DNA of 64,000 nucleotides from an uncultured Alphaproteobacteria bacterium (GTDB lineage: Bacteria; Pseudomonadota; Alphaproteobacteria; CAAHEQ01; UBA3637). The stretch lies in NCBI GenBank assembly GCA_944393195.1, contig CALXZG010000004.1:5028-69027 (forward strand). The letters run 5' to 3'. The notes beneath the pieces were generated by a model. That model saw nothing but the letters and a program-made list of their open reading frames with translations. It was not told the DNA's origin and searched no databases. Below, piece by piece: positions 1 to 64,000 of the stretch; positions within the stretch are counted from its first letter, which is position 1; every line of letters begins with the position of its first letter. The translations under genes were made by a program, and so were the position numbers.

Positions 1-8
1 CACCGGCT

Positions 9-1250
9 ATGCGGAATAATCCGCCGCCGATGTGGGTGGCCCCGATTGAACGGGCGGAAATGACGGATGGAAAGTCGGATGTACAAGACGAAACGGCGGA
101 CCGGGTGTTGGCCGGTCGACCGACAGATATTTTAAATGCCGGTATCGGAGCGGAAGAGGCTTTGCCGGAAGCGTTTGTTCCGGTTGCGGCGGATGAAAAA
201 ACGGAGCCGAAAAAAAATTGTTTGTGGATTGTGTTGATATACGTATTGGCAATTGGCGGTTTTTGTTGGGCTGCGTGGTCGTATCGGGATATTTTAATGC
301 CGTCTTTTTACGGATTTGCGCCGGCTAAAACAGAAGTTGTCAAGTCGGCCGTTCAATCGGATGCGTCTGTCAAAACGGTTGGGGCACAATCAACCGGTGG
401 GGCGGCTTCATCGATTCAGTCCGCAAAGCAGTCGGAGCGTCAGGGGGGGGGCTTGACCGCCAAAACAAAACCGACGGAAAAGGCTTCGGGGCATCGTGTT
501 CCAACGAAAAAAAATGAGGTAGCTAATGCAGTTCCTCCCGTGGCAGATGTGAAAGAGACAAAAACGGCCGAGGATTCGCGGGCCGACGGTCGAATTCGGG
601 TGGTCGGCCTTACCCCGGCGCATCAGATTGAATCGAAAGGGACGGTGATTGACACAACGAAAAAGGCGGTTTTACCGGCCGTTAAAACCGATGTGACGAC
701 AGAAAAGTCGGCGGCTTTATCGACGAATGAGAAAAAAACGGCGGATCAAGCGGTTTCGGAACCGAAAAAGAATGATCCGTCAAATGATGTTGTCGCAGGG
801 GCGGATGCCGGGAATACAACCGTCGTGAAACAGAGGGTAACCGATTCGGATGTTGATGAAATCCGGAAAACGGATAGTGGAAACGATGTGGGGGAACTGG
901 TCGCCGATATGACGTCGGTGGCAGAGCAGCCTTTGTTGGATATTGTGGCAGAGCCGATTCCGGCCGCTTTGGAGAATGAATTGGTGATAGAGAATGTTCG
1001 GTTTCATATTGCGCCGAATGAACAGGGCGTTTCCCAGATGTTGATTGAAGGCTCTGTTTTGAATCGGGCGGCCGCTTTACGATCGGTTCCTGTACTCACC
1101 GCGACGGTATGGGATGAAAACAGTCAGATTTTGGAGCGGAAAAAGGTTCATGTGGCGCAAGAGCATCTGAACCCGTCGGAATCGGTTTCTTTTTACACGA
1201 GTTTAGTGCCGGCACCGGTCGGGGCGCATCATGTGGATGTGACTTTTTAG
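9..1250 (+). CDS. Membrane-anchored protein with DUF3426-like C-terminal module; probably 5'-truncated by the window edge
   Basis: Frame is open to the window start. One TM segment (CLWIVLIYVLAIGGFCWAAW), then a long K/T/A/V-rich low-complexity linker and a beta-rich C-terminal ~100 aa that resembles DUF3426 of MJ0042-type zinc-ribbon proteins (from memory). Confidence 0.5.
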   Translation: MRNNPPPMWVAPIERAEMTDGKSDVQDETADRVLAGRPTDILNAGIGAEEALPEAFVPVAADEKTEPKKNCLWIVLIYVLAIGGFCWAAWSYRDILMPSFYGFAPAKTEVVKSAVQSDASVKTVGAQSTGGAASSIQSAKQSERQGGGLTAKTKPTEKASGHRVPTKKNEVANAVPPVADVKETKTAEDSRADGRIRVVGLTPAHQIESKGTVIDTTKKAVLPAVKTDVTTEKSAALSTNEKKTADQAVSEPKKNDPSNDVVAGADAGNTTVVKQRVTDSDVDEIRKTDSGNDVGELVADMTSVAEQPLLDIVAEPIPAALENELVIENVRFHIAPNEQGVSQMLIEGSVLNRAAALRSVPVLTATVWDENSQILERKKVHVAQEHLNPSESVSFYTSLVPAPVGAHHVDVTF

Positions 1251-1259
1251 GGGGAATCG

Positions 1260-1979
1260 GTGAGGCGCTTTATCGTTTTTGTCGGGATGATGTTGGTATG
1301 TCGGGGGACGTTTGCGGCGTGCCCCCGGGCGGAGGAGATCGTGCGGCAAGAAGGATTGGCGGCGGCGATGCCTTTGTATGAACAGTGTGCTTTGCGGGAA
1401 AATGATGATGAAACGCAATACTATTTGGGACAGGTATATGAGGTCGGGCGGGATGGCATTGTTCCGAATGTACAGCGGGCGTTATTGTTTTATCATTTAA
1501 GTGCCGAGGCCGGTAATGCCGAAGCGCAGGTATCTTTGGCACAATTGTTGACGACCTTGGATAACAATGATGCTTTGCGTCCCGAAATAGCGATTTATCA
1601 GGAAAAAATCGGGAGCATGTTGCAAAAAGGCGGACAATCATCGTTTCGGGGAGAATTGTTGCATCCGTATGCTTTATTAATGTTGGCGGCGGAAAAGCCG
1701 GATGCAAAATGGTTTTATGACAGCTCGGTAGTGCGGTCGGCGCGGGCGGCGCAAGCATTCAAGCAGTATCAGATTACGCCGGATAAAAAGGAGGCGGCGG
1801 TACAGGCGGCAACAGCATGGAAACAACGAAAGATGTTGGAACGGGCCCGGGCGGTTTTATCGGTTGAAGAATATCGGCAGTTTTACGAAAAGCTTTATCC
1901 CGAACAGGGACGAAGCGATGATTTCACACGGGCGCGTTTATTACAGAAATTAAAAGAAAGAATAACGGAAAGCAAATGA
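1260..1979 (+). CDS. Sel1-like repeat (TPR-class) protein with N-terminal signal sequence
   Basis: GTG start. Hydrophobic N-terminus (FIVFVGMMLVCRGTFAAC). Sel1-type repeat text YYLGQVYEVGRDG..A..FYHLSAEAGNAEAQVSLAQLL. Confidence 0.6.
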   Translation: MRRFIVFVGMMLVCRGTFAACPRAEEIVRQEGLAAAMPLYEQCALRENDDETQYYLGQVYEVGRDGIVPNVQRALLFYHLSAEAGNAEAQVSLAQLLTTLDNNDALRPEIAIYQEKIGSMLQKGGQSSFRGELLHPYALLMLAAEKPDAKWFYDSSVVRSARAAQAFKQYQITPDKKEAAVQAATAWKQRKMLERARAVLSVEEYRQFYEKLYPEQGRSDDFTRARLLQKLKERITESK

Positions 1980-3292
1980 AAAAGGTATATATTAAAACGT
2001 TCGGATGTCAAATGAACATGTATGATTCGGCGCGGATGGGGGATGCGTTGGGTGTTTTGGGATATGTCAAAACCGAAGTGCCGGCCGAGGCCGATATTTT
2101 ATTGTTGAATACGTGTCATATTCGGGAAAAGGCTTCCGAAAAGTTGTTTTCCGAAGTCGGGCGGATGAATGAAGTAAAGCAGGCTCGGCGGGCACAGGGA
2201 TTGGATACGTTGTTAATTGTTGCCGGATGTGTGGTGCAGGCCGGCGGGGAAGAGTTGTTACGGCGGGCGCATGCAGTTGATATTGCCGTGGGGCCGCAGA
2301 ATTATCATCGGTTACCGGAGTTGGTGACGCAATTTAACCGGAAAAAAGGGCGGGTAGTTGTTGCGGACTTTCCGGCCGAATCCAAGTTTGACTTTTTGCC
2401 GGAGACGCGGGCGCGGGGGGCTTCGTGCTTTTTGGCGGTACAGGAAGGGTGTGATCATTTTTGTTCGTATTGTGTTGTTCCGTATACGCGCGGGTGTGAA
2501 TATTCCCGGCCGGCGGATGAAATTTTGGCGGAAGCGCGGCAATTGGTGGCGACGGGTGCCAAAGAAATTATGTTGTTGGGACAAAACGTTAACGGTTGGC
2601 ACGGGGAAGGCGCACGTGATTTAGGGGATATTATTCGGATGATGGCGGAAATTGACGGATTGGAACGAATCCGGTATACGACGTCCTACCCCTCCGAAAT
2701 GACGGATAACATTATTACGGCGCATCGGGATGTGCCACAGTTAATGCCGTATATTCATTTACCGATTCAATCGGGTAGCGATACGGTCTTAAAGGCGATG
2801 AATCGGCAATATACGGCGGATCAATATTGTGAGATCGTGGATCGTTTCCGTGCCGTTCGCCCGGATATCGCCATATCGTCGGATTTTATTGTCGGCTTTC
2901 CGGGGGAAACGGAGTCGGATTTTGAACAGACAATGGCTCTTGTCCAACGGGTCGGATATGCCAGTTCTTTTTCTTTCAAGTTTAGTGCGCGGCCGGGAAC
3001 GCCCGCCAGTTTGATGAAGCATCAGGTTGCGGAAGCGGTAAAAACAGAACGTTTAATGCGGCTACAAGAATTATTGTTGGCGCAACAAAAAGCATTCAAT
3101 CTCGGTACAATCGGCAAAACACTTGATGTTTTAATGGTCGAGCGAGGAAAAGAAAAAGGACAGATTTCCGGTTATACGCCTTATTTGCAAAACACACACG
3201 TTGTGGCGGATAAGGCTTTGTTGGGACAGATCGTTCGTGTCAATATCACCGGTGCTACCGCCACATCTCTGACCGGTCGAATAGTAGACTAG
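1976..3292 (+). CDS. miaB: tRNA-2-methylthio-N6-dimethylallyladenosine synthase (radical SAM methylthiotransferase)
   Basis: N-terminus MKKVYIKTFGCQMNMYDS. Radical SAM motif CDHFCSYCVVPYTRG. TRAM-like C-terminus. ATGA overlap with the upstream gene. Confidence 0.9.
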   Translation: MKKVYIKTFGCQMNMYDSARMGDALGVLGYVKTEVPAEADILLLNTCHIREKASEKLFSEVGRMNEVKQARRAQGLDTLLIVAGCVVQAGGEELLRRAHAVDIAVGPQNYHRLPELVTQFNRKKGRVVVADFPAESKFDFLPETRARGASCFLAVQEGCDHFCSYCVVPYTRGCEYSRPADEILAEARQLVATGAKEIMLLGQNVNGWHGEGARDLGDIIRMMAEIDGLERIRYTTSYPSEMTDNIITAHRDVPQLMPYIHLPIQSGSDTVLKAMNRQYTADQYCEIVDRFRAVRPDIAISSDFIVGFPGETESDFEQTMALVQRVGYASSFSFKFSARPGTPASLMKHQVAEAVKTERLMRLQELLLAQQKAFNLGTIGKTLDVLMVERGKEKGQISGYTPYLQNTHVVADKALLGQIVRVNITGATATSLTGRIVD

Positions 3293-3337
3293 CCTTTTGA
3301 TTTTGGGGAAATTACCCGACGGATTCAAACCGATGGT

Positions 3338-4813
3338 TTACGGTTTGGGTGGTGGCGGCGGTGGAATTTTGCCGGCCCGATGACGGGCAAAATCCGGATG
3401 CAAGCTTTCGGCGTATGAGAAGAATTGTTCCAATTCAAAGTTTTTGAGTTGCTTACTGCTGATCACATTTCGGCCGAACGGATTAACCGTTTTATTGTTT
3501 TTCCAGACTTCAAAGTGGACGTGCGGACCGGTTGAACGACCGGTACTACCCACATAGCCGATGACTTCGCCGCGTTTGACTTGGGAGCCGACTTTTAAAT
3601 CTTGACGATATCCGTTCATATGACCGTATGCCGATTGATACCCGTCGGCATGGCGGATACGGATATATTTGCCGTAGGCGCCTTTCCGCCCCAGTTGGGT
3701 AATGGTCCCGTCGGCGGCGGCCTGAATCGGTGTATTCATCGGTGCGGCCAAATCGACACCATGATGGAAAATTTCGTACATTAAAATCGGATGCCGGCGT
3801 TTGCCGTATGGAGAAGAAAGACGGGAGCGTCCTTTCAAAGGGCGCTTCAATAAGCTTTTTTCCCCGCTTCGGCCGCGGGCATCATAAAACATGGGGGTGC
3901 CGGTGGCATCCGTATAAGCATACCGATTGTATTCTTTATCCCCGACTTTCAGGCCGATAAACAACAGTTGTTTTCGACCGATTTCCAAACCGCCGGGGGT
4001 TGTTTTCGTTTCAAATATGACATCGAATGTATCACCGGGTTTTAGGTCGCTGTAAAAATCAACCTCACCATCCAAGGCGGCGGTAACCTGAGCGATAACC
4101 GATCCCGGAATACCGGCTTTGGCGGCCGATCCGGAAAAGGTATGTTCGATAGAACCTTGTTTCCGAATCGTTTGTGTTTCAATGCGTCCGGCCGCGGAAA
4201 AAGGTGTCCAGCCACCGTCTTTTTCCCGTAAAACGGCGATGTTTTCCCCTTCTTTGACTTGAATGGACAGACCGGCCAATGTGCCGTCTTTTTCCCAAAA
4301 CAGGATAAAGCCCATGCCGGGGCGGAGGCTTTTCAGGTCAATCATGATTTCCAGCGCGTCGGCAATCGCCATGCGATCCGTCACGTTTACTTTTTCGTCG
4401 GATAACAAACCCAGCAGGCTATCGCCCTTTTCGAGGGTTTGCAATGTCATGTCGATTTCGCCCAGTTGTGCCCGTCGTTCGATTTCATCCAATGATGCCA
4501 AGGTGCGCGATTCGACCGGAGCGTCGCCTAAATCGGTGTGAACCTTTTCGACGGCATCGGGATTTAAGGTTTGTTCTACCGGTGTTGTGCCGCCTGTTTC
4601 CGATGTTGTCGACGGAAGAATAAAGAAGGGAAATGTGGCCGCACATAACATAAACATTAAAAACAGAGATAAATCTATTTTTTTACGATGTTTGGCAACA
4701 CCGACTTTTTTATACGCTTTATACCTTAGAACGCGTGAGCGTTGGAGAGCTTTATACATTTTGGGTTTTATTGTCATGCTGGGTATTGTCGCCGATTTGG
4801 TGACAGAAGTCAA
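3338..4813 (-). CDS. M23 family metallopeptidase (membrane-anchored murein endopeptidase-like)
   Basis: HHGVDLAAP...DG, GHMNGY and GSTGRSTGPHVHFEV motifs. N-terminal TM segment. C-terminal poly-Pro tail. Confidence 0.85.
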   Translation of the reverse strand: MTSVTKSATIPSMTIKPKMYKALQRSRVLRYKAYKKVGVAKHRKKIDLSLFLMFMLCAATFPFFILPSTTSETGGTTPVEQTLNPDAVEKVHTDLGDAPVESRTLASLDEIERRAQLGEIDMTLQTLEKGDSLLGLLSDEKVNVTDRMAIADALEIMIDLKSLRPGMGFILFWEKDGTLAGLSIQVKEGENIAVLREKDGGWTPFSAAGRIETQTIRKQGSIEHTFSGSAAKAGIPGSVIAQVTAALDGEVDFYSDLKPGDTFDVIFETKTTPGGLEIGRKQLLFIGLKVGDKEYNRYAYTDATGTPMFYDARGRSGEKSLLKRPLKGRSRLSSPYGKRRHPILMYEIFHHGVDLAAPMNTPIQAAADGTITQLGRKGAYGKYIRIRHADGYQSAYGHMNGYRQDLKVGSQVKRGEVIGYVGSTGRSTGPHVHFEVWKNNKTVNPFGRNVISSKQLKNFELEQFFSYAESLHPDFARHRAGKIPPPPPPKP

Positions 4814-5772
4814 GATAAAAGATGTTTGGCTATTTTAACGGCGTTCAGGGCGGCACCGGTACGGATGCTGTCCGACACGACCCAGAAGTGCAGGACATGC
4901 GGGGATGCGGCGTCTGTTGTTGGGTGTTCGATAAAGATACGGTCTTCGGTTTCAACGTCTTGTGTCGTAATGGTGATATAGTCCATTTCGCCGGCCAAAA
5001 CGTGGCAACAGGGATGTTTATCAAACAGACGTCGCAATCGTTTAGGGGAGCAGGGGCGGCGGGTTGTCAGGGTAACGGCATAACATTCGCCGAGGAGAAT
5101 GGGTGTCAGGCACCCGGCAATAAAGGTTGGAAAAGACAGCAATTGTTCCATTTGTTTCATGCTACGGCGGGGGAGACAGGGATCGGCTTCCGGAATTAGG
5201 TTGAAAGCTTGAATTTTGCGAAAAGGGCCGAGAGGCGGTTCCTGACGCGTATAGAGGCAGCGCGTTTGATCAATCAGGGCCTGTGCCGATTCGAGGCCGA
5301 ATTCGGAAGCGCTGAGCAAAGCGGTAACGGTAGCGTAATCAATATGAAAGGAGCGGTGAATCGGGGAAAGAATTTGCGCCAACGTGACGGTCATACCGGT
5401 CGGATTTGCAATTTGGCGGTTGGGGGCTTGTTCGGCTTGACGTATGTTCAGCGAGGGAATAATAACCGGAGCATGGGTTAATAAACCGGCGCAGTCAATA
5501 ATCCAACAACCGTGGTGGGCGGCCTCTTCTTTATATTCGGCCAAAATGGATGAAACGCATAGAAAGACCAGCTCTACATCGGCAAAGTTAAAATCATCCA
5601 AGGCTTCAACGGTCAGAAAGCCGTCGCAATACGGAATCATGGTGCCGGCGTTTTGGTGGGCATCCAAAGCATAGACGCGCGCGGCTGGAAAATCACGATC
5701 GGACAGGCAGGCCAAAACGGCTTGGCCGATATGGGTTAACGCGCCGATAACGGCAACGGATTGTTTGGGCAT
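4810..5772 (-). CDS. USG-1 family protein (aspartate-semialdehyde dehydrogenase paralog)
   Basis: Rossmann-like N-terminus VAVIGALTHIGQAV. The C-terminus HFWVVSDSIRTGAALNAVKIAKHL matches the E. coli USG-1 C-terminal text as I remember it. The Asd NPNCS catalytic motif reads ANPTGMT here. Confidence 0.6.
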   Translation of the reverse strand: MPKQSVAVIGALTHIGQAVLACLSDRDFPAARVYALDAHQNAGTMIPYCDGFLTVEALDDFNFADVELVFLCVSSILAEYKEEAAHHGCWIIDCAGLLTHAPVIIPSLNIRQAEQAPNRQIANPTGMTVTLAQILSPIHRSFHIDYATVTALLSASEFGLESAQALIDQTRCLYTRQEPPLGPFRKIQAFNLIPEADPCLPRRSMKQMEQLLSFPTFIAGCLTPILLGECYAVTLTTRRPCSPKRLRRLFDKHPCCHVLAGEMDYITITTQDVETEDRIFIEHPTTDAASPHVLHFWVVSDSIRTGAALNAVKIAKHLLS

Positions 5773-5936
5773 ACCGCCTTCCTCCTTTAATCAATTATTG
5801 GTTATATAGGATGGAAAAGAGTTTTGATTCAACGGCTTCTTTGGTCGATATTTCTTTGTAACAATTTGAAATAATCATTGATTTGCTTTTTATGTCGGGG
5901 GTCGGTATGATGACCCCATAACAAAACCAAGGGGGT

Positions 5937-6887
5937 TTGATGAACGCGGAAATTAAAATGATGACATCTTATAAATATTGTGAGAAAACCTTACAGAATG
6001 CTATTCCCTGTTCCGGTATCGGGTTGCATGGCGGGAAAAAAGTCAATATGACGTTGCATCCGGCTCCGATCGGAACGGGTGTTGTCTTTCGGCGCGTTGA
6101 TGTGACCGATCGGGATAACCTGATCCCTGCGACGTATGACCGTGTCGTGGATACGCGGATGTGTTCTTGTGTCGGGAATGAGGCCGGTGTTACGGTTTCG
6201 ACGATTGAGCATTTAATGGGGGCTTTGCACGGGTTCGGGATTACGAATGTCATCATTGATGTCGACAGTCCGGAAGTGCCGGTATTGGACGGTTCGGCCA
6301 TGGGCTATGTGACGTTGATTGAATGTGCCGGTATTTTAGAGCAGGATGCGCCGCTTAAAGCCATTAAGATTTTAAAGGATGTCAGTTTCGCAGACGGAAA
6401 AGGGGCCGAAGTTTGCTTATATCCGGCGGACGAGGGGTTGAGCCTGGACTTTATGATTGATTTTAAGCAATCACGGGCGATCGGGCGGCAGGAATATTCG
6501 ATTCGGTTAACGCCGCGGACATTTAAGGATGCGATCGCGTATGCCCGGACTTTTGGTTTTGCCCAGGAAGTTGAGATGATGCGTTCTATGGGATTGGCCA
6601 AGGGCGGATCATTGGATAATGCGATTGTGGTTGACGGGGATCAGGTTGTTAATCCGGAAGGATTGCGCAGCGATAATGAATTTGTGGTTCACAAAACGTT
6701 GGATGCCGTCGGTGATTTGTATCAATTGGGTATGCCGATTATCGGACATTTTTCGGGTGTCAAGTCCGGACATATGCATACAAACACGTTGTTGCGCCAA
6801 TTAATGGCGGACGAAAGCGCGTATGAAATTGTTACGTTGGATGCGTATGAAGCATCTTTGTTAACGGCATCACGTCGGTCGGCTTAG
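5937..6887 (+). CDS. lpxC: UDP-3-O-acyl-N-acetylglucosamine deacetylase
   Basis: LQNAIPCSGIGLHGGKKVNMTLHPAPIGTGVVFRRVD and HMHTN motifs. The start could be one of the downstream in-frame ATGs. Confidence 0.9.
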   Translation: MMNAEIKMMTSYKYCEKTLQNAIPCSGIGLHGGKKVNMTLHPAPIGTGVVFRRVDVTDRDNLIPATYDRVVDTRMCSCVGNEAGVTVSTIEHLMGALHGFGITNVIIDVDSPEVPVLDGSAMGYVTLIECAGILEQDAPLKAIKILKDVSFADGKGAEVCLYPADEGLSLDFMIDFKQSRAIGRQEYSIRLTPRTFKDAIAYARTFGFAQEVEMMRSMGLAKGGSLDNAIVVDGDQVVNPEGLRSDNEFVVHKTLDAVGDLYQLGMPIIGHFSGVKSGHMHTNTLLRQLMADESAYEIVTLDAYEASLLTASRRSA

Positions 6888-6948
6888 ACGTCGGATATCA
6901 TGGTGACGAATCTTCGGTTTTAGGAACCGTATCGGGTTTCATCGGGAA

Positions 6949-6978
6949 AAGAGGGAGCGCAGCTTCCTCTTTTTTTTT
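6949..6978 (+). terminator. Intrinsic terminator after lpxC
   Basis: Stem gagggag/cttcctc (one G-U pair), 5-nt loop, followed by a run of 9 T. Confidence 0.7.
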
Positions 6979-7070
6979 AAAGAAAAAAGATTTTCTTTTT
7001 AAAAGAATGTTTGACTTGCGGGATAAAGAATGTTATTTTGACAGAAAAGATGGCCATGAAAGGGTATAAC

Positions 7071-7568
7071 ATGAAACAGATATTTGTTGTTGTTATCGGA
7101 TTGATGTTGTTGGGGGGATGTGCTTCGTCTGTGACGGAAAACCGGGAAAGTCGGTCGACGGTATACGAGGGGCAGACAACGTGGGATTTGTATGAAAATT
7201 TCGGTGTGCCGAGTCGGGCATTACAAACCGGACCGAACGAGTTTCAGTTTTATTATCATAAAGAGGCCATTACGCGTGATTGGACGCGGATGTATTATGA
7301 TTATTGCGATACGGTTTTTGTGGTGGTGGATGATCGTGTCGTGGATTGGGATCAAACGGGTAATCAATGTTATATCAATGTAGCCGAAGGTGTTCGGGAT
7401 ACAAGCGGCCGTTTGACCGAGGAAGAGGACAAGGGTTACTATGATGAAACGGCGGTCGAGGATGGTTATGATGCGGATGAATCAATGTCCGAAAATGATT
7501 ATTATGTGAATGAAAGACGTAATCGGCAGCCGACTGTTTCGGAGTATGATACACCGACGTTGTTTTAA
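7071..7568 (+). CDS. Small lipoprotein, unknown function (paralog of 7666..8034)
   Basis: Signal peptide with lipobox MKQIFVVVIGLMLLGGCASS. Shares the C-terminal block VFVVVDDRVVDWDQTGNQC with its neighbour. Acidic D/E/Y-rich tail. Confidence 0.6.
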   Translation: MKQIFVVVIGLMLLGGCASSVTENRESRSTVYEGQTTWDLYENFGVPSRALQTGPNEFQFYYHKEAITRDWTRMYYDYCDTVFVVVDDRVVDWDQTGNQCYINVAEGVRDTSGRLTEEEDKGYYDETAVEDGYDADESMSENDYYVNERRNRQPTVSEYDTPTLF

Positions 7569-7589
7569 CCGGTAAACAATCTGTATTTC

Positions 7590-7615
7590 AGGCGGGGAGA
7601 CCCGCCTTTTGTTTA
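7590..7615 (+). terminator. Intrinsic terminator
   Basis: ggcggg-gaga-cccgcc hairpin followed by ttttgttt. Confidence 0.65.
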
Positions 7616-7665
7616 TCTTGTGATTTTAGGGAAATCCCTTATATGAAAAACAGGGAGGGGTTTTC

Positions 7666-8034
7666 ATGTTGAAACGGGTTGCATTGGTTGTGAGTTTGTC
7701 TGTATTATTCGGATGTATGTCATCGGAGGCGATTTACCGGCGAAATATGCAGGCATGGGTCGGACGGACACCGGAACAGCTTGTCACCGAATGGGGAACA
7801 CCGACGCAGGTTATGACAGACGGAGACAAACAATTCTTTATTTATCGGACGGAAAAACAAGCTCCTTTGCCGAACCAGATGGTTTATGACACGACGGCTA
7901 ATCCGCCGATTTTGTTGCCCATCAATGAAACAACCACATATCAAGAAACATTCTTCTGTGAAACCACATTCGTTGTGCAAAATGACCGCATTACGGATTG
8001 GCTTTCCGAAGGCAATGCCTGTCGGGCTGACTAA
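7666..8034 (+). CDS. Small lipoprotein, unknown function (paralog of 7071..7568)
   Basis: Lipobox LSVLFGCMSS. C-terminal block TFVVQNDRITDWLSEGNAC parallels the upstream gene. Confidence 0.6.
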   Translation: MLKRVALVVSLSVLFGCMSSEAIYRRNMQAWVGRTPEQLVTEWGTPTQVMTDGDKQFFIYRTEKQAPLPNQMVYDTTANPPILLPINETTTYQETFFCETTFVVQNDRITDWLSEGNACRAD

Positions 8035-8065
8035 ACGGTTCCTTTCTTTTTGTCATCACAGGTAG

Positions 8066-8099
8066 CGTCGTCGTTCCGTTCGGGGCGACGATGTCTTTT
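8066..8099 (+). terminator. Probable intrinsic terminator
   Basis: 8-bp stem cgtcgtcg/cgacgatg (one G-U pair) followed by tctttt. Confidence 0.45.
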
Positions 8100-8171
8100 A
8101 AGGTTGGGTATCTTTTGAGGATACTATAAAATTTACTTGCTTTTTCATTAAAATATCGGCACAATGACGGC

Positions 8172-9257
8172 ATGAAAAAAGCGTACTTTTTAAAACGATT
8201 GGCTTTGATACCGGTGACGTTGTTCGGTATTATGGCCTTAAATTTTATATTTGTTCAGGCTGCACCGGGCGGGCCGGTTGAACAAATGATGATGAAGCTG
8301 GACGGTCAATCGGTCAGTGCAACGGCACGCATCAGTGGCGGTAGCGGTGATATGGCGCGGGGTGGGGATCCCTCCTCTTATCGCGGTATGCAGGGGTTAC
8401 GGGAAGAATTTCGGCAAGAATTGGCCGTTCGATTCGGGTTTGACAAGCCGATGTGGGAACGGTTCGTGATGATGATGAAAAACTATTTGACATTTGATTT
8501 CGGCAAAAGTTTTTATCAGGATAAAACCGTGATGGCTTTGATTGTCGAAAAAATGCCGGTATCGATTTCTTTGGGCGTTTTCAGCACATTGGTTATTTAT
8601 TTGATTGCTATTCCGCTGGGGATACGTAAGGCGGTACACCGCGGTTCGCGGTTTGATACGATCAGCAGTTGGGCTTTGACGGTCAGTTATGCGGCACCGG
8701 CTTTTTTGTTGGCTATTTTTTTGTTGATTGTATTTGCGGGCGGGCGGTATCTGCAATGGTTCCCGTTGCGGGGATTGGTGTCGGATAATTGGAATGATTT
8801 ATCGTGGCCGATGCGGATTGCGGATTATGTGTGGCATTTAATTTTGCCGATAACGGCTATGGCGGCCGGTGGGATAGCCAGTCTGGCCTTTTTGACCAAA
8901 AACGCTTTTTTGGATGAATTGGGAAAAGCGTATTGTCGGACGGCTAAGGCCAAAGGGGTTGGTACGCGGGGAATTTTATACGGGCATGTTTTTCGAAATG
9001 CGATGTTGATTGTTATTGCGGGATTTCCGTCGTTATTGGTGGGTATGTTGTTTGGCGGTTCGGTTTTGATTGAGGTTATTTTTTCGTTGGACGGATTAGG
9101 CTTGTTAGGGTTTGAGGCCGTTCAAAATCGGGACTATCCCGTTATTTTCGGAACATTGTATTTATTCGGATTAATCGGATTGGTTTTAAATTTGTTGAAC
9201 GATTTGGTTTATACTTTGGTTGATCCGCGTATTCATTTCGGAGCGCGTCGGGCATGA
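8172..9257 (+). CDS. yejB: Microcin C / peptide ABC transporter permease YejB-like
   Basis: Collinear similarity to E. coli YejB as remembered (FIFVQAAPGGPVEQ, RFGFDKP, IPLGIRKAV, FRNAMLIVIAGFP, LVDPRIHF). Confidence 0.8.
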   Translation: MKKAYFLKRLALIPVTLFGIMALNFIFVQAAPGGPVEQMMMKLDGQSVSATARISGGSGDMARGGDPSSYRGMQGLREEFRQELAVRFGFDKPMWERFVMMMKNYLTFDFGKSFYQDKTVMALIVEKMPVSISLGVFSTLVIYLIAIPLGIRKAVHRGSRFDTISSWALTVSYAAPAFLLAIFLLIVFAGGRYLQWFPLRGLVSDNWNDLSWPMRIADYVWHLILPITAMAAGGIASLAFLTKNAFLDELGKAYCRTAKAKGVGTRGILYGHVFRNAMLIVIAGFPSLLVGMLFGGSVLIEVIFSLDGLGLLGFEAVQNRDYPVIFGTLYLFGLIGLVLNLLNDLVYTLVDPRIHFGARRA

Positions 9258-10276
9258 CAGGATTGGCAAAACGGCGGTGGCAACAATTTCGGGCAAATCG
9301 ACTGGCGTATCGTTCATTGCTTGTTTTTATCGGCATGCTATTGGTTTCTGTATTGGCGCCGATCTTGGCGAATGATAAGCCGTTAATTGTTCGGTATCAG
9401 GATACTGTTTATTTTCCGGTTGTTGAGGTTGTTTGGGATAATCAATTGGGCGGTTCTTTACCAACGGAAGCGGATTATCATGATCCGGATACGCGGCGAC
9501 AAATACGGCAAAACGGATGGATGATTATGCCGCCGATACCGTGGTCATACGATACGATTGATTTTGAAGCGACGGGTGTTTTTCCGGGAGCTCCTGACCG
9601 GCGGCATTGGTTGGGGACGGATGATCAGGGACGGGATATTCTGGCACGATTATTGTACGGGTTACGGTTAAGTTTGGTGTTCGGCCTGATTTTAACGGTT
9701 TGTTCGGCCGGTATCGGTATTTTTGTCGGGGCCGTTCAGGGGTATTTCGGCGGTAAAACGGATTTGTTTTTAGGTCGGTTGTTGGAAATGTGGGGATCGT
9801 TGCCGCAGTTGTTTATTTTAATTATTGTATCCAGTTTAATTGTCCCGGGATTTGGAACGTTATTGGGCGTTTTGTTGTTTTTCAGTTGGACAACATTGGT
9901 TCCAGTTGTGCGGGCGGAGTTTTTAAGAACGCGTCATTTGGAGTATGTTCAGGCGGCGCGGGTATTGGGGGTATCCGATCGCGTCATTATGTTTCGACAT
10001 ATTTTACCGAATGCATTGGTGGCGACAATTGCCTATTTGCCGTTTATGATGTCGGGGGCGGTTGTGGCTTTGTCCGCTTTGGATTTTTTAGGATTGGGTT
10101 TGCCGCCGGGCACACCGAGCCTGGGGGATATGATTCGGCAGGGCAAGGAAAATTTACAGGCACCGTGGATCGGTGTGACGATTTTTGTCACGTTGACGGC
10201 GGTTTTATCGGCTTTGTTGTTTATCGGGGAAGGGGTACGGGATGCGTTTGATCCGCATCGGGAGGTGCGCTCATGA
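9254..10276 (+). CDS. yejE: ABC transporter permease YejE-like
   Basis: ATGA overlap with yejB. HWLGTDDQGRDILARLLYG motif typical of DppC/YejE-type permeases. Multiple TM segments. Confidence 0.8.
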   Translation: MTGLAKRRWQQFRANRLAYRSLLVFIGMLLVSVLAPILANDKPLIVRYQDTVYFPVVEVVWDNQLGGSLPTEADYHDPDTRRQIRQNGWMIMPPIPWSYDTIDFEATGVFPGAPDRRHWLGTDDQGRDILARLLYGLRLSLVFGLILTVCSAGIGIFVGAVQGYFGGKTDLFLGRLLEMWGSLPQLFILIIVSSLIVPGFGTLLGVLLFFSWTTLVPVVRAEFLRTRHLEYVQAARVLGVSDRVIMFRHILPNALVATIAYLPFMMSGAVVALSALDFLGLGLPPGTPSLGDMIRQGKENLQAPWIGVTIFVTLTAVLSALLFIGEGVRDAFDPHREVRS

Positions 10277-11775
10277 ATTTATTAGCATTACAAAAGGTGT
10301 CCGTCCGATTGTCCCGGTTTCGACCGGTGCGGGGTATTTCCGTTGCCGTTAAAAAAGGGGAGTTTGTCGGCTTGGTCGGTGCCAGCGGATCGGGTAAGTC
10401 GACAGCGGCTATGGCGATTTTACGATTACAGGATCAAGCGCGATACAGCGGTCGGATTTTATTTCGGGGACGGGATTTGTTGGCTTTGTCGGAAAAGGAA
10501 ATGCAACGTATTCGCGGGCGGCGGATTGCCATGATTTTTCAAGAACCGATGACAAGTTTAAATCCTTTGCATACCGTCGGGCGGCAGATCGGAGAAGTTT
10601 TGCGGTTGCATATCGGAAAAGTGTCGCGCCAACGGATTATGCAATTGTTACAATTGGTCGAATTATCCGATGGTGATCGGATATATCGGTCGTATCCGCA
10701 TGAACTATCGGGCGGACAGCGGCAACGGGTTATGATTGCAATGGCTTTGGCCGGTAAGCCGGATTTGTTAATCGCGGATGAACCGACAACGGCCTTGGAT
10801 GTGACGGTACAGGCTCAGATTTTGAGGTTGTTAAAAAAGTTACAAAAGAAAATGGGGTTGAGTATTTTATTCATTACGCACGATTTATCCATTATTCGCC
10901 GGTTGGCCGATCGGGTATATGTGATGAAGTACGGTAAAATTGCGGCAACGCGCATTCCGCCACCGCCTCCGATTCAACGACGACAAACCTCTGCGGGTGG
11001 AGCGACGGTGTTATCCGTTCGTGAATTGACGGTTCAATATGGGCAAATGACGGCGGCACGGGCGGTTTCTTTTGCGTTAAAAGCCGGTCGGACAACGGCG
11101 ATTGTCGGAGAAAGCGGTTCCGGAAAATCAACCGTGGCCCGCGCGTTGGTTCGGTTGGTACCGGCGATGGGAGAGGTGATATTAAACGGTCGGGATTTTT
11201 GGGCTTTGCGGGGGCGGGAGCTTGTTTCCGCCAGAGCCGGTATGCAAATGGTGTTTCAAGATGCCGGAGCTTCGTTAAATCCGCGTTTATCCGTTGGTCA
11301 GTTGATTGCCGAAGGGTGGTCTTTATTACATCGCGGTTCGGCCGAAAGAGCGGTGGCAGAGGCTTTGCAGGCCGTTGGTCTTGATCCGGAAATAATGGGA
11401 CGCTATCCGCATGAATTATCGGGCGGACAACGGACGCGAGTTGCTTTGGCACGGGCTTTAATCATGCGGCCGTCGGTGTTGATTTTGGATGAAGTGACTT
11501 CGTCATTGGATATTCGGACGCAACAGCAGATAATGGATTTATTGAATCGGTTGCAGGCGGAGTTGGGGTTGGCGTATCTTTTTATTTCACATGATATGCG
11601 GGCGGTACGCGCCATGGCCGATGATGTTTTGGTCATGCGGCGGGGCGATGTTGTGGAAGCCGGTTCGGCCGATCAGGTGTTTCAATGTCCGCGTCATACG
11701 TATACACGTCAATTGTTGGCGGACAGTTTTTGGGATGACGGGGCGGAGACGTCTTCCTATAATTCACGACCGTGA
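10273..11775 (+). CDS. yejF: ABC transporter ATP-binding protein with duplicated ATPase domains (YejF-like)
   Basis: Two Walker A motifs (GASGSGKST, GESGSGKST), two LSGGQR signatures and two Walker B motifs. Overlaps the yejE stop. Confidence 0.85.
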   Translation: MNLLALQKVSVRLSRFRPVRGISVAVKKGEFVGLVGASGSGKSTAAMAILRLQDQARYSGRILFRGRDLLALSEKEMQRIRGRRIAMIFQEPMTSLNPLHTVGRQIGEVLRLHIGKVSRQRIMQLLQLVELSDGDRIYRSYPHELSGGQRQRVMIAMALAGKPDLLIADEPTTALDVTVQAQILRLLKKLQKKMGLSILFITHDLSIIRRLADRVYVMKYGKIAATRIPPPPPIQRRQTSAGGATVLSVRELTVQYGQMTAARAVSFALKAGRTTAIVGESGSGKSTVARALVRLVPAMGEVILNGRDFWALRGRELVSARAGMQMVFQDAGASLNPRLSVGQLIAEGWSLLHRGSAERAVAEALQAVGLDPEIMGRYPHELSGGQRTRVALARALIMRPSVLILDEVTSSLDIRTQQQIMDLLNRLQAELGLAYLFISHDMRAVRAMADDVLVMRRGDVVEAGSADQVFQCPRHTYTRQLLADSFWDDGAETSSYNSRP

Positions 11776-12422
11776 CGGCGCAACCAGATTTCGGCATCGG
11801 CCCGTCGGTCGGTCAGGCGGGCCACAACGCGCCAGAAACGGTCGCTATGGTTCATTTCCTGTAAATGGGCGACTTCGTGTGCAATAATATAATCCAATAC
11901 AAACAGCGGGGCGAATCCCAACCGCCAACAAAAATTCAGGTTGCCTTTGGCGGAACAACTGCCCCAACGGGAGGTTGTGTCTTTCAGATGAATATCCCGA
12001 AACGAAACGCCGATTTCAGCGGCTAAATCGCGGGCTTTTGTTGTGATATAGGCACGGGTTTGGCGTTTGACGAAATCCGTTATGCGGCGCGTCAGGAAAT
12101 CGACTTCACCGGAGACAAAAAGGGTATTATCCCGAATGAAAACACCGCGGCGCAAGGTAGGATCGTGTCGAATGGTCAGGTCTTGGCCCAAGATACGGAT
12201 GGTATCGCCGTTTTGCCATCGGGTGGGGGAGGGCAGACGGTTTAATTGATCGGCAATCCATTCCTGATGTTCGTCCAAAAAAGATTGGGCCTGTCGTCGG
12301 GTACAAAACAAAGGAAGAGAGAGAACAACCCTGCCTTTGCGGTCAACACGCAACCGCAGATATCGCGATAAACGATTCCGGCGAACAAGGATGTTTTTTG
12401 CTTGACAGGATAATGGTTTCAT
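11757..12422 (-). CDS. M48/DUF45 family metal-dependent hydrolase (YgjP-like)
   Basis: HEVAHLQEMNHSDRFW zinc-binding motif near the C-terminus. Its 3' end overlaps the yejF 3' end by 19 nt (convergent). Confidence 0.75.
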   Translation of the reverse strand: MKPLSCQAKNILVRRNRLSRYLRLRVDRKGRVVLSLPLFCTRRQAQSFLDEHQEWIADQLNRLPSPTRWQNGDTIRILGQDLTIRHDPTLRRGVFIRDNTLFVSGEVDFLTRRITDFVKRQTRAYITTKARDLAAEIGVSFRDIHLKDTTSRWGSCSAKGNLNFCWRLGFAPLFVLDYIIAHEVAHLQEMNHSDRFWRVVARLTDRRADAEIWLRRHGREL

Positions 12423-12458
12423 CCTTATACTTATACCATAAAGCGAAAGGAGAACGCA

Positions 12459-12767
12459 ATGGAATTTATCGGACGTTTAGTAAAATTGGTTATTCGATTG
12501 GCTATTTATGCCGTGGTGTTTGCTGCGTTTGCGTGGTTATTGTTGGATATCGGACCGGCCGAAACATGGCAGCGGTCGGTTGAAAACCTCGGCAATATCG
12601 GTGCGCGGATCAGCGGTGCCGCCAGTACGACGGTAAAAACGGCCGGAGATATGAAAGATGTGGCCGGGTATCATCTGCGGGAGGCGGCCGATCGGATTGA
12701 GGGGAAAGATCCGTATGAGGATTTTGCCCGTAGTTTGGATGCCCGTATTCAACAGGATCTACAATAA
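12459..12767 (+). CDS. Small membrane-anchored hypothetical protein
   Basis: RBS aaaggagaa upstream. N-terminal TM (LAIYAVVFAAFAWLLLDI). No recognisable family. Confidence 0.4.
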   Translation: MEFIGRLVKLVIRLAIYAVVFAAFAWLLLDIGPAETWQRSVENLGNIGARISGAASTTVKTAGDMKDVAGYHLREAADRIEGKDPYEDFARSLDARIQQDLQ

Positions 12768-12840
12768 TACATTGACTTTCGGCAGTGTTGCGCTTGCCGG
12801 CGGAGAGGCCTATATCTGAAAAAAAAGAAAGGAAAAGGAT

Positions 12841-13359
12841 ATGGGAGAAACTTCGGCCGGCGGGCGTTATTTATATATCATGCGCCATGGTGCCGCAGAA
12901 ACGGACAGCGGTGTTTTGAATGATTTTAATCGACCCTTGTCCCATCGGGGTGTTCAAGAAACCATTCGTTTGATTGAGTTGATGCAACAAAAAAAGTTGC
13001 GGGTACCGGATTGTGTGTTATGTTCGACGGCTTTACGGGCTAGACAAACGGTTGAGCTTGTCCGCCGATTATTTCCCGAGGCGCCGATTTTGTATCGGGA
13101 TGCGTTATATTTGGCCCCTGTTTTTCGGTTATTAAACACGTTAAATGAGCTGGACAGCATTTTTGAAACGGTTATGATTGTCGGTCATCATCCGGGATTA
13201 GAACAGACGATTGCTTATTTGGCAGAACCGCGGGAATCACCCGTTTTAAAACCGTCGGATTGTGTTGTTATGCACCTGCCGTATGCGGGCGGGTGGCATT
13301 CATTATCGCCGGGAACGGGAGAATTGCGCCTTTTTTTAAATCAGGCAGGGTTAAAATAG
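12841..13359 (+). CDS. sixA: Histidine phosphatase superfamily protein (SixA-like phosphohistidine phosphatase)
   Basis: LYIMRHGAAE (RHG motif), CSTALRARQT and VGHHPGL motifs. Size ~170 aa. Confidence 0.7.
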   Translation: MGETSAGGRYLYIMRHGAAETDSGVLNDFNRPLSHRGVQETIRLIELMQQKKLRVPDCVLCSTALRARQTVELVRRLFPEAPILYRDALYLAPVFRLLNTLNELDSIFETVMIVGHHPGLEQTIAYLAEPRESPVLKPSDCVVMHLPYAGGWHSLSPGTGELRLFLNQAGLK

Positions 13360-13391
13360 TCGTTAAAGCCTCTTGAAAGTCCGGCGCGCCT

Positions 13392-15262
13392 GTGGTACAA
13401 AAAAGGCAGAAAGGCGGTCACATGAAACAGGAAACAGGCGTATCGACTAAACGAAAGCGGAAGTTGGATGTGGTGGTGGAAAGTGTTGAGCCTTTGAACG
13501 AGGCGCAACAAGATAAGCTTTATCAGAAATTAAAGCAGGCTTTTCCCTATCATGCCGTTCAGATGAAGTTGGCATTAAATCCGGATTTATTGGGGGGAAT
13601 TTCCGTTAAAATGGGATCCATGTTGTTGGATGGCTCTATTCGGGGACAGTTGCGGCAATTTCAACGTGAAATCGAATCGTATCGGGCTCCGGTATCGAAT
13701 ATACAGGGATTGACCGATCTGTTTACCGAAAAAATTGCTTCTTTTCAAGGGCGACCGGTTTTAACCGAAGTCGGGGAAGTTGTTTCTGTATCGGATGGAG
13801 TGGCCAAGGTGACAGGCCTGCAATCTTTGGCGGCCGGTGAACAGGTTGTGTTTGCTTCGGGGGCAGTGGGAATGGCTTTGAACCTGAACCCGGAGGATGC
13901 GGATGTGGCGGTTTTTGAAAAGGCCGATACGATTCGGGAGGGTGATCATGCGTATCGAACGGGGCGTGCGAACACGGTTCCGGTCGGCGTGTCTTTGGTT
14001 GGGCGTGTTATCAATCCGTTGGGACAGCCGTTGGATGATAAGGCCCCTTTGGATCAATTGGAACAACGTCCCGTCAACGTGCCGGCACCCGGGATTGTTG
14101 ATCGTGAAAGTGTGCGACGGCCGGTTCAGACGGGAATTAAGGCGATTGATGCTCTGGTACCGATCGGATGCGGTCAGCGTGAATTAATCATCGGGGATCG
14201 CCAGACGGGAAAGACAACATTAATTATCGATACGATTATCAGTCAACGTTCCCATAATGAAAAGAGCATCGGTTTAAAAGATAAAATTTTTTGTGTTTAT
14301 GTGGCAATAGGGCAAAAGCAATCGACGGTTCGGGAGGTTATGCGAACGCTGCAAAAATATGGAGCAATGGATTACACGGTTATTGTGTCGGCAACGGCTT
14401 CGGACAGTGCCGTGATGCAATATTTGGCCCCGTATGCGGGATGTGCGGTCGGGGAATATTTTCGGGATAACGGAATGCATGCGATTGTCTTTTATGATGA
14501 TTTAAGTAAGCATGCGGTGGCCTATCGGGAAATGTCTTTGTTATTGAAACGACCGTCGGGACGAGAGGCTTTTCCGGGGGATGTTTTTTATTTACATTCA
14601 CGGTTATTGGAGCGGGCGGCCCAGATGAGTACGGAAAAAGGGGGCGGATCATTGACGGCAATTCCGGTTGTGGAAACGCAGGAGGGGGATGTGTCGGCCT
14701 ATATTCCGACGAATGTTATTTCGATTACAGACGGGCAGATTTTTTTGGAAAGTACGTTATTCCATCAAGGTGTCCGGCCGGCCGTCAATGTCGGGTTGTC
14801 GGTCAGTCGTGTCGGTTCAGCGGCTCAGGCACCGGCCATGAAAAAAGTATCGGCATCGTTAAAGTTGGAGTTGGCGCAATATCGTGAGGTGTTGACGTTT
14901 GCGCAGTTATCATCCGATTTGGATACGGCTACACAGGCGTTATTGGCGCGGGGTGCGCGGTTAACGGAAGTCATGAAGCAAAAGCCGTATCGGCCGTTGA
15001 CAATGGCGCAGGAGGTTGTATCTTTATTTGTCGGAACGCATGGCTTTTTGGATGATATTGAGGTTCCCGAGATTACCGTCTTTCTGCAAGGGCTTTTGGA
15101 TCGGTTACGGTTACAGGGGGCGGATATATTGGCCGATATAGAAAAAAGCGGTGCGTTAACGGATGAAACGGCGAATCGGTTGACGGCTTTTGTTCAAAAA
15201 TACGGTGAATCGTATCGGGCACAGGCGGAAATGGCGGCGGATGATCAGGCGGGACAGGCGGC

Positions 15263-15266
<4 letters not shown>
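13392..15266 (+). CDS. atpA: F1 ATP synthase alpha subunit with an N-terminal fusion of a delta (OSCP) C-terminal segment
   Basis: Residues ~25-95 (LDVVVESVEPLNEAQQ...LNPDLLGGISVKMGSMLLDGSIRGQLRQF) parallel the C-terminal ~70 aa of bacterial delta. From ~aa 100 onward it is canonical alpha (VSVSDGVAKVTGL, Walker A GDRQTGKTT). An alternative ATG start lies at 13422. Confidence 0.85.
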
Positions 15267-18211
<2,945 letters not shown>

Positions 18212-18334
18212 CGGGTTATGGTTGTTCGTCTGATTGATGTAAATGGGTTGGTCGGCGGCGGTATAGTACATCATGGGGCGACGACCGGCAGCAAAGAGGA
18301 CGGGGGTATGCCGTCGATCGTCGGGCGTCAATAA

Positions 18335-18535
18335 TCAGGCGTTGGCGGGTTTCGCATTACCGACATTTAACGCCAGGATATCAATTCCTTTTTTGATGGT
18401 GGATAAGACGGTGTCGTCTTTTTTCGTCGGGGTCAGAGCGCTGAGAGCACTGGCACCGCTGATAATCGATGAAATGGCAATTAAGATATCGTTCCAGGAT
18501 GAGATGATAAAATCCAGCATGGTGTTTCCTTTCAT
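18335..18535 (-). CDS. Small phage membrane protein (holin/lysis accessory candidate)
   Basis: 66 aa with one TM (ILIAISSIISGASALSAL) followed by TPTKKDD, a pattern I associate with small phage membrane proteins. Overlaps the upstream gene stop. Confidence 0.45.
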   Translation of the reverse strand: MKGNTMLDFIISSWNDILIAISSIISGASALSALTPTKKDDTVLSTIKKGIDILALNVGNAKPANA

Positions 18536-18837
18536 TTTAAAATTAAGTTAAAAAAAGCGGCACTGAGAGCCGTTACGGTTGTCAGGGCAATCATCCCCGC
18601 AACGGCTTTAATCGGTGCCAATTCCGACCGCGGCATATATTCTTTGGCCAGACGATCGTGAATGGTTTGACAGGTGCTTTTATGTTGGACACTTCCCATG
18701 AAATTTAATAATTCTTCATGCACGTCGGCAATTTGTTTTTTGCTTTGGGAAATATCCTTTTTAATTTCGGTCAATTGTTTTTGCAGGGTTTCAACCTGTC
18801 CCATCAATTTACCGATTTCCATGACAAGTGTCGGCAT
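18532..18837 (-). CDS. Phage lysis-module protein, coiled-coil with C-terminal TM (holin/spanin-like candidate)
   Basis: 101 aa. N-terminal coiled-coil text and a C-terminal TM (AVAGMIALTTVTALSAAFFNLIL). Sits directly downstream of the endolysin. Confidence 0.4.
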   Translation of the reverse strand: MPTLVMEIGKLMGQVETLQKQLTEIKKDISQSKKQIADVHEELLNFMGSVQHKSTCQTIHDRLAKEYMPRSELAPIKAVAGMIALTTVTALSAAFFNLILK

Positions 18838-18847
18838 GAGTCCTCCT

Positions 18848-19258
18848 TTATAAACAGGTATAAAATAAACGATTCCCGATTTGTGCGCAGGGAATCAAGG
18901 CCGAGGCCCAGCGCGGATTCGTATCCAAAGAATGATAGTGTGTTGCGCCTTTGACCGTATCCGGCAGCAAGCCTTTAACAGCGCGGGTGGCGACGCGGCG
19001 GCAAATGGCAAAAACGGCATCGGAGGACAAATCAGCCGTCATTAATTGTCGGGTCGCTTCGGCCGTTTTCCAACACGAAAACTGAAACGGTTTTCGGCAG
19101 ACTTCCGATATGGTGGTACCCAGCCCGGCGGTTTGTCCGCTTCGGGTATATCGGATACGGTTCATAATGACGGAGGCGACGGCTTCAATACCGGGTAAGC
19201 CTTCATCATGAGCCTCTCCGTACAAGGTGCGGGCTAAAATATTTGTTTCGTAATCCAT
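18848..19258 (-). CDS. Cell wall hydrolase, SleB/Hydrolase_2-type (phage endolysin)
   Basis: ARTLYGEAHDEGLPGIEAVASVIMNR motif characteristic of the SleB-like hydrolase family. Confidence 0.75.
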   Translation of the reverse strand: MDYETNILARTLYGEAHDEGLPGIEAVASVIMNRIRYTRSGQTAGLGTTISEVCRKPFQFSCWKTAEATRQLMTADLSSDAVFAICRRVATRAVKGLLPDTVKGATHYHSLDTNPRWASALIPCAQIGNRLFYTCL

Positions 19259-19259
19259 G

Positions 19260-20672
19260 TTAGAATCTCCATTCCAAATGTTGTTTAACGGGGTGGGTGG
19301 CCATTCGTTTTAAGCGAACGGGTTCGCACAATAAACAGCCGGCTAAGGCATCCAGACCGTCATCATGTGTATTGCCGGCGATGGTAAAATCCGTCATTTC
19401 CTGTAATAACGGTGTTTGTTTCAGGGCGGATCGGATAAACAGGCTGCCGTTCATCAGGGGTGCGTCGAGGGCGGATAGAATCCGGCGAGCTTTGTTTTGG
19501 CGGGCGGTTTCTTCAATGACGGCACAGGCTGTGCGGGTTCGGGCCAGTTCCTGACGCAACAGGGCGGGCAGAAATTTACCGATTCCGTTGGTTTCCAAAT
19601 GAATGGCCGGAACGAAGCAGTCGGTAATCAACTCCCGAACGCGGGCGCATTGCCAGGCTGTTGCTTCCTGTCCCGACGGAACGGTTAGGTAATCCAGTCG
19701 GTGTAGGTAAATATTGCCTTCGTCATCAAAAAAGGTACAGGCAACAACGCTTTTGTCCCCGTCGGGTGATCCGAAAGCCGGATCCCACCAACAAGATACG
19801 CCGCGCATTTGTTTGTCGTTCAGGGTCAGAATGCCTTGTCCGTTGGCCTCCCGATAGGACAGATCGCCGCTGTAATAGCGCAGGCGATTGATATCCAATC
19901 GCGTGTCGCCAAGGGAAACGGGTTCCAGCATCATTTGACTGCGGAATTTATTCGGACCGGAGCGTTGGCGGAGCGCTTGGATACGGTTCAGGTTGAATCG
20001 TTCCGGCCAATTGGATTGCCCGTCGGGTGTCAGCAGCGGAAGGCGCAAGGTTGGCCAGTCGGCTAAAAATCCGTCCGGAGCGGATTGATAAATCGTATCC
20101 GCCGCATGGGGTGTTCCGATATACAGTATCAGGCCGCCCGGTGTCAGAATATAATCCAGTTCGGATAATTTTTGGCGCAGATCCCGCCGTTTTTTGGGGG
20201 TGTCGCATGTTTTGGGAACTTCGACATCATCGCACAGGATAATATCGGCACGGCAGCCGGTCATATTGGCGGTCAAACCGCGCGCCAAAACGGACGGATC
20301 GCGCATACCGCCGGTTCGTCGGACGGTAAAGCGGTCAGAGGCCCATTCTTCGGGCGTGTCCGGTTTCAGGCGTTGTGTCAACGGGTGGCGTTCAATAATT
20401 TGTTTAATGTGGTGAACCATTTTTTTAGCCAGCATGTGGTCGGCCGATAAGATCAAAATCCGAGTATCGGGATGTGTATACAAAAGCCATGCCCCGAACA
20501 AGCCGACCAGTGTGGATTTGCCCGAGTTCCGGAATGCCATCAATAAACCGCGCCGATGATCGGGGTGATCGTGAATGGCCTGTAAAAAACGGGCTATTCG
20601 AATATGATGGCGGGGTAGGGAGAGGCCTTGAATCTGATCCCAAATCCAAATAAATTCAATCAAAGAAAGCAT
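19260..20672 (-). CDS. terL: Phage terminase large subunit
   Basis: Walker A-like FRNSGKSTLV, Walker B ILCDDVE, and a C-terminal RNaseH-like nuclease text (WWDPAFGSPDGDKS, HLETNGIG, DDGLDAL). Confidence 0.8.
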   Translation of the reverse strand: MLSLIEFIWIWDQIQGLSLPRHHIRIARFLQAIHDHPDHRRGLLMAFRNSGKSTLVGLFGAWLLYTHPDTRILILSADHMLAKKMVHHIKQIIERHPLTQRLKPDTPEEWASDRFTVRRTGGMRDPSVLARGLTANMTGCRADIILCDDVEVPKTCDTPKKRRDLRQKLSELDYILTPGGLILYIGTPHAADTIYQSAPDGFLADWPTLRLPLLTPDGQSNWPERFNLNRIQALRQRSGPNKFRSQMMLEPVSLGDTRLDINRLRYYSGDLSYREANGQGILTLNDKQMRGVSCWWDPAFGSPDGDKSVVACTFFDDEGNIYLHRLDYLTVPSGQEATAWQCARVRELITDCFVPAIHLETNGIGKFLPALLRQELARTRTACAVIEETARQNKARRILSALDAPLMNGSLFIRSALKQTPLLQEMTDFTIAGNTHDDGLDALAGCLLCEPVRLKRMATHPVKQHLEWRF

Positions 20673-20964
20673 TGTCGGTCCATTCCTCGGTCGGTAATTG
20701 TTTCAGGGCATCACGGGCTTTGCTCAGCCAATCGATAGCGGTATCGTTTGTTTTATCTTTGGATAAGCGGGGTGTTGTTTGTATCAGCTTGACCAACAAA
20801 GCAATATGCAGTAAGGCCGATTTACAGGCATTATGCCAAGCCGTAAAGCCTTTGGCATCGGTCGGGATGTCGCCCTGTTCAAATGTTTGATAAGAAGACA
20901 GGGCGCGTTGTAAGTCCCGAACCAAATGTTCAGATAAGTCCGGAAAAGTGGGATTATCTGACAT
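20656..20964 (-). CDS. Small phage protein in terminase-small-subunit position
   Basis: 102 aa. Overlaps the terL start by 17 nt. Same position as gp18 in T7-like genomes. No motif recognised. Confidence 0.3.
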   Translation of the reverse strand: MSDNPTFPDLSEHLVRDLQRALSSYQTFEQGDIPTDAKGFTAWHNACKSALLHIALLVKLIQTTPRLSKDKTNDTAIDWLSKARDALKQLPTEEWTDNAFFD

Positions 20965-20973
20965 GGGTATCTC

Positions 20974-21450
20974 CTATTTGATCATGGTTCGGCCGGCTTG
21001 TGTTCCCAAAGAGGTCAATGTATCGAACGCATTGGCGGTTTGTTTGTTGCGTAATTCCTGCATTTTGAGCAGGTTCAGGGTGTTATTTTTGTTAATGCCG
21101 TTCAATAACGATTCCAAAGAAATATTGGCTTGTTCCACCAAATATTTATCTTCGATATCGTGTTCGCGTTGCATATTGTCCAAGACCGCCTGAGCGGAAC
21201 CGGATTGACTGCTCATACCGCCGGCACCAAGCCGTGCTTTATAGGCCGATTGTTGTTGTGCCAACAGGTTACGGTTTTTGCGTTGTTGTTGTTCCAATGC
21301 CAATTTTGTTTGGGCAACGTTCAAATCGTATTCTTTTTGGGCGGCGGCTTTGGCGGCTTTGGCCTGTTTTTTTTGATTGTCGATTGATTTTTTGGTATAA
21401 AAGGCCGAACTGACAAGTGAGACGGCTGCGATGATTGGGGCTGCTTCCAT
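20974..21450 (-). CDS. Phage Q/A/K-rich coiled-coil protein with N-terminal hydrophobic segment (internal virion protein candidate)
   Basis: N-terminal MEAAPIIAAVSLVSSAF then a long Q/K/A-rich helix. Sits after the gp12-like gene, where T7 encodes gp13/gp14. Confidence 0.3.
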   Translation of the reverse strand: MEAAPIIAAVSLVSSAFYTKKSIDNQKKQAKAAKAAAQKEYDLNVAQTKLALEQQQRKNRNLLAQQQSAYKARLGAGGMSSQSGSAQAVLDNMQREHDIEDKYLVEQANISLESLLNGINKNNTLNLLKMQELRNKQTANAFDTLTSLGTQAGRTMIK

Positions 21451-21451
21451 A

Positions 21452-23371
21452 TTATCCTCCTATTTGTATATCACTGGTGACACTGACAAGTTTAAATGGT
21501 TTGGGGGTATCCCCTTGAATACGCCACAAGGGTTGAACCGGTGATCTGTTCCAACCGAGTGAGCGTACGACAATATCCGTTGTTTTGGTTTCGGGAATGC
21601 TGTCCAGTTTGTATGAGGCCAGCGGGCGGGTCATTTCTTGGTGTAAGCCGGTGCCGGTATCGATTTCCAACGATGCGGTATCGACGACACGGAAAGAGGC
21701 TTTGACAAGGCGTGCCGACGAAACGGGAGCTGCCCCGTTGCTGGCTCCGACAAGAGGCGGCAGCGGGATGACGATGTGTGTGTAGGCCAACCCGACTTCA
21801 ACCGTTGTTGCCGGATAATCCAGTGTGATTTGTCCGTTCGTCACGATTTTATCCGGTACGGTAATGTTATCCGCCGTTATTTTAACGGTGCGGCCTTCCA
21901 ACATATCCAAGCCCGAAAAGACCGTTTGCGGCGTATCGGTCGTTAAACGGACGGCACAATCGGTGTGATAGTCTTCATTCAACTGTTCCAGAAAGAACGT
22001 GTCGTCGCGGCGAATCAAAAAGTATGTTTTTGTACCGCTGACGGCAACGGATGTGAACAGGCCGTCGGTATACATACGCGTCCAACTTTGCAGGTCTTCG
22101 GAACGAAAACTTGTCAAAACGCTGATGGTGCCGTCGGCCATGATGATATACGCTTTACGATTTTGTTTGTCGTAGGCTTGATCAATCGGTGTGTTGATCA
22201 GATGACCGGCCAACAGAGATAGGTCGGTTGCCTGATACGCTTGTTCGATATCGGCAAATAAAAATTCGCGGATTTCGTGACCGTTGGCGGCCGGAAAAAT
22301 AGTGGCTCCGTCGATACCGACAGGCGGGACAAAGCGGGTATCCGTTGAACCGACCTGCGTTTGTCTTTTTAACTGAATATTGCTTGGCGTCAGGGGATCG
22401 CCGGAAACCATCCACTCGGCACTTGTCGTAAAAACCTGTAAGTGGCGGCCGGCAAACAGAGCGCAAATCGCGTTGGATTGGTCCGACAGGATGTTAAAAT
22501 CAATCCCTTCGGCATCGTATCCCGATCCTAATTCAAAATTGGAAAGGTCTCCGCTTTGACTGAACCACAGGCGATTCGGGAGTGATGCGCTCCCGCCGAA
22601 AACCAGACGGGATTGATAAAACGCGACGCAGGTCGGCCAACCGTAATCGTCGTCAAAGGCGGGTTCTCCCCAACTGCGTGTCGGTTCCAATTTTGTGCTG
22701 TCATCGCCGTCGGTAATCAATTGTTTTAAGACGGTTCCCGTGGCTTCTTTGGCACTGTTAATTGTTTCGATTTCAACGTATCCGTCCCCGATTTTAAATT
22801 GCCGCCCGATATGTTTTTCCTTAAAAACGTCGGATGAGGCGGTTAAGGTTACGGATCCGCCGAGACCGGAAGAGGCGATTGTTGTTTCATCGCTGCTGAA
22901 TTTATGGTACGGTTGTCGAATACATTTATCTTCGGTCAGGAAAACAAATGCGGACAGGGACCATCCGTCACTCGTTTTTACCAATTTTTGCGGGGCAACA
23001 TTGGGGTGTGTCAAATACAGGGCGTCGGTTCCTTGTGCCCACCGAACGGCGTTGATTTGGTCAGAGGACCAAGGGGATTTCAACGTTGTGATAAGGGTTG
23101 CATCCTGATAAATCAACAATTTTTTATCTTGTAAAATAACAAGGTAGGCATCCGATGAACTTTGTTCGTAGGCGATTAAACGACCTCCGTCGGGAATGGT
23201 TGTCAGGTATTTCAAACCGGGGCGGCGATAAATGCCGCCGGTGGGTTGAATAAATACGTTTTGAAGTGCCAAGGCGCCGTTGTTATAGGACACCAAATCG
23301 ACACGGCCGAGTAAATCATGTGACAATTCACCGGCCGTAAAATTTGTTTTGGTTGTAAACAGGTTTGTCAT
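21452..23371 (-). CDS. Large phage tail protein (tail tubular protein B/nozzle-like by position)
   Basis: 639 aa, beta-rich. ATGA overlap with the upstream gp11-like gene. Position equivalent to T7 gp12. Confidence 0.5.
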   Translation of the reverse strand: MTNLFTTKTNFTAGELSHDLLGRVDLVSYNNGALALQNVFIQPTGGIYRRPGLKYLTTIPDGGRLIAYEQSSSDAYLVILQDKKLLIYQDATLITTLKSPWSSDQINAVRWAQGTDALYLTHPNVAPQKLVKTSDGWSLSAFVFLTEDKCIRQPYHKFSSDETTIASSGLGGSVTLTASSDVFKEKHIGRQFKIGDGYVEIETINSAKEATGTVLKQLITDGDDSTKLEPTRSWGEPAFDDDYGWPTCVAFYQSRLVFGGSASLPNRLWFSQSGDLSNFELGSGYDAEGIDFNILSDQSNAICALFAGRHLQVFTTSAEWMVSGDPLTPSNIQLKRQTQVGSTDTRFVPPVGIDGATIFPAANGHEIREFLFADIEQAYQATDLSLLAGHLINTPIDQAYDKQNRKAYIIMADGTISVLTSFRSEDLQSWTRMYTDGLFTSVAVSGTKTYFLIRRDDTFFLEQLNEDYHTDCAVRLTTDTPQTVFSGLDMLEGRTVKITADNITVPDKIVTNGQITLDYPATTVEVGLAYTHIVIPLPPLVGASNGAAPVSSARLVKASFRVVDTASLEIDTGTGLHQEMTRPLASYKLDSIPETKTTDIVVRSLGWNRSPVQPLWRIQGDTPKPFKLVSVTSDIQIGG

Positions 23372-23937
23372 GAACGTACCTCAATCAAAGAGAAATCTTG
23401 AAATGCCCGGGGGATAATTTGTTGACTGTCGATTAAGCGTGCTGTTTTCAGGTCTTCTTCGGCTATTTTGCGCAAATAATCGGTTCGGGTTGTACTTTCC
23501 GTCAACGGTAGGCAGAATTCGGCGGCCAGACGGCTGATAAGGGCTTGCGTAAAAAAGGGCGGAAAGGTGGATTCATCCGGTCGGGCAATATATGTCAGGA
23601 TGACATTTTCCTGATTACAATGCAGTTGGTTTTGAAATAGGCGGTAGATAAGGCCGCTGCTCCTGACCGATGAACCGGCGGATAAAATACGGACACAGTC
23701 TTTGGGAAGAGCGTACGCGTATTGATATTCGGTGGCCGGTGTGGTTGCCAATCGGGCCAATGATACCTGTGATAATGCAAAACGCCAGGGGTATGAGGCC
23801 AACAATGCGTTAAGTGTCGGATCGTACAGTTGTTCCGCGATGTGGGCTTCGGTGGTTTCTTCCTCAAATGAAGAAATGCTGTCAGCCCCTAATTTGACTA
23901 AGGCCCGAGAACAAAGGCCGGTAGCTGTAAAAGTCAT
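23368..23937 (-). CDS. Tail tubular protein A / head-tail adaptor (T7 gp11-like)
   Basis: 189 aa. The N-terminal pattern ALVKLGADSISSFEE...LNALLASYPWRFAL parallels T7 gp11 ILASIGEPPVSTLEG...IQSRGWTFN (from memory). Correct size and position. Confidence 0.55.
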   Translation of the reverse strand: MTFTATGLCSRALVKLGADSISSFEEETTEAHIAEQLYDPTLNALLASYPWRFALSQVSLARLATTPATEYQYAYALPKDCVRILSAGSSVRSSGLIYRLFQNQLHCNQENVILTYIARPDESTFPPFFTQALISRLAAEFCLPLTESTTRTDYLRKIAEEDLKTARLIDSQQIIPRAFQDFSLIEVRS

Positions 23938-23954
23938 GTCAAATACTCCTGTTT

Positions 23955-23990
23955 AAAAAAGAAAAGAAGAGGGACGGCGAACCGTCCCCC
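23955..23990 (-). terminator. Intrinsic terminator immediately downstream of the capsid gene
   Basis: gggacgg-cgaa-ccgtccc hairpin. On the minus strand it is followed by a T-rich run (tcttcttttctttttt). Confidence 0.6.
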
Positions 23991-24013
23991 GCTAAACGCA
24001 TGATCGTCGGATA

Positions 24014-24859
24014 TTAAGCCGTCATTGCCGTGTCCAAACATTCCATTTTGACGACACCTTTATCATCGATTAAGCAAGCGCCCTGACTCATCATATTACT
24101 GACAAAGTGGGCGGCGTAATCTCCGTGCCATGAAATATCCGTTTTGATGTCTTGACCACAGGCATGGCCGACGGCTGTTTTGTGATAGATAAAGCATGTG
24201 TGTGTGGTATCCGTTTTCGGTAAGCCCGTGTGCATGATCCACACAATGCCCATCCATTTCCGGCTTTCGGAACCGGTCAACATCGGGTATGTTTCACCGA
24301 CATAATTGGCGGACGAAAATTCTTCAATGGACAACAATTGATTCCATTGCGCCGGGGAAACAAGGGCGTAGCGTTCCCCGTCATCCGGTACATCGTTGTT
24401 GTTTAACAGAGTAAAGGCTTCTAAAATACGGGATTTTGTTAACGGTTCCGTCGATTCTCCGACCGTTTGCGTGGCCGTTTTTAACGCGTCGATAATCAAT
24501 TCATCCGTTTTGCGACCGAGTGCGTAAGCCCCGGCGGCGGCCAAAGCTTTCCGTTCATCGTGGCCGGTCTTCAATTCATCCAACGAATCGACCCATTCAC
24601 CGGCGTAGTAATCGGTCAGCGAGCATTCGACCGGCACGTGCGTGACACTGGACGGTGTGATTTGTTGATTCCGCGTTTTAGTTTGTGCGGACATGGCACC
24701 GATGACTTGGAATGTCGTGGAGGCACCTTTAACGTTGTTTTTCGAGCGAACCGTATTTTTTAATTTAGACCCTTGTTGTTGATAGGCGGTATGGACATCC
24801 GCTTCAAAATGTTTCATAAAAGAAGCGCTAATCGTTGTATTTTCTGTTTCTGTAGACAT
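24014..24859 (-). CDS. Major capsid protein candidate
   Basis: 281 aa. Sits after the scaffold-like gene and is preceded by a strong RBS (aaaggaat). Followed by a terminator, as with T7 gene 10. No family motif recalled with certainty. Confidence 0.55.
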   Translation of the reverse strand: MSTETENTTISASFMKHFEADVHTAYQQQGSKLKNTVRSKNNVKGASTTFQVIGAMSAQTKTRNQQITPSSVTHVPVECSLTDYYAGEWVDSLDELKTGHDERKALAAAGAYALGRKTDELIIDALKTATQTVGESTEPLTKSRILEAFTLLNNNDVPDDGERYALVSPAQWNQLLSIEEFSSANYVGETYPMLTGSESRKWMGIVWIMHTGLPKTDTTHTCFIYHKTAVGHACGQDIKTDISWHGDYAAHFVSNMMSQGACLIDDKGVVKMECLDTAMTA

Positions 24860-25004
24860 GTATATTCCTTTCTGTCAATATGGTGATTAAGAAAAAGGGG
24901 TGGACGGTTCCAGAAATTTTCTGCCGTTATACCCCCGTTGGGAATCGATAGATTCCCAGGTGGTATCGGGTAGGCCCAAAGGGTTATCTGCCGATGGAAA
25001 GAGT

Positions 25005-25739
25005 TTAACCGTAGAGGCGTTTAAAGCCGTTTTCGATACGTTTCGTCAGTTCGGGATCCTGATATTTCCAATATTTCGGATCTTGCATAAGGCGCCGTAA
25101 AACTTCCTCGCTGTCGGGCGGGGTGGCTTCCCGACGGGAAGGCAAAACATCGGCTTCGCGGCGACCGTTCATCATACGGTATAAGGCCATAATCCCGTCT
25201 TTATGGGAGGCAAGCAGGTCGAAAACGGATTTGTCCAGATTCTTTTCTCCCCAAGCCGATATTTGACGGGCAATGGTATTGAACTGTTCCGGTCCGCCGA
25301 ATTCCTGTTCCAATGCTTGTAAATCCCGTTCGGCCTGATAATCCATGGAAAGGGATTGCAATATCGGAATGATTTTTTCGGCAGCCAGATCATAAATGCC
25401 TTGAACCTGTTCGTTGGTACAACCCAGATCGAACAACCGTTGGTTAACATCCGCATCAATTTTCATCAGGTTGTTGGGCAGGGTAATTTGGTATTCTGCC
25501 GGAGAAGCCGGGCGATCGGCTATCGGTTGAACGGATGGGCGGGTACTCATTTTCTTTTCCAGGGCCAGATACGACTTAACCAAGTCAGCCCAGTTGACAT
25601 CACCCGTTTCAGGATTGATGAATTTATCAGGAACCATATCCAAGACAGCGGCGAGATTTTGGGCAGCAGAAGTTTCATTGTCAGCCTCCGGTTGATAAGC
25701 GTTTTCGTTTTTTTGAGTCATTTGATTTTTGGGATTCAT
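25005..25739 (-). CDS. Scaffolding protein candidate
   Basis: Start set at ATG 25739 (RBS aaaggaaat upstream). Acidic, helical, 244 aa, between portal and capsid. The longer ORF to 26015 overlaps two upstream genes and is rejected. Confidence 0.5.
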   Translation of the reverse strand: MNPKNQMTQKNENAYQPEADNETSAAQNLAAVLDMVPDKFINPETGDVNWADLVKSYLALEKKMSTRPSVQPIADRPASPAEYQITLPNNLMKIDADVNQRLFDLGCTNEQVQGIYDLAAEKIIPILQSLSMDYQAERDLQALEQEFGGPEQFNTIARQISAWGEKNLDKSVFDLLASHKDGIMALYRMMNGRREADVLPSRREATPPDSEEVLRRLMQDPKYWKYQDPELTKRIENGFKRLYG

Positions 25740-25741
25740 GA

Positions 25742-25939
25742 TTATTTCCTTTCTTGTTGACCTTGTTGAATCAGGTTGAGTATTTGGTTGACCAAAGCAC
25801 GTTGGCCTTCCAAAAAGCGTAGTTCGGCATCGGTTGCGTCCGGCATCAGAACGCGTTCCATTGTTCGGTGTTTCAGCCAGGCGATAACCTCCGCTCCTTC
25901 GGGGCGGCCGAACAATCGGGCAAAGGCGGCGGGAATCAT
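25742..25939 (-). CDS. Small phage protein, unknown function
   Basis: 65 aa. ATGA overlap with the portal stop, and its own stop lies 2 nt before the scaffold start. Confidence 0.4.
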   Translation of the reverse strand: MIPAAFARLFGRPEGAEVIAWLKHRTMERVLMPDATDAELRFLEGQRALVNQILNLIQQGQQERK

Positions 25940-27426
25940 CGGCCGACTCCTTGCAAGGCGGGCAATATCGATGTGTTGAGCGGAACAGCCTCACGGATGA
26001 TATTTTCCGGTACATTGAGTTTACACCCCAGCCATTTTACAAAGCCGCCGATGTCGACATGTTGCAGGCCGGCTTCCCCCAATTTTATGATGGATGACAG
26101 CCACAAGAGGGCGTTGTTGGCGTCAATTTGCGCCTGCTTTTCCGCCCGTGTGGATTTATAGCTGACTTTTAATAATCGGCCATCTACAAAAATTTCGGGA
26201 ATTTCACCACGCTTACGCAGTAAATTGACGGCTCTTTCAATCAGAGGCATTAAAAGCTCTGTTTGCAGGCGGCCGTACGTCGCCCCCAAAATTCGCATCA
26301 TTTCATCCGATCTTTCCAGAACTTCGGTCGCCGTCATGTTGGGGGATTTAATTTCGCCCAGACGATCGCCCAACAAGGCATGTTGAATGCGTTTGCGCAA
26401 ATCTTCGATCATCAGTTGCGAAACATCAAACTTGCCGGGGGCTTCCAATGGCGTTAAGCCTTTGGATCCCATGGCTTTCGGAATGATGGCGCCCGGGGTT
26501 AGGTGAATGTTTGCCGGATTCAAAACCCCGTCATCTTCCGCCAACCAAATACCGGTAACGGCAATGGAGGCATTTTTCAGAATCAGCTCGACAACTTTAT
26601 TGGCGGTTTTAATGTCGGGCAATGCTTTCATGACGGGGGAACGGCCATAGACCTCCCCGGGTGCTTTGAGCCAGCGGAACGAAATAAACGGTGAGGTTTC
26701 GAAAAAAGCCTCTTTTAACACGCTATCCGTGCCGTTTAGGGAATCATGCTGGCTATCGGGATGCAGAAATGCCGTGTAGGTATAGCCACCTTTCGGGGCG
26801 GGAGTGACGGCTTCAATAACGGTGACGGTTTTGTCCTGTGTCGGTTTGTCTTTTTCCGGTATGGTCGCTTGCGGGAAACGGGCGCGCAAGGTATCGGTAT
26901 CCATTTGCGATTCACGGAACGTTGTATCTAAACGACCGGAAGGACCTTCCGCCAAATATACTTCGGATAACGGAATCGCCGTAAAGCGAAAGGCCGACGG
27001 GGCGCCGAGAGGGGCCTCTTCAAACAACAAACAGGCTGTTCCGGCCGTGATTAAATCCAAATAACATTGATGTACTTCCAAAGCGAAGTTGGATCGGTCA
27101 AAGTTAGTTTGCAGTGCTTCGGAAATGGTGTTGAGCGTCGGTGCGATTTGGTCGCTTTCTTCGGCAGATAAATCACTCCCGGCCGTTAATTGAAACCACC
27201 GCATCCAAGGCGGTGTCATTTCCGATAAAATCAGAGCAGCTAATTGATCGACGCTGTCCGGTGCTGTACCGTCGAACAAATGGTCAATCGGTGAATGCGT
27301 CGGGTTAAACATACTTTCCCGATGCGGCAACGCGTATTCATAGCATTCCTGCCATGGTGTTTCCCAGCCGCTACGTGCCGATTTGGCTTTTTGAAAGCGG
27401 TGGTACAGAGTTTGAATATCCGTCAT
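25936..27426 (-). CDS. Portal (head-to-tail connector) protein, T7 gp8-like
   Basis: 496 aa. The N-terminal text LYHRFQKAKSARSGWETPWQECYEYALPHRE resembles the podovirus head-tail connector family as I remember it. First gene of the structural block. Confidence 0.65.
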   Translation of the reverse strand: MTDIQTLYHRFQKAKSARSGWETPWQECYEYALPHRESMFNPTHSPIDHLFDGTAPDSVDQLAALILSEMTPPWMRWFQLTAGSDLSAEESDQIAPTLNTISEALQTNFDRSNFALEVHQCYLDLITAGTACLLFEEAPLGAPSAFRFTAIPLSEVYLAEGPSGRLDTTFRESQMDTDTLRARFPQATIPEKDKPTQDKTVTVIEAVTPAPKGGYTYTAFLHPDSQHDSLNGTDSVLKEAFFETSPFISFRWLKAPGEVYGRSPVMKALPDIKTANKVVELILKNASIAVTGIWLAEDDGVLNPANIHLTPGAIIPKAMGSKGLTPLEAPGKFDVSQLMIEDLRKRIQHALLGDRLGEIKSPNMTATEVLERSDEMMRILGATYGRLQTELLMPLIERAVNLLRKRGEIPEIFVDGRLLKVSYKSTRAEKQAQIDANNALLWLSSIIKLGEAGLQHVDIGGFVKWLGCKLNVPENIIREAVPLNTSILPALQGVGR

Positions 27427-27462
27427 GGAGTCTCCTTTAATAAAAATAAACCGAAGGCTAAC

Positions 27463-27495
27463 AACAAAAAAACAGGCCCCGTTGCAGGAGCCTGT
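27463..27495 (-). terminator. Intrinsic terminator between the two early-position genes and the portal gene
   Basis: 9-bp stem (acaggcccc/ggagcctgt, one mismatch) with a 6-nt loop. The minus-strand RNA would end in tttttttgttgtt. Confidence 0.5.
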
Positions 27496-27558
27496 CTGAC
27501 AGAAGATACACTTCCGGTTGTTAACTGAAAATCAATATAGCATACTTTTTTTGAAATG

Positions 27559-27978
27559 TCAAGGATTATTTTCCTTTTTTAGGTTTAAAAATCGAAAAAG
27601 TTGATAAGGAGTCCAAATTCCGGCCCGATTAATGCCTAAAAAACGTTTGACGGTTTCGACGCATGTATAGGGACGGAATTGGGTGTTTGTCAAAGGCGGT
27701 TGCGTGGGTGTCGTTCGGACAAGGCGATAGCCTTTTTGACGTAAAATATCCAAAACGGGTGCGTTTTTCATCATAATTAAATCCGTGAAATGAATCAGCG
27801 GATCAATCAAAAGCCATTCATGTCCATTGCCGATAATTAAGGCACAATGATAGAATCCTTTTTTTAAAAAACGCATCCACCAACGGGTTCGGGTACCGCC
27901 GAAGGCAACGTAAGCAAACGGATAGCGATAGCCGTGTGAAAGTGTTTCCTTCATTCGTTTTTCCTTTGTGTTTTTCAA
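27559..27978 (-). CDS. Hypothetical protein of the phage-like element
   Basis: 139 aa with a conserved-looking core (FYHCALIIGNGHEWLLIDP ... YTCVETVKRFLGI). No family recognised. Confidence 0.35.
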   Translation of the reverse strand: MKNTKEKRMKETLSHGYRYPFAYVAFGGTRTRWWMRFLKKGFYHCALIIGNGHEWLLIDPLIHFTDLIMMKNAPVLDILRQKGYRLVRTTPTQPPLTNTQFRPYTCVETVKRFLGINRAGIWTPYQLFRFLNLKKENNP

Positions 27979-27982
27979 ATGA

Positions 27983-28342
27983 TTAAATTAATCTGACAAT
28001 TCCTTTTTGCCGAAGAATTATGTCCAGAAACCCCATGGCTTCATGCCATAATTCGCAGATGCGGCGGCTGGCGCCGAAATGCGGATGAGGTGGGGCTTGT
28101 TCCGCCCCGTATCGTTGTAAAATACGCATATGATCAGGGTTAATTTTTCCTTTGTTTAATAATTTTTTGACAGCGATAATGATATCTGACGATTCGCAGG
28201 GGCGGGCAATATTCGAATCGCCGCCACGGGCGCGCAAATGGCCCAATTGTTCACATAAACAATACCAGAACCAAGCTTCCTCAGATGATTCAAAAGGCGT
28301 TGTTTCGCGGTTGTCCGTTTGCGTTTGGTATTTATTCCTCAT
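27983..28342 (-). CDS. Hypothetical regulator-position protein of the phage-like element
   Basis: 119 aa. Strong RBS aaaggaggagg. First gene, divergent from the repressor. INPDHMRILQRYG is vaguely sigma-region-4/HTH-like. Confidence 0.3.
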   Translation of the reverse strand: MRNKYQTQTDNRETTPFESSEEAWFWYCLCEQLGHLRARGGDSNIARPCESSDIIIAVKKLLNKGKINPDHMRILQRYGAEQAPPHPHFGASRRICELWHEAMGFLDIILRQKGIVRLI

Positions 28343-28433
28343 AACCTCCTCCTTTCGTCTATAAAATGAAGAACAAAGTAAGAACTAATCTAAAATAAAG
28401 CGTCTGTCAACTAAAAATATGAAAAAAAACCTA

Positions 28434-28462
28434 TTGACAGGATAAAAAGGATATGGTATAGA
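28434..28462 (+). promoter_or_regulatory. Sigma70-type promoter for the repressor gene
   Basis: TTGACA (28434-28439), 17-nt spacer, TATAGA (28457-28462). A reverse-strand TTGACA lies at 28404-28409, giving a divergent layout. Confidence 0.55.
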
Positions 28463-28549
28463 GATGTACAACTAAAAGGCGCATATCTATGTATGTTAGG
28501 CGGCATTCTTTTTTGTTGCGGCGGAATGTTTGAAAAGAAAGGAAAAACA

Positions 28550-29185
28550 ATGCAATTAACATATTCTGAAATTTGGACGGGGATAGAGAAGCTGGCGGAA
28601 AGTAAGGGGTTGTCGTTATCGGCTTTGGCGGTAAAAGCGGGTTTGGATCCTACCAGCTTTAACAAATCCAAACGAATCGGGGCCGACGGGCGAAAGCGGT
28701 GGCCGTCAACAGAAAGTATGAATAAAGTTTTGCAGGCAACGAACACAACTATTTTCGAATTTATGGAGTTGGCCGGTGAACCGTATCGTCCCAAAGCACA
28801 AGTTATTCCGTTGTTGGGTTTGGCTCAGGCCGGTCGGGACGGCTATTTTGACAGCGATGGGTATCCGTTGGGGACCGAAGCGTGGGACGGTATTGAATTT
28901 CCTTTTTCTTTAAATATGCCTGTGTATGCTTTGGAGGTGTCGGGAAACAGTATGGAACCGGCCTATCGGGACGGGGATAAATTGGTCGTTTCTCCGGATT
29001 CGGAAATTCGCAAAGGGGATCGGGTGGTTGTTAAGTTATGTTCCGGGGAAGTTATGGTGAAAGAGTTGCAATATCAATCTGCCCGACAATTGGAGTTAAA
29101 ATCGTTAAATCCGTTACATGCGGATATTTCGTTACAACGGTCGGAAGTGGTTTGGATGGCGCGTGTGATTTGGGTCAGTCAATAG
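28550..29185 (+). CDS. CI/LexA-type repressor: N-terminal HTH plus C-terminal S24 peptidase domain
   Basis: Start at ATG 28550 (RBS aaaggaaaaa). HTH-like LSLSALAVKAGLDPTSFNKSKR. S24 motifs VSGNSMEPAYRDGDKLVV and VVKL. Confidence 0.8.
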   Translation: MQLTYSEIWTGIEKLAESKGLSLSALAVKAGLDPTSFNKSKRIGADGRKRWPSTESMNKVLQATNTTIFEFMELAGEPYRPKAQVIPLLGLAQAGRDGYFDSDGYPLGTEAWDGIEFPFSLNMPVYALEVSGNSMEPAYRDGDKLVVSPDSEIRKGDRVVVKLCSGEVMVKELQYQSARQLELKSLNPLHADISLQRSEVVWMARVIWVSQ

Positions 29186-29201
29186 TTGGGGTTGAAAGCA
29201 G

Positions 29202-30320
29202 ATGAAAAAACGCATATGGTTCGGTGTGGGGGCAATATTCGTCCTTGTATTGATTGTTGGTTTAGGCTTTGTTTTTATGCGACGGCCGATGATATCGGTT
29301 GTCATGGCGACATATAATCGGGCGGATACTTTTTTGCCGCGGGCGATTGAATCAATCCTATCCCAGACGTATGATGATTTTGAATTTATCATTATTAATG
29401 ACGGGTCAACGGATGGGACCGCCGATGTTTTGGCCGATTATGCCGCCCGGGATGACCGTATCAAGATAATCACAAATTCCCCGAATCAGGGATTAATTGC
29501 CAGTTTGAACAAAGGGTTGGCTGCGGCTCGGGGAAAATATATTGCCCGAATGGATGACGATGATGAATCCTATCCGAATCGTTTTGAACGGCAAGTTGCC
29601 TATTTGGAGGCGCATCCCGACATCACGGTGGCGGGAGCGTGGGTTAGTCCGCCGGGACGTTCGCGGCCGTATTCTTTTCAACGTGAAACGGATCCCGAAC
29701 GGGTCAAAATTCAATTATATTTGGGAATAGCGCCGGTTTGTCATCCGGTATTGATGATGCGGCGTGATTTTTTACGGCAGCATGATATTTGGTATCGGGA
29801 TGATTATCCGGCCGCCGAAGATCGGCCGTTTTACGGGGATATTTTAAATGCCGGCGGTGCCATTGCCAATATTCCGGAGGTTTTATTGTATTATCGATTG
29901 CATGGAAGTAATAATCGTCAATATTATTCCAATCAGACGAAAAATGTCCGGCGTTTTCATGCCGCGTTTATCAATCGCTTTTTCCCCTTTTCCATTGACG
30001 ATACTTTTCGTAAGTGCGATTTATTGCCGCGTATGATTGAAGCAAATAAAGTCAAAGGCATTGTCGATCAGCAAAAACTATCGGATATGTACTTTGAATT
30101 ATGCGGGTTGCCGGCGGAACGACAGATACAATTGAGCCATCCTTTTTGGCAGGATATCGTTGCGGTGAATAACGGGCGGGTTCGTCGGTCGGCTCAGAAA
30201 GGGGAGTTTGGTCATATCATTCGGGAAACGGAAGATGTGCTGACAATTAAATGGGATAATTGGGGGAATGAAACATTTGTTCGGAATGGTGACGGCGTGT
30301 ATGTATTGCAGGGGGAATAG
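29202..30320 (+). CDS. Family 2 glycosyltransferase with N-terminal TM and extra C-terminal domain
   Basis: ISVVMATYNRADTF...IIINDGSTDGT...ARMDDDDES (GT2 DxD region). Confidence 0.8.
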   Translation: MKKRIWFGVGAIFVLVLIVGLGFVFMRRPMISVVMATYNRADTFLPRAIESILSQTYDDFEFIIINDGSTDGTADVLADYAARDDRIKIITNSPNQGLIASLNKGLAAARGKYIARMDDDDESYPNRFERQVAYLEAHPDITVAGAWVSPPGRSRPYSFQRETDPERVKIQLYLGIAPVCHPVLMMRRDFLRQHDIWYRDDYPAAEDRPFYGDILNAGGAIANIPEVLLYYRLHGSNNRQYYSNQTKNVRRFHAAFINRFFPFSIDDTFRKCDLLPRMIEANKVKGIVDQQKLSDMYFELCGLPAERQIQLSHPFWQDIVAVNNGRVRRSAQKGEFGHIIRETEDVLTIKWDNWGNETFVRNGDGVYVLQGE

Positions 30321-31802
30321 ATGAAAAAAGAAGTAAAATCGGCATGGGGAACGGCCGTTTTAATGGTGTTAAGCGGCGGGATAAGTAGTCTTGCTTTTGC
30401 ACCTGTTTATTTTTGGGGAGTATTGCCAATCACGTTATCGTGGCTGTTGGGACGATTGAATCGGGAGATTTCTTTCGGAAAGGCTTTTAAAATCGGCGGA
30501 TTGTTCGGATTCGGATTGGGTATCTGCTCCCTGTATTGGATTTCATACGCTTTGATGATTGACGAGGGGCGTTTTATGGCGTTGATTTTGCCGGCCTTAA
30601 TCGGTATCGGCCTTTTATTCGGTCTTTTTTGGGGATTATCCGGCGGCTTGGCCGTTCTTTTCCCGATCGGATACCGCCGATGGTTGGCTTTTGCCGCTTG
30701 GGTTACATTGCTTGAATGGGTGCGTAGTTGGTTTTTAAGCGGATTCCCTTGGAATTTAATGGGATCGGTTTGGGAAAATGAACTCGGTGTTTTACAATCG
30801 GCTTCCGTTTGGGGGGTGTATGGCTTATCGTTTATCACGATACTTGTTTTTTCGGCACCGGCTTTGGGAATCAAAAAACGAATCGTATGGGGTGGGGCTA
30901 TCGGTTTGGCCTGTATTGCGGCCATGGGGTATTGGCGGTTATATGATACGCCGCGGGAAGATGTGTTCGGGGTTCGGTTGCGAATCGTTCAGCCGAATAT
31001 CCCCCAGACGTTGAAATGGCAGCCGAAAGCGGCGGACGATTCACTGACAAAACTCATCCGGTTGTCGCGTACGGATAATGCCAAGATTACACACGTGATT
31101 TGGCCGGAAACGGCGGTTCCTTTCTTGGTGAATTGGCATGATGATGAGCGGTTACGTTTGATGAGTGCCGTGCGACAGGGCGGAACGTTGATTACAGGGG
31201 GGATGCGTGCCGTTAATCCCGACGAGCGGACAGTCGCAAACAGTTTGTTTGTTTTAAATGACTTGGCGGAAATTCAATATTTTTATGACAAGTCGCATTT
31301 AGTACCGTTTGGGGAGTATGTACCGTTGCGTGGAATATTGCCGCTGGATAAAATTGTGCCGATACAATCTGATTTTGTGGCGGGACAAGGGGTGCGGACG
31401 ATTCGAATCCCCAAAGCGCCGCCGGCCGGTCCGTTGATTTGTTATGAAGTTATCTTTTCGGGACAGGTTGCGAATAAAAAGCGGCGACCGGAATGGTTAA
31501 TTAATGTGACGAATGACGGGTGGTATGGGATGTCCGCCGGTCCGTATCAGCATTTGGGTATGGCGCGTATGCGGGCGGTGGAAGAAGGATTACCGGTTGT
31601 TCGTGCGGCTAATACAGGAATAAGTGCGGTCTTTGACGGTTGTGGGCGGACGATCGGAACGGTGGCTTTGGGAACGGAAGGTGTTTTGGACACGGCTTTG
31701 CCCCGTGCTTTGGCACCGACCACGTATGCTCGTTTCGGAGCCGGTATTCCGGTGGGCATCAGTTTGTTAATTTTGCTTTTTTCTGTGCGTTGGCGAAAAT
31801 AG
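30321..31802 (+). CDS. lnt: Apolipoprotein N-acyltransferase
   Basis: Polytopic N-terminal half. CN-hydrolase half with VQPNIPQ, VIWPE and LICYE motifs. Starts right after the GT2 stop. Confidence 0.85.
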
Positions 31803-31805
31803 TCC

Positions 31806-31834
31806 TTGACAAACGGATTTTTATTCTATATAGT
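31806..31834 (+). promoter_or_regulatory. Sigma70-type promoter for rpmJ
   Basis: TTGACA, 17-nt spacer, TATAGT, ~35 nt upstream of the rpmJ ATG. Confidence 0.6.
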
Positions 31835-31867
31835 ACAAACTCGGTTTTATATAGAAAGGGTAGCGTC

Positions 31868-31993
31868 ATGAAAGTTCGTTGTTCATTAAAGTCCGCCAAA
31901 ACGCGCGATAAAGACTGCAAAGTCGTTCGCCGGAAAGGTCGTGTTTATGTCATTAACAAGAAAAAGCCCAAAATGAAGGCTCGTCAAGGTTAA
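31868..31993 (+). CDS. rpmJ: 50S ribosomal protein L36
   Basis: [41 protein letters not shown], 41 aa. Matches the alphaproteobacterial/mitochondrial L36 pattern (..[18 protein letters not shown]). Confidence 0.9.
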
Positions 31994-32012
31994 TGGTTTT
32001 TAATCATCAATA

Positions 32013-32040
32013 TTAAACCCGTCCGATTGGGCGGGTTTAA
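32013..32040 (+). terminator. Hairpin terminator after rpmJ
   Basis: ttaaacccg / cgggtttaa 9-bp stem. The T-run is weak. Confidence 0.5.
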
Positions 32041-32378
32041 TTATATGTGTTACGGTTTATACTGCTTTGAAAACGGTATAGACCGTATTTTTTATTGTTT
32101 TCAAACGGATATTTTTTTAGTGTTACAAGAAAAAAACACCCATGTGATAGGGTGTATCAAAATAATGATGATTTATGAGTATGTTAGGAAATGAGTGTAA
32201 CAATTTAATGTTCATTAAAATGTTATAGATGTTGTGTATCACAAAAGTGAAAACAAAGCAAGAAGAAAATATCGATATTATAAAGAGTTCTCGTTCATTT
32301 TGAAAAAAGTCAGGTAAGGCGCAAAAAGTGTAACAAAAAAAGGAACATTTTTTTGTTATAGTTGAAAAGGAGTATTAA

Positions 32379-33644
32379 ATGATTGAAATGAATAAAGAAA
32401 CCGGTCGGAGTATGGTTGAAATGATTGGTGTTTTGGCCGTGGCCGGCGTATTGTCAATCGGTGGGGTGGCCGGGTATCGGTATGCGATGGACAAGATGAA
32501 TGCGAATGACATTATCAACGAAGTGAAAAAGAGAGCCGTGACGGCAAGTCAACAACGGATCTTGGGTCATGATATTAATTTATCGGAATATGGGGACAAC
32601 GGGCGGATAAAGGGAATTCACGCCGTTACAGTGACAAACGATTATGCGGGGGATAAAGGGTTCTTTGCGTTAACGGTATCGGCAGTCCCGCAACGAGTGT
32701 GTGATGACATCCTGAAACAGGATTGGAATATGCCGGTAGAAACCGCCGTCGGTGGTGTTGTGGTCGATGACGATACAACGTGCGCCGAAGGGGATAATGA
32801 AATGTTATTTGCGTTTGCGAATACATTGGATAATTCCCACTTACCGGGAGAAGGGGGAGGAGAGAACGGAGATGATAACGAACCCGAACTTGAACCGTGT
32901 GCAGAGGGTGAATATCGATTGTCGACAGGGGAGTGTATTACAGATCCGCATACAGAGTGTGCAGATGGAGAGTTTTATAATGGACTCACGGATTCTTGTA
33001 CAACTTGTCCGACAGAGGGAAGTCCTGTCGAAAATAATCCATCATATATAGAGGATACGTGTGAAAAATGCGTAGGGTCGCGGTATGGTGGAGATTATCC
33101 CCGCTATTGTGTCTATTGTCCAACGGGTGTTGTATGTGGCGATCAATGTTGTGGTGAAGGACAAATGTGTCAACGTAGTGGTTCTTATCCGTATACATAT
33201 ACCTGTGTATCCACATTAGGGGAAGGAGAATGTATGACGAATGATGATTGCACAGGGGATAATCAATATTGCCAGAATGATCATGGTTGTGAAGTGACGG
33301 TTGGGACGTGTGAAACAATTAGTAGCACGACCGTGACAATTAACGGAACCGAATACACAGCATCGACGGAGTATATGTCGTATCATGCGGCAGAGAACTT
33401 CTGTGATGCGCTTGGGAAAAAATTAGCACCGGTGACAGACGGATGTACGGCGGAAGAATTAGCTGCGGCTCAGGCAAATGGTTATTATGGCAGTTGTTCG
33501 GGATGGACGCAGACGACAAACAAGTGGTATTGGACAGCAACCAAATTAAGCGGGTGTAGTTCGTATTACATAACTAGTGACAGTTCAGACGAGGTCGGGT
33601 CTTACCCTTGGGGTAGCGTCGTCAGCTACGCCCTTTGTCGCTAA
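32379..33644 (+). CDS. Prepilin-type N-terminal domain protein with Cys-rich repeats and C-type-lectin-like C-terminus
   Basis: N-terminus KETG/RSMVEMIGVLAVAGVLSIGGVAGY (Gly, Glu at +5, hydrophobic helix). About 40 Cys in CxxxC/CC patterns. C-terminal YHAAENFCDALGKKLAPV...WYWTA...YALCR. Confidence 0.6.
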   Translation: MIEMNKETGRSMVEMIGVLAVAGVLSIGGVAGYRYAMDKMNANDIINEVKKRAVTASQQRILGHDINLSEYGDNGRIKGIHAVTVTNDYAGDKGFFALTVSAVPQRVCDDILKQDWNMPVETAVGGVVVDDDTTCAEGDNEMLFAFANTLDNSHLPGEGGGENGDDNEPELEPCAEGEYRLSTGECITDPHTECADGEFYNGLTDSCTTCPTEGSPVENNPSYIEDTCEKCVGSRYGGDYPRYCVYCPTGVVCGDQCCGEGQMCQRSGSYPYTYTCVSTLGEGECMTNDDCTGDNQYCQNDHGCEVTVGTCETISSTTVTINGTEYTASTEYMSYHAAENFCDALGKKLAPVTDGCTAEELAAAQANGYYGSCSGWTQTTNKWYWTATKLSGCSSYYITSDSSDEVGSYPWGSVVSYALCR

Positions 33645-33680
33645 GGTTCCCGCTTTTTGTGTGATAGGACAAGCGAAACG

Positions 33681-33710
33681 GGGTGAAGAGGTGTCTTCGC
33701 CCTGTTTTTT
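33681..33710 (+). terminator. Intrinsic terminator
   Basis: gggtgaaga-ggtg-tcttcgccc hairpin followed by tgtttttt. Confidence 0.65.
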
Positions 33711-33885
33711 ATAAGAGTGAGGTCGTCACGAGATCCTCGCTTACGCAAGAATGACAGACCGCTTATGGGGTGACGAAATACTTAAAACGGGATGGGTGGG
33801 TAAAGCGATTCGTGGGGCAAGTTTAGGGATACTGTATAAATCGCAAAATCCCCGCCGAAGCGGCGGGGATTTCATGTTGTATTCA

Positions 33886-34221
33886 TTATTTGATGATTTT
33901 GACGATGTCTACGTCAACTTCCGTCGAAAACCAATCTTTATTAATTTCACCGAGGATTTGAATGGTATCTTGCGGTGTGACGTCGACACCGGCCCAATCT
34001 TCGGGGTCTATTTCAACCGTGATTTCACCGGTTTTGTCGGCGAACAGGTATTTGTCTTTAGATACTTGTTTTTGGATGTTACCTTCCAGGATAACCATGG
34101 CATCATCCCGCATTTTTAATGCTTCCGCGACTGTGGAAACGGTATTATTATTGCCGATGAAGGCTGCGGAGACTGCCCCGCCCATCATGACGGCAACGGC
34201 TGTTAATACGATTTTTTTCAT
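33886..34221 (-). CDS. YgiW/BOF family periplasmic OB-fold protein
   Basis: Start at ATG 34221 (MKKIVLTAVAVMMGGAVSA signal). VILEGNIQKQVSKDKYLFADKTGEITVEID...ILGEI...VDVDIV is the typical YgiW pattern. Confidence 0.75.
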   Translation of the reverse strand: MKKIVLTAVAVMMGGAVSAAFIGNNNTVSTVAEALKMRDDAMVILEGNIQKQVSKDKYLFADKTGEITVEIDPEDWAGVDVTPQDTIQILGEINKDWFSTEVDVDIVKIIK

Positions 34222-34283
34222 ATTTGTACTCCTTTCATTTATTGCTTTTTCAGAATAGTGGTGTTTTTGGCAAAAGGCAAGCA

Positions 34284-34637
34284 TTATTTTAACAGGGTGT
34301 CGGCCCATTCTTTTTCCCGAAAACCGATCAAGACGTGATCGGCGGTTATCAGCAACGGTCGTTTAATCAATATACCGTTTGCAGTTAATAAGTCCAATTG
34401 TTCGGATTCCGGCATGGCGGGCAGTTTTGATGATAGATTCAAACGGCGATACAGCAAACCGGATGTGTTGAAAAAACTTTTTAACGGTTTGTGTGACAGG
34501 GATAGCCATGATTTCAGTTCGGCTTTGGTCGGTGTTTCCGTCACAATATGGCGTTCGGTAAACGATAGGTTGTGTTTTTCAAGCCATGCTTTGGCTTTTT
34601 GGCACGTTGAACATTTCGGATAGCAGATAAATAACAT
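34284..34637 (-). CDS. ArsC/Spx/YffB family redox protein
   Basis: Start at ATG 34637 after RBS ggaggtaac. YPKCSTCQKAKAWLEKHNLSF...LIKRPLL pattern. Confidence 0.7.
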   Translation of the reverse strand: MLFICYPKCSTCQKAKAWLEKHNLSFTERHIVTETPTKAELKSWLSLSHKPLKSFFNTSGLLYRRLNLSSKLPAMPESEQLDLLTANGILIKRPLLITADHVLIGFREKEWADTLLK

Positions 34638-34677
34638 TGGGTTACCTCCTTTTTTTGGTATTTTACTCAAAAAGGGC

Positions 34678-34706
34678 TTGACAGTCAATTCATATCCTTC
34701 TATGAT
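34678..34706 (+). promoter_or_regulatory. Sigma70-type promoter for the fur/perR-rbr operon
   Basis: TTGACA, 17-nt spacer, TATGAT. Confidence 0.6.
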
Positions 34707-34707
34707 A

Positions 34708-34717
34708 TTATCGATAA
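34708..34717 (+). promoter_or_regulatory. Palindrome TTATCGATAA overlapping the transcription start region (candidate Fur/PerR box)
   Basis: Perfect 10-nt palindrome directly after the -10 element, in AT-rich context (attatcgataacaattactaataa). Confidence 0.35.
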
Positions 34718-34738
34718 CAATTACTAATAAGGAGGAAT

Positions 34739-35125
34739 ATGCAACGACAAACGATACAGCGACAGATTGTCTTGACAGCGGTTCAAACACTATGTCATGC
34801 AACGGCTGATGAAATTTATCAGTATATTGTCGCATCTCATCCCAGAGTTAGTAAAGCAACCGTTTATCGGAACTTGGGTGTTTTAGCGGATGATGGCCAA
34901 ATCGGTCATATTAAAGCGACAACGGGTGCCGATTATTACGATTGCACAACAACACCGCATTATCACCTGCAATGCGATCGGTGCGGGAAAGTGTTTGATG
35001 TCCCTTTCCTATACTTGGGGGAATTGAATCACATTCCGACGGATCCGGGATTTGTCATCACGGGGCACACGGTTTTATTTCGGGGGATATGCGCAACTTG
35101 TAATACAGAAAAGAAAGGAACGTAA
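34739..35125 (+). CDS. Fur family transcriptional regulator (PerR-like)
   Basis: [11 protein letters not shown]...[10 protein letters not shown] winged helix. [15 protein letters not shown] and GICATC metal-site cysteines. Confidence 0.8.
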
Positions 35126-35126
35126 T

Positions 35127-35666
35127 ATGGAATTCAAAGGATCTAAAACAGAACAAAATTTAAAGACAGCTTATGCCGGGGAATCGGAAGCTCGCAACAA
35201 ATACACATACTATGCGTCTCAGGCTAAAAAAGACGGGTATGTGCAAATTGCTAAAATTTTTGAAGAAACGGCCGCTAATGAAAAAGAACATGCCGAAATT
35301 TGGTTTAAGTTATTGCATGACGGCAAAGTGCCCGATACGATGACGAACCTGGCCGATGCCGCCGCCGGTGAAAACTATGAATGGACAGATATGTATGCCG
35401 GCTTTGCCAAAACAGCACATGAAGAAGGCTTTGAAAAAATCGCCCTTTTGTTTGAAATGGTGGCTAAAATCGAAAAGGAACACGAAGAACGCTATCGCAA
35501 GTTATTGAATAACATTAAGGAAGGGATTGTGTTTTCTCGTGAAGGGGATACAATTTGGCAATGTTCAAACTGCGGTCATATCGTTATCGGCAAAAAAGCG
35601 CCGGAAATGTGCCCGGTTTGTTCACATGCAAAGGCTTACTTCCAAATCAAGGCCGAAAATTATTAA
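35127..35666 (+). CDS. rbr: Rubrerythrin
   Basis: [32 protein letters not shown], and a C-terminal rubredoxin-like WQCSNCGH...CPVCSH. Confidence 0.9.
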
Positions 35667-35703
35667 GTTATTTAAAACCGTCTTTCGGTATTTGAATGAC
35701 TTG

Positions 35704-35731
35704 AAAATCCCTCCGAACAGGAGGGATTTTT
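35704..35731 (+). terminator. Intrinsic terminator after rbr
   Basis: atccctcc-gaaca-ggagggat hairpin with flanking A and T runs. Confidence 0.7.
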
Positions 35732-35793
35732 GGTACTTGTCTTTTCATCGGAAACATCCCATATAAAACCTGTATTTTTACAAGGGAGGATGT

Positions 35794-36285
35794 ATGAAAA
35801 ATATTTGGCTTTTAATTGTCAGCTTAATTTTAATTATGTGCGGAATCTATGTCCTGTTTAGTCCGGCAACGGCTTTGGTTGCTTCGGCGTTAATTGCCGG
35901 TGCGGCTTTTATCGCCATGGGGGCGGGATATTTGATGGCTTTTCGATACACGCGGTCCTATATGCATGTTACGTTAGGTGTTTTGGATATTGTGGTCGGA
36001 TTGATTTTGTTGGTTAACCTGGGCGTTACGGCGGCCAGTATGCCGATTATCTTTGCTTTTTGGTGTTTGTTTGTCGGTATTACCCAAGTGGTGGCCGCGT
36101 TGGAATTGCGTGAAGTCGGCGAACCGATTGAAAAGTGGTTGTTGGCTTCCGGTATCATCGGGATTATTTTTTCGTTACTCATTTTCTTTAATCCTGTTTT
36201 CGGAGTGTTGACGATTTCTTTCCTGATGGGAGCCTATTTGATTTTATATGGTGCTTTTGAATTAAATCGATATTTAAGACAATAG
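35794..36285 (+). CDS. HdeD/DUF308 family membrane protein
   Basis: Six short TM segments with the repeated pattern typical of DUF308 (GIYVLFSP..., GIIGIIFSLLIFFNP...). Confidence 0.6.
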   Translation: MKNIWLLIVSLILIMCGIYVLFSPATALVASALIAGAAFIAMGAGYLMAFRYTRSYMHVTLGVLDIVVGLILLVNLGVTAASMPIIFAFWCLFVGITQVVAALELREVGEPIEKWLLASGIIGIIFSLLIFFNPVFGVLTISFLMGAYLILYGAFELNRYLRQ

Positions 36286-36300
36286 AAAACAGTGTCAATT

Positions 36301-36326
36301 AACCCCGGTTTCGGCCGGGGTTTTTG
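36301..36326 (+). terminator. Intrinsic terminator
   Basis: aaccccgg-tttcgg-ccggggtt hairpin followed by tttttg. Confidence 0.7.
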
Positions 36327-36416
36327 TTATGGCGTAAATATCCGCCCTATCTTGATAAAAAAGCTTGTATTCCGGATCGGTTTCGGGTTATGATAAAAGA
36401 AATGAAAGGATAACGG

Positions 36417-38402
36417 ATGACATATATTACGGGGCAGGATGTATCGACAGAGCATATTTTACGATTGGCCGACCAATTGGCGTTGACTCCTTGGCCGTCG
36501 GCAGAGCAGCCTCAGTTATCCGGGATGACACACAAAACACCGTTGCCGGATGATTTGGTGGTTGTGACAAGTCATTTGACGGAAAGTAATATTCAGGCGT
36601 TATTACAAAAATCGGTCAGTTATATTATTGATGCGGCGGCGTTAGATGAATCGATTCAAAATTTCCTTGGGTATGCGCGGGAACATTCATTGGATCACGC
36701 CATAGGGGTTTTGTTGACTTGTCCGGTTATTTATGCCTGTGATGTGGCTAAAATTTTTACGGAAGCTTTGGATCATTATTTAAACTTTTCCCGAAATCGG
36801 TATGAAGGGATTCATTTGGCGTTACACGAATCGATGGTTAACGGGTTGATTCACGGTAATTTACAATTATCCAGTAATCTGCGCCAATCGGCACGTGATT
36901 TTATCGAATATGCTCGGTTATTGGATGAACGTTTGAATGATCCGGCGTATGCCCAAAAATCAATGGGGGTGTGGGCGACATGGGATATGGAAAAGTTGGA
37001 AATTAAAATTCGGGATGAAGGTGCCGGATATAGTGCAATGCCGATTATGAGCGCACAACCGACACTGCGTTCTAAATCGGGACGGGGGCTTCGGATTATT
37101 GCGGGAACGGCGGATTCATGTACGATTGATGATTTCGGTCGGGAAATCACGTTGTCTTTCTTACGGGGAGAACGGGAAATGTATCCCGTATCGGGGGATG
37201 CCGGGGATGAATTAGTGTCGGAACAACGGCTACATGCACCGGATTTATCGCAATGTCGGGTTTTGGTTATTGAAGATAATAAGAGTAATCAGGCGGTATT
37301 GAGTCGGCTTTTGAATGTGATTGGCATTGTGAACATTGAAATGGCGGCGGATGGGATTGAAGGGTTGCAAAAAGTACCGACCTATCGGCCGGACTTAATT
37401 ATTTTGGATTTAACTATGCCGCGGATGAATGGGTATGAGGTTTTATATCATTTAAAATCGGCCCCGGAAACGCGATCGATTCCTGTTTTGGTGCAAACGG
37501 TTTCCGATACGCGGGAAACACGGGAAAAGACGTTTAGTTCCGGTGCGACGGATTTTATTTCCAAGCCGTTGAATCCGTTGGAATTTTTTGCCCGGGTCAA
37601 GGTACATTTGGAAAATACGTTATTGGTTCGTCATTTGGAAGGAGAGTTGTCCCGTATTGAAACAGAGTTGCATGCAGCCCAACGTATGCAAGTTGGTATG
37701 TTACCGGATTCCGATCATGTGGATGAAGTGCGAACCATGTTTCATGTGGATATTGCGCAGTATTTTTCGCCGTCATCGGCTTTGGGCGGTGATTTTTGGC
37801 AGATGTTTCCGATCCGCGGTAAACTATTGGGATTTTACATGTGCGATTTTTCCGGACACGGGGTAGCGGCGGCTTTGAATACGTTTCGATTGCATGCCAT
37901 TATTGCGCAGACGGATAAGAAAAAAATCGTCAGTCCGGCCGCTTTTTTGAAAAATATCAATACGCAGTTATATGATTTATTGCCTCGGGGACAGTTTGCG
38001 ACGTTTTTCTTCGGTATTTATGATCGGGAGGCCGGGGTGTTGACGTATGCCAGTGCCGGATCTCCGCCACCCATGATTAAATCCGGCCGCAAAGTCAGTT
38101 TTTTGGATACGGCGGGAATGCCGCTCGGGATTATGAAAAATCCGGGATATAGCGATAAAGTTTTATCCGTTCGGTCTGGGGATATGCTCTTTTTATTCAG
38201 TGATGCATTAACGGAAAGTCCGAATAAAGCCGGAGAACGGTTGGGAAATGCGGGGTTGAAAAAATTGATTATGCCGCATTTAAAGAAAGAAAATGCCTAT
38301 GTGTCGTTAATGGATATTATGCATGATTTCTTCACGTTTGCGCCGCCCCCGCCGCCGGATGATGTGACGGCTGTTTTAATGCGATTTGATCCGGAGTCAT
38401 GA
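36417..38402 (+). CDS. Multidomain signalling protein: HATPase-like (anti-sigma kinase type) + receiver + PP2C/SpoIIE phosphatase
   Basis: HESMVNGLIHGN, IRDEGAGY and GRGLRII (ATPase boxes). RVLVIEDN...DLIILDLTMPRMNG...K (receiver). GGDFWQMFP...CDFSGHGVAAAL...DDVT (PP2C). Confidence 0.75.
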   Translation: MTYITGQDVSTEHILRLADQLALTPWPSAEQPQLSGMTHKTPLPDDLVVVTSHLTESNIQALLQKSVSYIIDAAALDESIQNFLGYAREHSLDHAIGVLLTCPVIYACDVAKIFTEALDHYLNFSRNRYEGIHLALHESMVNGLIHGNLQLSSNLRQSARDFIEYARLLDERLNDPAYAQKSMGVWATWDMEKLEIKIRDEGAGYSAMPIMSAQPTLRSKSGRGLRIIAGTADSCTIDDFGREITLSFLRGEREMYPVSGDAGDELVSEQRLHAPDLSQCRVLVIEDNKSNQAVLSRLLNVIGIVNIEMAADGIEGLQKVPTYRPDLIILDLTMPRMNGYEVLYHLKSAPETRSIPVLVQTVSDTRETREKTFSSGATDFISKPLNPLEFFARVKVHLENTLLVRHLEGELSRIETELHAAQRMQVGMLPDSDHVDEVRTMFHVDIAQYFSPSSALGGDFWQMFPIRGKLLGFYMCDFSGHGVAAALNTFRLHAIIAQTDKKKIVSPAAFLKNINTQLYDLLPRGQFATFFFGIYDREAGVLTYASAGSPPPMIKSGRKVSFLDTAGMPLGIMKNPGYSDKVLSVRSGDMLFLFSDALTESPNKAGERLGNAGLKKLIMPHLKKENAYVSLMDIMHDFFTFAPPPPPDDVTAVLMRFDPES

Positions 38403-39115
38403 TGATACGTTTGTTTGTTGACCTGTCCTTAGCGGAAAATCAATCCATTCCGTTGGATGAGAAGCAAGGCCATTACCTAATGCATGTGATGCGGTGTCGA
38501 CCGGAGGATCGGATTTTGGTGTTTAACGGTCGGGATGGGGAATGGGAAGCCCTTATTCAAGCGGTTAGTAAAAAAAGTTGGGCGGTTGTTCCCGTTCGAC
38601 AGGTGCGGAAGCAGGTGTCGGATAAGCCGGTTATTTTGTGTCCGGCCCTGATCAAAAAAGAAAACTTTGACTTTGTTTTACAAAAGGCAACCGAATTGGG
38701 GGTTACGGATATTCGGCCGATTGTGACGCAGCGGACGGTTGTGCGGCAATTAAACAAGGCAAGAGCCGAAGCAACGGTGCGTGAAGCGGCCGAACAATGT
38801 GAACGTTTAACGGTTCCGACGATTGCCGATCCGGTTATGTTGCCTCAGGCGTTGGCGGATTTACCAACCGATGTCAGGGTTGTTTATTTATCCGAGCGCG
38901 GGGTTACGACGGCACCCGTTCCAAAGGATGATATTGTTGCTTTTGTGATCGGGCCCGAGGGTGGTTTCACTCCGGATGAGATTGATTTGTTGGCGCGTCG
39001 AAAAGGGAGCCTTTCCTGTCATTTGGGAACGACGATTTTGCGGGCCGAAACGGCGGCAATTGCCATATTAAGTTGTTATGCCTTTCATATTTTTGATCGG
39101 TCGGATGAAAAATAG
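38399..39115 (+). CDS. rsmE: 16S rRNA (uracil1498-N3)-methyltransferase
   Basis: MIRLFV N-terminus, VIGPEGGFTPDEI and LGTTILRAETAAI motifs. ATGA overlap with the upstream gene. Confidence 0.8.
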   Translation: MMIRLFVDLSLAENQSIPLDEKQGHYLMHVMRCRPEDRILVFNGRDGEWEALIQAVSKKSWAVVPVRQVRKQVSDKPVILCPALIKKENFDFVLQKATELGVTDIRPIVTQRTVVRQLNKARAEATVREAAEQCERLTVPTIADPVMLPQALADLPTDVRVVYLSERGVTTAPVPKDDIVAFVIGPEGGFTPDEIDLLARRKGSLSCHLGTTILRAETAAIAILSCYAFHIFDRSDEK

Positions 39116-39151
39116 CACGTATCGGGGCAGCGTATTTAGGATGTATATTAT

Positions 39152-40591
39152 TTGAGATATTGTATGGTAAAAAGGACAAAACTTGTCGTTCTGATCATCG
39201 GTTGTATTTTATTGTGTCCCTTGTTTATTTGGGGCGGGAATGTGTGTCGGCATCGCCTTGTCTTTGCGCATGTGATTGAGCCGGTCGTTGTGACGGTTAA
39301 CGGGTACCGTTTAATGCCCGATTTTTCACCGGAGCATAATATATATGAAGCCATGACATTGAATACGATGTATGAAAATATCATGCAAGTAAATGGGTTA
39401 AAGAAGGCATTTCGGGTGACTTCTTTCATGAGTAATGATTTATTACCTTTTTCCATTAACGGAAAAACGTATTATTTGCGAATCAGGCCGCGTCGTTTGC
39501 CCCGTATTGATGTGCAATCGAACGGTGCAACGGATGGTCATATCTTAACAACTTTTGCCGGAATCAGTAAAAAAGCACAAGGGTTCGCCGTTATGATGAA
39601 TACACGGGGTGATGTGTTGTTTTACTATACGAATCCCAATCCCCGGTTGAACGTTTCGGATTTTAAAAGGTATATTCTGCCAAACGGGAAGATACGGTAT
39701 ACCATGATGGTCCAAACGACCAGTTGTTGTTCGGCGTATTGGTATGGTGAATTGCTTGTGATGGATGGAAAATTCAGAAAGATACGCTCCCTTCGTCAAC
39801 AAAAGGATATCAAAGGGACCGGATTGATCGACAATCATGATTCGCTGTTATTATCGGATTATCACTATATATTGCCGCGGAATCAACATGAAGTCATGGT
39901 TGTTGACGGGGAAGAAAAGCATGTGGCGGCTTCAATCATGCAGGAAATTAAGAACGGGCAAGTGATTTTTGAATGGCAGAGTCAGAATTATCCGGAATTA
40001 TTGGATGAGGCGCTTCGTGCCTGTCAATATGAGGAGCATGCCCAGGATTATCTGCATCTGAACAGTATTATCATTGATCCGCGGGACAACCATTTCATTG
40101 TATCGTTTCGGTCAACATCCAGCGTGATGAAAATTCATCGTAAAACCGGTCAGATTTTATGGCGTTTGGGTGGTAAAAAGGATGATTTCGGATTAACACC
40201 GGAGCAGCTTTTCGTCTTTCAACATACGGCTACGATTACGGATGACGGATATGTGATGATTTTTGATAATCATGCCCGGGACTTGGATCCCCGATGCGCC
40301 GGAGGGTTTCCGTATCAGCCGGCAGAAACATCGCGTATTTTGAAGTTTAAGTTGGATGAAAAGAATAAAAGGCTTGCGGGTTTTCAATCTTTCCCTTTAC
40401 CATGGCATGCGGCGTATATGGGGAGTGTATTCGAAACGGAATATAACACATATATTGTCGGGTATGGTAGTAATGCACAAATGGGTGCGGCCGAAATTGA
40501 CCGTGATGGTAAAATACTTTGGGAAATGCGACAACCGGTCGGATTTTATAACTATCGCGTTTATAAATACAAACCGGTTTTATCCCGTTAA
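39152..40591 (+). CDS. Arylsulfotransferase (ASST) family beta-propeller protein
   Basis: N-terminal TM/signal. NHDS..., YLHLNSIIIDPRDNHFIVSFRSTSSVMKIHRKTGQILWRLGG and FQHTATITDDGYVMIFDN are typical of the ASST family as I remember it. Confidence 0.6.
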   Translation: MRYCMVKRTKLVVLIIGCILLCPLFIWGGNVCRHRLVFAHVIEPVVVTVNGYRLMPDFSPEHNIYEAMTLNTMYENIMQVNGLKKAFRVTSFMSNDLLPFSINGKTYYLRIRPRRLPRIDVQSNGATDGHILTTFAGISKKAQGFAVMMNTRGDVLFYYTNPNPRLNVSDFKRYILPNGKIRYTMMVQTTSCCSAYWYGELLVMDGKFRKIRSLRQQKDIKGTGLIDNHDSLLLSDYHYILPRNQHEVMVVDGEEKHVAASIMQEIKNGQVIFEWQSQNYPELLDEALRACQYEEHAQDYLHLNSIIIDPRDNHFIVSFRSTSSVMKIHRKTGQILWRLGGKKDDFGLTPEQLFVFQHTATITDDGYVMIFDNHARDLDPRCAGGFPYQPAETSRILKFKLDEKNKRLAGFQSFPLPWHAAYMGSVFETEYNTYIVGYGSNAQMGAAEIDRDGKILWEMRQPVGFYNYRVYKYKPVLSR

Positions 40592-40606
40592 AAAACGCCT
40601 TTTATG

Positions 40607-41383
40607 TTACCGAAACAGGATCTGTTTTATTTTTGCGTAAACAGCCGTGTTTTCCTGTTCTCCTTTAAACAAGTCGGCGTGTTGACCATAGGCATACACG
40701 GGAACGTCTTGCCCCGTATGTTTGTGTGTCGTATATGCGCACGCTTCCGTCAGGCCGCCTGTTTCGTGATCGGCTAAAACAATCAAAGTGGTGTCGGGAT
40801 GTTTGACAACAAAATGGGCGGCTTTCATCACGGCATAGTCAAAATCATATAATTCCGTTTTCATGTCTTCAAACAGATTTTTATGGGAATTTGTGTCAAT
40901 TTTTGCCCCTTCGAATAAAACAAAAAAGCCTTTTTTATCCGGTTGTTGAGATAATTGAGTCAGTTTTGCGTCTACTTCATCCGAAATCAGATCGGCGGGA
41001 ACGACAATATCCATGTGTTGAGTGGCTCTTGCTTTATCAGCCTCAATTGTTTTTTGATCATTTCTATCGGTTGTGTGGGCATAAAAAGCGGATGGAGTGG
41101 CGCCGGTAGCGTGATCGGTCGAATAAATGCCGACGGCATATTCTTTTTGAACGGCTTCTTCGGCTATTGTCAGGCAATTTTCACCGTTAGGTAATTTCCC
41201 CAAAAAGGAGTTGTTTGTTTTTTGACCACAGGCGTAGGCCGTTGCCGCAGCGGCAGAGTCGGTTATTTTTTGATTAGCCGAGGATGTGTGGATTGTTCCT
41301 TTAACCGGTAATGAGGTTAAATACAACGGTTTTTCTTGGGCCGCGCATTTGAGGTGGTTAAATCCCATCCCGTCCCCCACCAA
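40607..41383 (-). CDS. Alkaline phosphatase family protein lacking any N-terminal signal region (possibly a remnant)
   Basis: GDGMG, TDSAAAATAYACGQKT (Ser nucleophile), DHATGATPSAF, EGAKIDTNSH, ADHETGG and HTGQDVPVYAYG motifs. The ORF begins with a GTG directly at the GDGMG motif. Confidence 0.6.
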   Translation of the reverse strand: MVGDGMGFNHLKCAAQEKPLYLTSLPVKGTIHTSSANQKITDSAAAATAYACGQKTNNSFLGKLPNGENCLTIAEEAVQKEYAVGIYSTDHATGATPSAFYAHTTDRNDQKTIEADKARATQHMDIVVPADLISDEVDAKLTQLSQQPDKKGFFVLFEGAKIDTNSHKNLFEDMKTELYDFDYAVMKAAHFVVKHPDTTLIVLADHETGGLTEACAYTTHKHTGQDVPVYAYGQHADLFKGEQENTAVYAKIKQILFR

Positions 41384-41721
41384 TTCGGGGATCCGATAAA
41401 CACCGTGTCATATTGCTTCATATCGGCCACTTTCGTTGTCAATTCAGGACGAAATTTTTCATTAATTTCTTTTTTCGCCTGAACTGTCATCGCCTGATAC
41501 TCGGCAGGATACGTATGATTGGTTTGAATTTCAAACAAATCGCCGCCGATTTTGGCCTGAATGGCTTCTGCAACCCGTTTTGTATTACCGGAATAAGAAT
41601 AATAAGCTATTAAAATACGAGACATGTTATTTTCCTCCTTTGTCTGTGTCCATGCTTTTTGAGGTGCCCCCGCCAATAAAGACAGGGTTAGAGCGCCCAA
41701 CACAAGTGCTTTTTTAATCAT
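41317..41721 (-). pseudogene. Exported flavodoxin (Flavodoxin_4-like), apparently 3'-truncated at the junction with the phosphatase gene
   Basis: Signal peptide, then RILIAYYSYSGNTKRVAEAI...FIGSPNWWGT. The family normally continues ~60 aa. Here the frame runs into the out-of-frame phosphatase start and stops after 23 unrelated codons. Confidence 0.5.
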
Positions 41722-41879
41722 GCATTTTCTCCTTTTTCATAAAATACATACCCACTATAATGATTAGAGGTAACTCTAAGTCAAGACATTTTTTTCTTTT
41801 TTTTATTAAAATAATCGCCTTGAATTCTTTTGAATGATATGAGATACTTTATATTATTTTCAGTTCGGAAGGAGTATTT

Positions 41880-42437
41880 ATGCAATCAAGATATAACCGT
41901 CACGGATTAAGATACATCTCTCAAGAGGAAATAGACGCGTTGCGCCGATTGGTTTTGTCGCGCACTTTCGGCGAATCGGACACCGATAATAAGTCTTTCA
42001 AAAGTCATCAAGATATCGCAAAAGAAATAAAACTTTTAGATGAAACATACAAAGATTTTCTTCAATTTCCCGATTCTCCGGTTTATTTGAATTACCAAAA
42101 AAAAAGAAAAAAAATGGTAAACGATTATTATGACAAAAAATATCAAGCCGATATAAAAGATCTGGCATTGGCCTTGTCAGGAACAATGTTACTTTTAATC
42201 CCGGCTACGTCGTTTTCCAAAATGCCGATTATTGCCTCTCTTTGTTGTATGGCGGCCGTTCTTTATTTTAGAGGGATGACACGGCGCGTAAGCAAACTGT
42301 TTCACCCCGTTAAAATTTCATCAAAGGATTGGTATAAAACCGATTCCCCTGCCCTTTGCGAGCCCACTCGGTTCAATTTTGAAAGAAAATCAGCCTCTCG
42401 CTCTTGTGTTTTTCCCAATGAAAAAGTAAAATCATAA
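41880..42437 (+). CDS. Hypothetical two-TM protein in AT-rich islet
   Basis: RBS aaggag. Contains an A9-G-A8 tract (42097-42114) encoding KKKRKK. No family recognised. Confidence 0.4.
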   Translation: MQSRYNRHGLRYISQEEIDALRRLVLSRTFGESDTDNKSFKSHQDIAKEIKLLDETYKDFLQFPDSPVYLNYQKKRKKMVNDYYDKKYQADIKDLALALSGTMLLLIPATSFSKMPIIASLCCMAAVLYFRGMTRRVSKLFHPVKISSKDWYKTDSPALCEPTRFNFERKSASRSCVFPNEKVKS

Positions 42438-42476
42438 CACGAAACAATCAAGTATTATACTTTTCTTATTTTGCAT

Positions 42477-43418
42477 TCATTTGGATGAATAGTGCCACCC
42501 ATCCACCGGAGGGATGTTTAATAACATGTCACGTGTCCAATCGTTACGATCTTTACCAACTTGGTAACGATGTGATTGTTCTGCCATTTGGGTAATGTTT
42601 TTATTTCTTAACCCTTCATGAAAAAAATGCCATTTTTCAGCATTAAATTTCCCACCCATGTTGTATTGCATATCCAGTAAAGCCATTTGTAATGTTCTTG
42701 GATATGTTTCAAACTCGGGAAGTTTTCTTTCTAATTCTTTTAGATCCCATTCCAAATGTTCCATTGTTTTATCGATAATGAAATGATCTGAGAGAGTTAA
42801 CTTTTGTTCGGATTTATCCCAATAATATCCAGCATCATAGTTTTTTCCAAATAGACCACTTTGTTGTAAAGCATTTAAATGCTGATATTCGGCCACCTTT
42901 TGTTCAAAGGTTGCTTCCTTTCCTTGGAATTGCCAAGGCAAAGATGTAAATGTTTTTTCATCGGGGATATAAAGTCCTATTCCTGTTGTAATATTTCCTT
43001 CTGTATCTAAATAGGCATAGCTTTTTGTATGTTCATGATTTTTCAAATGAGGCCAGTATTCTTTTATCAACTCATTATATTTTACACACCTATTTTTAGA
43101 TGGATTATTTTCTTTGTTCTTATCGTTAGCATTCTCTTGATTTTTTTCTTCAGCCTCTTTTTCAGTATGATTTTATCCGCATCTACGGTCATAAGCCGAT
43201 ACAGGATATCCCTCACGGGTATGAGCGGGAACATGCACTATTTGTTGACAATGGCCTGATGTATCATGCTTTCCGGCATGCGTTGTTTCCCCCATTATTT
43301 GAGCATTAGAAGAGTCCTGAGAATTAAGATAAAGTTGTAATAAACTGTTTGATGATGTTTCAATTCCTTGTGAAGAATTTGATTGAGATACATTTGTTTC
43401 TGATTGGTTATCTGACAT
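42477..43418 (-). pseudogene. T4-lysozyme-like (GH24) protein gene interrupted by a single in-frame TAA (43173-43175)
   Basis: ORFs 43173..43418 and 42477..43070 are in the same frame, and the 34 codons between them are open. The downstream part carries E-x8-D-x5-T with YLDTEGNITTGIG (T4L: YKDTEGYYTIGIG) and LLDMQYNMG. Confidence 0.6.
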
Positions 43419-43662
43419 TTTAACTCCTATTAAAAACAACCCACAAGGAGCTTTCCTTATGGGCAACAAAAAACAGGGTATAATTCACCCTGTTAATTAG
43501 TTTAATAATATAGCATAAATCTATTCAAAAGTCAAGAATTATTTTCCCAAACAAAAAAAGACTAATTGGATTTAAATTATCAAAAAATCCTTAAACAGTC
43601 AGCTTTTACCCCCTCCCCGTTAAGGCACAAAAAAGGGGATAGAAACATCCTCTTTTGATAAA

Positions 43663-43738
<76 letters not shown>

Positions 43739-43968
43739 GAACGGGTTATCTTATACATCAAATCATATCAAAAGGCAAGTATTTTCTTTAAAAAAGTAAA
43801 AAATTCAGAAATGCGTGGCTTTTATCCATTATTGGGAACCTTGTGAAGAGGATTGATTTCCTGAAAAAAATGATATACGTTATTTAAACGGAATCAGAAA
43901 AAAAGAGGGTCAAAGAAATTCTTTTTAATAAAATTAAGATATACGTTGATGTATGAAAGGAAATACAG

Positions 43969-44610
43969 ATGAAAGTTTTACTTGTGAACGGATCGCCGCA
44001 CAAAAACGGTTGTACATACACGGCTTTGCGTGAAATAGCGGAGCAGTTGCAAAAAGAAGGAATTGAATCTGAAATTTATTTTATCGGAACGGAAGCCATT
44101 CGCCCGTGTATGGGGTGTGGTGCTTGTCAAAAGTTGGGGCGGTGCGTGATTGATGACGCGGTTAATGCTTTTGTTGATAAAGCGGCCGATTTTGACGGGT
44201 ATGTTTTAGGATGTCCCGTTCACTATGCGTCGGCGTCAGGGGCTATTGTTTCCTTTATGGATCGAGTTTTTTATTCGGCGGCGATGGCCGGGCGGCGTAT
44301 TTTTCGGCATAAACCGGCGGCAGCTGTTGTCAGTGCGCGGCGAGCCGGAACAACGGCAACGTTGGATCAATTAAACAAATACTTTCAAATTAGTGAAATG
44401 CCGATTATTTCCGGTCGGTATTGGAACATGATTCATGGTCGGACGGCCGAAGATGTGGCTATGGATAAGGAAGGTCTGCAAAATATGCGGATTCTGGCGA
44501 AAAATATGGCTTATTTTTTGAAATGTCAACGGGCGGCGGCCGAAGCCGGGATTTTGCCTCCGGATTGGGAAAAACCGGAATTGACTAATTTTATTCGAAA
44601 GGGGGTATAA
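43969..44610 (+). CDS. NAD(P)H-dependent FMN reductase / iron-sulfur flavoprotein-like protein
   Basis: MKVLLVNGSPHKNGCT N-terminus and a Cys cluster CMGCGACQKLGRC. Confidence 0.7.
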   Translation: MKVLLVNGSPHKNGCTYTALREIAEQLQKEGIESEIYFIGTEAIRPCMGCGACQKLGRCVIDDAVNAFVDKAADFDGYVLGCPVHYASASGAIVSFMDRVFYSAAMAGRRIFRHKPAAAVVSARRAGTTATLDQLNKYFQISEMPIISGRYWNMIHGRTAEDVAMDKEGLQNMRILAKNMAYFLKCQRAAAEAGILPPDWEKPELTNFIRKGV

Positions 44611-44616
44611 ACAACA

Positions 44617-45516
44617 ATGTCTTATGATAACGGTGTTCGGGTGGACGGTTCTTCTCTTGTTTATTTTTCGAAAGAGATTTCGCCGGCTGCTTTAATTCGG
44701 TTATATCAAAAAATTAATCAAACGATTTCGGGACGGGTTGCCATTAAATGGCATTCGGGAGAACCGCATGGACCGAATATTATTCCGCGAGATATGGTGC
44801 AGGCTTTGCAACAAAGTATTCCGGGCAGTGTTCTTGTCGAAACGAATACGTTGTATGCCGGAGAGCGTCAAACAACAGAGCAACATCGTCGTACGTTGAA
44901 AATTAATGGTTGGGATTTTTGTCCGGTAGATATTATGGATGAAGACGGTGCCGTTATGATTCCGGTAAAAGGCGGGCGTCATTTTACGGAAATGTCAGTT
45001 GGCAAGCATATGTTGAATTATGATTCGATGGTTGTATTGACGCATTTTAAAGGGCATGCGATGGGTGGTTTCGGAGGATCCATGAAAAATATTGCCATCG
45101 GATGTGCGGACGGTCAGATCGGTAAAAAAATGGTTCATGAAGCACCGGATGCTTATGATTACAGCAAATGGCGCAGTGGTGCTCGGTTTATGGAAAATAT
45201 GGCCGAATCGGCCAAAGCAACCATAGATTATTTCGGGGATAAAATTGTTTATTTGAATGTCTTGCGGAATATGTCTGTGGATTGCGATTGTGCCGGCGTT
45301 GATGCGGCACCGGTAAAAGCGCGGGATATCGGTATTTTGGCGTCAACCGATATCTTGGCTATTGATCAGGCCTCCATTGATTTGGTATATCAATTACCGC
45401 CCGATGAGTTGCATGATTTAAAGGAACGGATTGAATCGCGGGAAGGGTTGCATCAATTAACGTATATGGCGGAGTTGCATATGGGGAACCGGCGATATCA
45501 ATTAATAGAGGTTTAA
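44617..45516 (+). CDS. DUF362 domain protein
   Basis: THFKGHAMGGFGGSMKNIAIGC and VDCDCAG patterns typical of DUF362 as I remember it. Confidence 0.55.
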   Translation: MSYDNGVRVDGSSLVYFSKEISPAALIRLYQKINQTISGRVAIKWHSGEPHGPNIIPRDMVQALQQSIPGSVLVETNTLYAGERQTTEQHRRTLKINGWDFCPVDIMDEDGAVMIPVKGGRHFTEMSVGKHMLNYDSMVVLTHFKGHAMGGFGGSMKNIAIGCADGQIGKKMVHEAPDAYDYSKWRSGARFMENMAESAKATIDYFGDKIVYLNVLRNMSVDCDCAGVDAAPVKARDIGILASTDILAIDQASIDLVYQLPPDELHDLKERIESREGLHQLTYMAELHMGNRRYQLIEV

Positions 45517-45623
45517 CGGTAGGTATATTCGGTGAAAAAGAAGCGTTTCATGCGCTTCTTTTTTTTAATATCAGGTTGAATATAATAGTATTATTTGTTT
45601 CCTATATTATTTTTCGGATAAAT

Positions 45624-45652
45624 TTGACAAATTTTGTAAAGCGTGGTATACT
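45624..45652 (+). promoter_or_regulatory. Sigma70-type promoter with extended -10
   Basis: TTGACA, 17-nt spacer ending in TGg, then TATACT. Confidence 0.6.
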
Positions 45653-45698
45653 CATATTGTTTAGGGAGAATTAGTAATAAAAAAGGAGGGTACTTGCT

Positions 45699-46226
45699 AT
45701 GAATGTAACAGAAAAGCAAGAGGTTCATTCGACGCAGGAAAAAGAGGTAAGACGGCGGCATCCGAAACGGTCTGTTTCCCGTTGTTTAAGAAAATGGTTG
45801 TATTATAAACCGAAAACATTTTTGGGCGTGACGGTTGCCAGTGCGGTATTAACGGCAGTGGTGACGGCTTATGTACAGATGTTTTTTGATTTTAACCTGC
45901 CGTTTTCCAAGCATTTAAAACGTCAGGATCGGACGGAGTTAACGGAAAAAGGGCATCGGCCGAATAAGGAAAATAAAAATCAGAATCAGAATCAGAATCA
46001 AAATCAGAGTGTTGATTTGGAAAAACTGACGGAATTTTTACAAATTCTGGGGAATATGGTTGCCGGTAATGTACAAACGGAAAATATGTTGCAATTAAAT
46101 TGTCCGACGTGTTCGGAAAGTGTTAAGATAACACAGCCGGTTTATAAAGGTGTCACCGTTACGTGTAATGCCTGTCAAACGCAATTGTTTACACAGGCGC
46201 GGATGAAAGAATTAGTGTATGAATAA
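45699..46226 (+). CDS. Hypothetical membrane protein with NQ repeat and C-terminal zinc-ribbon
   Basis: One TM (FLGVTVASAVLTAVVTAYV), an (NQ)5 tract, and CPTCSES...CNACQTQ. Confidence 0.45.
   Translation: MNVTEKQEVHSTQEKEVRRRHPKRSVSRCLRKWLYYKPKTFLGVTVASAVLTAVVTAYVQMFFDFNLPFSKHLKRQDRTELTEKGHRPNKENKNQNQNQNQNQSVDLEKLTEFLQILGNMVAGNVQTENMLQLNCPTCSESVKITQPVYKGVTVTCNACQTQLFTQARMKELVYE
45978..46007 (+). repeat. Hexanucleotide microsatellite (AATCAG)x5, one unit AATCAA
   Basis: Direct reading of aatcagaatcagaatcagaatcaaaatcag. In-frame, encodes NQNQNQNQNQ. Confidence 0.9.
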
Positions 46227-46267
46227 ATCGGGGGAGGGGAATCTCCGTTCAAATAAAAATTCTCATT

Positions 46268-46299
46268 AAAAAAACGTCCTTTTTCCAGGACGTTTTTTT
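46268..46299. terminator. Bidirectional intrinsic terminator
   Basis: aaaacgtcct-ttttcc-aggacgtttt hairpin flanked by A and T runs. Lies between the 45699 gene and tRNA-Thr. Confidence 0.75.
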
Positions 46300-46300
46300 A

Positions 46301-46376
46301 TGGTGCCGACAGAGAGACTCGAACTCCCGACCCACTGATTACAAATCAGTAGCTCTACCAACTGAGCTATGTCGGC
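46301..46376 (-). tRNA. tRNA-Thr (anticodon TGT), CCA encoded
   Basis: Reverse complement GCCGACA-TA-GCTC-AGTTGGTA-GAGC-T-ACTGA-TTTGTAA-TCAGT-GGGTC-GGGAG-TTCGAGT-CTCTC-TGTCGGC-A-CCA. Confidence 0.9.
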
Positions 46377-46521
46377 CGAACGGAAACAGTATACGGGAAC
46401 TTATGATAAAAATCAAGTGTTTTTTTTCAAAATGGACAGATATCTGTTAACAGGTTGTAATATGAGGCTTGATTTTCGGTATAAAAAGGCATAAAATAGT
46501 GTCAATTGAAAGGAATATCGT

Positions 46522-47118
46522 ATGCTTCTTTTGGCTTTTGATACAACGGCGAACAGTGTGTCCGTTGCATTATATGACGGAACGGAAATTGTGGCGCACA
46601 AATATGCCGAGATGACACGTGGTCAAGGGGAGGCTTTAATGCCGATGATTGCCGACACAATGGCGACGGCCGGTCGAACAATGGCGGCGTTAACACATAT
46701 TGCCGTGGCGGTTGGTCCCGGTTCTTTTACCGGGGTTCGGGTCTGTTTGGCGGCGGCTCGCGGATTAGGGTTGGCGTTAGGGATTCCGGTGCTGGGGGTA
46801 ACGACGTTTGAGGTGGCGGCGTTAGATTTACCGCGTCCCTTGACGGTTATTTTAGACACCAAACGCGGGGATTTTTATACACAATTTTTTCCGGAAAACG
46901 GGGAAGTGGTCGAGCCACAAATTCAAACCTTGGATGTCGTCAGCAATCTGTCCGGTTGTATAACGGGGGATGGCGTTATGTTATTTTCGGGAAAAGGAAC
47001 GGTTGTTCGGCATGAAATGGCTCCGGCCGAAGCGGTCGCGCGGATTGCGGCTTCCCGTTTGGATCATCCGTTGCCGCCCGAACCGGTTTATTTACGGGAT
47101 GCCGATGTTAGTTGTTAG
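46522..47118 (+). CDS. tsaB: tRNA threonylcarbamoyladenosine biosynthesis protein TsaB
   Basis: MLLLAFDTTANSVSVALYDG..., AVAVGPGSFTGVRV. Confidence 0.8.
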   Translation: MLLLAFDTTANSVSVALYDGTEIVAHKYAEMTRGQGEALMPMIADTMATAGRTMAALTHIAVAVGPGSFTGVRVCLAAARGLGLALGIPVLGVTTFEVAALDLPRPLTVILDTKRGDFYTQFFPENGEVVEPQIQTLDVVSNLSGCITGDGVMLFSGKGTVVRHEMAPAEAVARIAASRLDHPLPPEPVYLRDADVSC

Positions 47119-47536
47119 CGGGATGACGGCCTATGCCGATGTTTTCGCGCGGATGCATGAACAATGTTTTGATAAACCGTGGCGGGTAAAGGATTTTACG
47201 GATTTACTGGTATTGCCGACAACGGTGGGGTGGGTGAATGCCCGTGGCTTTTTGTTGTGTACCCGTGTCGGGGATGAAATGGAAATTTTAACCATCGGTG
47301 TTTTACCGGCTTTTCGGCGGTGCGGGGAAGGGGCAACCTTATTGCGCCAGATGGTATTATATGCGGTGGAGCAGGGGGTGCAACGCATTTTTTTAGAGGT
47401 TGCCGATGATAATGTCGGTGCGCGGGCTTTGTATGAAAAGGCGGGTTTTTGTGTGACAGGATGTCGCAAGGGATACTACGAAACACCGCACGGACGTTGT
47501 GATGCGATCTGTATGACAAAAGAAACGGCACCTTAA
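47105..47536 (+). CDS. rimI: Ribosomal-protein-alanine N-acetyltransferase (GNAT)
   Basis: EILTIGVLPAFRRCGEGATLL...IFLEVADDNVGARALYEKAGF. Follows tsaB as in many bacteria. Start ambiguous (47099, 47105 or 47123). Confidence 0.75.
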   Translation: MLVVSGMTAYADVFARMHEQCFDKPWRVKDFTDLLVLPTTVGWVNARGFLLCTRVGDEMEILTIGVLPAFRRCGEGATLLRQMVLYAVEQGVQRIFLEVADDNVGARALYEKAGFCVTGCRKGYYETPHGRCDAICMTKETAP

Positions 47537-47550
47537 ATCGGTGCCGTTAT
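47525..47550 (+). terminator. Hairpin between convergent rimI and the 47567 gene
   Basis: acggcacc-ttaaatc-ggtgccgt stem-loop overlapping the rimI stop. Confidence 0.45.
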
Positions 47551-47566
47551 TATCGTGGTTCTTTTT

Positions 47567-48154
47567 TTATTTAAGTGCCGGTACTTTGATTTGGGCAAAG
47601 TAACCCGGAGCGATTCGCGTTTTAGCGTATTGTGAATTTTCAATCGTCAATAAATATTTTTGCCGCCCTGTCAATTTAACAGCTTCATCAAAAAAGTCTT
47701 CGGCCAATCTATCGTTGCGGGAAGCATTGACGATATAGAGAATACAAGAAGCCGTTCTGTCGGCCATACCGCACCGGGGAATGTTTTGTTTGATTTCCGG
47801 ATTGCGAACAATACCTTGTAATCCGCTGTTTTGAGCCGGAGAAGCACTGCCGCCGAACATCATGGCACCCAATAAGATCCCAAACAATAAAACGCCGCCC
47901 AGAATACCGGCAACAACCTTTGTTTGAAGCAGTTGCGGCGATAAGTTTAAATCCGTAATCAACCCGGTTGTTACAGATGCGGTTGATTCTGTCGATGAAT
48001 TCGGTGTATCGGTTGTTGTATTTGAAACCGGTAATTCAACGGTTGCCGCCGGTTGCGGAAACGGTGTTGCCGGTTGTGGTGAAACACCTGCTATCGGTTG
48101 AACCGGTGTCGGTGCTTTGGGAAGCGGAGGAGCCTGAAATTTTTGTTCGGTCAT
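47567..48154 (-). CDS. Bitopic membrane protein with proline-rich N-terminal region, unknown function
   Basis: APPLPKAPTPVQPIAGVSPQPATPFPQPAAT, then TM VVAGILGGVLLFGILLGAMMF, then a ~90 aa C-terminal domain. Start abuts the upstream stop (48154/48156). Confidence 0.45.
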   Translation of the reverse strand: MTEQKFQAPPLPKAPTPVQPIAGVSPQPATPFPQPAATVELPVSNTTTDTPNSSTESTASVTTGLITDLNLSPQLLQTKVVAGILGGVLLFGILLGAMMFGGSASPAQNSGLQGIVRNPEIKQNIPRCGMADRTASCILYIVNASRNDRLAEDFFDEAVKLTGRQKYLLTIENSQYAKTRIAPGYFAQIKVPALK

Positions 48155-48155
48155 G

Positions 48156-49337
48156 TTATTGTTCCTTTATTAAACGAATCAATCTTAACTTTAAGGTCAC
48201 TAATAATTCGCTGCCGTCGGGTGTTGTCGGATTCAAAGACGGAATCCCCAGAATGACTAATTCATTATCTAATGCGCCAATCGTATTAAATGTTGATATT
48301 TCACCAGCGCGTGTGTCTAACGTCACATCTGTTTCAACGGTATCTGTTGACCGAATTCGAGCGTTCAACAAAACAGACAGCGAACTGCTTTCATGCGGGA
48401 AAGCACACCGACCGACATCAAAACGCATTTTCCACCCGTTGGGAACAATGGCGACACCTTGACTGATCGGTGTAACGGTAAAATCATGCCCCAACGTTGA
48501 CAATAACCCTTGTGTTTTGGTATGATGTCCCGTGATTAGTGCTTTTCCCATTAAGCCGTTCGTCGCGCTGTAAATTTTTCCGGCACCGAATGTGTCGACA
48601 GTCTTTTGCCAGTTAGCGTCCGATGTTTTGGGTGTCAGGCGATAAACCTGCGTATCGGCCAACAACAGATAGGAATCGTTAACGATATAGTCAATTAAAG
48701 ATTCAACCGTCGCTTTGTCGTTTTGGGTTAACGTTAATAAAATCGTATTCTTTTTCCAATCCGGCGTCATTTCCTTTAACCCGGCACCGCGTAAGGCATC
48801 CAACATTGCCAACATCACCATGCGATTGTCGGGTAATTGTAATTCAAACCGTCCTTTTCGTGCCAGATATAATTCTTTGCGTTCGGCATCATATTTATAG
48901 AATGTATCACCGGCCCGCGTCAATTCGCCGATGACCGCCGACAATTCACCGTAGACATCTTTTGCATCTAATTCCGGATAGGCACCGTCTTCGGTATAAA
49001 CCGTAATATCGGCCTCATCCAATAATTTTTGTAATGCTTCGTCTACGGGCATGGCGTCAAAAGAAAAACCGTTTACTTCGAAACGAGGCAGCTTATCCGT
49101 TTCATCAAAAAAAGTCAGCCGAAAATCGCTTGGCTTTAAGGCAATCGTTGTGGAAATTTCCTGATCCCCGAAATTGTTGACGGAACAGCGGATTGGTGTT
49201 TCCATATTTAAAAAGCGGGCGCTTGGTGTCGTATCAAAACGGGGCGGAACGGGTGTATCGATAACAGGCATCGCCCGAATACCAATCGGTAAAGCCAACA
49301 GACCCAACATACATGTACAGAAAAATCCGATTTTCAT
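48156..49337 (-). CDS. Exported protein with secretin-N0-like module (outer-membrane component candidate)
   Basis: Signal peptide MKIGFFCTCMLGLLALPIGIRA. FSFDAMPVDEALQKLLDEADITVY resembles a secretin/STN N0 domain. The C-terminal ..NELVILGIPSL...ELLVTLKLRLI resembles the end of secretin domains. Confidence 0.35.
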   Translation of the reverse strand: MKIGFFCTCMLGLLALPIGIRAMPVIDTPVPPRFDTTPSARFLNMETPIRCSVNNFGDQEISTTIALKPSDFRLTFFDETDKLPRFEVNGFSFDAMPVDEALQKLLDEADITVYTEDGAYPELDAKDVYGELSAVIGELTRAGDTFYKYDAERKELYLARKGRFELQLPDNRMVMLAMLDALRGAGLKEMTPDWKKNTILLTLTQNDKATVESLIDYIVNDSYLLLADTQVYRLTPKTSDANWQKTVDTFGAGKIYSATNGLMGKALITGHHTKTQGLLSTLGHDFTVTPISQGVAIVPNGWKMRFDVGRCAFPHESSSLSVLLNARIRSTDTVETDVTLDTRAGEISTFNTIGALDNELVILGIPSLNPTTPDGSELLVTLKLRLIRLIKEQ

Positions 49338-49355
49338 ATTTATCCTTTCCCGATA

Positions 49356-50540
49356 CTAGCCGGCGCTTGGTTTCGTTTTATTGCCCAAAGAAAACGACAG
49401 CTTTCTTTTTACACCATTTTGGGGCGTTTGTGAAGATGTTTTTTCTTCTTTTTCTTTAATAACGTTTTGCGGAATAGATTGGCGTGTTTCCGACAGGACG
49501 ACATTTTCAATTTTGCGATACTCTTCTTTAATCGGTTTTTCGTCCAGTTCCGCATACGGATCCATCAATGGTTCAAAACCGTCCGGGGCCGGTCCTAAAT
49601 ACTCGGGCGTACCGGAGGTGTCTAACTGTCCCAATGTTTTTTGAATATCCTGACGATTCAGGTCATCACGCAGTAAATCCGTTTCTTCCGATGTTCCGTT
49701 TTGTTCGGCGATTTCTAAATCACGCTCCAATGAAATTTGCATATTTTGCAGACGCTTAACACCATCTTCATAGGAGGCCGCGATGGCACCCAACTGATCC
49801 GTGTCGGCCAATAATTCCTGAATATCCCGTTTGGTTTGTCGCATCAGATCAACCAAAAAACCGTAATGCGGATAGGCGAAAATTTCAATGTTGCCCAACT
49901 CAATACACCGCGCCGTTATCCAAGCCTGTACATTTTGTGTCAATTCCATTTGGCGAAATACTTTTTCAACAGCCCAAATCGGCTCCGGTTTTGGTTGTTC
50001 GACTTCTGTTTCGACTTTTGGGGACGGTTCAGTCACCACCTCTTGTTGTTCTGATTGCGTTATCTCGTCGGTAGGTGTTTCCGATTGAGAATTCGTCGTT
50101 GTTTGGGATATTGTTTCCGCGGGTGTTCCCGTTGTCCCGGTTGCTTCCGGTGTATCGGTTGCTTCCGGTGTATCGGTTGAGGTTATCGGCAGAGCCGCTT
50201 TTTCCCGTAATTGGGTGACGGCAGCTTCCCCGGCTTCCCCGAAAAAAGCCAGCCAATGAGATAAAACCGGAATTCGTTCGGCGATGAATGATGTATCCAA
50301 GGGGGTAGTTTGTGTCAAATATCCCTGAATTTCATTCCAGGCCGTGACCCCGGCGTAATATTGAAAGGCATGGTTTAATTTTTCCTGTTCCTCCGGCGTT
50401 AAATCCGATAACGCATCGTAAATTCGTTGAGCCCAGTCGGCCCCCAAAACCTCTGTCGCAACAGTCGTAAACTGTTCCAGTGATGCGGCGTCCCCGGTAT
50501 AAGCACGCAATGTTTCTTTCAATTTTTGAATATCAGGCAT
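49356..50540 (-). CDS. Acidic hypothetical protein with TDTPEA repeat
   Basis: 394 aa, no signal peptide. 18-nt tandem repeat at 50139-50174. No family recognised. Confidence 0.4.
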   Translation of the reverse strand: MPDIQKLKETLRAYTGDAASLEQFTTVATEVLGADWAQRIYDALSDLTPEEQEKLNHAFQYYAGVTAWNEIQGYLTQTTPLDTSFIAERIPVLSHWLAFFGEAGEAAVTQLREKAALPITSTDTPEATDTPEATGTTGTPAETISQTTTNSQSETPTDEITQSEQQEVVTEPSPKVETEVEQPKPEPIWAVEKVFRQMELTQNVQAWITARCIELGNIEIFAYPHYGFLVDLMRQTKRDIQELLADTDQLGAIAASYEDGVKRLQNMQISLERDLEIAEQNGTSEETDLLRDDLNRQDIQKTLGQLDTSGTPEYLGPAPDGFEPLMDPYAELDEKPIKEEYRKIENVVLSETRQSIPQNVIKEKEEKTSSQTPQNGVKRKLSFSLGNKTKPSAG

Positions 50541-51399
50541 TACTACCTCCTTCGGTGGTATCTTGTGATACGGGCGGAATAATCGGCGGTTTCGGGGGTA
50601 ATGGAGCCGTGGCGGAAGGCGCTTGCGGTGTCATTTGTTGTTGTGCGGTTTCAATAACATCCGAATAGTGTCGTCCCTCTTTTTCCCGTTTTTTTAAATA
50701 ATCCATCAGGCGGTTTGTTTGTCGCGCGGCCAATACCCGCGTGTTTTCGGAAGCCTTTTGAAAGGCCTGAACCAACACATCCGTTTGTGCTTTGACAATT
50801 TTTTCAACAGTTTGATTGAGGAGTTGCGTTTGTTCCAAACGATTCTTTTCACTGTTTTCGGCAGTCGGTTGTGTATTATGTATTTGTTGCAATAAAACGG
50901 ATTGCATTTTTTCCAAAGCCTGTTGCAAAAAAGCGGTTTGGCGTTCGGCTTCAGCCTGTTGCATTTGCTTCATGGCTTTCATTAATGCATTGATATGATG
51001 TGATGAATCCGTCGTATCGGGTATTCCCGTCGGTAAGGTTAACGGACCCATAAAATCCTCCTCCGGTGAGGGGAGATAACTTTCGGCACCGGAAAATGAT
51101 GTCTTTTCGTCTGACGTTTCCGATTTGCCGGCAGTTGTCGTTTGTTTCTTTAAAAAATCAAGATATTGCCGAACAACCGGTCCGCCGATAATGCTGTTAA
51201 GCATTGTTTGCACATCCGGCGGCGCATCCAACAACATTTGATTATACTGTGCGCCAAAATCCGGACCAAATACGGATAAGTGATGATACAAGTTGACCAA
51301 CCGTTGTGCCTGTTCCACAAGAGAATTTTCCTGCGGTCCTTTTTTGCGCATAAAAGTTCCCATAGGATTGTTTAATTCTTGTTCCTGTGTATCGGCCAT
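50533..51399 (-). CDS. Q-rich coiled-coil hypothetical protein with proline-rich C-terminus
   Basis: 288 aa. Overlaps the downstream gene start by 8 nt. No family recognised. Confidence 0.4.
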   Translation of the reverse strand: MADTQEQELNNPMGTFMRKKGPQENSLVEQAQRLVNLYHHLSVFGPDFGAQYNQMLLDAPPDVQTMLNSIIGGPVVRQYLDFLKKQTTTAGKSETSDEKTSFSGAESYLPSPEEDFMGPLTLPTGIPDTTDSSHHINALMKAMKQMQQAEAERQTAFLQQALEKMQSVLLQQIHNTQPTAENSEKNRLEQTQLLNQTVEKIVKAQTDVLVQAFQKASENTRVLAARQTNRLMDYLKKREKEGRHYSDVIETAQQQMTPQAPSATAPLPPKPPIIPPVSQDTTEGGSNA

Positions 51400-51413
51400 G
51401 GGTTGAATCCTTT

Positions 51414-52403
51414 CTAAGGAATTGCAATGAAAACGATGCGTTGCATTTTGGGCAGCAAATCAAACGGAATAGGTGTCGATCCCGGAGCGTCGGCCGATGT
51501 ATACGACCATGTTCCGTCGGCAGATAAGCTGACAGAAACTAATTTAATGCGATCCCCCTCTATCGGCAAGACGGCAATGTCTCCGTCGTGCAGATTTTGC
51601 CCGGGTGCAACAATGAGAACGGAACGTTGTGGCAATAAATTTCCCAATGTTGTGGTCAACAGGCGAATGCCGTAGACCCCGGTTGTTTTGGCCAGTGTGG
51701 ACGGACATAAAATGGAACCAGATGATTTTTCTTTATCTAAAATAATGGTTCCGTCTTCCTGCGGTAAACCGTAAATGGGAACGTTTACCTCTTGGGAGTT
51801 GGCCGTTTTTATCATAAAACGGCTGACCGGCAGGTCGTTATAACCGCCCTTACTGTTTTCAATTCCCGATTTATTGTCACTTTGTTTCAGTTCATCTAAC
51901 GCGCCGGACATATCCAACTCATAGATTTTCAATTGTAAATCCGATCCGGAATAACCGAGCGCATGGGCAATTTTTTCCAAAACGTGTTCTTCAACTTCAC
52001 GTTGCCCCATTTCAATGCGGTGATAAACAGCCAATGTTAAACCGGCCCCCTTTGACACCTGCATTAATGTCAATTTTTTCTGACCGCGTAAATACCGCAG
52101 GCCGGCCCCCAATGTTTTTAAGCCGCTGCCGGAATTGATTTTACTGCGACGTTCCTGTTCTATTTTCCACGCTTTTATGACCTCCGGTTGAGAGGATTCT
52201 TCCGTCACGAAAATAGCTTCCGGCGGACAGTTTAACAAAGTGGAAATAGCCTCCAATTGTTTTTCATCAATACGTCGATATCCGCGTTCAATTTTACTGA
52301 TGGCAGATAAACTGACACCCAGATGATCGGCGACCTTTTTCATAGAAATACCGCGGACACGGCGGAACATGCGAATTTGATTGGGGAAAATGATTTCTTC
52401 CAT
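51414..52403 (-). CDS. Transcriptional regulator with two XRE-type HTH domains and an S24-like C-terminal domain lacking the GxSM serine motif
   Basis: Start at ATG 52403 (RBS aaggag, 7-nt spacer). HTH1 ISMKKVADHLGVSLSAISKIERGYR. HTH2 LTLMQVSKGAGLTLAVYHRIEMGQR. C-terminal LGNLLPQRSVLIVAPGQNLHDGDIAVL...IKLV. Confidence 0.65.
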   Translation of the reverse strand: MEEIIFPNQIRMFRRVRGISMKKVADHLGVSLSAISKIERGYRRIDEKQLEAISTLLNCPPEAIFVTEESSQPEVIKAWKIEQERRSKINSGSGLKTLGAGLRYLRGQKKLTLMQVSKGAGLTLAVYHRIEMGQREVEEHVLEKIAHALGYSGSDLQLKIYELDMSGALDELKQSDNKSGIENSKGGYNDLPVSRFMIKTANSQEVNVPIYGLPQEDGTIILDKEKSSGSILCPSTLAKTTGVYGIRLLTTTLGNLLPQRSVLIVAPGQNLHDGDIAVLPIEGDRIKLVSVSLSADGTWSYTSADAPGSTPIPFDLLPKMQRIVFIAIP

Positions 52404-52497
52404 GTGGGCTCTCCTTATTGTTTTTTTCACTATACACTAAAAATTTTTTTTGGGAAATAGACAAAATGCAAAAAAATACTTTTTTTTGTAAAAAGAT

Positions 52498-52525
52498 GAA
52501 AAAAAGCCTCCGTTAAGGAGGCTGT
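52498..52525 (-). terminator. Intrinsic terminator ending the membrane-protein operon
   Basis: agcctcc-gttaa-ggaggct hairpin. On the minus strand it is followed by ttttttt. Confidence 0.75.
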
Positions 52526-52560
52526 TTAGACCATAATTAGCTTTTTCGCCGGTATTTCCG

Positions 52561-53508
52561 TCATTTTTTTGGGGGATCGGTCTGTGCCGATGCCGGATGG
52601 ATTCTGTTTTTGAGTTTTTGTGCGGTTTTTCTTGCCGTTCGCAGGCTGTGACTGGCGGCTTTGCCTGTGGCAATAGCCGTATATTTAGCGGATTTTCCGG
52701 CTGCTTTTATCCCATATTCCGCCGTTTTGGCCGCCGCAGTAACGGCAGCTCCGGCTACGATCAGCGGAATACCGATAATCGCACCGATCACTGTTCCGGA
52801 CAGAGCCGAACCGGCCTTCATCAATCCTTTCCCGGCGGCACTACCGGCCGCGCCGACGGCTGTTCCGGCGACCTGAGCTCCTTTATCCATGGCGTTACCG
52901 GCTGATTTTGCCCCTTGGTCGACAACCTTGCCGGCGGTTTCGGACGTTTTTTCTGTTGTTTTTTCCGCAGCCTGACCGAATTTATCAAGTGGTGTGGCTT
53001 TGGAATCACCACCACTTTTATTCAGAAAGCTGTCTGTTTTGAATTTAATGGCCTCTCTGCCTTTGTTGGCCGTTCCCAGAATATTTTTACCAAAAGAATA
53101 CGCGTCTGATATGACACCGACAATTGCCGAACCGACCAAACTGGGAAGGTCTCCGGCCAAACCGCTGATCGCTTCAATAACAACGTTGGCCGAATTGATC
53201 AGGTGTATACCGAGGAAAGCCGTAAATAACAAAATCAGAACAACATATAACGCACTGCCGTCTTTTCCGCCCAAAAAGGCAGCGTATAATGTTTCGTAAT
53301 ATTCGTTCGGAACTGTTGTATCAACAACGACTTCTTGGTATTTACCACCAATACCGCTTCCCATGAATCCATCACCGGAATGCGTTGATCCCGAGATATA
53401 AGCGTTTTCCATATCGTAACTAGCTTGTCCCGTAGCGGGGGTCAGAACAATACCGCCGATCAGGCAGATCAAACCGATAATTGTTAACAGGGTTGATTTC
53501 CGAATCAT
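52561..53508 (-). CDS. Membrane protein with G/A/K-rich amphipathic repeats, unknown function
   Basis: Start at ATG 53508 (ATGA overlap with the upstream stop). N-terminal TM, central TM, then a long AGKxAxxAG-type low-complexity region with another TM. Confidence 0.5.
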   Translation of the reverse strand: MIRKSTLLTIIGLICLIGGIVLTPATGQASYDMENAYISGSTHSGDGFMGSGIGGKYQEVVVDTTVPNEYYETLYAAFLGGKDGSALYVVLILLFTAFLGIHLINSANVVIEAISGLAGDLPSLVGSAIVGVISDAYSFGKNILGTANKGREAIKFKTDSFLNKSGGDSKATPLDKFGQAAEKTTEKTSETAGKVVDQGAKSAGNAMDKGAQVAGTAVGAAGSAAGKGLMKAGSALSGTVIGAIIGIPLIVAGAAVTAAAKTAEYGIKAAGKSAKYTAIATGKAASHSLRTARKTAQKLKNRIHPASAQTDPPKK

Positions 53509-55037
53509 TTTGTACCCCCTTCGGTTTCCCCGATCATAGCGGGAACAAGCACGCTTTCGGCATCCCCCGGTAAGAAAGAGGTAAACATTAACAAAACCAA
53601 GGCTATCCCGATGGACAGGGCAATCATGCTGAGAATTGCATGAACAAAGAAATTCCATCCTGTTTTTGCATATTGACGTGAAATCGGAAAAGCGTATGCC
53701 GTGATCAGCAGTGGCATCAGGACAAAAACGAAACCCAGACGGATAAAAATATCCATCAACCTGAATGCTGCCCAAAAAGCCAATAATGTAAAGACAACGA
53801 CAATGATAATACCCAAAATATACATTGGCAACGGGTAGGGAATTTTATCTGTTTTTCCGCCTGTTGCTTTACTGGCTAATTCGGATATGACCGTTTTATT
53901 TTTGAAAGAATAACGGATGAGCAGTTGACCGGAGGCAATAAAGGGGAGGGTTTGTTTGTAAATGCGGCATGTTGTACACAGTAAGCCCGCCCGATCGGCT
54001 TCATCCAACAGGCGAACGGTTGATTTTTTTATATTGCGTTCTGTATTGGCGGCATCGTTACAATTGCTGCCGGAATCGGTACAACAACTGCATCCCAGTA
54101 CATCCGCTTTATTAAAATTTTCGGAGAAAGCAGGGGACGAGGTTAGTTGTATTGCCGTTATTTGTTGTGTGATGGTGGTACCGATACCGATCAGGGGGGA
54201 TAGGGTAATCCGGTAAAATTCAACCAAGGGTGCCTGTAAAATAACGGCAACGCATAGGACGACAAACAAACGTGTTGCAATATCAGTCATAAAGTCACTT
54301 TGTCCGCCGGTTCCTAGTTTACCGATAAACGTCAGAACATAAAAGGCTAACCAAAATAATGTCATCAATCCCAACAAAATCAGAGCCGTTGTTTTCATAA
54401 AATCTTCAACGGAAAAGACTGTTTTTTCAACGGCCTCCAACATCATATCCACAATCCCGCACGGCCAACAACGTCCTCGTTCTTCTTCTAACAGCATCGG
54501 AACGGTTTTTAGTTCTTTTGCCGTTTGCCGTTTTTGCCATTCGGTCCCTTTTTCTTTCAATTCATGGGCGCAGTCATAGTAGTTATGACGACCGGTTCCA
54601 AAAAGTGTCGCCCCCCATCCGACATCATTGGCCCCTAATTGATCGTACATATCTATATATTCATATGCTTCATCCAACATTTCAGGCGGGTTTTTCCCTT
54701 CCGGATCAAAGGATTCGTTTGATTTACAAATATCGGGCCCGGTTTTATCCAATTTTGCCACATATTCATCCGCCAGTTGATCGGTTACATTGTCATCTCT
54801 GAAAAACCCACTGGCTGTTGCCGTGTGTGGCAGGCTCAATAGCGCAATGAACCAAATGAATAGTCCCGTTTTACGACCATGATATAAATAGATTCCCAAA
54901 AAGAGCAAAATACCCAGGATGCCGATACCGCACAGAGATAGTATCATGCTTTCATTTTGCTCTGCCGGAAGAAACGCCAAGATTCCGATTAAGGCGAGCA
55001 ATCCAACAGTTTCCATGATATGTCGTATCGTATGCAT
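53505..55037 (-). CDS. Polytopic membrane protein, CWPC-motif paralog family (VirB6/TrbL-like candidate), 510 aa
   Basis: RGRCWPCGIVDMM..., a Cys-rich loop, and RLMDIFIRLGFVFVLMPLLITAYAFPISRQYAKTGWNFF, shared with 55053 and 56338. Confidence 0.5.
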   Translation of the reverse strand: MHTIRHIMETVGLLALIGILAFLPAEQNESMILSLCGIGILGILLFLGIYLYHGRKTGLFIWFIALLSLPHTATASGFFRDDNVTDQLADEYVAKLDKTGPDICKSNESFDPEGKNPPEMLDEAYEYIDMYDQLGANDVGWGATLFGTGRHNYYDCAHELKEKGTEWQKRQTAKELKTVPMLLEEERGRCWPCGIVDMMLEAVEKTVFSVEDFMKTTALILLGLMTLFWLAFYVLTFIGKLGTGGQSDFMTDIATRLFVVLCVAVILQAPLVEFYRITLSPLIGIGTTITQQITAIQLTSSPAFSENFNKADVLGCSCCTDSGSNCNDAANTERNIKKSTVRLLDEADRAGLLCTTCRIYKQTLPFIASGQLLIRYSFKNKTVISELASKATGGKTDKIPYPLPMYILGIIIVVVFTLLAFWAAFRLMDIFIRLGFVFVLMPLLITAYAFPISRQYAKTGWNFFVHAILSMIALSIGIALVLLMFTSFLPGDAESVLVPAMIGETEGGTK

Positions 55038-55052
55038 GTTTCTCTCCCGTCG

Positions 55053-56294
55053 TTACCCTTTTGCTATGGACGCAATATCGCTTTTTATTTTTTGTAAATT
55101 TTCCTTAAATTGTTTGGGGTCATGGGCCGTGACAGCCAATTTTAGCGCATTTTTCCCTAAATTTTGAAGACCTTTGACAACTTGAGTCATGGCACCGGCG
55201 CTACCGTCACCGCCAAAACGACTTGCCATTTTCGGAATATGATTGGCCAGTGCATTCATCGCCAACAAAAGGACGAAAAAAGCTAGGGCATTTGTTTTGA
55301 AATTGTGAATACCGCTGACCATAGACGGATCTGCCGTTTGGCGGGCAACGCTCAGGGCCGCCGGATATGACCGTTCGGTATACACCAAAATCAGATAAAC
55401 CATCAGGGAGATAAAAATACTGCCGAATAAGAGGGTAACCATAGCACCGAACAAGATGTCCCAACCTTTTCGAATCATGCTTTTGGTTGGTGGGAATACC
55501 CACGCAACAAATAGAAACGGAGACAAGATAATAATAACGCCGAGCCGGATAAACGAATCAATAAACAATAGTGGAAATCTGAGTAACAGATTAAAGAAAA
55601 TTAAAATGACCAAAAGACCGAACAGAATGCCCAATAACCCGGGTTCACGCAGAATTGTCATTCCCAAAGCGACACCGGAGCGTAAAGCAACCGTTATTCG
55701 GTAAATAATATCCAAGATATAGATTTTTGTGTCCCCAAAAATTTGTATGCTTGCCCCCGTACCGGAAACTGTTTCTGTAATATCCGATGGGGTCAGCAGG
55801 CGTTGTGCAACGTCGGTGTCGCTTGTTAAAACCTGTCGGATAATTTCGGCAAATGTCAACAGAACGGGTTGTACAATCAGGTGCGCAATAAAGGCAATAT
55901 AATCCCCCGGATTAAGCAACAATGCGGCCACCAGTATGGCTTTAAACAAAACAATCATAACGGATTGGACGAATCGTTTGACATTTGGTTCTTTGACGGA
56001 TACGACGAACGTGCCGACCTTAAACAACAACCAAAATAATAATCCGAAACCCAGAATGATAATGGCATGGTGTGTCATGTCGTAGGTCAGAGCAATAATA
56101 CCTTTGTCCAAGGCGGAGAACGCCGCATCGTATAAAATGCATGGCCAACAATTTTCGATGTTGGTCGTCCATTCATCGGCATTATACGGAACCTCTTGTT
56201 TACCACAGGCACACAGCAACAGGCAACACATCACTACGAACATAATGTATCGCAGATGGATCCGGTCTTTGATCTGTGTTGCCGTTAACGACAT
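55053..56294 (-). CDS. Polytopic membrane protein, CWPC-motif paralog family (VirB6/TrbL-like candidate), 413 aa
   Basis: NIENCWPCILYDAAF... and LFIDSFIRLGVIIILSPFLFVAWVFPPTKSMIRKGWDILF. Multiple TM segments. Confidence 0.5.
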   Translation of the reverse strand: MSLTATQIKDRIHLRYIMFVVMCCLLLCACGKQEVPYNADEWTTNIENCWPCILYDAAFSALDKGIIALTYDMTHHAIIILGFGLLFWLLFKVGTFVVSVKEPNVKRFVQSVMIVLFKAILVAALLLNPGDYIAFIAHLIVQPVLLTFAEIIRQVLTSDTDVAQRLLTPSDITETVSGTGASIQIFGDTKIYILDIIYRITVALRSGVALGMTILREPGLLGILFGLLVILIFFNLLLRFPLLFIDSFIRLGVIIILSPFLFVAWVFPPTKSMIRKGWDILFGAMVTLLFGSIFISLMVYLILVYTERSYPAALSVARQTADPSMVSGIHNFKTNALAFFVLLLAMNALANHIPKMASRFGGDGSAGAMTQVVKGLQNLGKNALKLAVTAHDPKQFKENLQKIKSDIASIAKG

Positions 56295-56337
56295 GTTTTT
56301 CTCCTTTTATCCTGACTATTTCCCCAAATATCGTCGG

Positions 56338-57942
56338 TTATCCCTTGGCACCTCCATCAGAACCCCCGGACGAAGATTGAGAAGACGAATCCGTATCGGA
56401 AGATCCAGAAGAATTAGTGTTGCCCCCTGTTTGAACGGGTTGTTCGCCACCGCCTTTGCTATCCGTATGTTGATCGTTTGAAATCGGTGGATTTTTCCCG
56501 CCTTGGGTTTCGTTGTTAGACGGAGGGGGTGGTGTCGGTTCTGGCTTCGGCCCGTTGTTATTATTGTTCTCGTTTGAACCACCGCCAAAGGTTCCCCGCG
56601 GTGCGGGCCCCGGTCCGCCGCCCCCTGAACCGCCACCGCCTTTGTTATCCGTATGTTGATCGTTTGAAATCGGTGGATTTTTCCCGCCTTGGGTTTCGTT
56701 GTTAGACGGCGGGGGTGGTGTCGGTTCTGGCTTCGGCCCGTTGTTATTATTGTTCTCGTTTGAACCACCGCCAAAGGTTCCCCGCGGTGCGGGCCCCGGT
56801 CCGCCGCCCCCTGAACCGCCACCGGTGTTGTTATCAGAGCCGCCTCCGCCGTTACCACCCTGACCGCCACCGGTGTTGTTATCAGAGCCGCCTCCGCCGT
56901 TACCACCCTGACCGCTACCCTTAGACCTATTACGAATAGCGCCGGCCCCGGCACCGATTAATCCGGCGGTTGCCTTGGTCGCATTTCTGGTCAAATTAAT
57001 GGTTTGCGATACATTTTGTGTCATTTGCTTATCCAGTCCGTGTGACGGTGCACCGATAAAGGCGTTAGCCAACGCTTCCGCAGTGCCAAGGAGCTTGAAA
57101 CTCAGAAGCCCGAACGCCAAAGTGATAAAGAATGTCCGGCTGAAACTCATCATATTGGCGGCTTGTTGCGTTTGACCGTTAAGCATGGCTTGGAAAATAT
57201 CTTTTCGTATGTTGTCCGGTTGAATTGCTTCGTTCATTAAAAGCAAAATAAGTGCGACAATGATGCTGAGCGATAAGAAAAAGAACAAGGTACTGACAAA
57301 CATATCCCATGCTTTTTTGGTATAGCCTGCGGTTACCGGAAATACCCATAAGACAATCCACAACGGCATTAAAGCGAAAATAAAGCCCAGTCGGATAAAT
57401 GCATCCAACAGTTTTAGCGGAAACATGACATAAATCAGGAAGAATACCAGGAAAATAAGGGCCCCGATAACAATCGTGACGATTCGATCCCACCAATCAT
57501 CGCATCCCATTTTGATCATCGTTGACCCCAGGGCCATTCCGACCCCTAACGAAGCCGATACATCCTGTAACCAGCAAATCGTTGTTTTTAAAATTTGGCT
57601 GTTACCACTGCCGAGAGCCGTATCAGATGCAAAATTGTCCGTAAAACTACATCCCTCATAGGAAACACCGGCCTCTTTGGCCGCCTGCATTAATTCTAAT
57701 CCACCGATATTGGGGGCGCTTGCCTTTTCCTCAGCCAAAGCAGTCCCGAACGGCATCATGAACAGGATCTCCTTTGTCCCTTTAATTATTGTGTTGTCAG
57801 CATTCCAAGCATTATTCCAAGCATTACTAGAGATCTCCTTTATCCCTTTAATTATTGTGTTGTCAGCCAAAGCAGTCCCGAACGGCATCATGAACAGGAG
57901 GGTTAAACAAATAAATAAAAATGTACGAATTTTATGCAACAT
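56338..57942 (-). CDS. Polytopic membrane protein of the same family with G/N/P/S-rich repetitive C-terminal tail (TrbL-like candidate), 534 aa
   Basis: LKLLDAFIRLGFIFALMPLWIVLWVFPVTAGYTKKAWDMF. The C-terminal ~200 aa are low-complexity with tandem repeats. Signal peptide is duplicated. Confidence 0.5.
   Translation of the reverse strand: MLHKIRTFLFICLTLLFMMPFGTALADNTIIKGIKEISSNAWNNAWNADNTIIKGTKEILFMMPFGTALAEEKASAPNIGGLELMQAAKEAGVSYEGCSFTDNFASDTALGSGNSQILKTTICWLQDVSASLGVGMALGSTMIKMGCDDWWDRIVTIVIGALIFLVFFLIYVMFPLKLLDAFIRLGFIFALMPLWIVLWVFPVTAGYTKKAWDMFVSTLFFFLSLSIIVALILLLMNEAIQPDNIRKDIFQAMLNGQTQQAANMMSFSRTFFITLAFGLLSFKLLGTAEALANAFIGAPSHGLDKQMTQNVSQTINLTRNATKATAGLIGAGAGAIRNRSKGSGQGGNGGGGSDNNTGGGQGGNGGGGSDNNTGGGSGGGGPGPAPRGTFGGGSNENNNNNGPKPEPTPPPPSNNETQGGKNPPISNDQHTDNKGGGGSGGGGPGPAPRGTFGGGSNENNNNNGPKPEPTPPPPSNNETQGGKNPPISNDQHTDSKGGGEQPVQTGGNTNSSGSSDTDSSSQSSSGGSDGGAKG
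56445..56816. repeat. Tandem direct repeat, 2 x 186 nt, near-identical, inside the 56338 gene
   Basis: cgccaccgcctttg[c/t]tatccgtatgttgatcg... recurs at 56445 and 56631. Encodes a 62-aa unit (..GGGSGGGGPGPAPRGTFGGGSNENNNNNGPKPEPTPPPPSNNETQGGKNPPISNDQHTD..). Confidence 0.9.
56821..56916. repeat. Tandem direct repeat, 2 x 48 nt
   Basis: accggtgttgttatcagagccgcctccgccgttaccaccctgaccgc[c/t] occurs twice. Encodes GGQGGNGGGGSDNNTG x2. Confidence 0.9.
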
Positions 57943-57956
57943 GGTTTCCTCCTAAA

Positions 57957-58586
57957 TCAACTGAAACTGAGAATTGTGGTGATGATTTTGCTGCTTAAAC
58001 TTAACGACAATTCCAAAAACGGTGTAATCAATAAACTGAAAATATTATCACCGGCCACCGTGGCGGAAGCGGTTGTAAAGGTTGTCAACAGGGCGGCGGC
58101 GATCATCCCGCGACCGAGCGGTTTGAATAAATCCTGCAAAAACTGCATCAGATTAACTTCTTGTAATTGTATCAACATTTTACCGACTTTAAATAGGATG
58201 ATAAACAAAAGCCCTAAACCCAACAAAATCATGAAAAGATTGCTTAATTCTTTGAAAATGGTTGTGGCTAATTTATTGATGGCGGTTAACAGGCTGGCAA
58301 AGGTGGAGCAAAACCAACATCCACCGTTATTCATATAATCGTTTAGTGTCGTGACAAACAAGGTTTGGTTAGCTTCATTTTTAGCATCCATGGCATCCAT
58401 GATTGCTTTTCCGCTTGTATAAAACCCCGGATCCGGTAACGGGTCTCCTTTCTGGATGGCTTGCTTTTGATGAATGGTTGTGCTTGTCAGGAGGCCGGGA
58501 TTTGCGTATGTTTTCGGCGATGACAGGATTAACAGGATGCCGAGACAAATAATGCTGAGTATTTTTTTCATCCTTTTTCCTTTCAT
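57957..58586 (-). CDS. Short (209 aa) CWFC-motif paralog: signal peptide plus N-terminal module only
   Basis: Signal MKKILSIICLGILLILSSPKTYA. NNGGCWFCSTFASLL...ILLGLGLLFIILFKVG. Confidence 0.55.
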   Translation of the reverse strand: MKGKRMKKILSIICLGILLILSSPKTYANPGLLTSTTIHQKQAIQKGDPLPDPGFYTSGKAIMDAMDAKNEANQTLFVTTLNDYMNNGGCWFCSTFASLLTAINKLATTIFKELSNLFMILLGLGLLFIILFKVGKMLIQLQEVNLMQFLQDLFKPLGRGMIAAALLTTFTTASATVAGDNIFSLLITPFLELSLSLSSKIITTILSFS

Positions 58587-59182
58587 GCGATTAGGGTTTT
58601 GACAACGTAGCTGCTGAGGTTGAGAGCCATTTCTAAAAACGGTGTGATCAACAAACTGAAAATATTATCGTCGGTAACCACGGCAGAAGTGGTTGTAAAA
58701 GTCGTCAGTAGAGCGACGGCGACAATCCCACGGCCGAGCGGTTTAAATAAATCCTGTAAAAACTGGGCGCCATTCACTTCCTGTAATTGAAATGCCATAC
58801 GACCAACCTTAAAAGCAATAACAAATAGCAGGCCGAATCCCAATAAAATCATGGCCAGATTGGCCAAAGCCTTAAACATGGTTGTTGCGATTGTATTAAT
58901 AGCGTTTAATAAAGCGGCAAACATGGGACAGAACCAACAACCACCGTTGTTCATATAACTTTTCAGTGTCGTGACAAACAAGGTTTGGTTAGCTTCATTT
59001 TTAGCATCCATGAGTGCTTTTCCGCTTGTATAAAACCCCGGATCCGGTAACGGGTCTCCTCTCTGGATGGCTTGCGTTTGATGAACGGTTGTGCTTGTCA
59101 GGAGGGCGGGATTTGCGTATGTTTTCGGCGATGACAGGAAAAGCAGAATACCAAAACAAACTATACCGAGTATCTTTGTCAT
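58583..59182 (-). CDS. Short (199 aa) CWFC-motif paralog: signal peptide plus N-terminal module only
   Basis: RBS aaaggagga. Signal MTKILGIVCFGILLFLSSPKTYA. NNGGCWFCPMFAALL...ILLGFGLLFVIAFKVG. Confidence 0.55.
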   Translation of the reverse strand: MTKILGIVCFGILLFLSSPKTYANPALLTSTTVHQTQAIQRGDPLPDPGFYTSGKALMDAKNEANQTLFVTTLKSYMNNGGCWFCPMFAALLNAINTIATTMFKALANLAMILLGFGLLFVIAFKVGRMAFQLQEVNGAQFLQDLFKPLGRGIVAVALLTTFTTTSAVVTDDNIFSLLITPFLEMALNLSSYVVKTLIA

Positions 59183-59359
59183 GTTTTCCTCCTTTTACGT
59201 CATTACCAAACGGGCCGCATAGCGACGCTTATTTTGTGTGTTAATACAGGTTCCTATGTATAGTATATCACATTTTCTGAATTTACCAGCATTTTTTTGT
59301 GGATTATTCAAAAAAAAGAGATATAATAATCATCAGGATGTTGTTTAAGCGGAGGAGAT

Positions 59360-59995
59360 ATGACAATCTCGGAGAAAATTTTTCAGATTTACCAACAATT
59401 TTATGATCAACGGTCGGTTTTGCAGGAGGCTCCTCCTTTGACCGTTAATCCGGCCGTTGTCGGAATGCGTGATTTTCCGGTTGAACAGGCGATGACCGAA
59501 TTAAACGCTTTGGTGTCTTATTTATTGGGACGTGCGGATGTTCGTAAGATTTCTTTCGGTGATGCGTTAAATATTGTGGACAGCGCTTATGCAGATCAAC
59601 CGTTTTGGCGGGATTTGTTGTTGGATTATTTCGATGTTGTTTTATCGCAACGGGAAGAAGCCTATATCCAAAAAGGAAAGGAGTTACAACAACAGTCCGA
59701 GAATGTCATTGATGAAATTGTTCGTTTCGAAGCCAAACGGGCGGCCGTCGTCCGCTTTTTTGCCGATAAAATACGAGAGGCTAAATTTCGTGTGGATGCA
59801 TCATTGTTGGTGTATAACTACATTAAAATGATGGGGCATGATGCGGCTAAGGCTAAGGCCGAAGTGGTGGCTAATCCCGCTTATTTCGCGCCGATTCAGG
59901 TTAAGGATGAAACCGGTCGGAAGGTGTTAACGCCGGCGCAGGCCAGGGAGGAAAACAAGCGTCTCGGGCAATTTTTAAAGAAGCTTTTTGTGTAA
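59360..59995 (+). CDS. Hypothetical protein (helical, no signal peptide)
   Basis: RBS ggaggag. 211 aa. No family recognised. Divergent from the membrane-protein array. Confidence 0.4.
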   Translation: MTISEKIFQIYQQFYDQRSVLQEAPPLTVNPAVVGMRDFPVEQAMTELNALVSYLLGRADVRKISFGDALNIVDSAYADQPFWRDLLLDYFDVVLSQREEAYIQKGKELQQQSENVIDEIVRFEAKRAAVVRFFADKIREAKFRVDASLLVYNYIKMMGHDAAKAKAEVVANPAYFAPIQVKDETGRKVLTPAQAREENKRLGQFLKKLFV

Positions 59996-59996
59996 A

Positions 59997-60025
59997 GTTG
60001 ACAAAAAAGCGGAAGACGTGTATAC
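59997..60025 (+). promoter_or_regulatory. Sigma70-type promoter
   Basis: TTGACA, 17-nt spacer, TATACT, ~35 nt upstream of the 60060 ATG. Confidence 0.55.
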
Positions 60026-60059
60026 TATTCGTAAAAGTATAATATTATAGGAGGTCACA

Positions 60060-61058
60060 ATGGCAAACGAAAATATGGATCCTAATAAACTTGACCAGGG
60101 GAAAGATCCGGTGGGTGATAATATTTCCCCCATGTCGGGTGCGCCAAGCGGTGGTGGAACAGGTGGGACCGAGGAACCTGAAAACCAAGCGGCTTTGGTG
60201 TCCGAAATCGAATCCAAAATGAATATGGTTGAGGCAACGACCGGGGTACGGCCGAACATTGTGCCGACGGAGTATTTTAAAGGGGAAAGAAAAGCCTTCG
60301 ATTTAATTAAGGAGTTGGATAAACAGCTGGAAAAAGCCTTGTCCGCGAAATCTCCGGAGGAGTGGGCGACATCGATGTTTTGGGCGGCGCTCAATTGTCC
60401 GTTTACGACGGCGAATGCTTGGTTGGAGCATCGAAAAGGGGAAAAAGAACGGTTGGATAAAGAATATAAGTCAAATGTTGCCGATTATGAACGCTCTATC
60501 GGTGTTTCGACGATCGATAAATTTATGGCCGGGTGGTCAGAAGTAATGAAAAATTTGCCGCCCGAGTATGGTCGTTATGTTGACAAAGACGGCCGTTTGG
60601 ATAAAAAGGCGATGCCAAAAGGGATGTGGGATGATTTGCGCAAGCAAGTATTTAAAAATCCGACTATTCGGGCTGCGGTTGAGCAAAAAGCCGGGCACTC
60701 TTTCGAAACGAACGAATGGGAAAAAATAACAAAGGGAATGTTTGCGTTCGTTGATGAAAAAGCGCCCCCCATTCTCCCGAATAAGCAGGAGGAGAAAAAG
60801 CCGAAAAAAGAAACAGGAGCGGAAGATTTTAAAAATTTATTTAAAAATTTAAAAGAGGCCGTTGCCGGATTAAATCAAACGGTTTCCGAACTGAAAAACA
60901 TCTTGAAGCGCGGAAAGGATCAGCACAACAATAATCAATCTCATGAAAAAGAGGGTGAACAGTTGCGGAATGATCGGCAGATTTTGAATGACCGGCGTAA
61001 TCGGAACCAGGGTCGAGGCGGACAGACCCAAACGCGGGGACCGGATCGCGGTCGCTAA
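60060..61058 (+). CDS. Hypothetical protein with basic R/N/Q-rich C-terminus
   Basis: RBS aggagg. 332 aa. Gly-rich N-terminus and RGG-like tail. No family recognised. Confidence 0.4.
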   Translation: MANENMDPNKLDQGKDPVGDNISPMSGAPSGGGTGGTEEPENQAALVSEIESKMNMVEATTGVRPNIVPTEYFKGERKAFDLIKELDKQLEKALSAKSPEEWATSMFWAALNCPFTTANAWLEHRKGEKERLDKEYKSNVADYERSIGVSTIDKFMAGWSEVMKNLPPEYGRYVDKDGRLDKKAMPKGMWDDLRKQVFKNPTIRAAVEQKAGHSFETNEWEKITKGMFAFVDEKAPPILPNKQEEKKPKKETGAEDFKNLFKNLKEAVAGLNQTVSELKNILKRGKDQHNNNQSHEKEGEQLRNDRQILNDRRNRNQGRGGQTQTRGPDRGR

Positions 61059-61160
61059 AATCCGTTTTTCGGGAATAAAAGTCGTGTTTTTAACACGGCT
61101 TTTATTTTTTTCTGGTAATTCCGGTTATTTTGGAGTATAAGCGGAACATAAGGAGTTATC

Positions 61161-62246
61161 ATGGCCAAAAATACAGAAAAATCAAGCTGGATACGTATCG
61201 TTTTAACGGGAATTATTTGGTCGTTTGTGTACCTGCAAGGAATGGCTTTACTATGTTATAATATTTTTCGGTTTAATCCGTTGATTTTATCCGAATGGGT
61301 AACATTGGCAAAGCGTTTTATGGCGGGACAATGGGTTATTAATACGGTCAAAGATACGGGATTGTTTGTTTGCCTTATTCTATTTGTTCCGTTGTGGGGA
61401 ATCGGGTGGTATGTTTTGACGCGTGTTCGGTGGGGGCGGTATTTGCCCTCGTTTAAAAGTCGGCGAACGGTTCAACGGCGGATTTTGGGGGATGTTCAGG
61501 CGAAAAAGCCTTTCGCGCCGATGAAGTTGCGGGTTCAATCGTCCGCTTTATTGAGTGTGAATCCGGCCGCAGCTTATTCACAACAGGTCGGTGGTGGGAC
61601 AAAAACAGATGTCGGCGGTGTTTCGCCCGCGCCGGTTTCTTCTTATCCCGATGAAGCGGATATTCAACAAATGTTGCCTTTGGTTCAATCTCCGTCGGTT
61701 GATTTTTTCCCGCATATTTCTTTAAACGGTCATTATGCCGCGTTTGCTTTGTCGACGGAAAATAAGGCGGCGGTTGTTACGTTGATCAACGATCCGGAGG
61801 GGCGGTGGTCGGTTGATACGGATTCTCCGGTAGAAAACAGCGATTGGTATAGTGAAACACGAATTTTACCGGCCCCTTTGTCCGATATTATCCAAATTGC
61901 AGAGCAGTTACGCCAATCGGATAGCGGGGCAACGGCCGTGCCGGTGGCTATCTTAATGTCAGGGACTATGTTAAATGCGGTCGAAGCCAAAACATACCTG
62001 GAAGAAAAAGGAATTGTTTTGACACGATTGGAAGCGGTTGATTCGGATGATATTCCGTTATTTTCCGATTTCATGACATTTTTCTTTGAGTCGGCGGCGG
62101 AAACAGAAGCAATATCCACGGAAGCGGGGGATGAGGCTTTACCGGCGGATGAGGTTATCTCGGACACGAAGGATGAAAACGGGGGCGTTGTTGATGTGGC
62201 GGATGACGAAGATGAAGGTGTCGCCGAACCGGAGGATAACGCATGA
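61161..62246 (+). CDS. Membrane protein (3 N-terminal TM segments) with cytoplasmic domain and acidic tail, unknown function
   Basis: RBS aaggag. TM segments in the first ~95 aa. ATGA overlap with pgpA implies co-transcription. Confidence 0.45.
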   Translation: MAKNTEKSSWIRIVLTGIIWSFVYLQGMALLCYNIFRFNPLILSEWVTLAKRFMAGQWVINTVKDTGLFVCLILFVPLWGIGWYVLTRVRWGRYLPSFKSRRTVQRRILGDVQAKKPFAPMKLRVQSSALLSVNPAAAYSQQVGGGTKTDVGGVSPAPVSSYPDEADIQQMLPLVQSPSVDFFPHISLNGHYAAFALSTENKAAVVTLINDPEGRWSVDTDSPVENSDWYSETRILPAPLSDIIQIAEQLRQSDSGATAVPVAILMSGTMLNAVEAKTYLEEKGIVLTRLEAVDSDDIPLFSDFMTFFFESAAETEAISTEAGDEALPADEVISDTKDENGGVVDVADDEDEGVAEPEDNA

Positions 62247-62737
62247 ACTTAATGCAATTAAAGCGTTCGACAAGGCAGGAAACCGCGGCGTGGTTATTGG
62301 CGACATGGTGGGGTAGCGGGTGTTTTCCAAAAGCCCCCGGAACGGTTGGATCTCTTTGTTCTATTCCATTGGTTTTATTGGCGGTTTGGTTCGGGTTGCC
62401 TGTTTTTTTCTGTGTGACGATAGGTTTGTTTTTCGCCGGTTGGTGGGCCGTGCGTATTGTATTACGCACGCAAAATCGTCAAGATCCCGGTTTTGTTGTC
62501 ATTGATGAAACGGTTGGGCAATCTGTCGCCTTTTTATTGGTTGCAGGCAGCCCGCTTTCGTGGTATACAATACTATGCGGCTTTGCTTTGTTCCGTTTTT
62601 TTGATATCGTTAAAATATGGCCGGCTTCTTTTTTTGACAGATCCGTTCATAATGCTTTCGGTGTCATGATGGATGATGTCATTGCAGGATTATATGCGGC
62701 CGTTGTTTTGTATGGGGTAACGATGTTTGTTTTTTAA
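62243..62737 (+). CDS. pgpA: Phosphatidylglycerophosphatase A
   Basis: FPKAPGTVGSL, FVVIDETVGQ, FRFFDIVKIWP and DDVIAGLYA motifs. Confidence 0.8.
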   Translation: MNLMQLKRSTRQETAAWLLATWWGSGCFPKAPGTVGSLCSIPLVLLAVWFGLPVFFCVTIGLFFAGWWAVRIVLRTQNRQDPGFVVIDETVGQSVAFLLVAGSPLSWYTILCGFALFRFFDIVKIWPASFFDRSVHNAFGVMMDDVIAGLYAAVVLYGVTMFVF

Positions 62738-62754
62738 CAGGAAAGGAAGAAAAA

Positions 62755-62976
62755 ATGGATAAAGAACATTTTAAACATGTTGTGGCATTATATGCCAAAG
62801 CCAAAGGGTATGAATTGTCGCCGTTTGCCGATCGGATTATTAATCGGTGTTTGACGGCGTGTGAAGGGCATTGTCCGTGTGATGTTTCACGGGGATTTTG
62901 TCCGTGTGGCGAACATGAACGTGAAATTGCCGAAATGGGGCATTGTCATTGTAACCTGTTTGTTCAAAAAAAATAA
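62755..62976 (+). CDS. Small Cys-rich protein resembling the ferredoxin-thioredoxin reductase catalytic subunit
   Basis: HCPC..CPC..HCHCNLF arrangement (CPC / CPC / CHC triads), 73 aa. Confidence 0.45.
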   Translation: MDKEHFKHVVALYAKAKGYELSPFADRIINRCLTACEGHCPCDVSRGFCPCGEHEREIAEMGHCHCNLFVQKK

Positions 62977-62989
62977 AAGATATAGTGAA

Positions 62990-63019
62990 AAAAGGGAGGC
63001 AGAAAGCCTCCCTTTTTTA
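62990..63019. terminator. Bidirectional intrinsic terminator between convergent genes
   Basis: gggaggc-agaaa-gcctccc hairpin flanked by aaaaa and tttttt. Confidence 0.75.
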
Positions 63020-63036
63020 TAATGTTCGTATCCCGA

Positions 63037-64000
63037 TTAAACAGGATCTTGGGCCAAGTCGGTAAAGCGACCGTATTCGCCGGAAAAATACAATTTGACC
63101 GTGCCGACGGGGCCGTGCCGTTGCTTGGCGATGATTGCTTCGGCTTGATTGGCAAGTTCAATTTTCTTTTGTTCCCATTCCGCCATGCGTAAGGCGAATT
63201 TTTCCGGTGTTTCGTTTAAATGGCGTTTGGGTTCTTCGTTTTGCAGGTAGTAAATTTCACGGAAAACGAACATAACGATATCGGCATCCTGTTCGATTGA
63301 ACCGGATTCCCGCAAATCGGACAGCATCGGGCGTTTATTGTCGCGTTGTTCGACCAAACGTGATAACTGTGATAAGACGATAACGGGGACATTTAATTCT
63401 TTGGCCATGATTTTAAGGGCCCGCGTCATTTCGGATAATTCCTGAACCCGATTTTCGGAACGGCCGGCGGATGTAATCAATTGTAAATAGTCGATGACAA
63501 TCAAGCCAAGGCCTTTTTCCTTATCCCGTTTCATACGGCGTGCCCGGTTTTTAATGGCGGTTACGGTAATCCCCGGCGTTTCGTCAATATAGAGCGGAAT
63601 GCGGGATAACAGGGAAACACCGGCGGCCAATTCATCAAATTGATCATTCGTTAATTTGCCTGTGCGCATTAAATGGCCGGGAACTTGGGCTTTGGCGGAT
63701 AAAATACGGGTTGCCAATTGTTCGGCCGACATTTCCAGCGAAAAGAAAGCAACCGATTTTTTTTCGGCCCCCGGCTTTTTATTTTCTTCTTCAAATTTTG
63801 CGGCTGCATTAAAGGCAATGGTTATTGCCAGAGCGGATTTACCCATGGCGGGTCGACCGGCCAAGATAATTAAATCGGAATCATGTAAGCCGCCGAGCAA
63901 TTTATCCAAATCCACCAAACCGGTCGTGGTTCCGGCAACACCTGTCGGGTTTTTCATGGCGTTTTCGGTTGAAATCAGAGATTCACGTAACGCGGCATTT
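63037..64000 (-). CDS. dnaB: Replicative DNA helicase DnaB (C-terminal part; gene continues beyond the window end)
   Basis: TGLVDLDKLLGGLHDSDLIILAGRPAMGKSA (Walker A), IVIDYLQL, SQLSR and QRHGP motifs. The frame stays open upstream of the listed ATG to position 64000. Confidence 0.9.
   Translation of the reverse strand, partial: NAALRESLISTENAMKNPTGVAGTTTGLVDLDKLLGGLHDSDLIILAGRPAMGKSALAITIAFNAAAKFEEENKKPGAEKKSVAFFSLEMSAEQLATRILSAKAQVPGHLMRTGKLTNDQFDELAAGVSLLSRIPLYIDETPGITVTAIKNRARRMKRDKEKGLGLIVIDYLQLITSAGRSENRVQELSEMTRALKIMAKELNVPVIVLSQLSRLVEQRDNKRPMLSDLRESGSIEQDADIVMFVFREIYYLQNEEPKRHLNETPEKFALRMAEWEQKKIELANQAEAIIAKQRHGPVGTVKLYFSGEYGRFTDLAQDPV

What the first reader, a model, noticed from the sequence alone, without database searches (positions are those of the whole stretch)
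52561..59182. Tandem array of five paralogous polytopic membrane proteins (CW[PF]C loop motif; FIRLG..P..FP..W block) plus a sixth membrane protein, with no secretion ATPase in sight
Six minus-strand genes form one operon. Each has its own Shine-Dalgarno sequence, there are stop/start overlaps at 58583-58586 and 53505-53508, and a clean terminator lies at 52498-52525. The three large members share an unmistakable block: LLDAFIRLGFIFALMPLWIVLWVFPVTAGYTKKAWDMF, LFIDSFIRLGVIIILSPFLFVAWVFPPTKSMIRKGWDILF and RLMDIFIRLGFVFVLMPLLITAYAFPISRQYAKTGWNFF. Four members (510, 413, 209 and 199 aa) share a CW[PF]C motif (CWPC/CWFC). It is followed by an amphipathic stretch and a TM of the form ILLG(L/F)GLLF..(L/A)FKVG. 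The 534 aa member has only a degenerate CW (TTICWLQD). From memory, the P..F...FP.T....W pattern and a G/N/S/P-rich C-terminal tail are hallmarks of VirB6/TrbL proteins. Tandem multi-copy virB6 arrays are a Rickettsiales (rvh) peculiarity, but there they follow virB3/virB4. Here there is no VirB4, VirB11 or VirD4-like gene anywhere in 64 kb. Two members are only the N-terminal module, and the conserved CWxC pair is not something I associate with described VirB6 proteins. The array is either a divergent, dispersed type IV-like system or an undescribed membrane machine.
Basis: partly seen in the sequence, partly recalled or inferred. Interest (0 to 1): 0.85.

Follow-up and report, generated by a model that had tools for sequence, protein, structure and literature searches.

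The report
Split three-paralog VirB6-like membrane gene array
Six adjacent genes in an uncultured gut alphaproteobacterium encode three very divergent, unannotated copies of VirB6, the inner-membrane core of type IV secretion systems; two copies are split into separate genes, and the array sits beside a hidden secretin operon, far from any secretion ATPase.

Summary
In detail: six co-directional minus-strand genes (52561-59182), real paralogy, CWxC and FIRLG..P..W.FP motifs, two ATGA overlaps, a clean terminator, and no secretion ATPase in 64 kb.

The anatomy needs correcting. The ancestral unit is three paralogs:
- P1 is split here into A/B plus C.
- P2 is D.
- P3 is split here into E plus F. 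F is P3's detached tail, not an unrelated protein.

Relatives carry the fused forms.

Three lines of evidence make the VirB6/TrbL relationship likely, though no member passes Pfam's threshold:
- The AlphaFold model of D has only R388 TrwI/VirB6 chains as significant PDB matches.
- 25 of 68 family members give sub-threshold TrbL hits to one model region.
- hhalign pairs the conserved motif with TrwI's.

The family has about 1,800 clusters at 50% identity. The 13 members whose names were seen are all "hypothetical", and all organism-labelled loci are uncultured gut or rumen Alphaproteobacteria.

In one divergent lineage the same cluster abuts a genuine virB5-like/B8/B7/B8/B9/B10/B11 island in Rickettsia rvh order, and that island has no VirB6 of its own. 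The array is therefore most likely the VirB6 set of a dispersed rvh-like type IV system.

The array is also linked to an operon whose 393-aa protein is a secretin by fold. That link is unexplained.

The parts
58583..59182 (-). A (199 aa): signal peptide plus the N-module of paralog P1, copy 1. CWFC at residues 82-85 (nt 58928-58939).
   Evidence: Matches residues ~30-190 of the fused 636-669-aa P1 of relatives.
57957..58586 (-). B (209 aa, probably 204 from Met6): tandem duplicate of A. CWFC at residues 90-93 (nt 58308-58319).
   Evidence: 75% aa identity to A; 73-89% DNA identity; start-codon issue. L002 has a single N-module gene.
56338..57942 (-). C (534 aa): new signal peptide, then the C-module of P1 with the conserved block (residues 180-217, nt 57292-57405), then a G/N/S/P-rich tail carrying near-perfect tandem repeats.
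   Evidence: Weak TrbL hit at residues 128-246, model positions 78-190. Repeats.
55053..56294 (-). D (413 aa): compact full-length paralog P2. Lipobox LLLCAC|G, CWPC at residues 49-52 (nt 56139-56150), block at residues 246-283 (nt 55446-55559).
   Evidence: Lipobox in 18 of 18 P2 orthologs. AF2 pLDDT 73, pTM 0.67. Foldseek top 7 hits all TrwI/VirB6.
53505..55037 (-). E (510 aa): core of paralog P3. It has N-terminal TMs, a periplasmic domain, CWPC at residues 190-193 (nt 54459-54470), a Cys-rich loop (C.CC...C, C..C), and the block at residues 429-466 (nt 53640-53753).
   Evidence: Fused to F in relatives.
52561..53508 (-). F (315 aa): detached C-terminal extension of P3, with its own N-terminal signal/anchor, 2 further TMs and a K/A/G-rich tail.
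   Evidence: 25-38% identical to the C-terminal part of the 766-975-aa fused P3 of L007, L008, L009, L010 and L015. Junction comparison.
52505..52523 (-). Intrinsic terminator ending the six-gene operon.
59183..59359 (.). Divergent intergenic (promoter) region between A and u211.
   Evidence: The divergent arrangement is conserved in 12 lineages.
59360..59995 (+). u211: conserved cytoplasmic 211-aa orphan protein. It is the array's most constant neighbour.
   Evidence: No Pfam or PDB match.
60060..62246 (+). u332 (60060-61058) and u361 (61161-62246, membrane N-terminus): orphan genes co-conserved with u211.
   Evidence: No Pfam family.
51414..52430 (-). Double-HTH (Xre/cI-type) regulator with an S24-like C-terminus. 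The likely true start is the ATG at 52403 (329 aa).
   Evidence: PF00717 weak in the L005 ortholog. 51-74% identity across lineages. Shine-Dalgarno sequence.
49356..51399 (-). g288 (50533-51399) and g394 (49356-50540): acidic, low-complexity cytoplasmic orphans.
48156..49337 (-). g393: small divergent secretin (signal peptide, N-domains, secretin beta-domain).
   Evidence: AF2 pLDDT 81, pTM 0.72. The top 22 Foldseek hits (all those at E <= 0.001) are secretins (PilQ, BfpB, InvG, GspD, XcpQ, f1 pIV), E 4e-9 to 7e-4. No sequence-level hit.
47567..48154 (-). g195: bitopic protein (Pro-rich N-terminus, one TM, ~90-aa periplasmic domain with a Cys pair), always just after the secretin gene.

Best explanation
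The six genes encode three paralogous, very divergent 'extended VirB6'-type inner-membrane proteins (P1, P2, P3). They most likely form the VirB6 stalk and assembly platform of a dispersed, Rickettsia-rvh-like type IV secretion system whose ATPases and outer-membrane core lie elsewhere in the genome.

Shown:
- Each paralog has two modules. The N-module is a periplasmic CWxC at the start of a long amphipathic/TM helix, followed by more TM helices. The C-module carries the FIRLG..P..W.FP.T..Y.K.W helices.
- The two modules together give a fold of about seven long helices that matches TrwI/VirB6.
- In this lineage P1 and P3 have each undergone gene fission. Each downstream fragment (C and F) has acquired its own signal/anchor sequence, which preserves topology. 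The P1 N-module gene was then duplicated.

Inferred:
- By analogy with R388, where five VirB6 subunits form the stalk base on which VirB5 and the VirB2 pilin assemble (PMC9259494), P1-P3 would form a hetero-oligomeric platform.
- The invariant CWxC sits in the periplasm, after a lipobox or signal peptide, at a helix N-cap. It would form a disulfide or a redox/metal site at the membrane surface.
- The long low-complexity tails resemble those of extended VirB6 proteins.
- The double-HTH/S24 regulator downstream probably controls the cluster.
- The co-conserved secretin operon is an additional partner of unknown role.
For: 1. Fold. The AF2 model of D has its 7 best PDB hits all on TrwI/VirB6 (8rt9_F E 2.3e-4, prob 1.0, TM 0.37/0.51). 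The next hit has E 0.15 and prob 0.15.
2. Sequence. C hits PF04610 weakly. 25 of 68 distant relatives hit PF04610 at E <= 0.01 (best 4.2e-7, up to 25.2 bits). In the five hits checked (C534 and four relatives) the matches fall within model positions ~78-202. Precomputed 'TrbL weak/faint' flags appear on paralogs in L022 and L024.
3. Profile-profile. The C-module profile against a TrwI-family profile gives E 3.4e-4 and prob 38%, and aligns the two conserved motifs.
4. Conservation. The triad is intact and collinear in at least 16 independent lineages down to ~28% identity, always in housekeeping contexts.
5. T4SS link. In L024/L026-L029 the same cluster is convergent with VirB5-like (PF07996, 26.6 bits), a VirB8 paralog, a 58-aa lipoprotein, VirB8, CagX/VirB9, VirB10 (TrbI, 108 bits) and VirB11 (E 4e-17 to R388 TrwD). 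That island contains no polytopic VirB6. The order B8-B7-B8-B9-B10-B11 equals Rickettsia islet C, and multi-copy virB6 arrays with scattered islets are the rvh hallmark (PMC2653234).
Against: - No window protein reaches Pfam's TrbL gathering score (12.1 vs 25.9 bits). NCBIfam and PDB sequence/profile searches find nothing.
- The hhalign probability is only 38%, and the TM-scores are modest.
- No T4SS gene is present in the window or in any other fetched locus. T4SS presence is therefore shown for one distant lineage only (P2 29% identical), where adjacency could be coincidental.
- Unlike rvh, the array is never next to virB3/virB4.
- T4SSs are not known to use secretins (0 mentions in the 2025 T4SS review PMC12857230), yet the array's strongest conserved linkage is to a secretin operon.
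Confidence: 0.6

Rival explanations
1. The three VirB6-fold proteins, the orphan secretin (g393), g195, u211 and the other co-conserved orphans form their own envelope-spanning apparatus. It would be a VirB6-type inner-membrane platform coupled to a secretin outer-membrane pore. It would be evolutionarily derived from a T4SS component but functionally independent of the T4SS.
For: - The array is directly followed by the HTH-g288-g394-secretin-g195 operon in 11 of 16 evaluable lineages, including very divergent ones.
- In the two checkable MAGs where they are apart, both are still present: IKS41_07275 with IKS41_01400, and SPL08_04430 with SPL08_03325.
- All partners are orphans restricted to the same clade.
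- The array is never next to virB3/B4.
Against: - There is no energising ATPase in any version of the cluster.
- Synteny may partly reflect shared descent.
- In five lineages the two units are separated.
- The only recognisable machinery ever found adjacent is a T4SS island that lacks a VirB6.
- No precedent exists for VirB6-secretin coupling.
Confidence: 0.2
2. This is a clade-specific polytopic membrane protein family unrelated to VirB6. The resemblance would be convergent, from a generic bundle of long hydrophobic helices, and the function something else (a transporter or envelope biogenesis).
For: - Every sequence-level test is sub-threshold.
- Helical membrane proteins give spurious structural matches.
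- TM-scores are 0.37-0.53.
Against: - The Foldseek hits are exclusive to VirB6, with a sharp drop afterwards.
- Independent relatives hit overlapping regions of the TrbL model.
- The motifs correspond.
- The cluster sits next to a VirB6-less T4SS island.
Confidence: 0.1
3. The split genes are a decaying remnant of a former T4SS or mobile element, that is, pseudogenes in progress.
For: - P1 and P3 are fragmented relative to most relatives.
- C carries 97-100% identical internal duplications, including a duplicated signal-peptide segment.
- No ATPase is nearby.
Against: - All six ORFs are intact, and five have clear ribosome-binding sites.
- The same fissions occur in L002 at 57% identity.
- Each fragment gained a signal/anchor that preserves topology.
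- The motifs are invariant across ~1,800 clusters.
- The context is chromosomal housekeeping, with no integrase or relaxase.
Confidence: 0.05

Closest known systems
Rickettsiales rvh T4SS VirB6 paralogs (RvhB6a-e, islet A) (Gillespie et al. 2009, PMC2653234)
   Same: Several tandem VirB6-type paralogs in an alphaproteobacterium. The proteins are large and hydrophobic, conserved only in a short core, with long hydrophilic extensions. The T4SS genes are scattered in islets. A related lineage has an islet in the rvh order virB8-B7-B8-B9-B10-B11.
   Different: There are three paralogs rather than five. The array is never adjacent to virB3/virB4. The sequences are below Pfam's TrbL threshold, whereas RvhB6 proteins are annotated through that domain. 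An invariant periplasmic CWxC is present. The host is an extracellular gut or rumen lineage known only from MAGs. A VirB5-like gene is present in the related island, whereas rvh lacks VirB5. No virD4 follows virB11. The array is linked to a secretin operon.
TrwI/VirB6 of plasmid R388 (PDB 7O3V, 8RT9, 8RTD; PMC9259494)
   Same: It is the best and only significant structural match to D. It has about seven long helices, most of them hydrophobic. Its conserved P...W.P-T....W segment aligns with the FIRLG block.
   Different: Identity is 13-14%. TrwI is 342 aa, a single copy, encoded between virB5 and virB7/8, and has no CWxC, no lipobox and no long tail.
Extended-VirB6 subfamily (e.g. Anaplasma VirB6-4, Gram-positive MPF_FA VirB6 homologs; PMC12857230, PMC7648143)
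   Same: A VirB6 core plus large unstructured hydrophilic, repeat-bearing C-proximal domains; proteins of 700-900+ aa in the fused forms.
   Different: Here the extension is sometimes a separate gene (F here; the 348-aa P1 tail gene in L024). The family is not recognised by current models.
Secretins of T2SS, T4P, T3SS and filamentous phage (GspD, PilQ, BfpB, InvG, pIV). This concerns the neighbour g393, not the array.
   Same: The fold-level match covers both the N-domains and the secretin beta-domain. A small bitopic partner is encoded next to it.
   Different: There is no PF00263 hit. The protein is only 393 aa. There is no cognate ATPase, platform or pilin gene. It is linked to VirB6-like genes instead.

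Membership tests
TrbL/VirB6 (Pfam PF04610) | Score at or above Pfam's gathering threshold (25.9 bits) | tested here: not met
   C scores 12.1 bits (E 0.17); A, B, D, E and F have no hit. The best relative, P0064, scores 25.2 bits. 25 of 68 relatives hit at E <= 0.01, but the four relatives whose scores were printed are all below threshold.
TrbL/VirB6 | VirB6 fold: about seven long alpha-helices, mostly hydrophobic, as in TrwI | tested here: met
   The AF2 model of D is all-helical with seven long helices. The Foldseek top 7 hits are all TrwI/VirB6, prob 1.0, E 2e-4 to 2e-2, TMt 0.42-0.56. The seven-helix description is from PMC9259494.
TrbL/VirB6 | Profile-level homology to bona fide VirB6 sequences | tested here: inconclusive
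   hhalign of A5 vs the TrwI family A6 gives prob 38%, E 3.4e-4, over 128 columns with the motifs in register. A1 vs A6 gives prob 15.5%. hmmsearch against PDB finds nothing.
TrbL/VirB6 | Encoded with, and acting in, a T4SS (VirB4 and other VirB genes) | tested here: inconclusive
   There are no VirB genes in the window or in most loci. One divergent lineage has a VirB6-less virB5/8/7/8/9/10/11 island adjacent. The window's own genome cannot be searched.
TrbL/VirB6 | Pentameric stalk base that binds VirB5 and VirB2 | not testable with these tools
   This needs multimer modelling or experiment.
Rickettsiales-type rvh T4SS | Tandem multi-copy virB6 array of extended paralogs | tested here: met
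   Three paralogs in tandem in every lineage.
Rickettsiales-type rvh T4SS | virB6 array contiguous with virB3-virB4 (islet A) | tested here: not met
   The upstream neighbour is u211 or u361/pgpA in all loci where the upstream flank is readable. No VirB4-like ORF lies within +/-10 kb in any locus.
Rickettsiales-type rvh T4SS | Islet C gene order virB8a-virB7-virB8b-virB9-virB10-virB11(-virD4) | tested here: inconclusive
   The order is present in L029/L026, without virD4 and with a VirB5-like gene upstream. It is not shown for the window's lineage.
Secretin (Pfam PF00263), for neighbour g393 | Secretin domain by sequence model | tested here: not met
   There is no Pfam, PHROG or PDB sequence hit.
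Secretin, for neighbour g393 | Secretin fold (N-domains plus C-terminal beta-domain) | tested here: met
   AF2 pLDDT 81. The 22 hits at E <= 0.001 are all secretins; global TM-scores are low (0.16-0.30), as expected when a monomer model is compared with chains from assembled rings.

The most novel reading that the evidence does not exclude
The VirB6-fold triad and the cryptic secretin operon (with u211, g195 and the acidic orphans) are parts of one previously unseen envelope-spanning machine. It would join a T4SS-type inner-membrane platform to a secretin outer-membrane pore, either as an unusual module of an rvh-like T4SS or as an independent system. It would be confined to a large clade of uncultured gut and rumen Alphaproteobacteria.
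Probability: 0.2. Interest if true: 0.85.

Novelty: new variant of a known kind. Interest (0 to 1): 0.6.

Why it matters
- **An unannotated family.** It has about 1,800 clusters at 50% identity. Every named member seen is 'hypothetical protein'. Current Pfam and NCBIfam models miss it, so T4SS surveys would score these genomes as lacking VirB6.
- **An rvh-like T4SS outside the Rickettsiales.** It points to a Rickettsia-rvh-like, islet-organised T4SS with multiplied VirB6 in extracellular gut and rumen Alphaproteobacteria. This bears on where the rvh architecture arose.
- **Natural dissection of VirB6.** The fissions (N-module | C-module | tail), each with compensating signal sequences, split VirB6 into its domains. 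The invariant periplasmic CWxC is a testable new feature.
- **A possible VirB6-secretin link.** The conserved linkage to a fold-only secretin operon is unexplained. If it is functional, it would be a new combination of secretion-system parts.

Tried and rejected
- Pfam, NCBIfam and PHROG scans of the six proteins and ten neighbours gave nothing significant.
- HMM searches of PDB sequences with profiles A1, A5, A4 and A8 gave no relevant hit.
- A Pfam scan of 28 orthologs of g195, g394, g288, u361 and u332 at E <= 0.1 found no family in more than 2 members.
- The first word-indexed homolog search found only 19 hits and suggested a tiny family. The exhaustive HMMER search overturned this with 1,829 hits.
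- The metagenome-contig scan returned one short locus and was uninformative.
- The VirB4-sized 790-aa gene in L029 has no Walker A motif and is VirB5-like, not VirB4.
- The 73-aa ORF beside pgpA was considered as a possible pilin and rejected. It is soluble and Cys-rich, of CPC/CHC type.
- A prophage or ICE origin for the array was rejected. The contexts are housekeeping and vary between lineages, and there is no integrase or relaxase.
- Literature searches found no description of the family or of a VirB6-secretin association.

Full report
**1. Observation**

BLASTP among them gives these matches:

| Pair | Result |
|---|---|
| A vs B | 75% identity |
| A/B vs residues ~45-160 of D | 1e-12 to 1e-13 |
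| A/B vs residues ~188-300 of E | 1e-5 |
| C vs the C-terminal half of D | 8e-22 |
| C vs the C-terminal half of E | 3e-18 |
| D vs E, end to end | 3e-18 |
| F vs any of the others | no match |

- CWFC/CWPC is present in A, B, D and E. The DxFIRLG..P..W.FP block is present in C, D and E.
- Gene spacing is -4, 14, 43, 15 and -4 nt. Five genes have clear Shine-Dalgarno sequences. B's first ATG has none, but Met6 has a GGGA-type one.
- A 7-bp GC-rich hairpin with a T-run follows F.
- Pfam scans of the large ORFs and a Walker-A scan find no VirB4/VirB11/VirD4-like gene in the 64 kb. The Walker-A ORFs with a family assignment are an ABC ATPase, ATP synthase alpha/beta, a terminase and DnaB.
- The window is a bacterial chromosome carrying ATP synthase, Lnt, PgpA, DnaB and TsaB.

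**2. Real anatomy: three paralogs, two fissions, one duplication**

- Relatives were fetched through D's homologs. They always carry a collinear triad:
  - P1: N-module, C-module and a long tail (478-964 aa).
  - P2: about 400-460 aa.
  - P3: 465-1022 aa.
- In L001, L005, L007, L015 and others, A/B+C form one gene (636-669 aa) and E+F form one gene (766-975 aa).
- L002 shares the window's splits (204+731 and 508+334 aa), so the fissions are inherited and stable.
- Each downstream fragment has gained an N-terminal signal/anchor: C has MLHKIRTFLFICLTLLF...ALA and F has MIRKSTLLTIIGLICLIGG. This would keep the following segment periplasmic, as in the fused proteins.
- F is therefore P3's detached extension, not a sixth unrelated protein. 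A and B are a lineage-specific tandem duplicate (73-89% DNA identity).

**3. Topology and the CWxC**

- All 18 P2 orthologs have a lipobox (L-x-[STC]-[AG]-C) about 17 residues before CWPC.
- A and B have cleavable signal peptides. E has an odd number of N-terminal hydrophobic segments before its CWPC. The motif is therefore periplasmic in all three paralogs (inference from sequence).
- In the AF2 model it sits at the N-terminus of a 49-residue helix (H50-98) that continues into the membrane.
- Across 68 representatives of the wider family both Cys are invariant and the Trp is at least 90% conserved.

**4. Relationship to VirB6/TrbL**

- Direct sequence tests fail. Pfam gives only 12.1 bits for C, and NCBIfam and PDB sequence searches give nothing.
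- Three independent indirect tests agree:
  - The AF2 model of D (pLDDT 73, pTM 0.67) finds only TrwI/VirB6 chains of the R388 T4SS as significant PDB matches. These are ranks 1-7, with prob 1.0. Rank 8 has prob 0.15.
  - An exhaustive HMMER profile search finds 1,829 relatives among 1.84 billion representatives. Of 68 sampled, 25 hit PF04610 at E <= 0.01 (best 4.2e-7). In the cases checked, the hits fall within model positions ~78-202, the same region as C's weak hit.
  - hhalign of the C-module profile against a TrwI-family profile gives E 3.4e-4 and prob 38%. It aligns LMPLWIVLWVFPxTxxYTKKAW with GLGPxFIxALLWQPTxRFFExW.
- I conclude that the proteins are very probably remote VirB6 homologs with the VirB6 fold. 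They do not meet the curated family threshold.
- The members whose source names were seen (13, across) are all called 'hypothetical protein'.

**5. Genomic setting**

- All ten species-representative genomes with the triad are uncultured Alphaproteobacteria/Pseudomonadota MAGs; sources named in the records include sheep rumen and roe-deer abomasum.
- The flanks are housekeeping genes and differ between lineages (pgpA/dnaB/ruvAB, rpsF-rpsR-rplI, thyX/valS, HU/aspS). The array is therefore not mobile-element cargo.
- Two neighbourhoods recur:
  - A divergent u211 (with u332 and u361).
  - Downstream, an operon of double-HTH/S24 regulator, g288, g394, g393 and g195. It is adjacent in 11 of 16 evaluable lineages, including L022 and L024, where P2 is only ~29% identical.
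- In two MAGs where the two units are apart, both are still present.
- g393 has no sequence-level annotation, but its AF2 model (pLDDT 81) matches secretins exclusively at E <= 0.001: PilQ, BfpB, InvG, GspD, XcpQ and f1 pIV, down to E 4e-9.

**6. The T4SS link**

- In L024/L026-L029 (including GCA_964311715.1) the g195 end of the cluster is convergent with a T4SS island. Listed from the far end, the island holds:
  - Secreted proteins of 241 and 240 aa.
  - A 790-aa VirB5-like protein (PF07996, 26.6 bits, above threshold).
  - Secreted proteins of 252 and 546 aa.
  - A VirB8 paralog (204 aa).
  - A 58-aa lipoprotein, VirB7-like by position.
  - VirB8 (PF04335).
  - CagX/VirB9 (PF03524).
  - A 2,455-aa VirB10 (TrbI, 108 bits).
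  - VirB11 (T2SSE; 26% identity to R388 TrwD, E 4e-17).
- The order B8-B7-B8-B9-B10-B11 is that of Rickettsia rvh islet C. Rickettsia also scatters its T4SS into islets and multiplies VirB6 (PMC2653234).
- The island has no polytopic VirB6, and nothing T4SS-like lies in the 3 kb of housekeeping genes upstream of it.
- The simplest reading is that the triad supplies VirB6 to a dispersed rvh-like T4SS whose virB2/3/4/D4 lie elsewhere.
- This is not shown for the window's own genome. No such genes occur in the window or in the other loci.

**7. Mechanism proposed**

- Shown:
  - The fold, topology signals, paralogy and fissions.
  - The conservation of the cluster.
  - The adjacency to a T4SS island in one lineage.
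- Inferred:
  - P1-P3 assemble into a VirB6-type stalk base or assembly platform. In R388 this is a pentamer on which VirB5 and the VirB2 pilin assemble (PMC9259494).
  - The CWxC forms a periplasmic disulfide or redox site at the membrane surface.
  - The tails behave like extended-VirB6 hydrophilic domains (PMC12857230).
  - The double-HTH/S24 protein regulates the cluster.
- Unexplained: why a secretin operon is co-conserved with VirB6 genes. T4SS outer-membrane cores are VirB7/9/10, and the 2025 T4SS review does not mention secretins at all.

**8. Verdict**

- The VirB6 idea and the 'dispersed T4SS' alternative are supported, but membership by curated criteria is not met.
- Novelty: a new variant of a known kind. 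It is an unrecognised, CWxC-bearing, fission-prone VirB6 family in a non-Rickettsiales clade.
- An open and more novel possibility is a VirB6-secretin machine (probability about 0.2).

Noticed in passing
window 48156-49337 (-): This unannotated 393-aa exported protein is a secretin by predicted fold only. It has 123 homologs, all unnamed or called hypothetical, and the named ones come from Alphaproteobacteria MAGs. It sits in an operon with a double-HTH/S24 regulator and three orphan proteins, and there is no ATPase.
   Followed up: yes
window 56445-56919 and 57731-57899 (inside gene C): Gene C contains near-perfect tandem duplications: 186 nt x2.1 (97-99% identical) and 48 nt x2.3 in the G/N/S/P-rich tail. 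A 132-nt-spaced exact repeat also duplicates part of the signal peptide (LFMMPFGTALA appears twice). These are either recent expansion or assembly artefact.
   Followed up: partly
window 18848-27426 (-): This block carries phage-like genes: a T7-type head-to-tail connector/portal (PF12236, E 1.7e-124, 25936-27426) and a terminase-like ORF with a Walker A motif (19260-20672). It may be a podovirus-type prophage, a remnant, or a GTA-like element.
   Followed up: no
window 13392-15266 (+): The ATP synthase alpha subunit carries an N-terminal OSCP/delta domain (PF00213 at residues 20-93 plus the alpha domains). This looks like a delta-alpha fusion.
   Followed up: no
window 62755-62976 (+): A conserved 73-aa Cys-rich ORF (CPC...CPC...CHC) lies between pgpA and dnaB. 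It is present at the same place in L001, L002, L005 and L020.
   Followed up: no
window 40607-41721 (-) and 42001-44000: The alkaline phosphatase ORF is only 258 aa, with partial matches to a 423-position model, and an overlapping ORF lies upstream, so it may be a frameshift or pseudogene. The adjacent 2 kb has the lowest GC in the window (0.35 vs ~0.46).
   Followed up: no
L029 12565-19932 (related lineage, not the window): A 2,455-aa VirB10 homolog has beta-flower/RHS-like repeats ahead of its TrbI domain. Upstream are a 790-aa Ser/Gly-rich VirB5-like protein and four other secreted coiled-coil proteins. This is an unusually elaborate T4SS periplasmic and surface apparatus.
   Followed up: partly
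L022 1-497 (related lineage): A fourth paralog with a weak TrbL hit (692 aa) lies ~10 kb upstream of the triad in this lineage, so the copy number varies between lineages.
   Followed up: no
window 51414-52430 (-): The listed GTG start of the HTH regulator is probably wrong. The orthologs are 329 aa and begin MEEIIFPNQ. That ATG (52403) is preceded by AAGGAG.
   Followed up: partly
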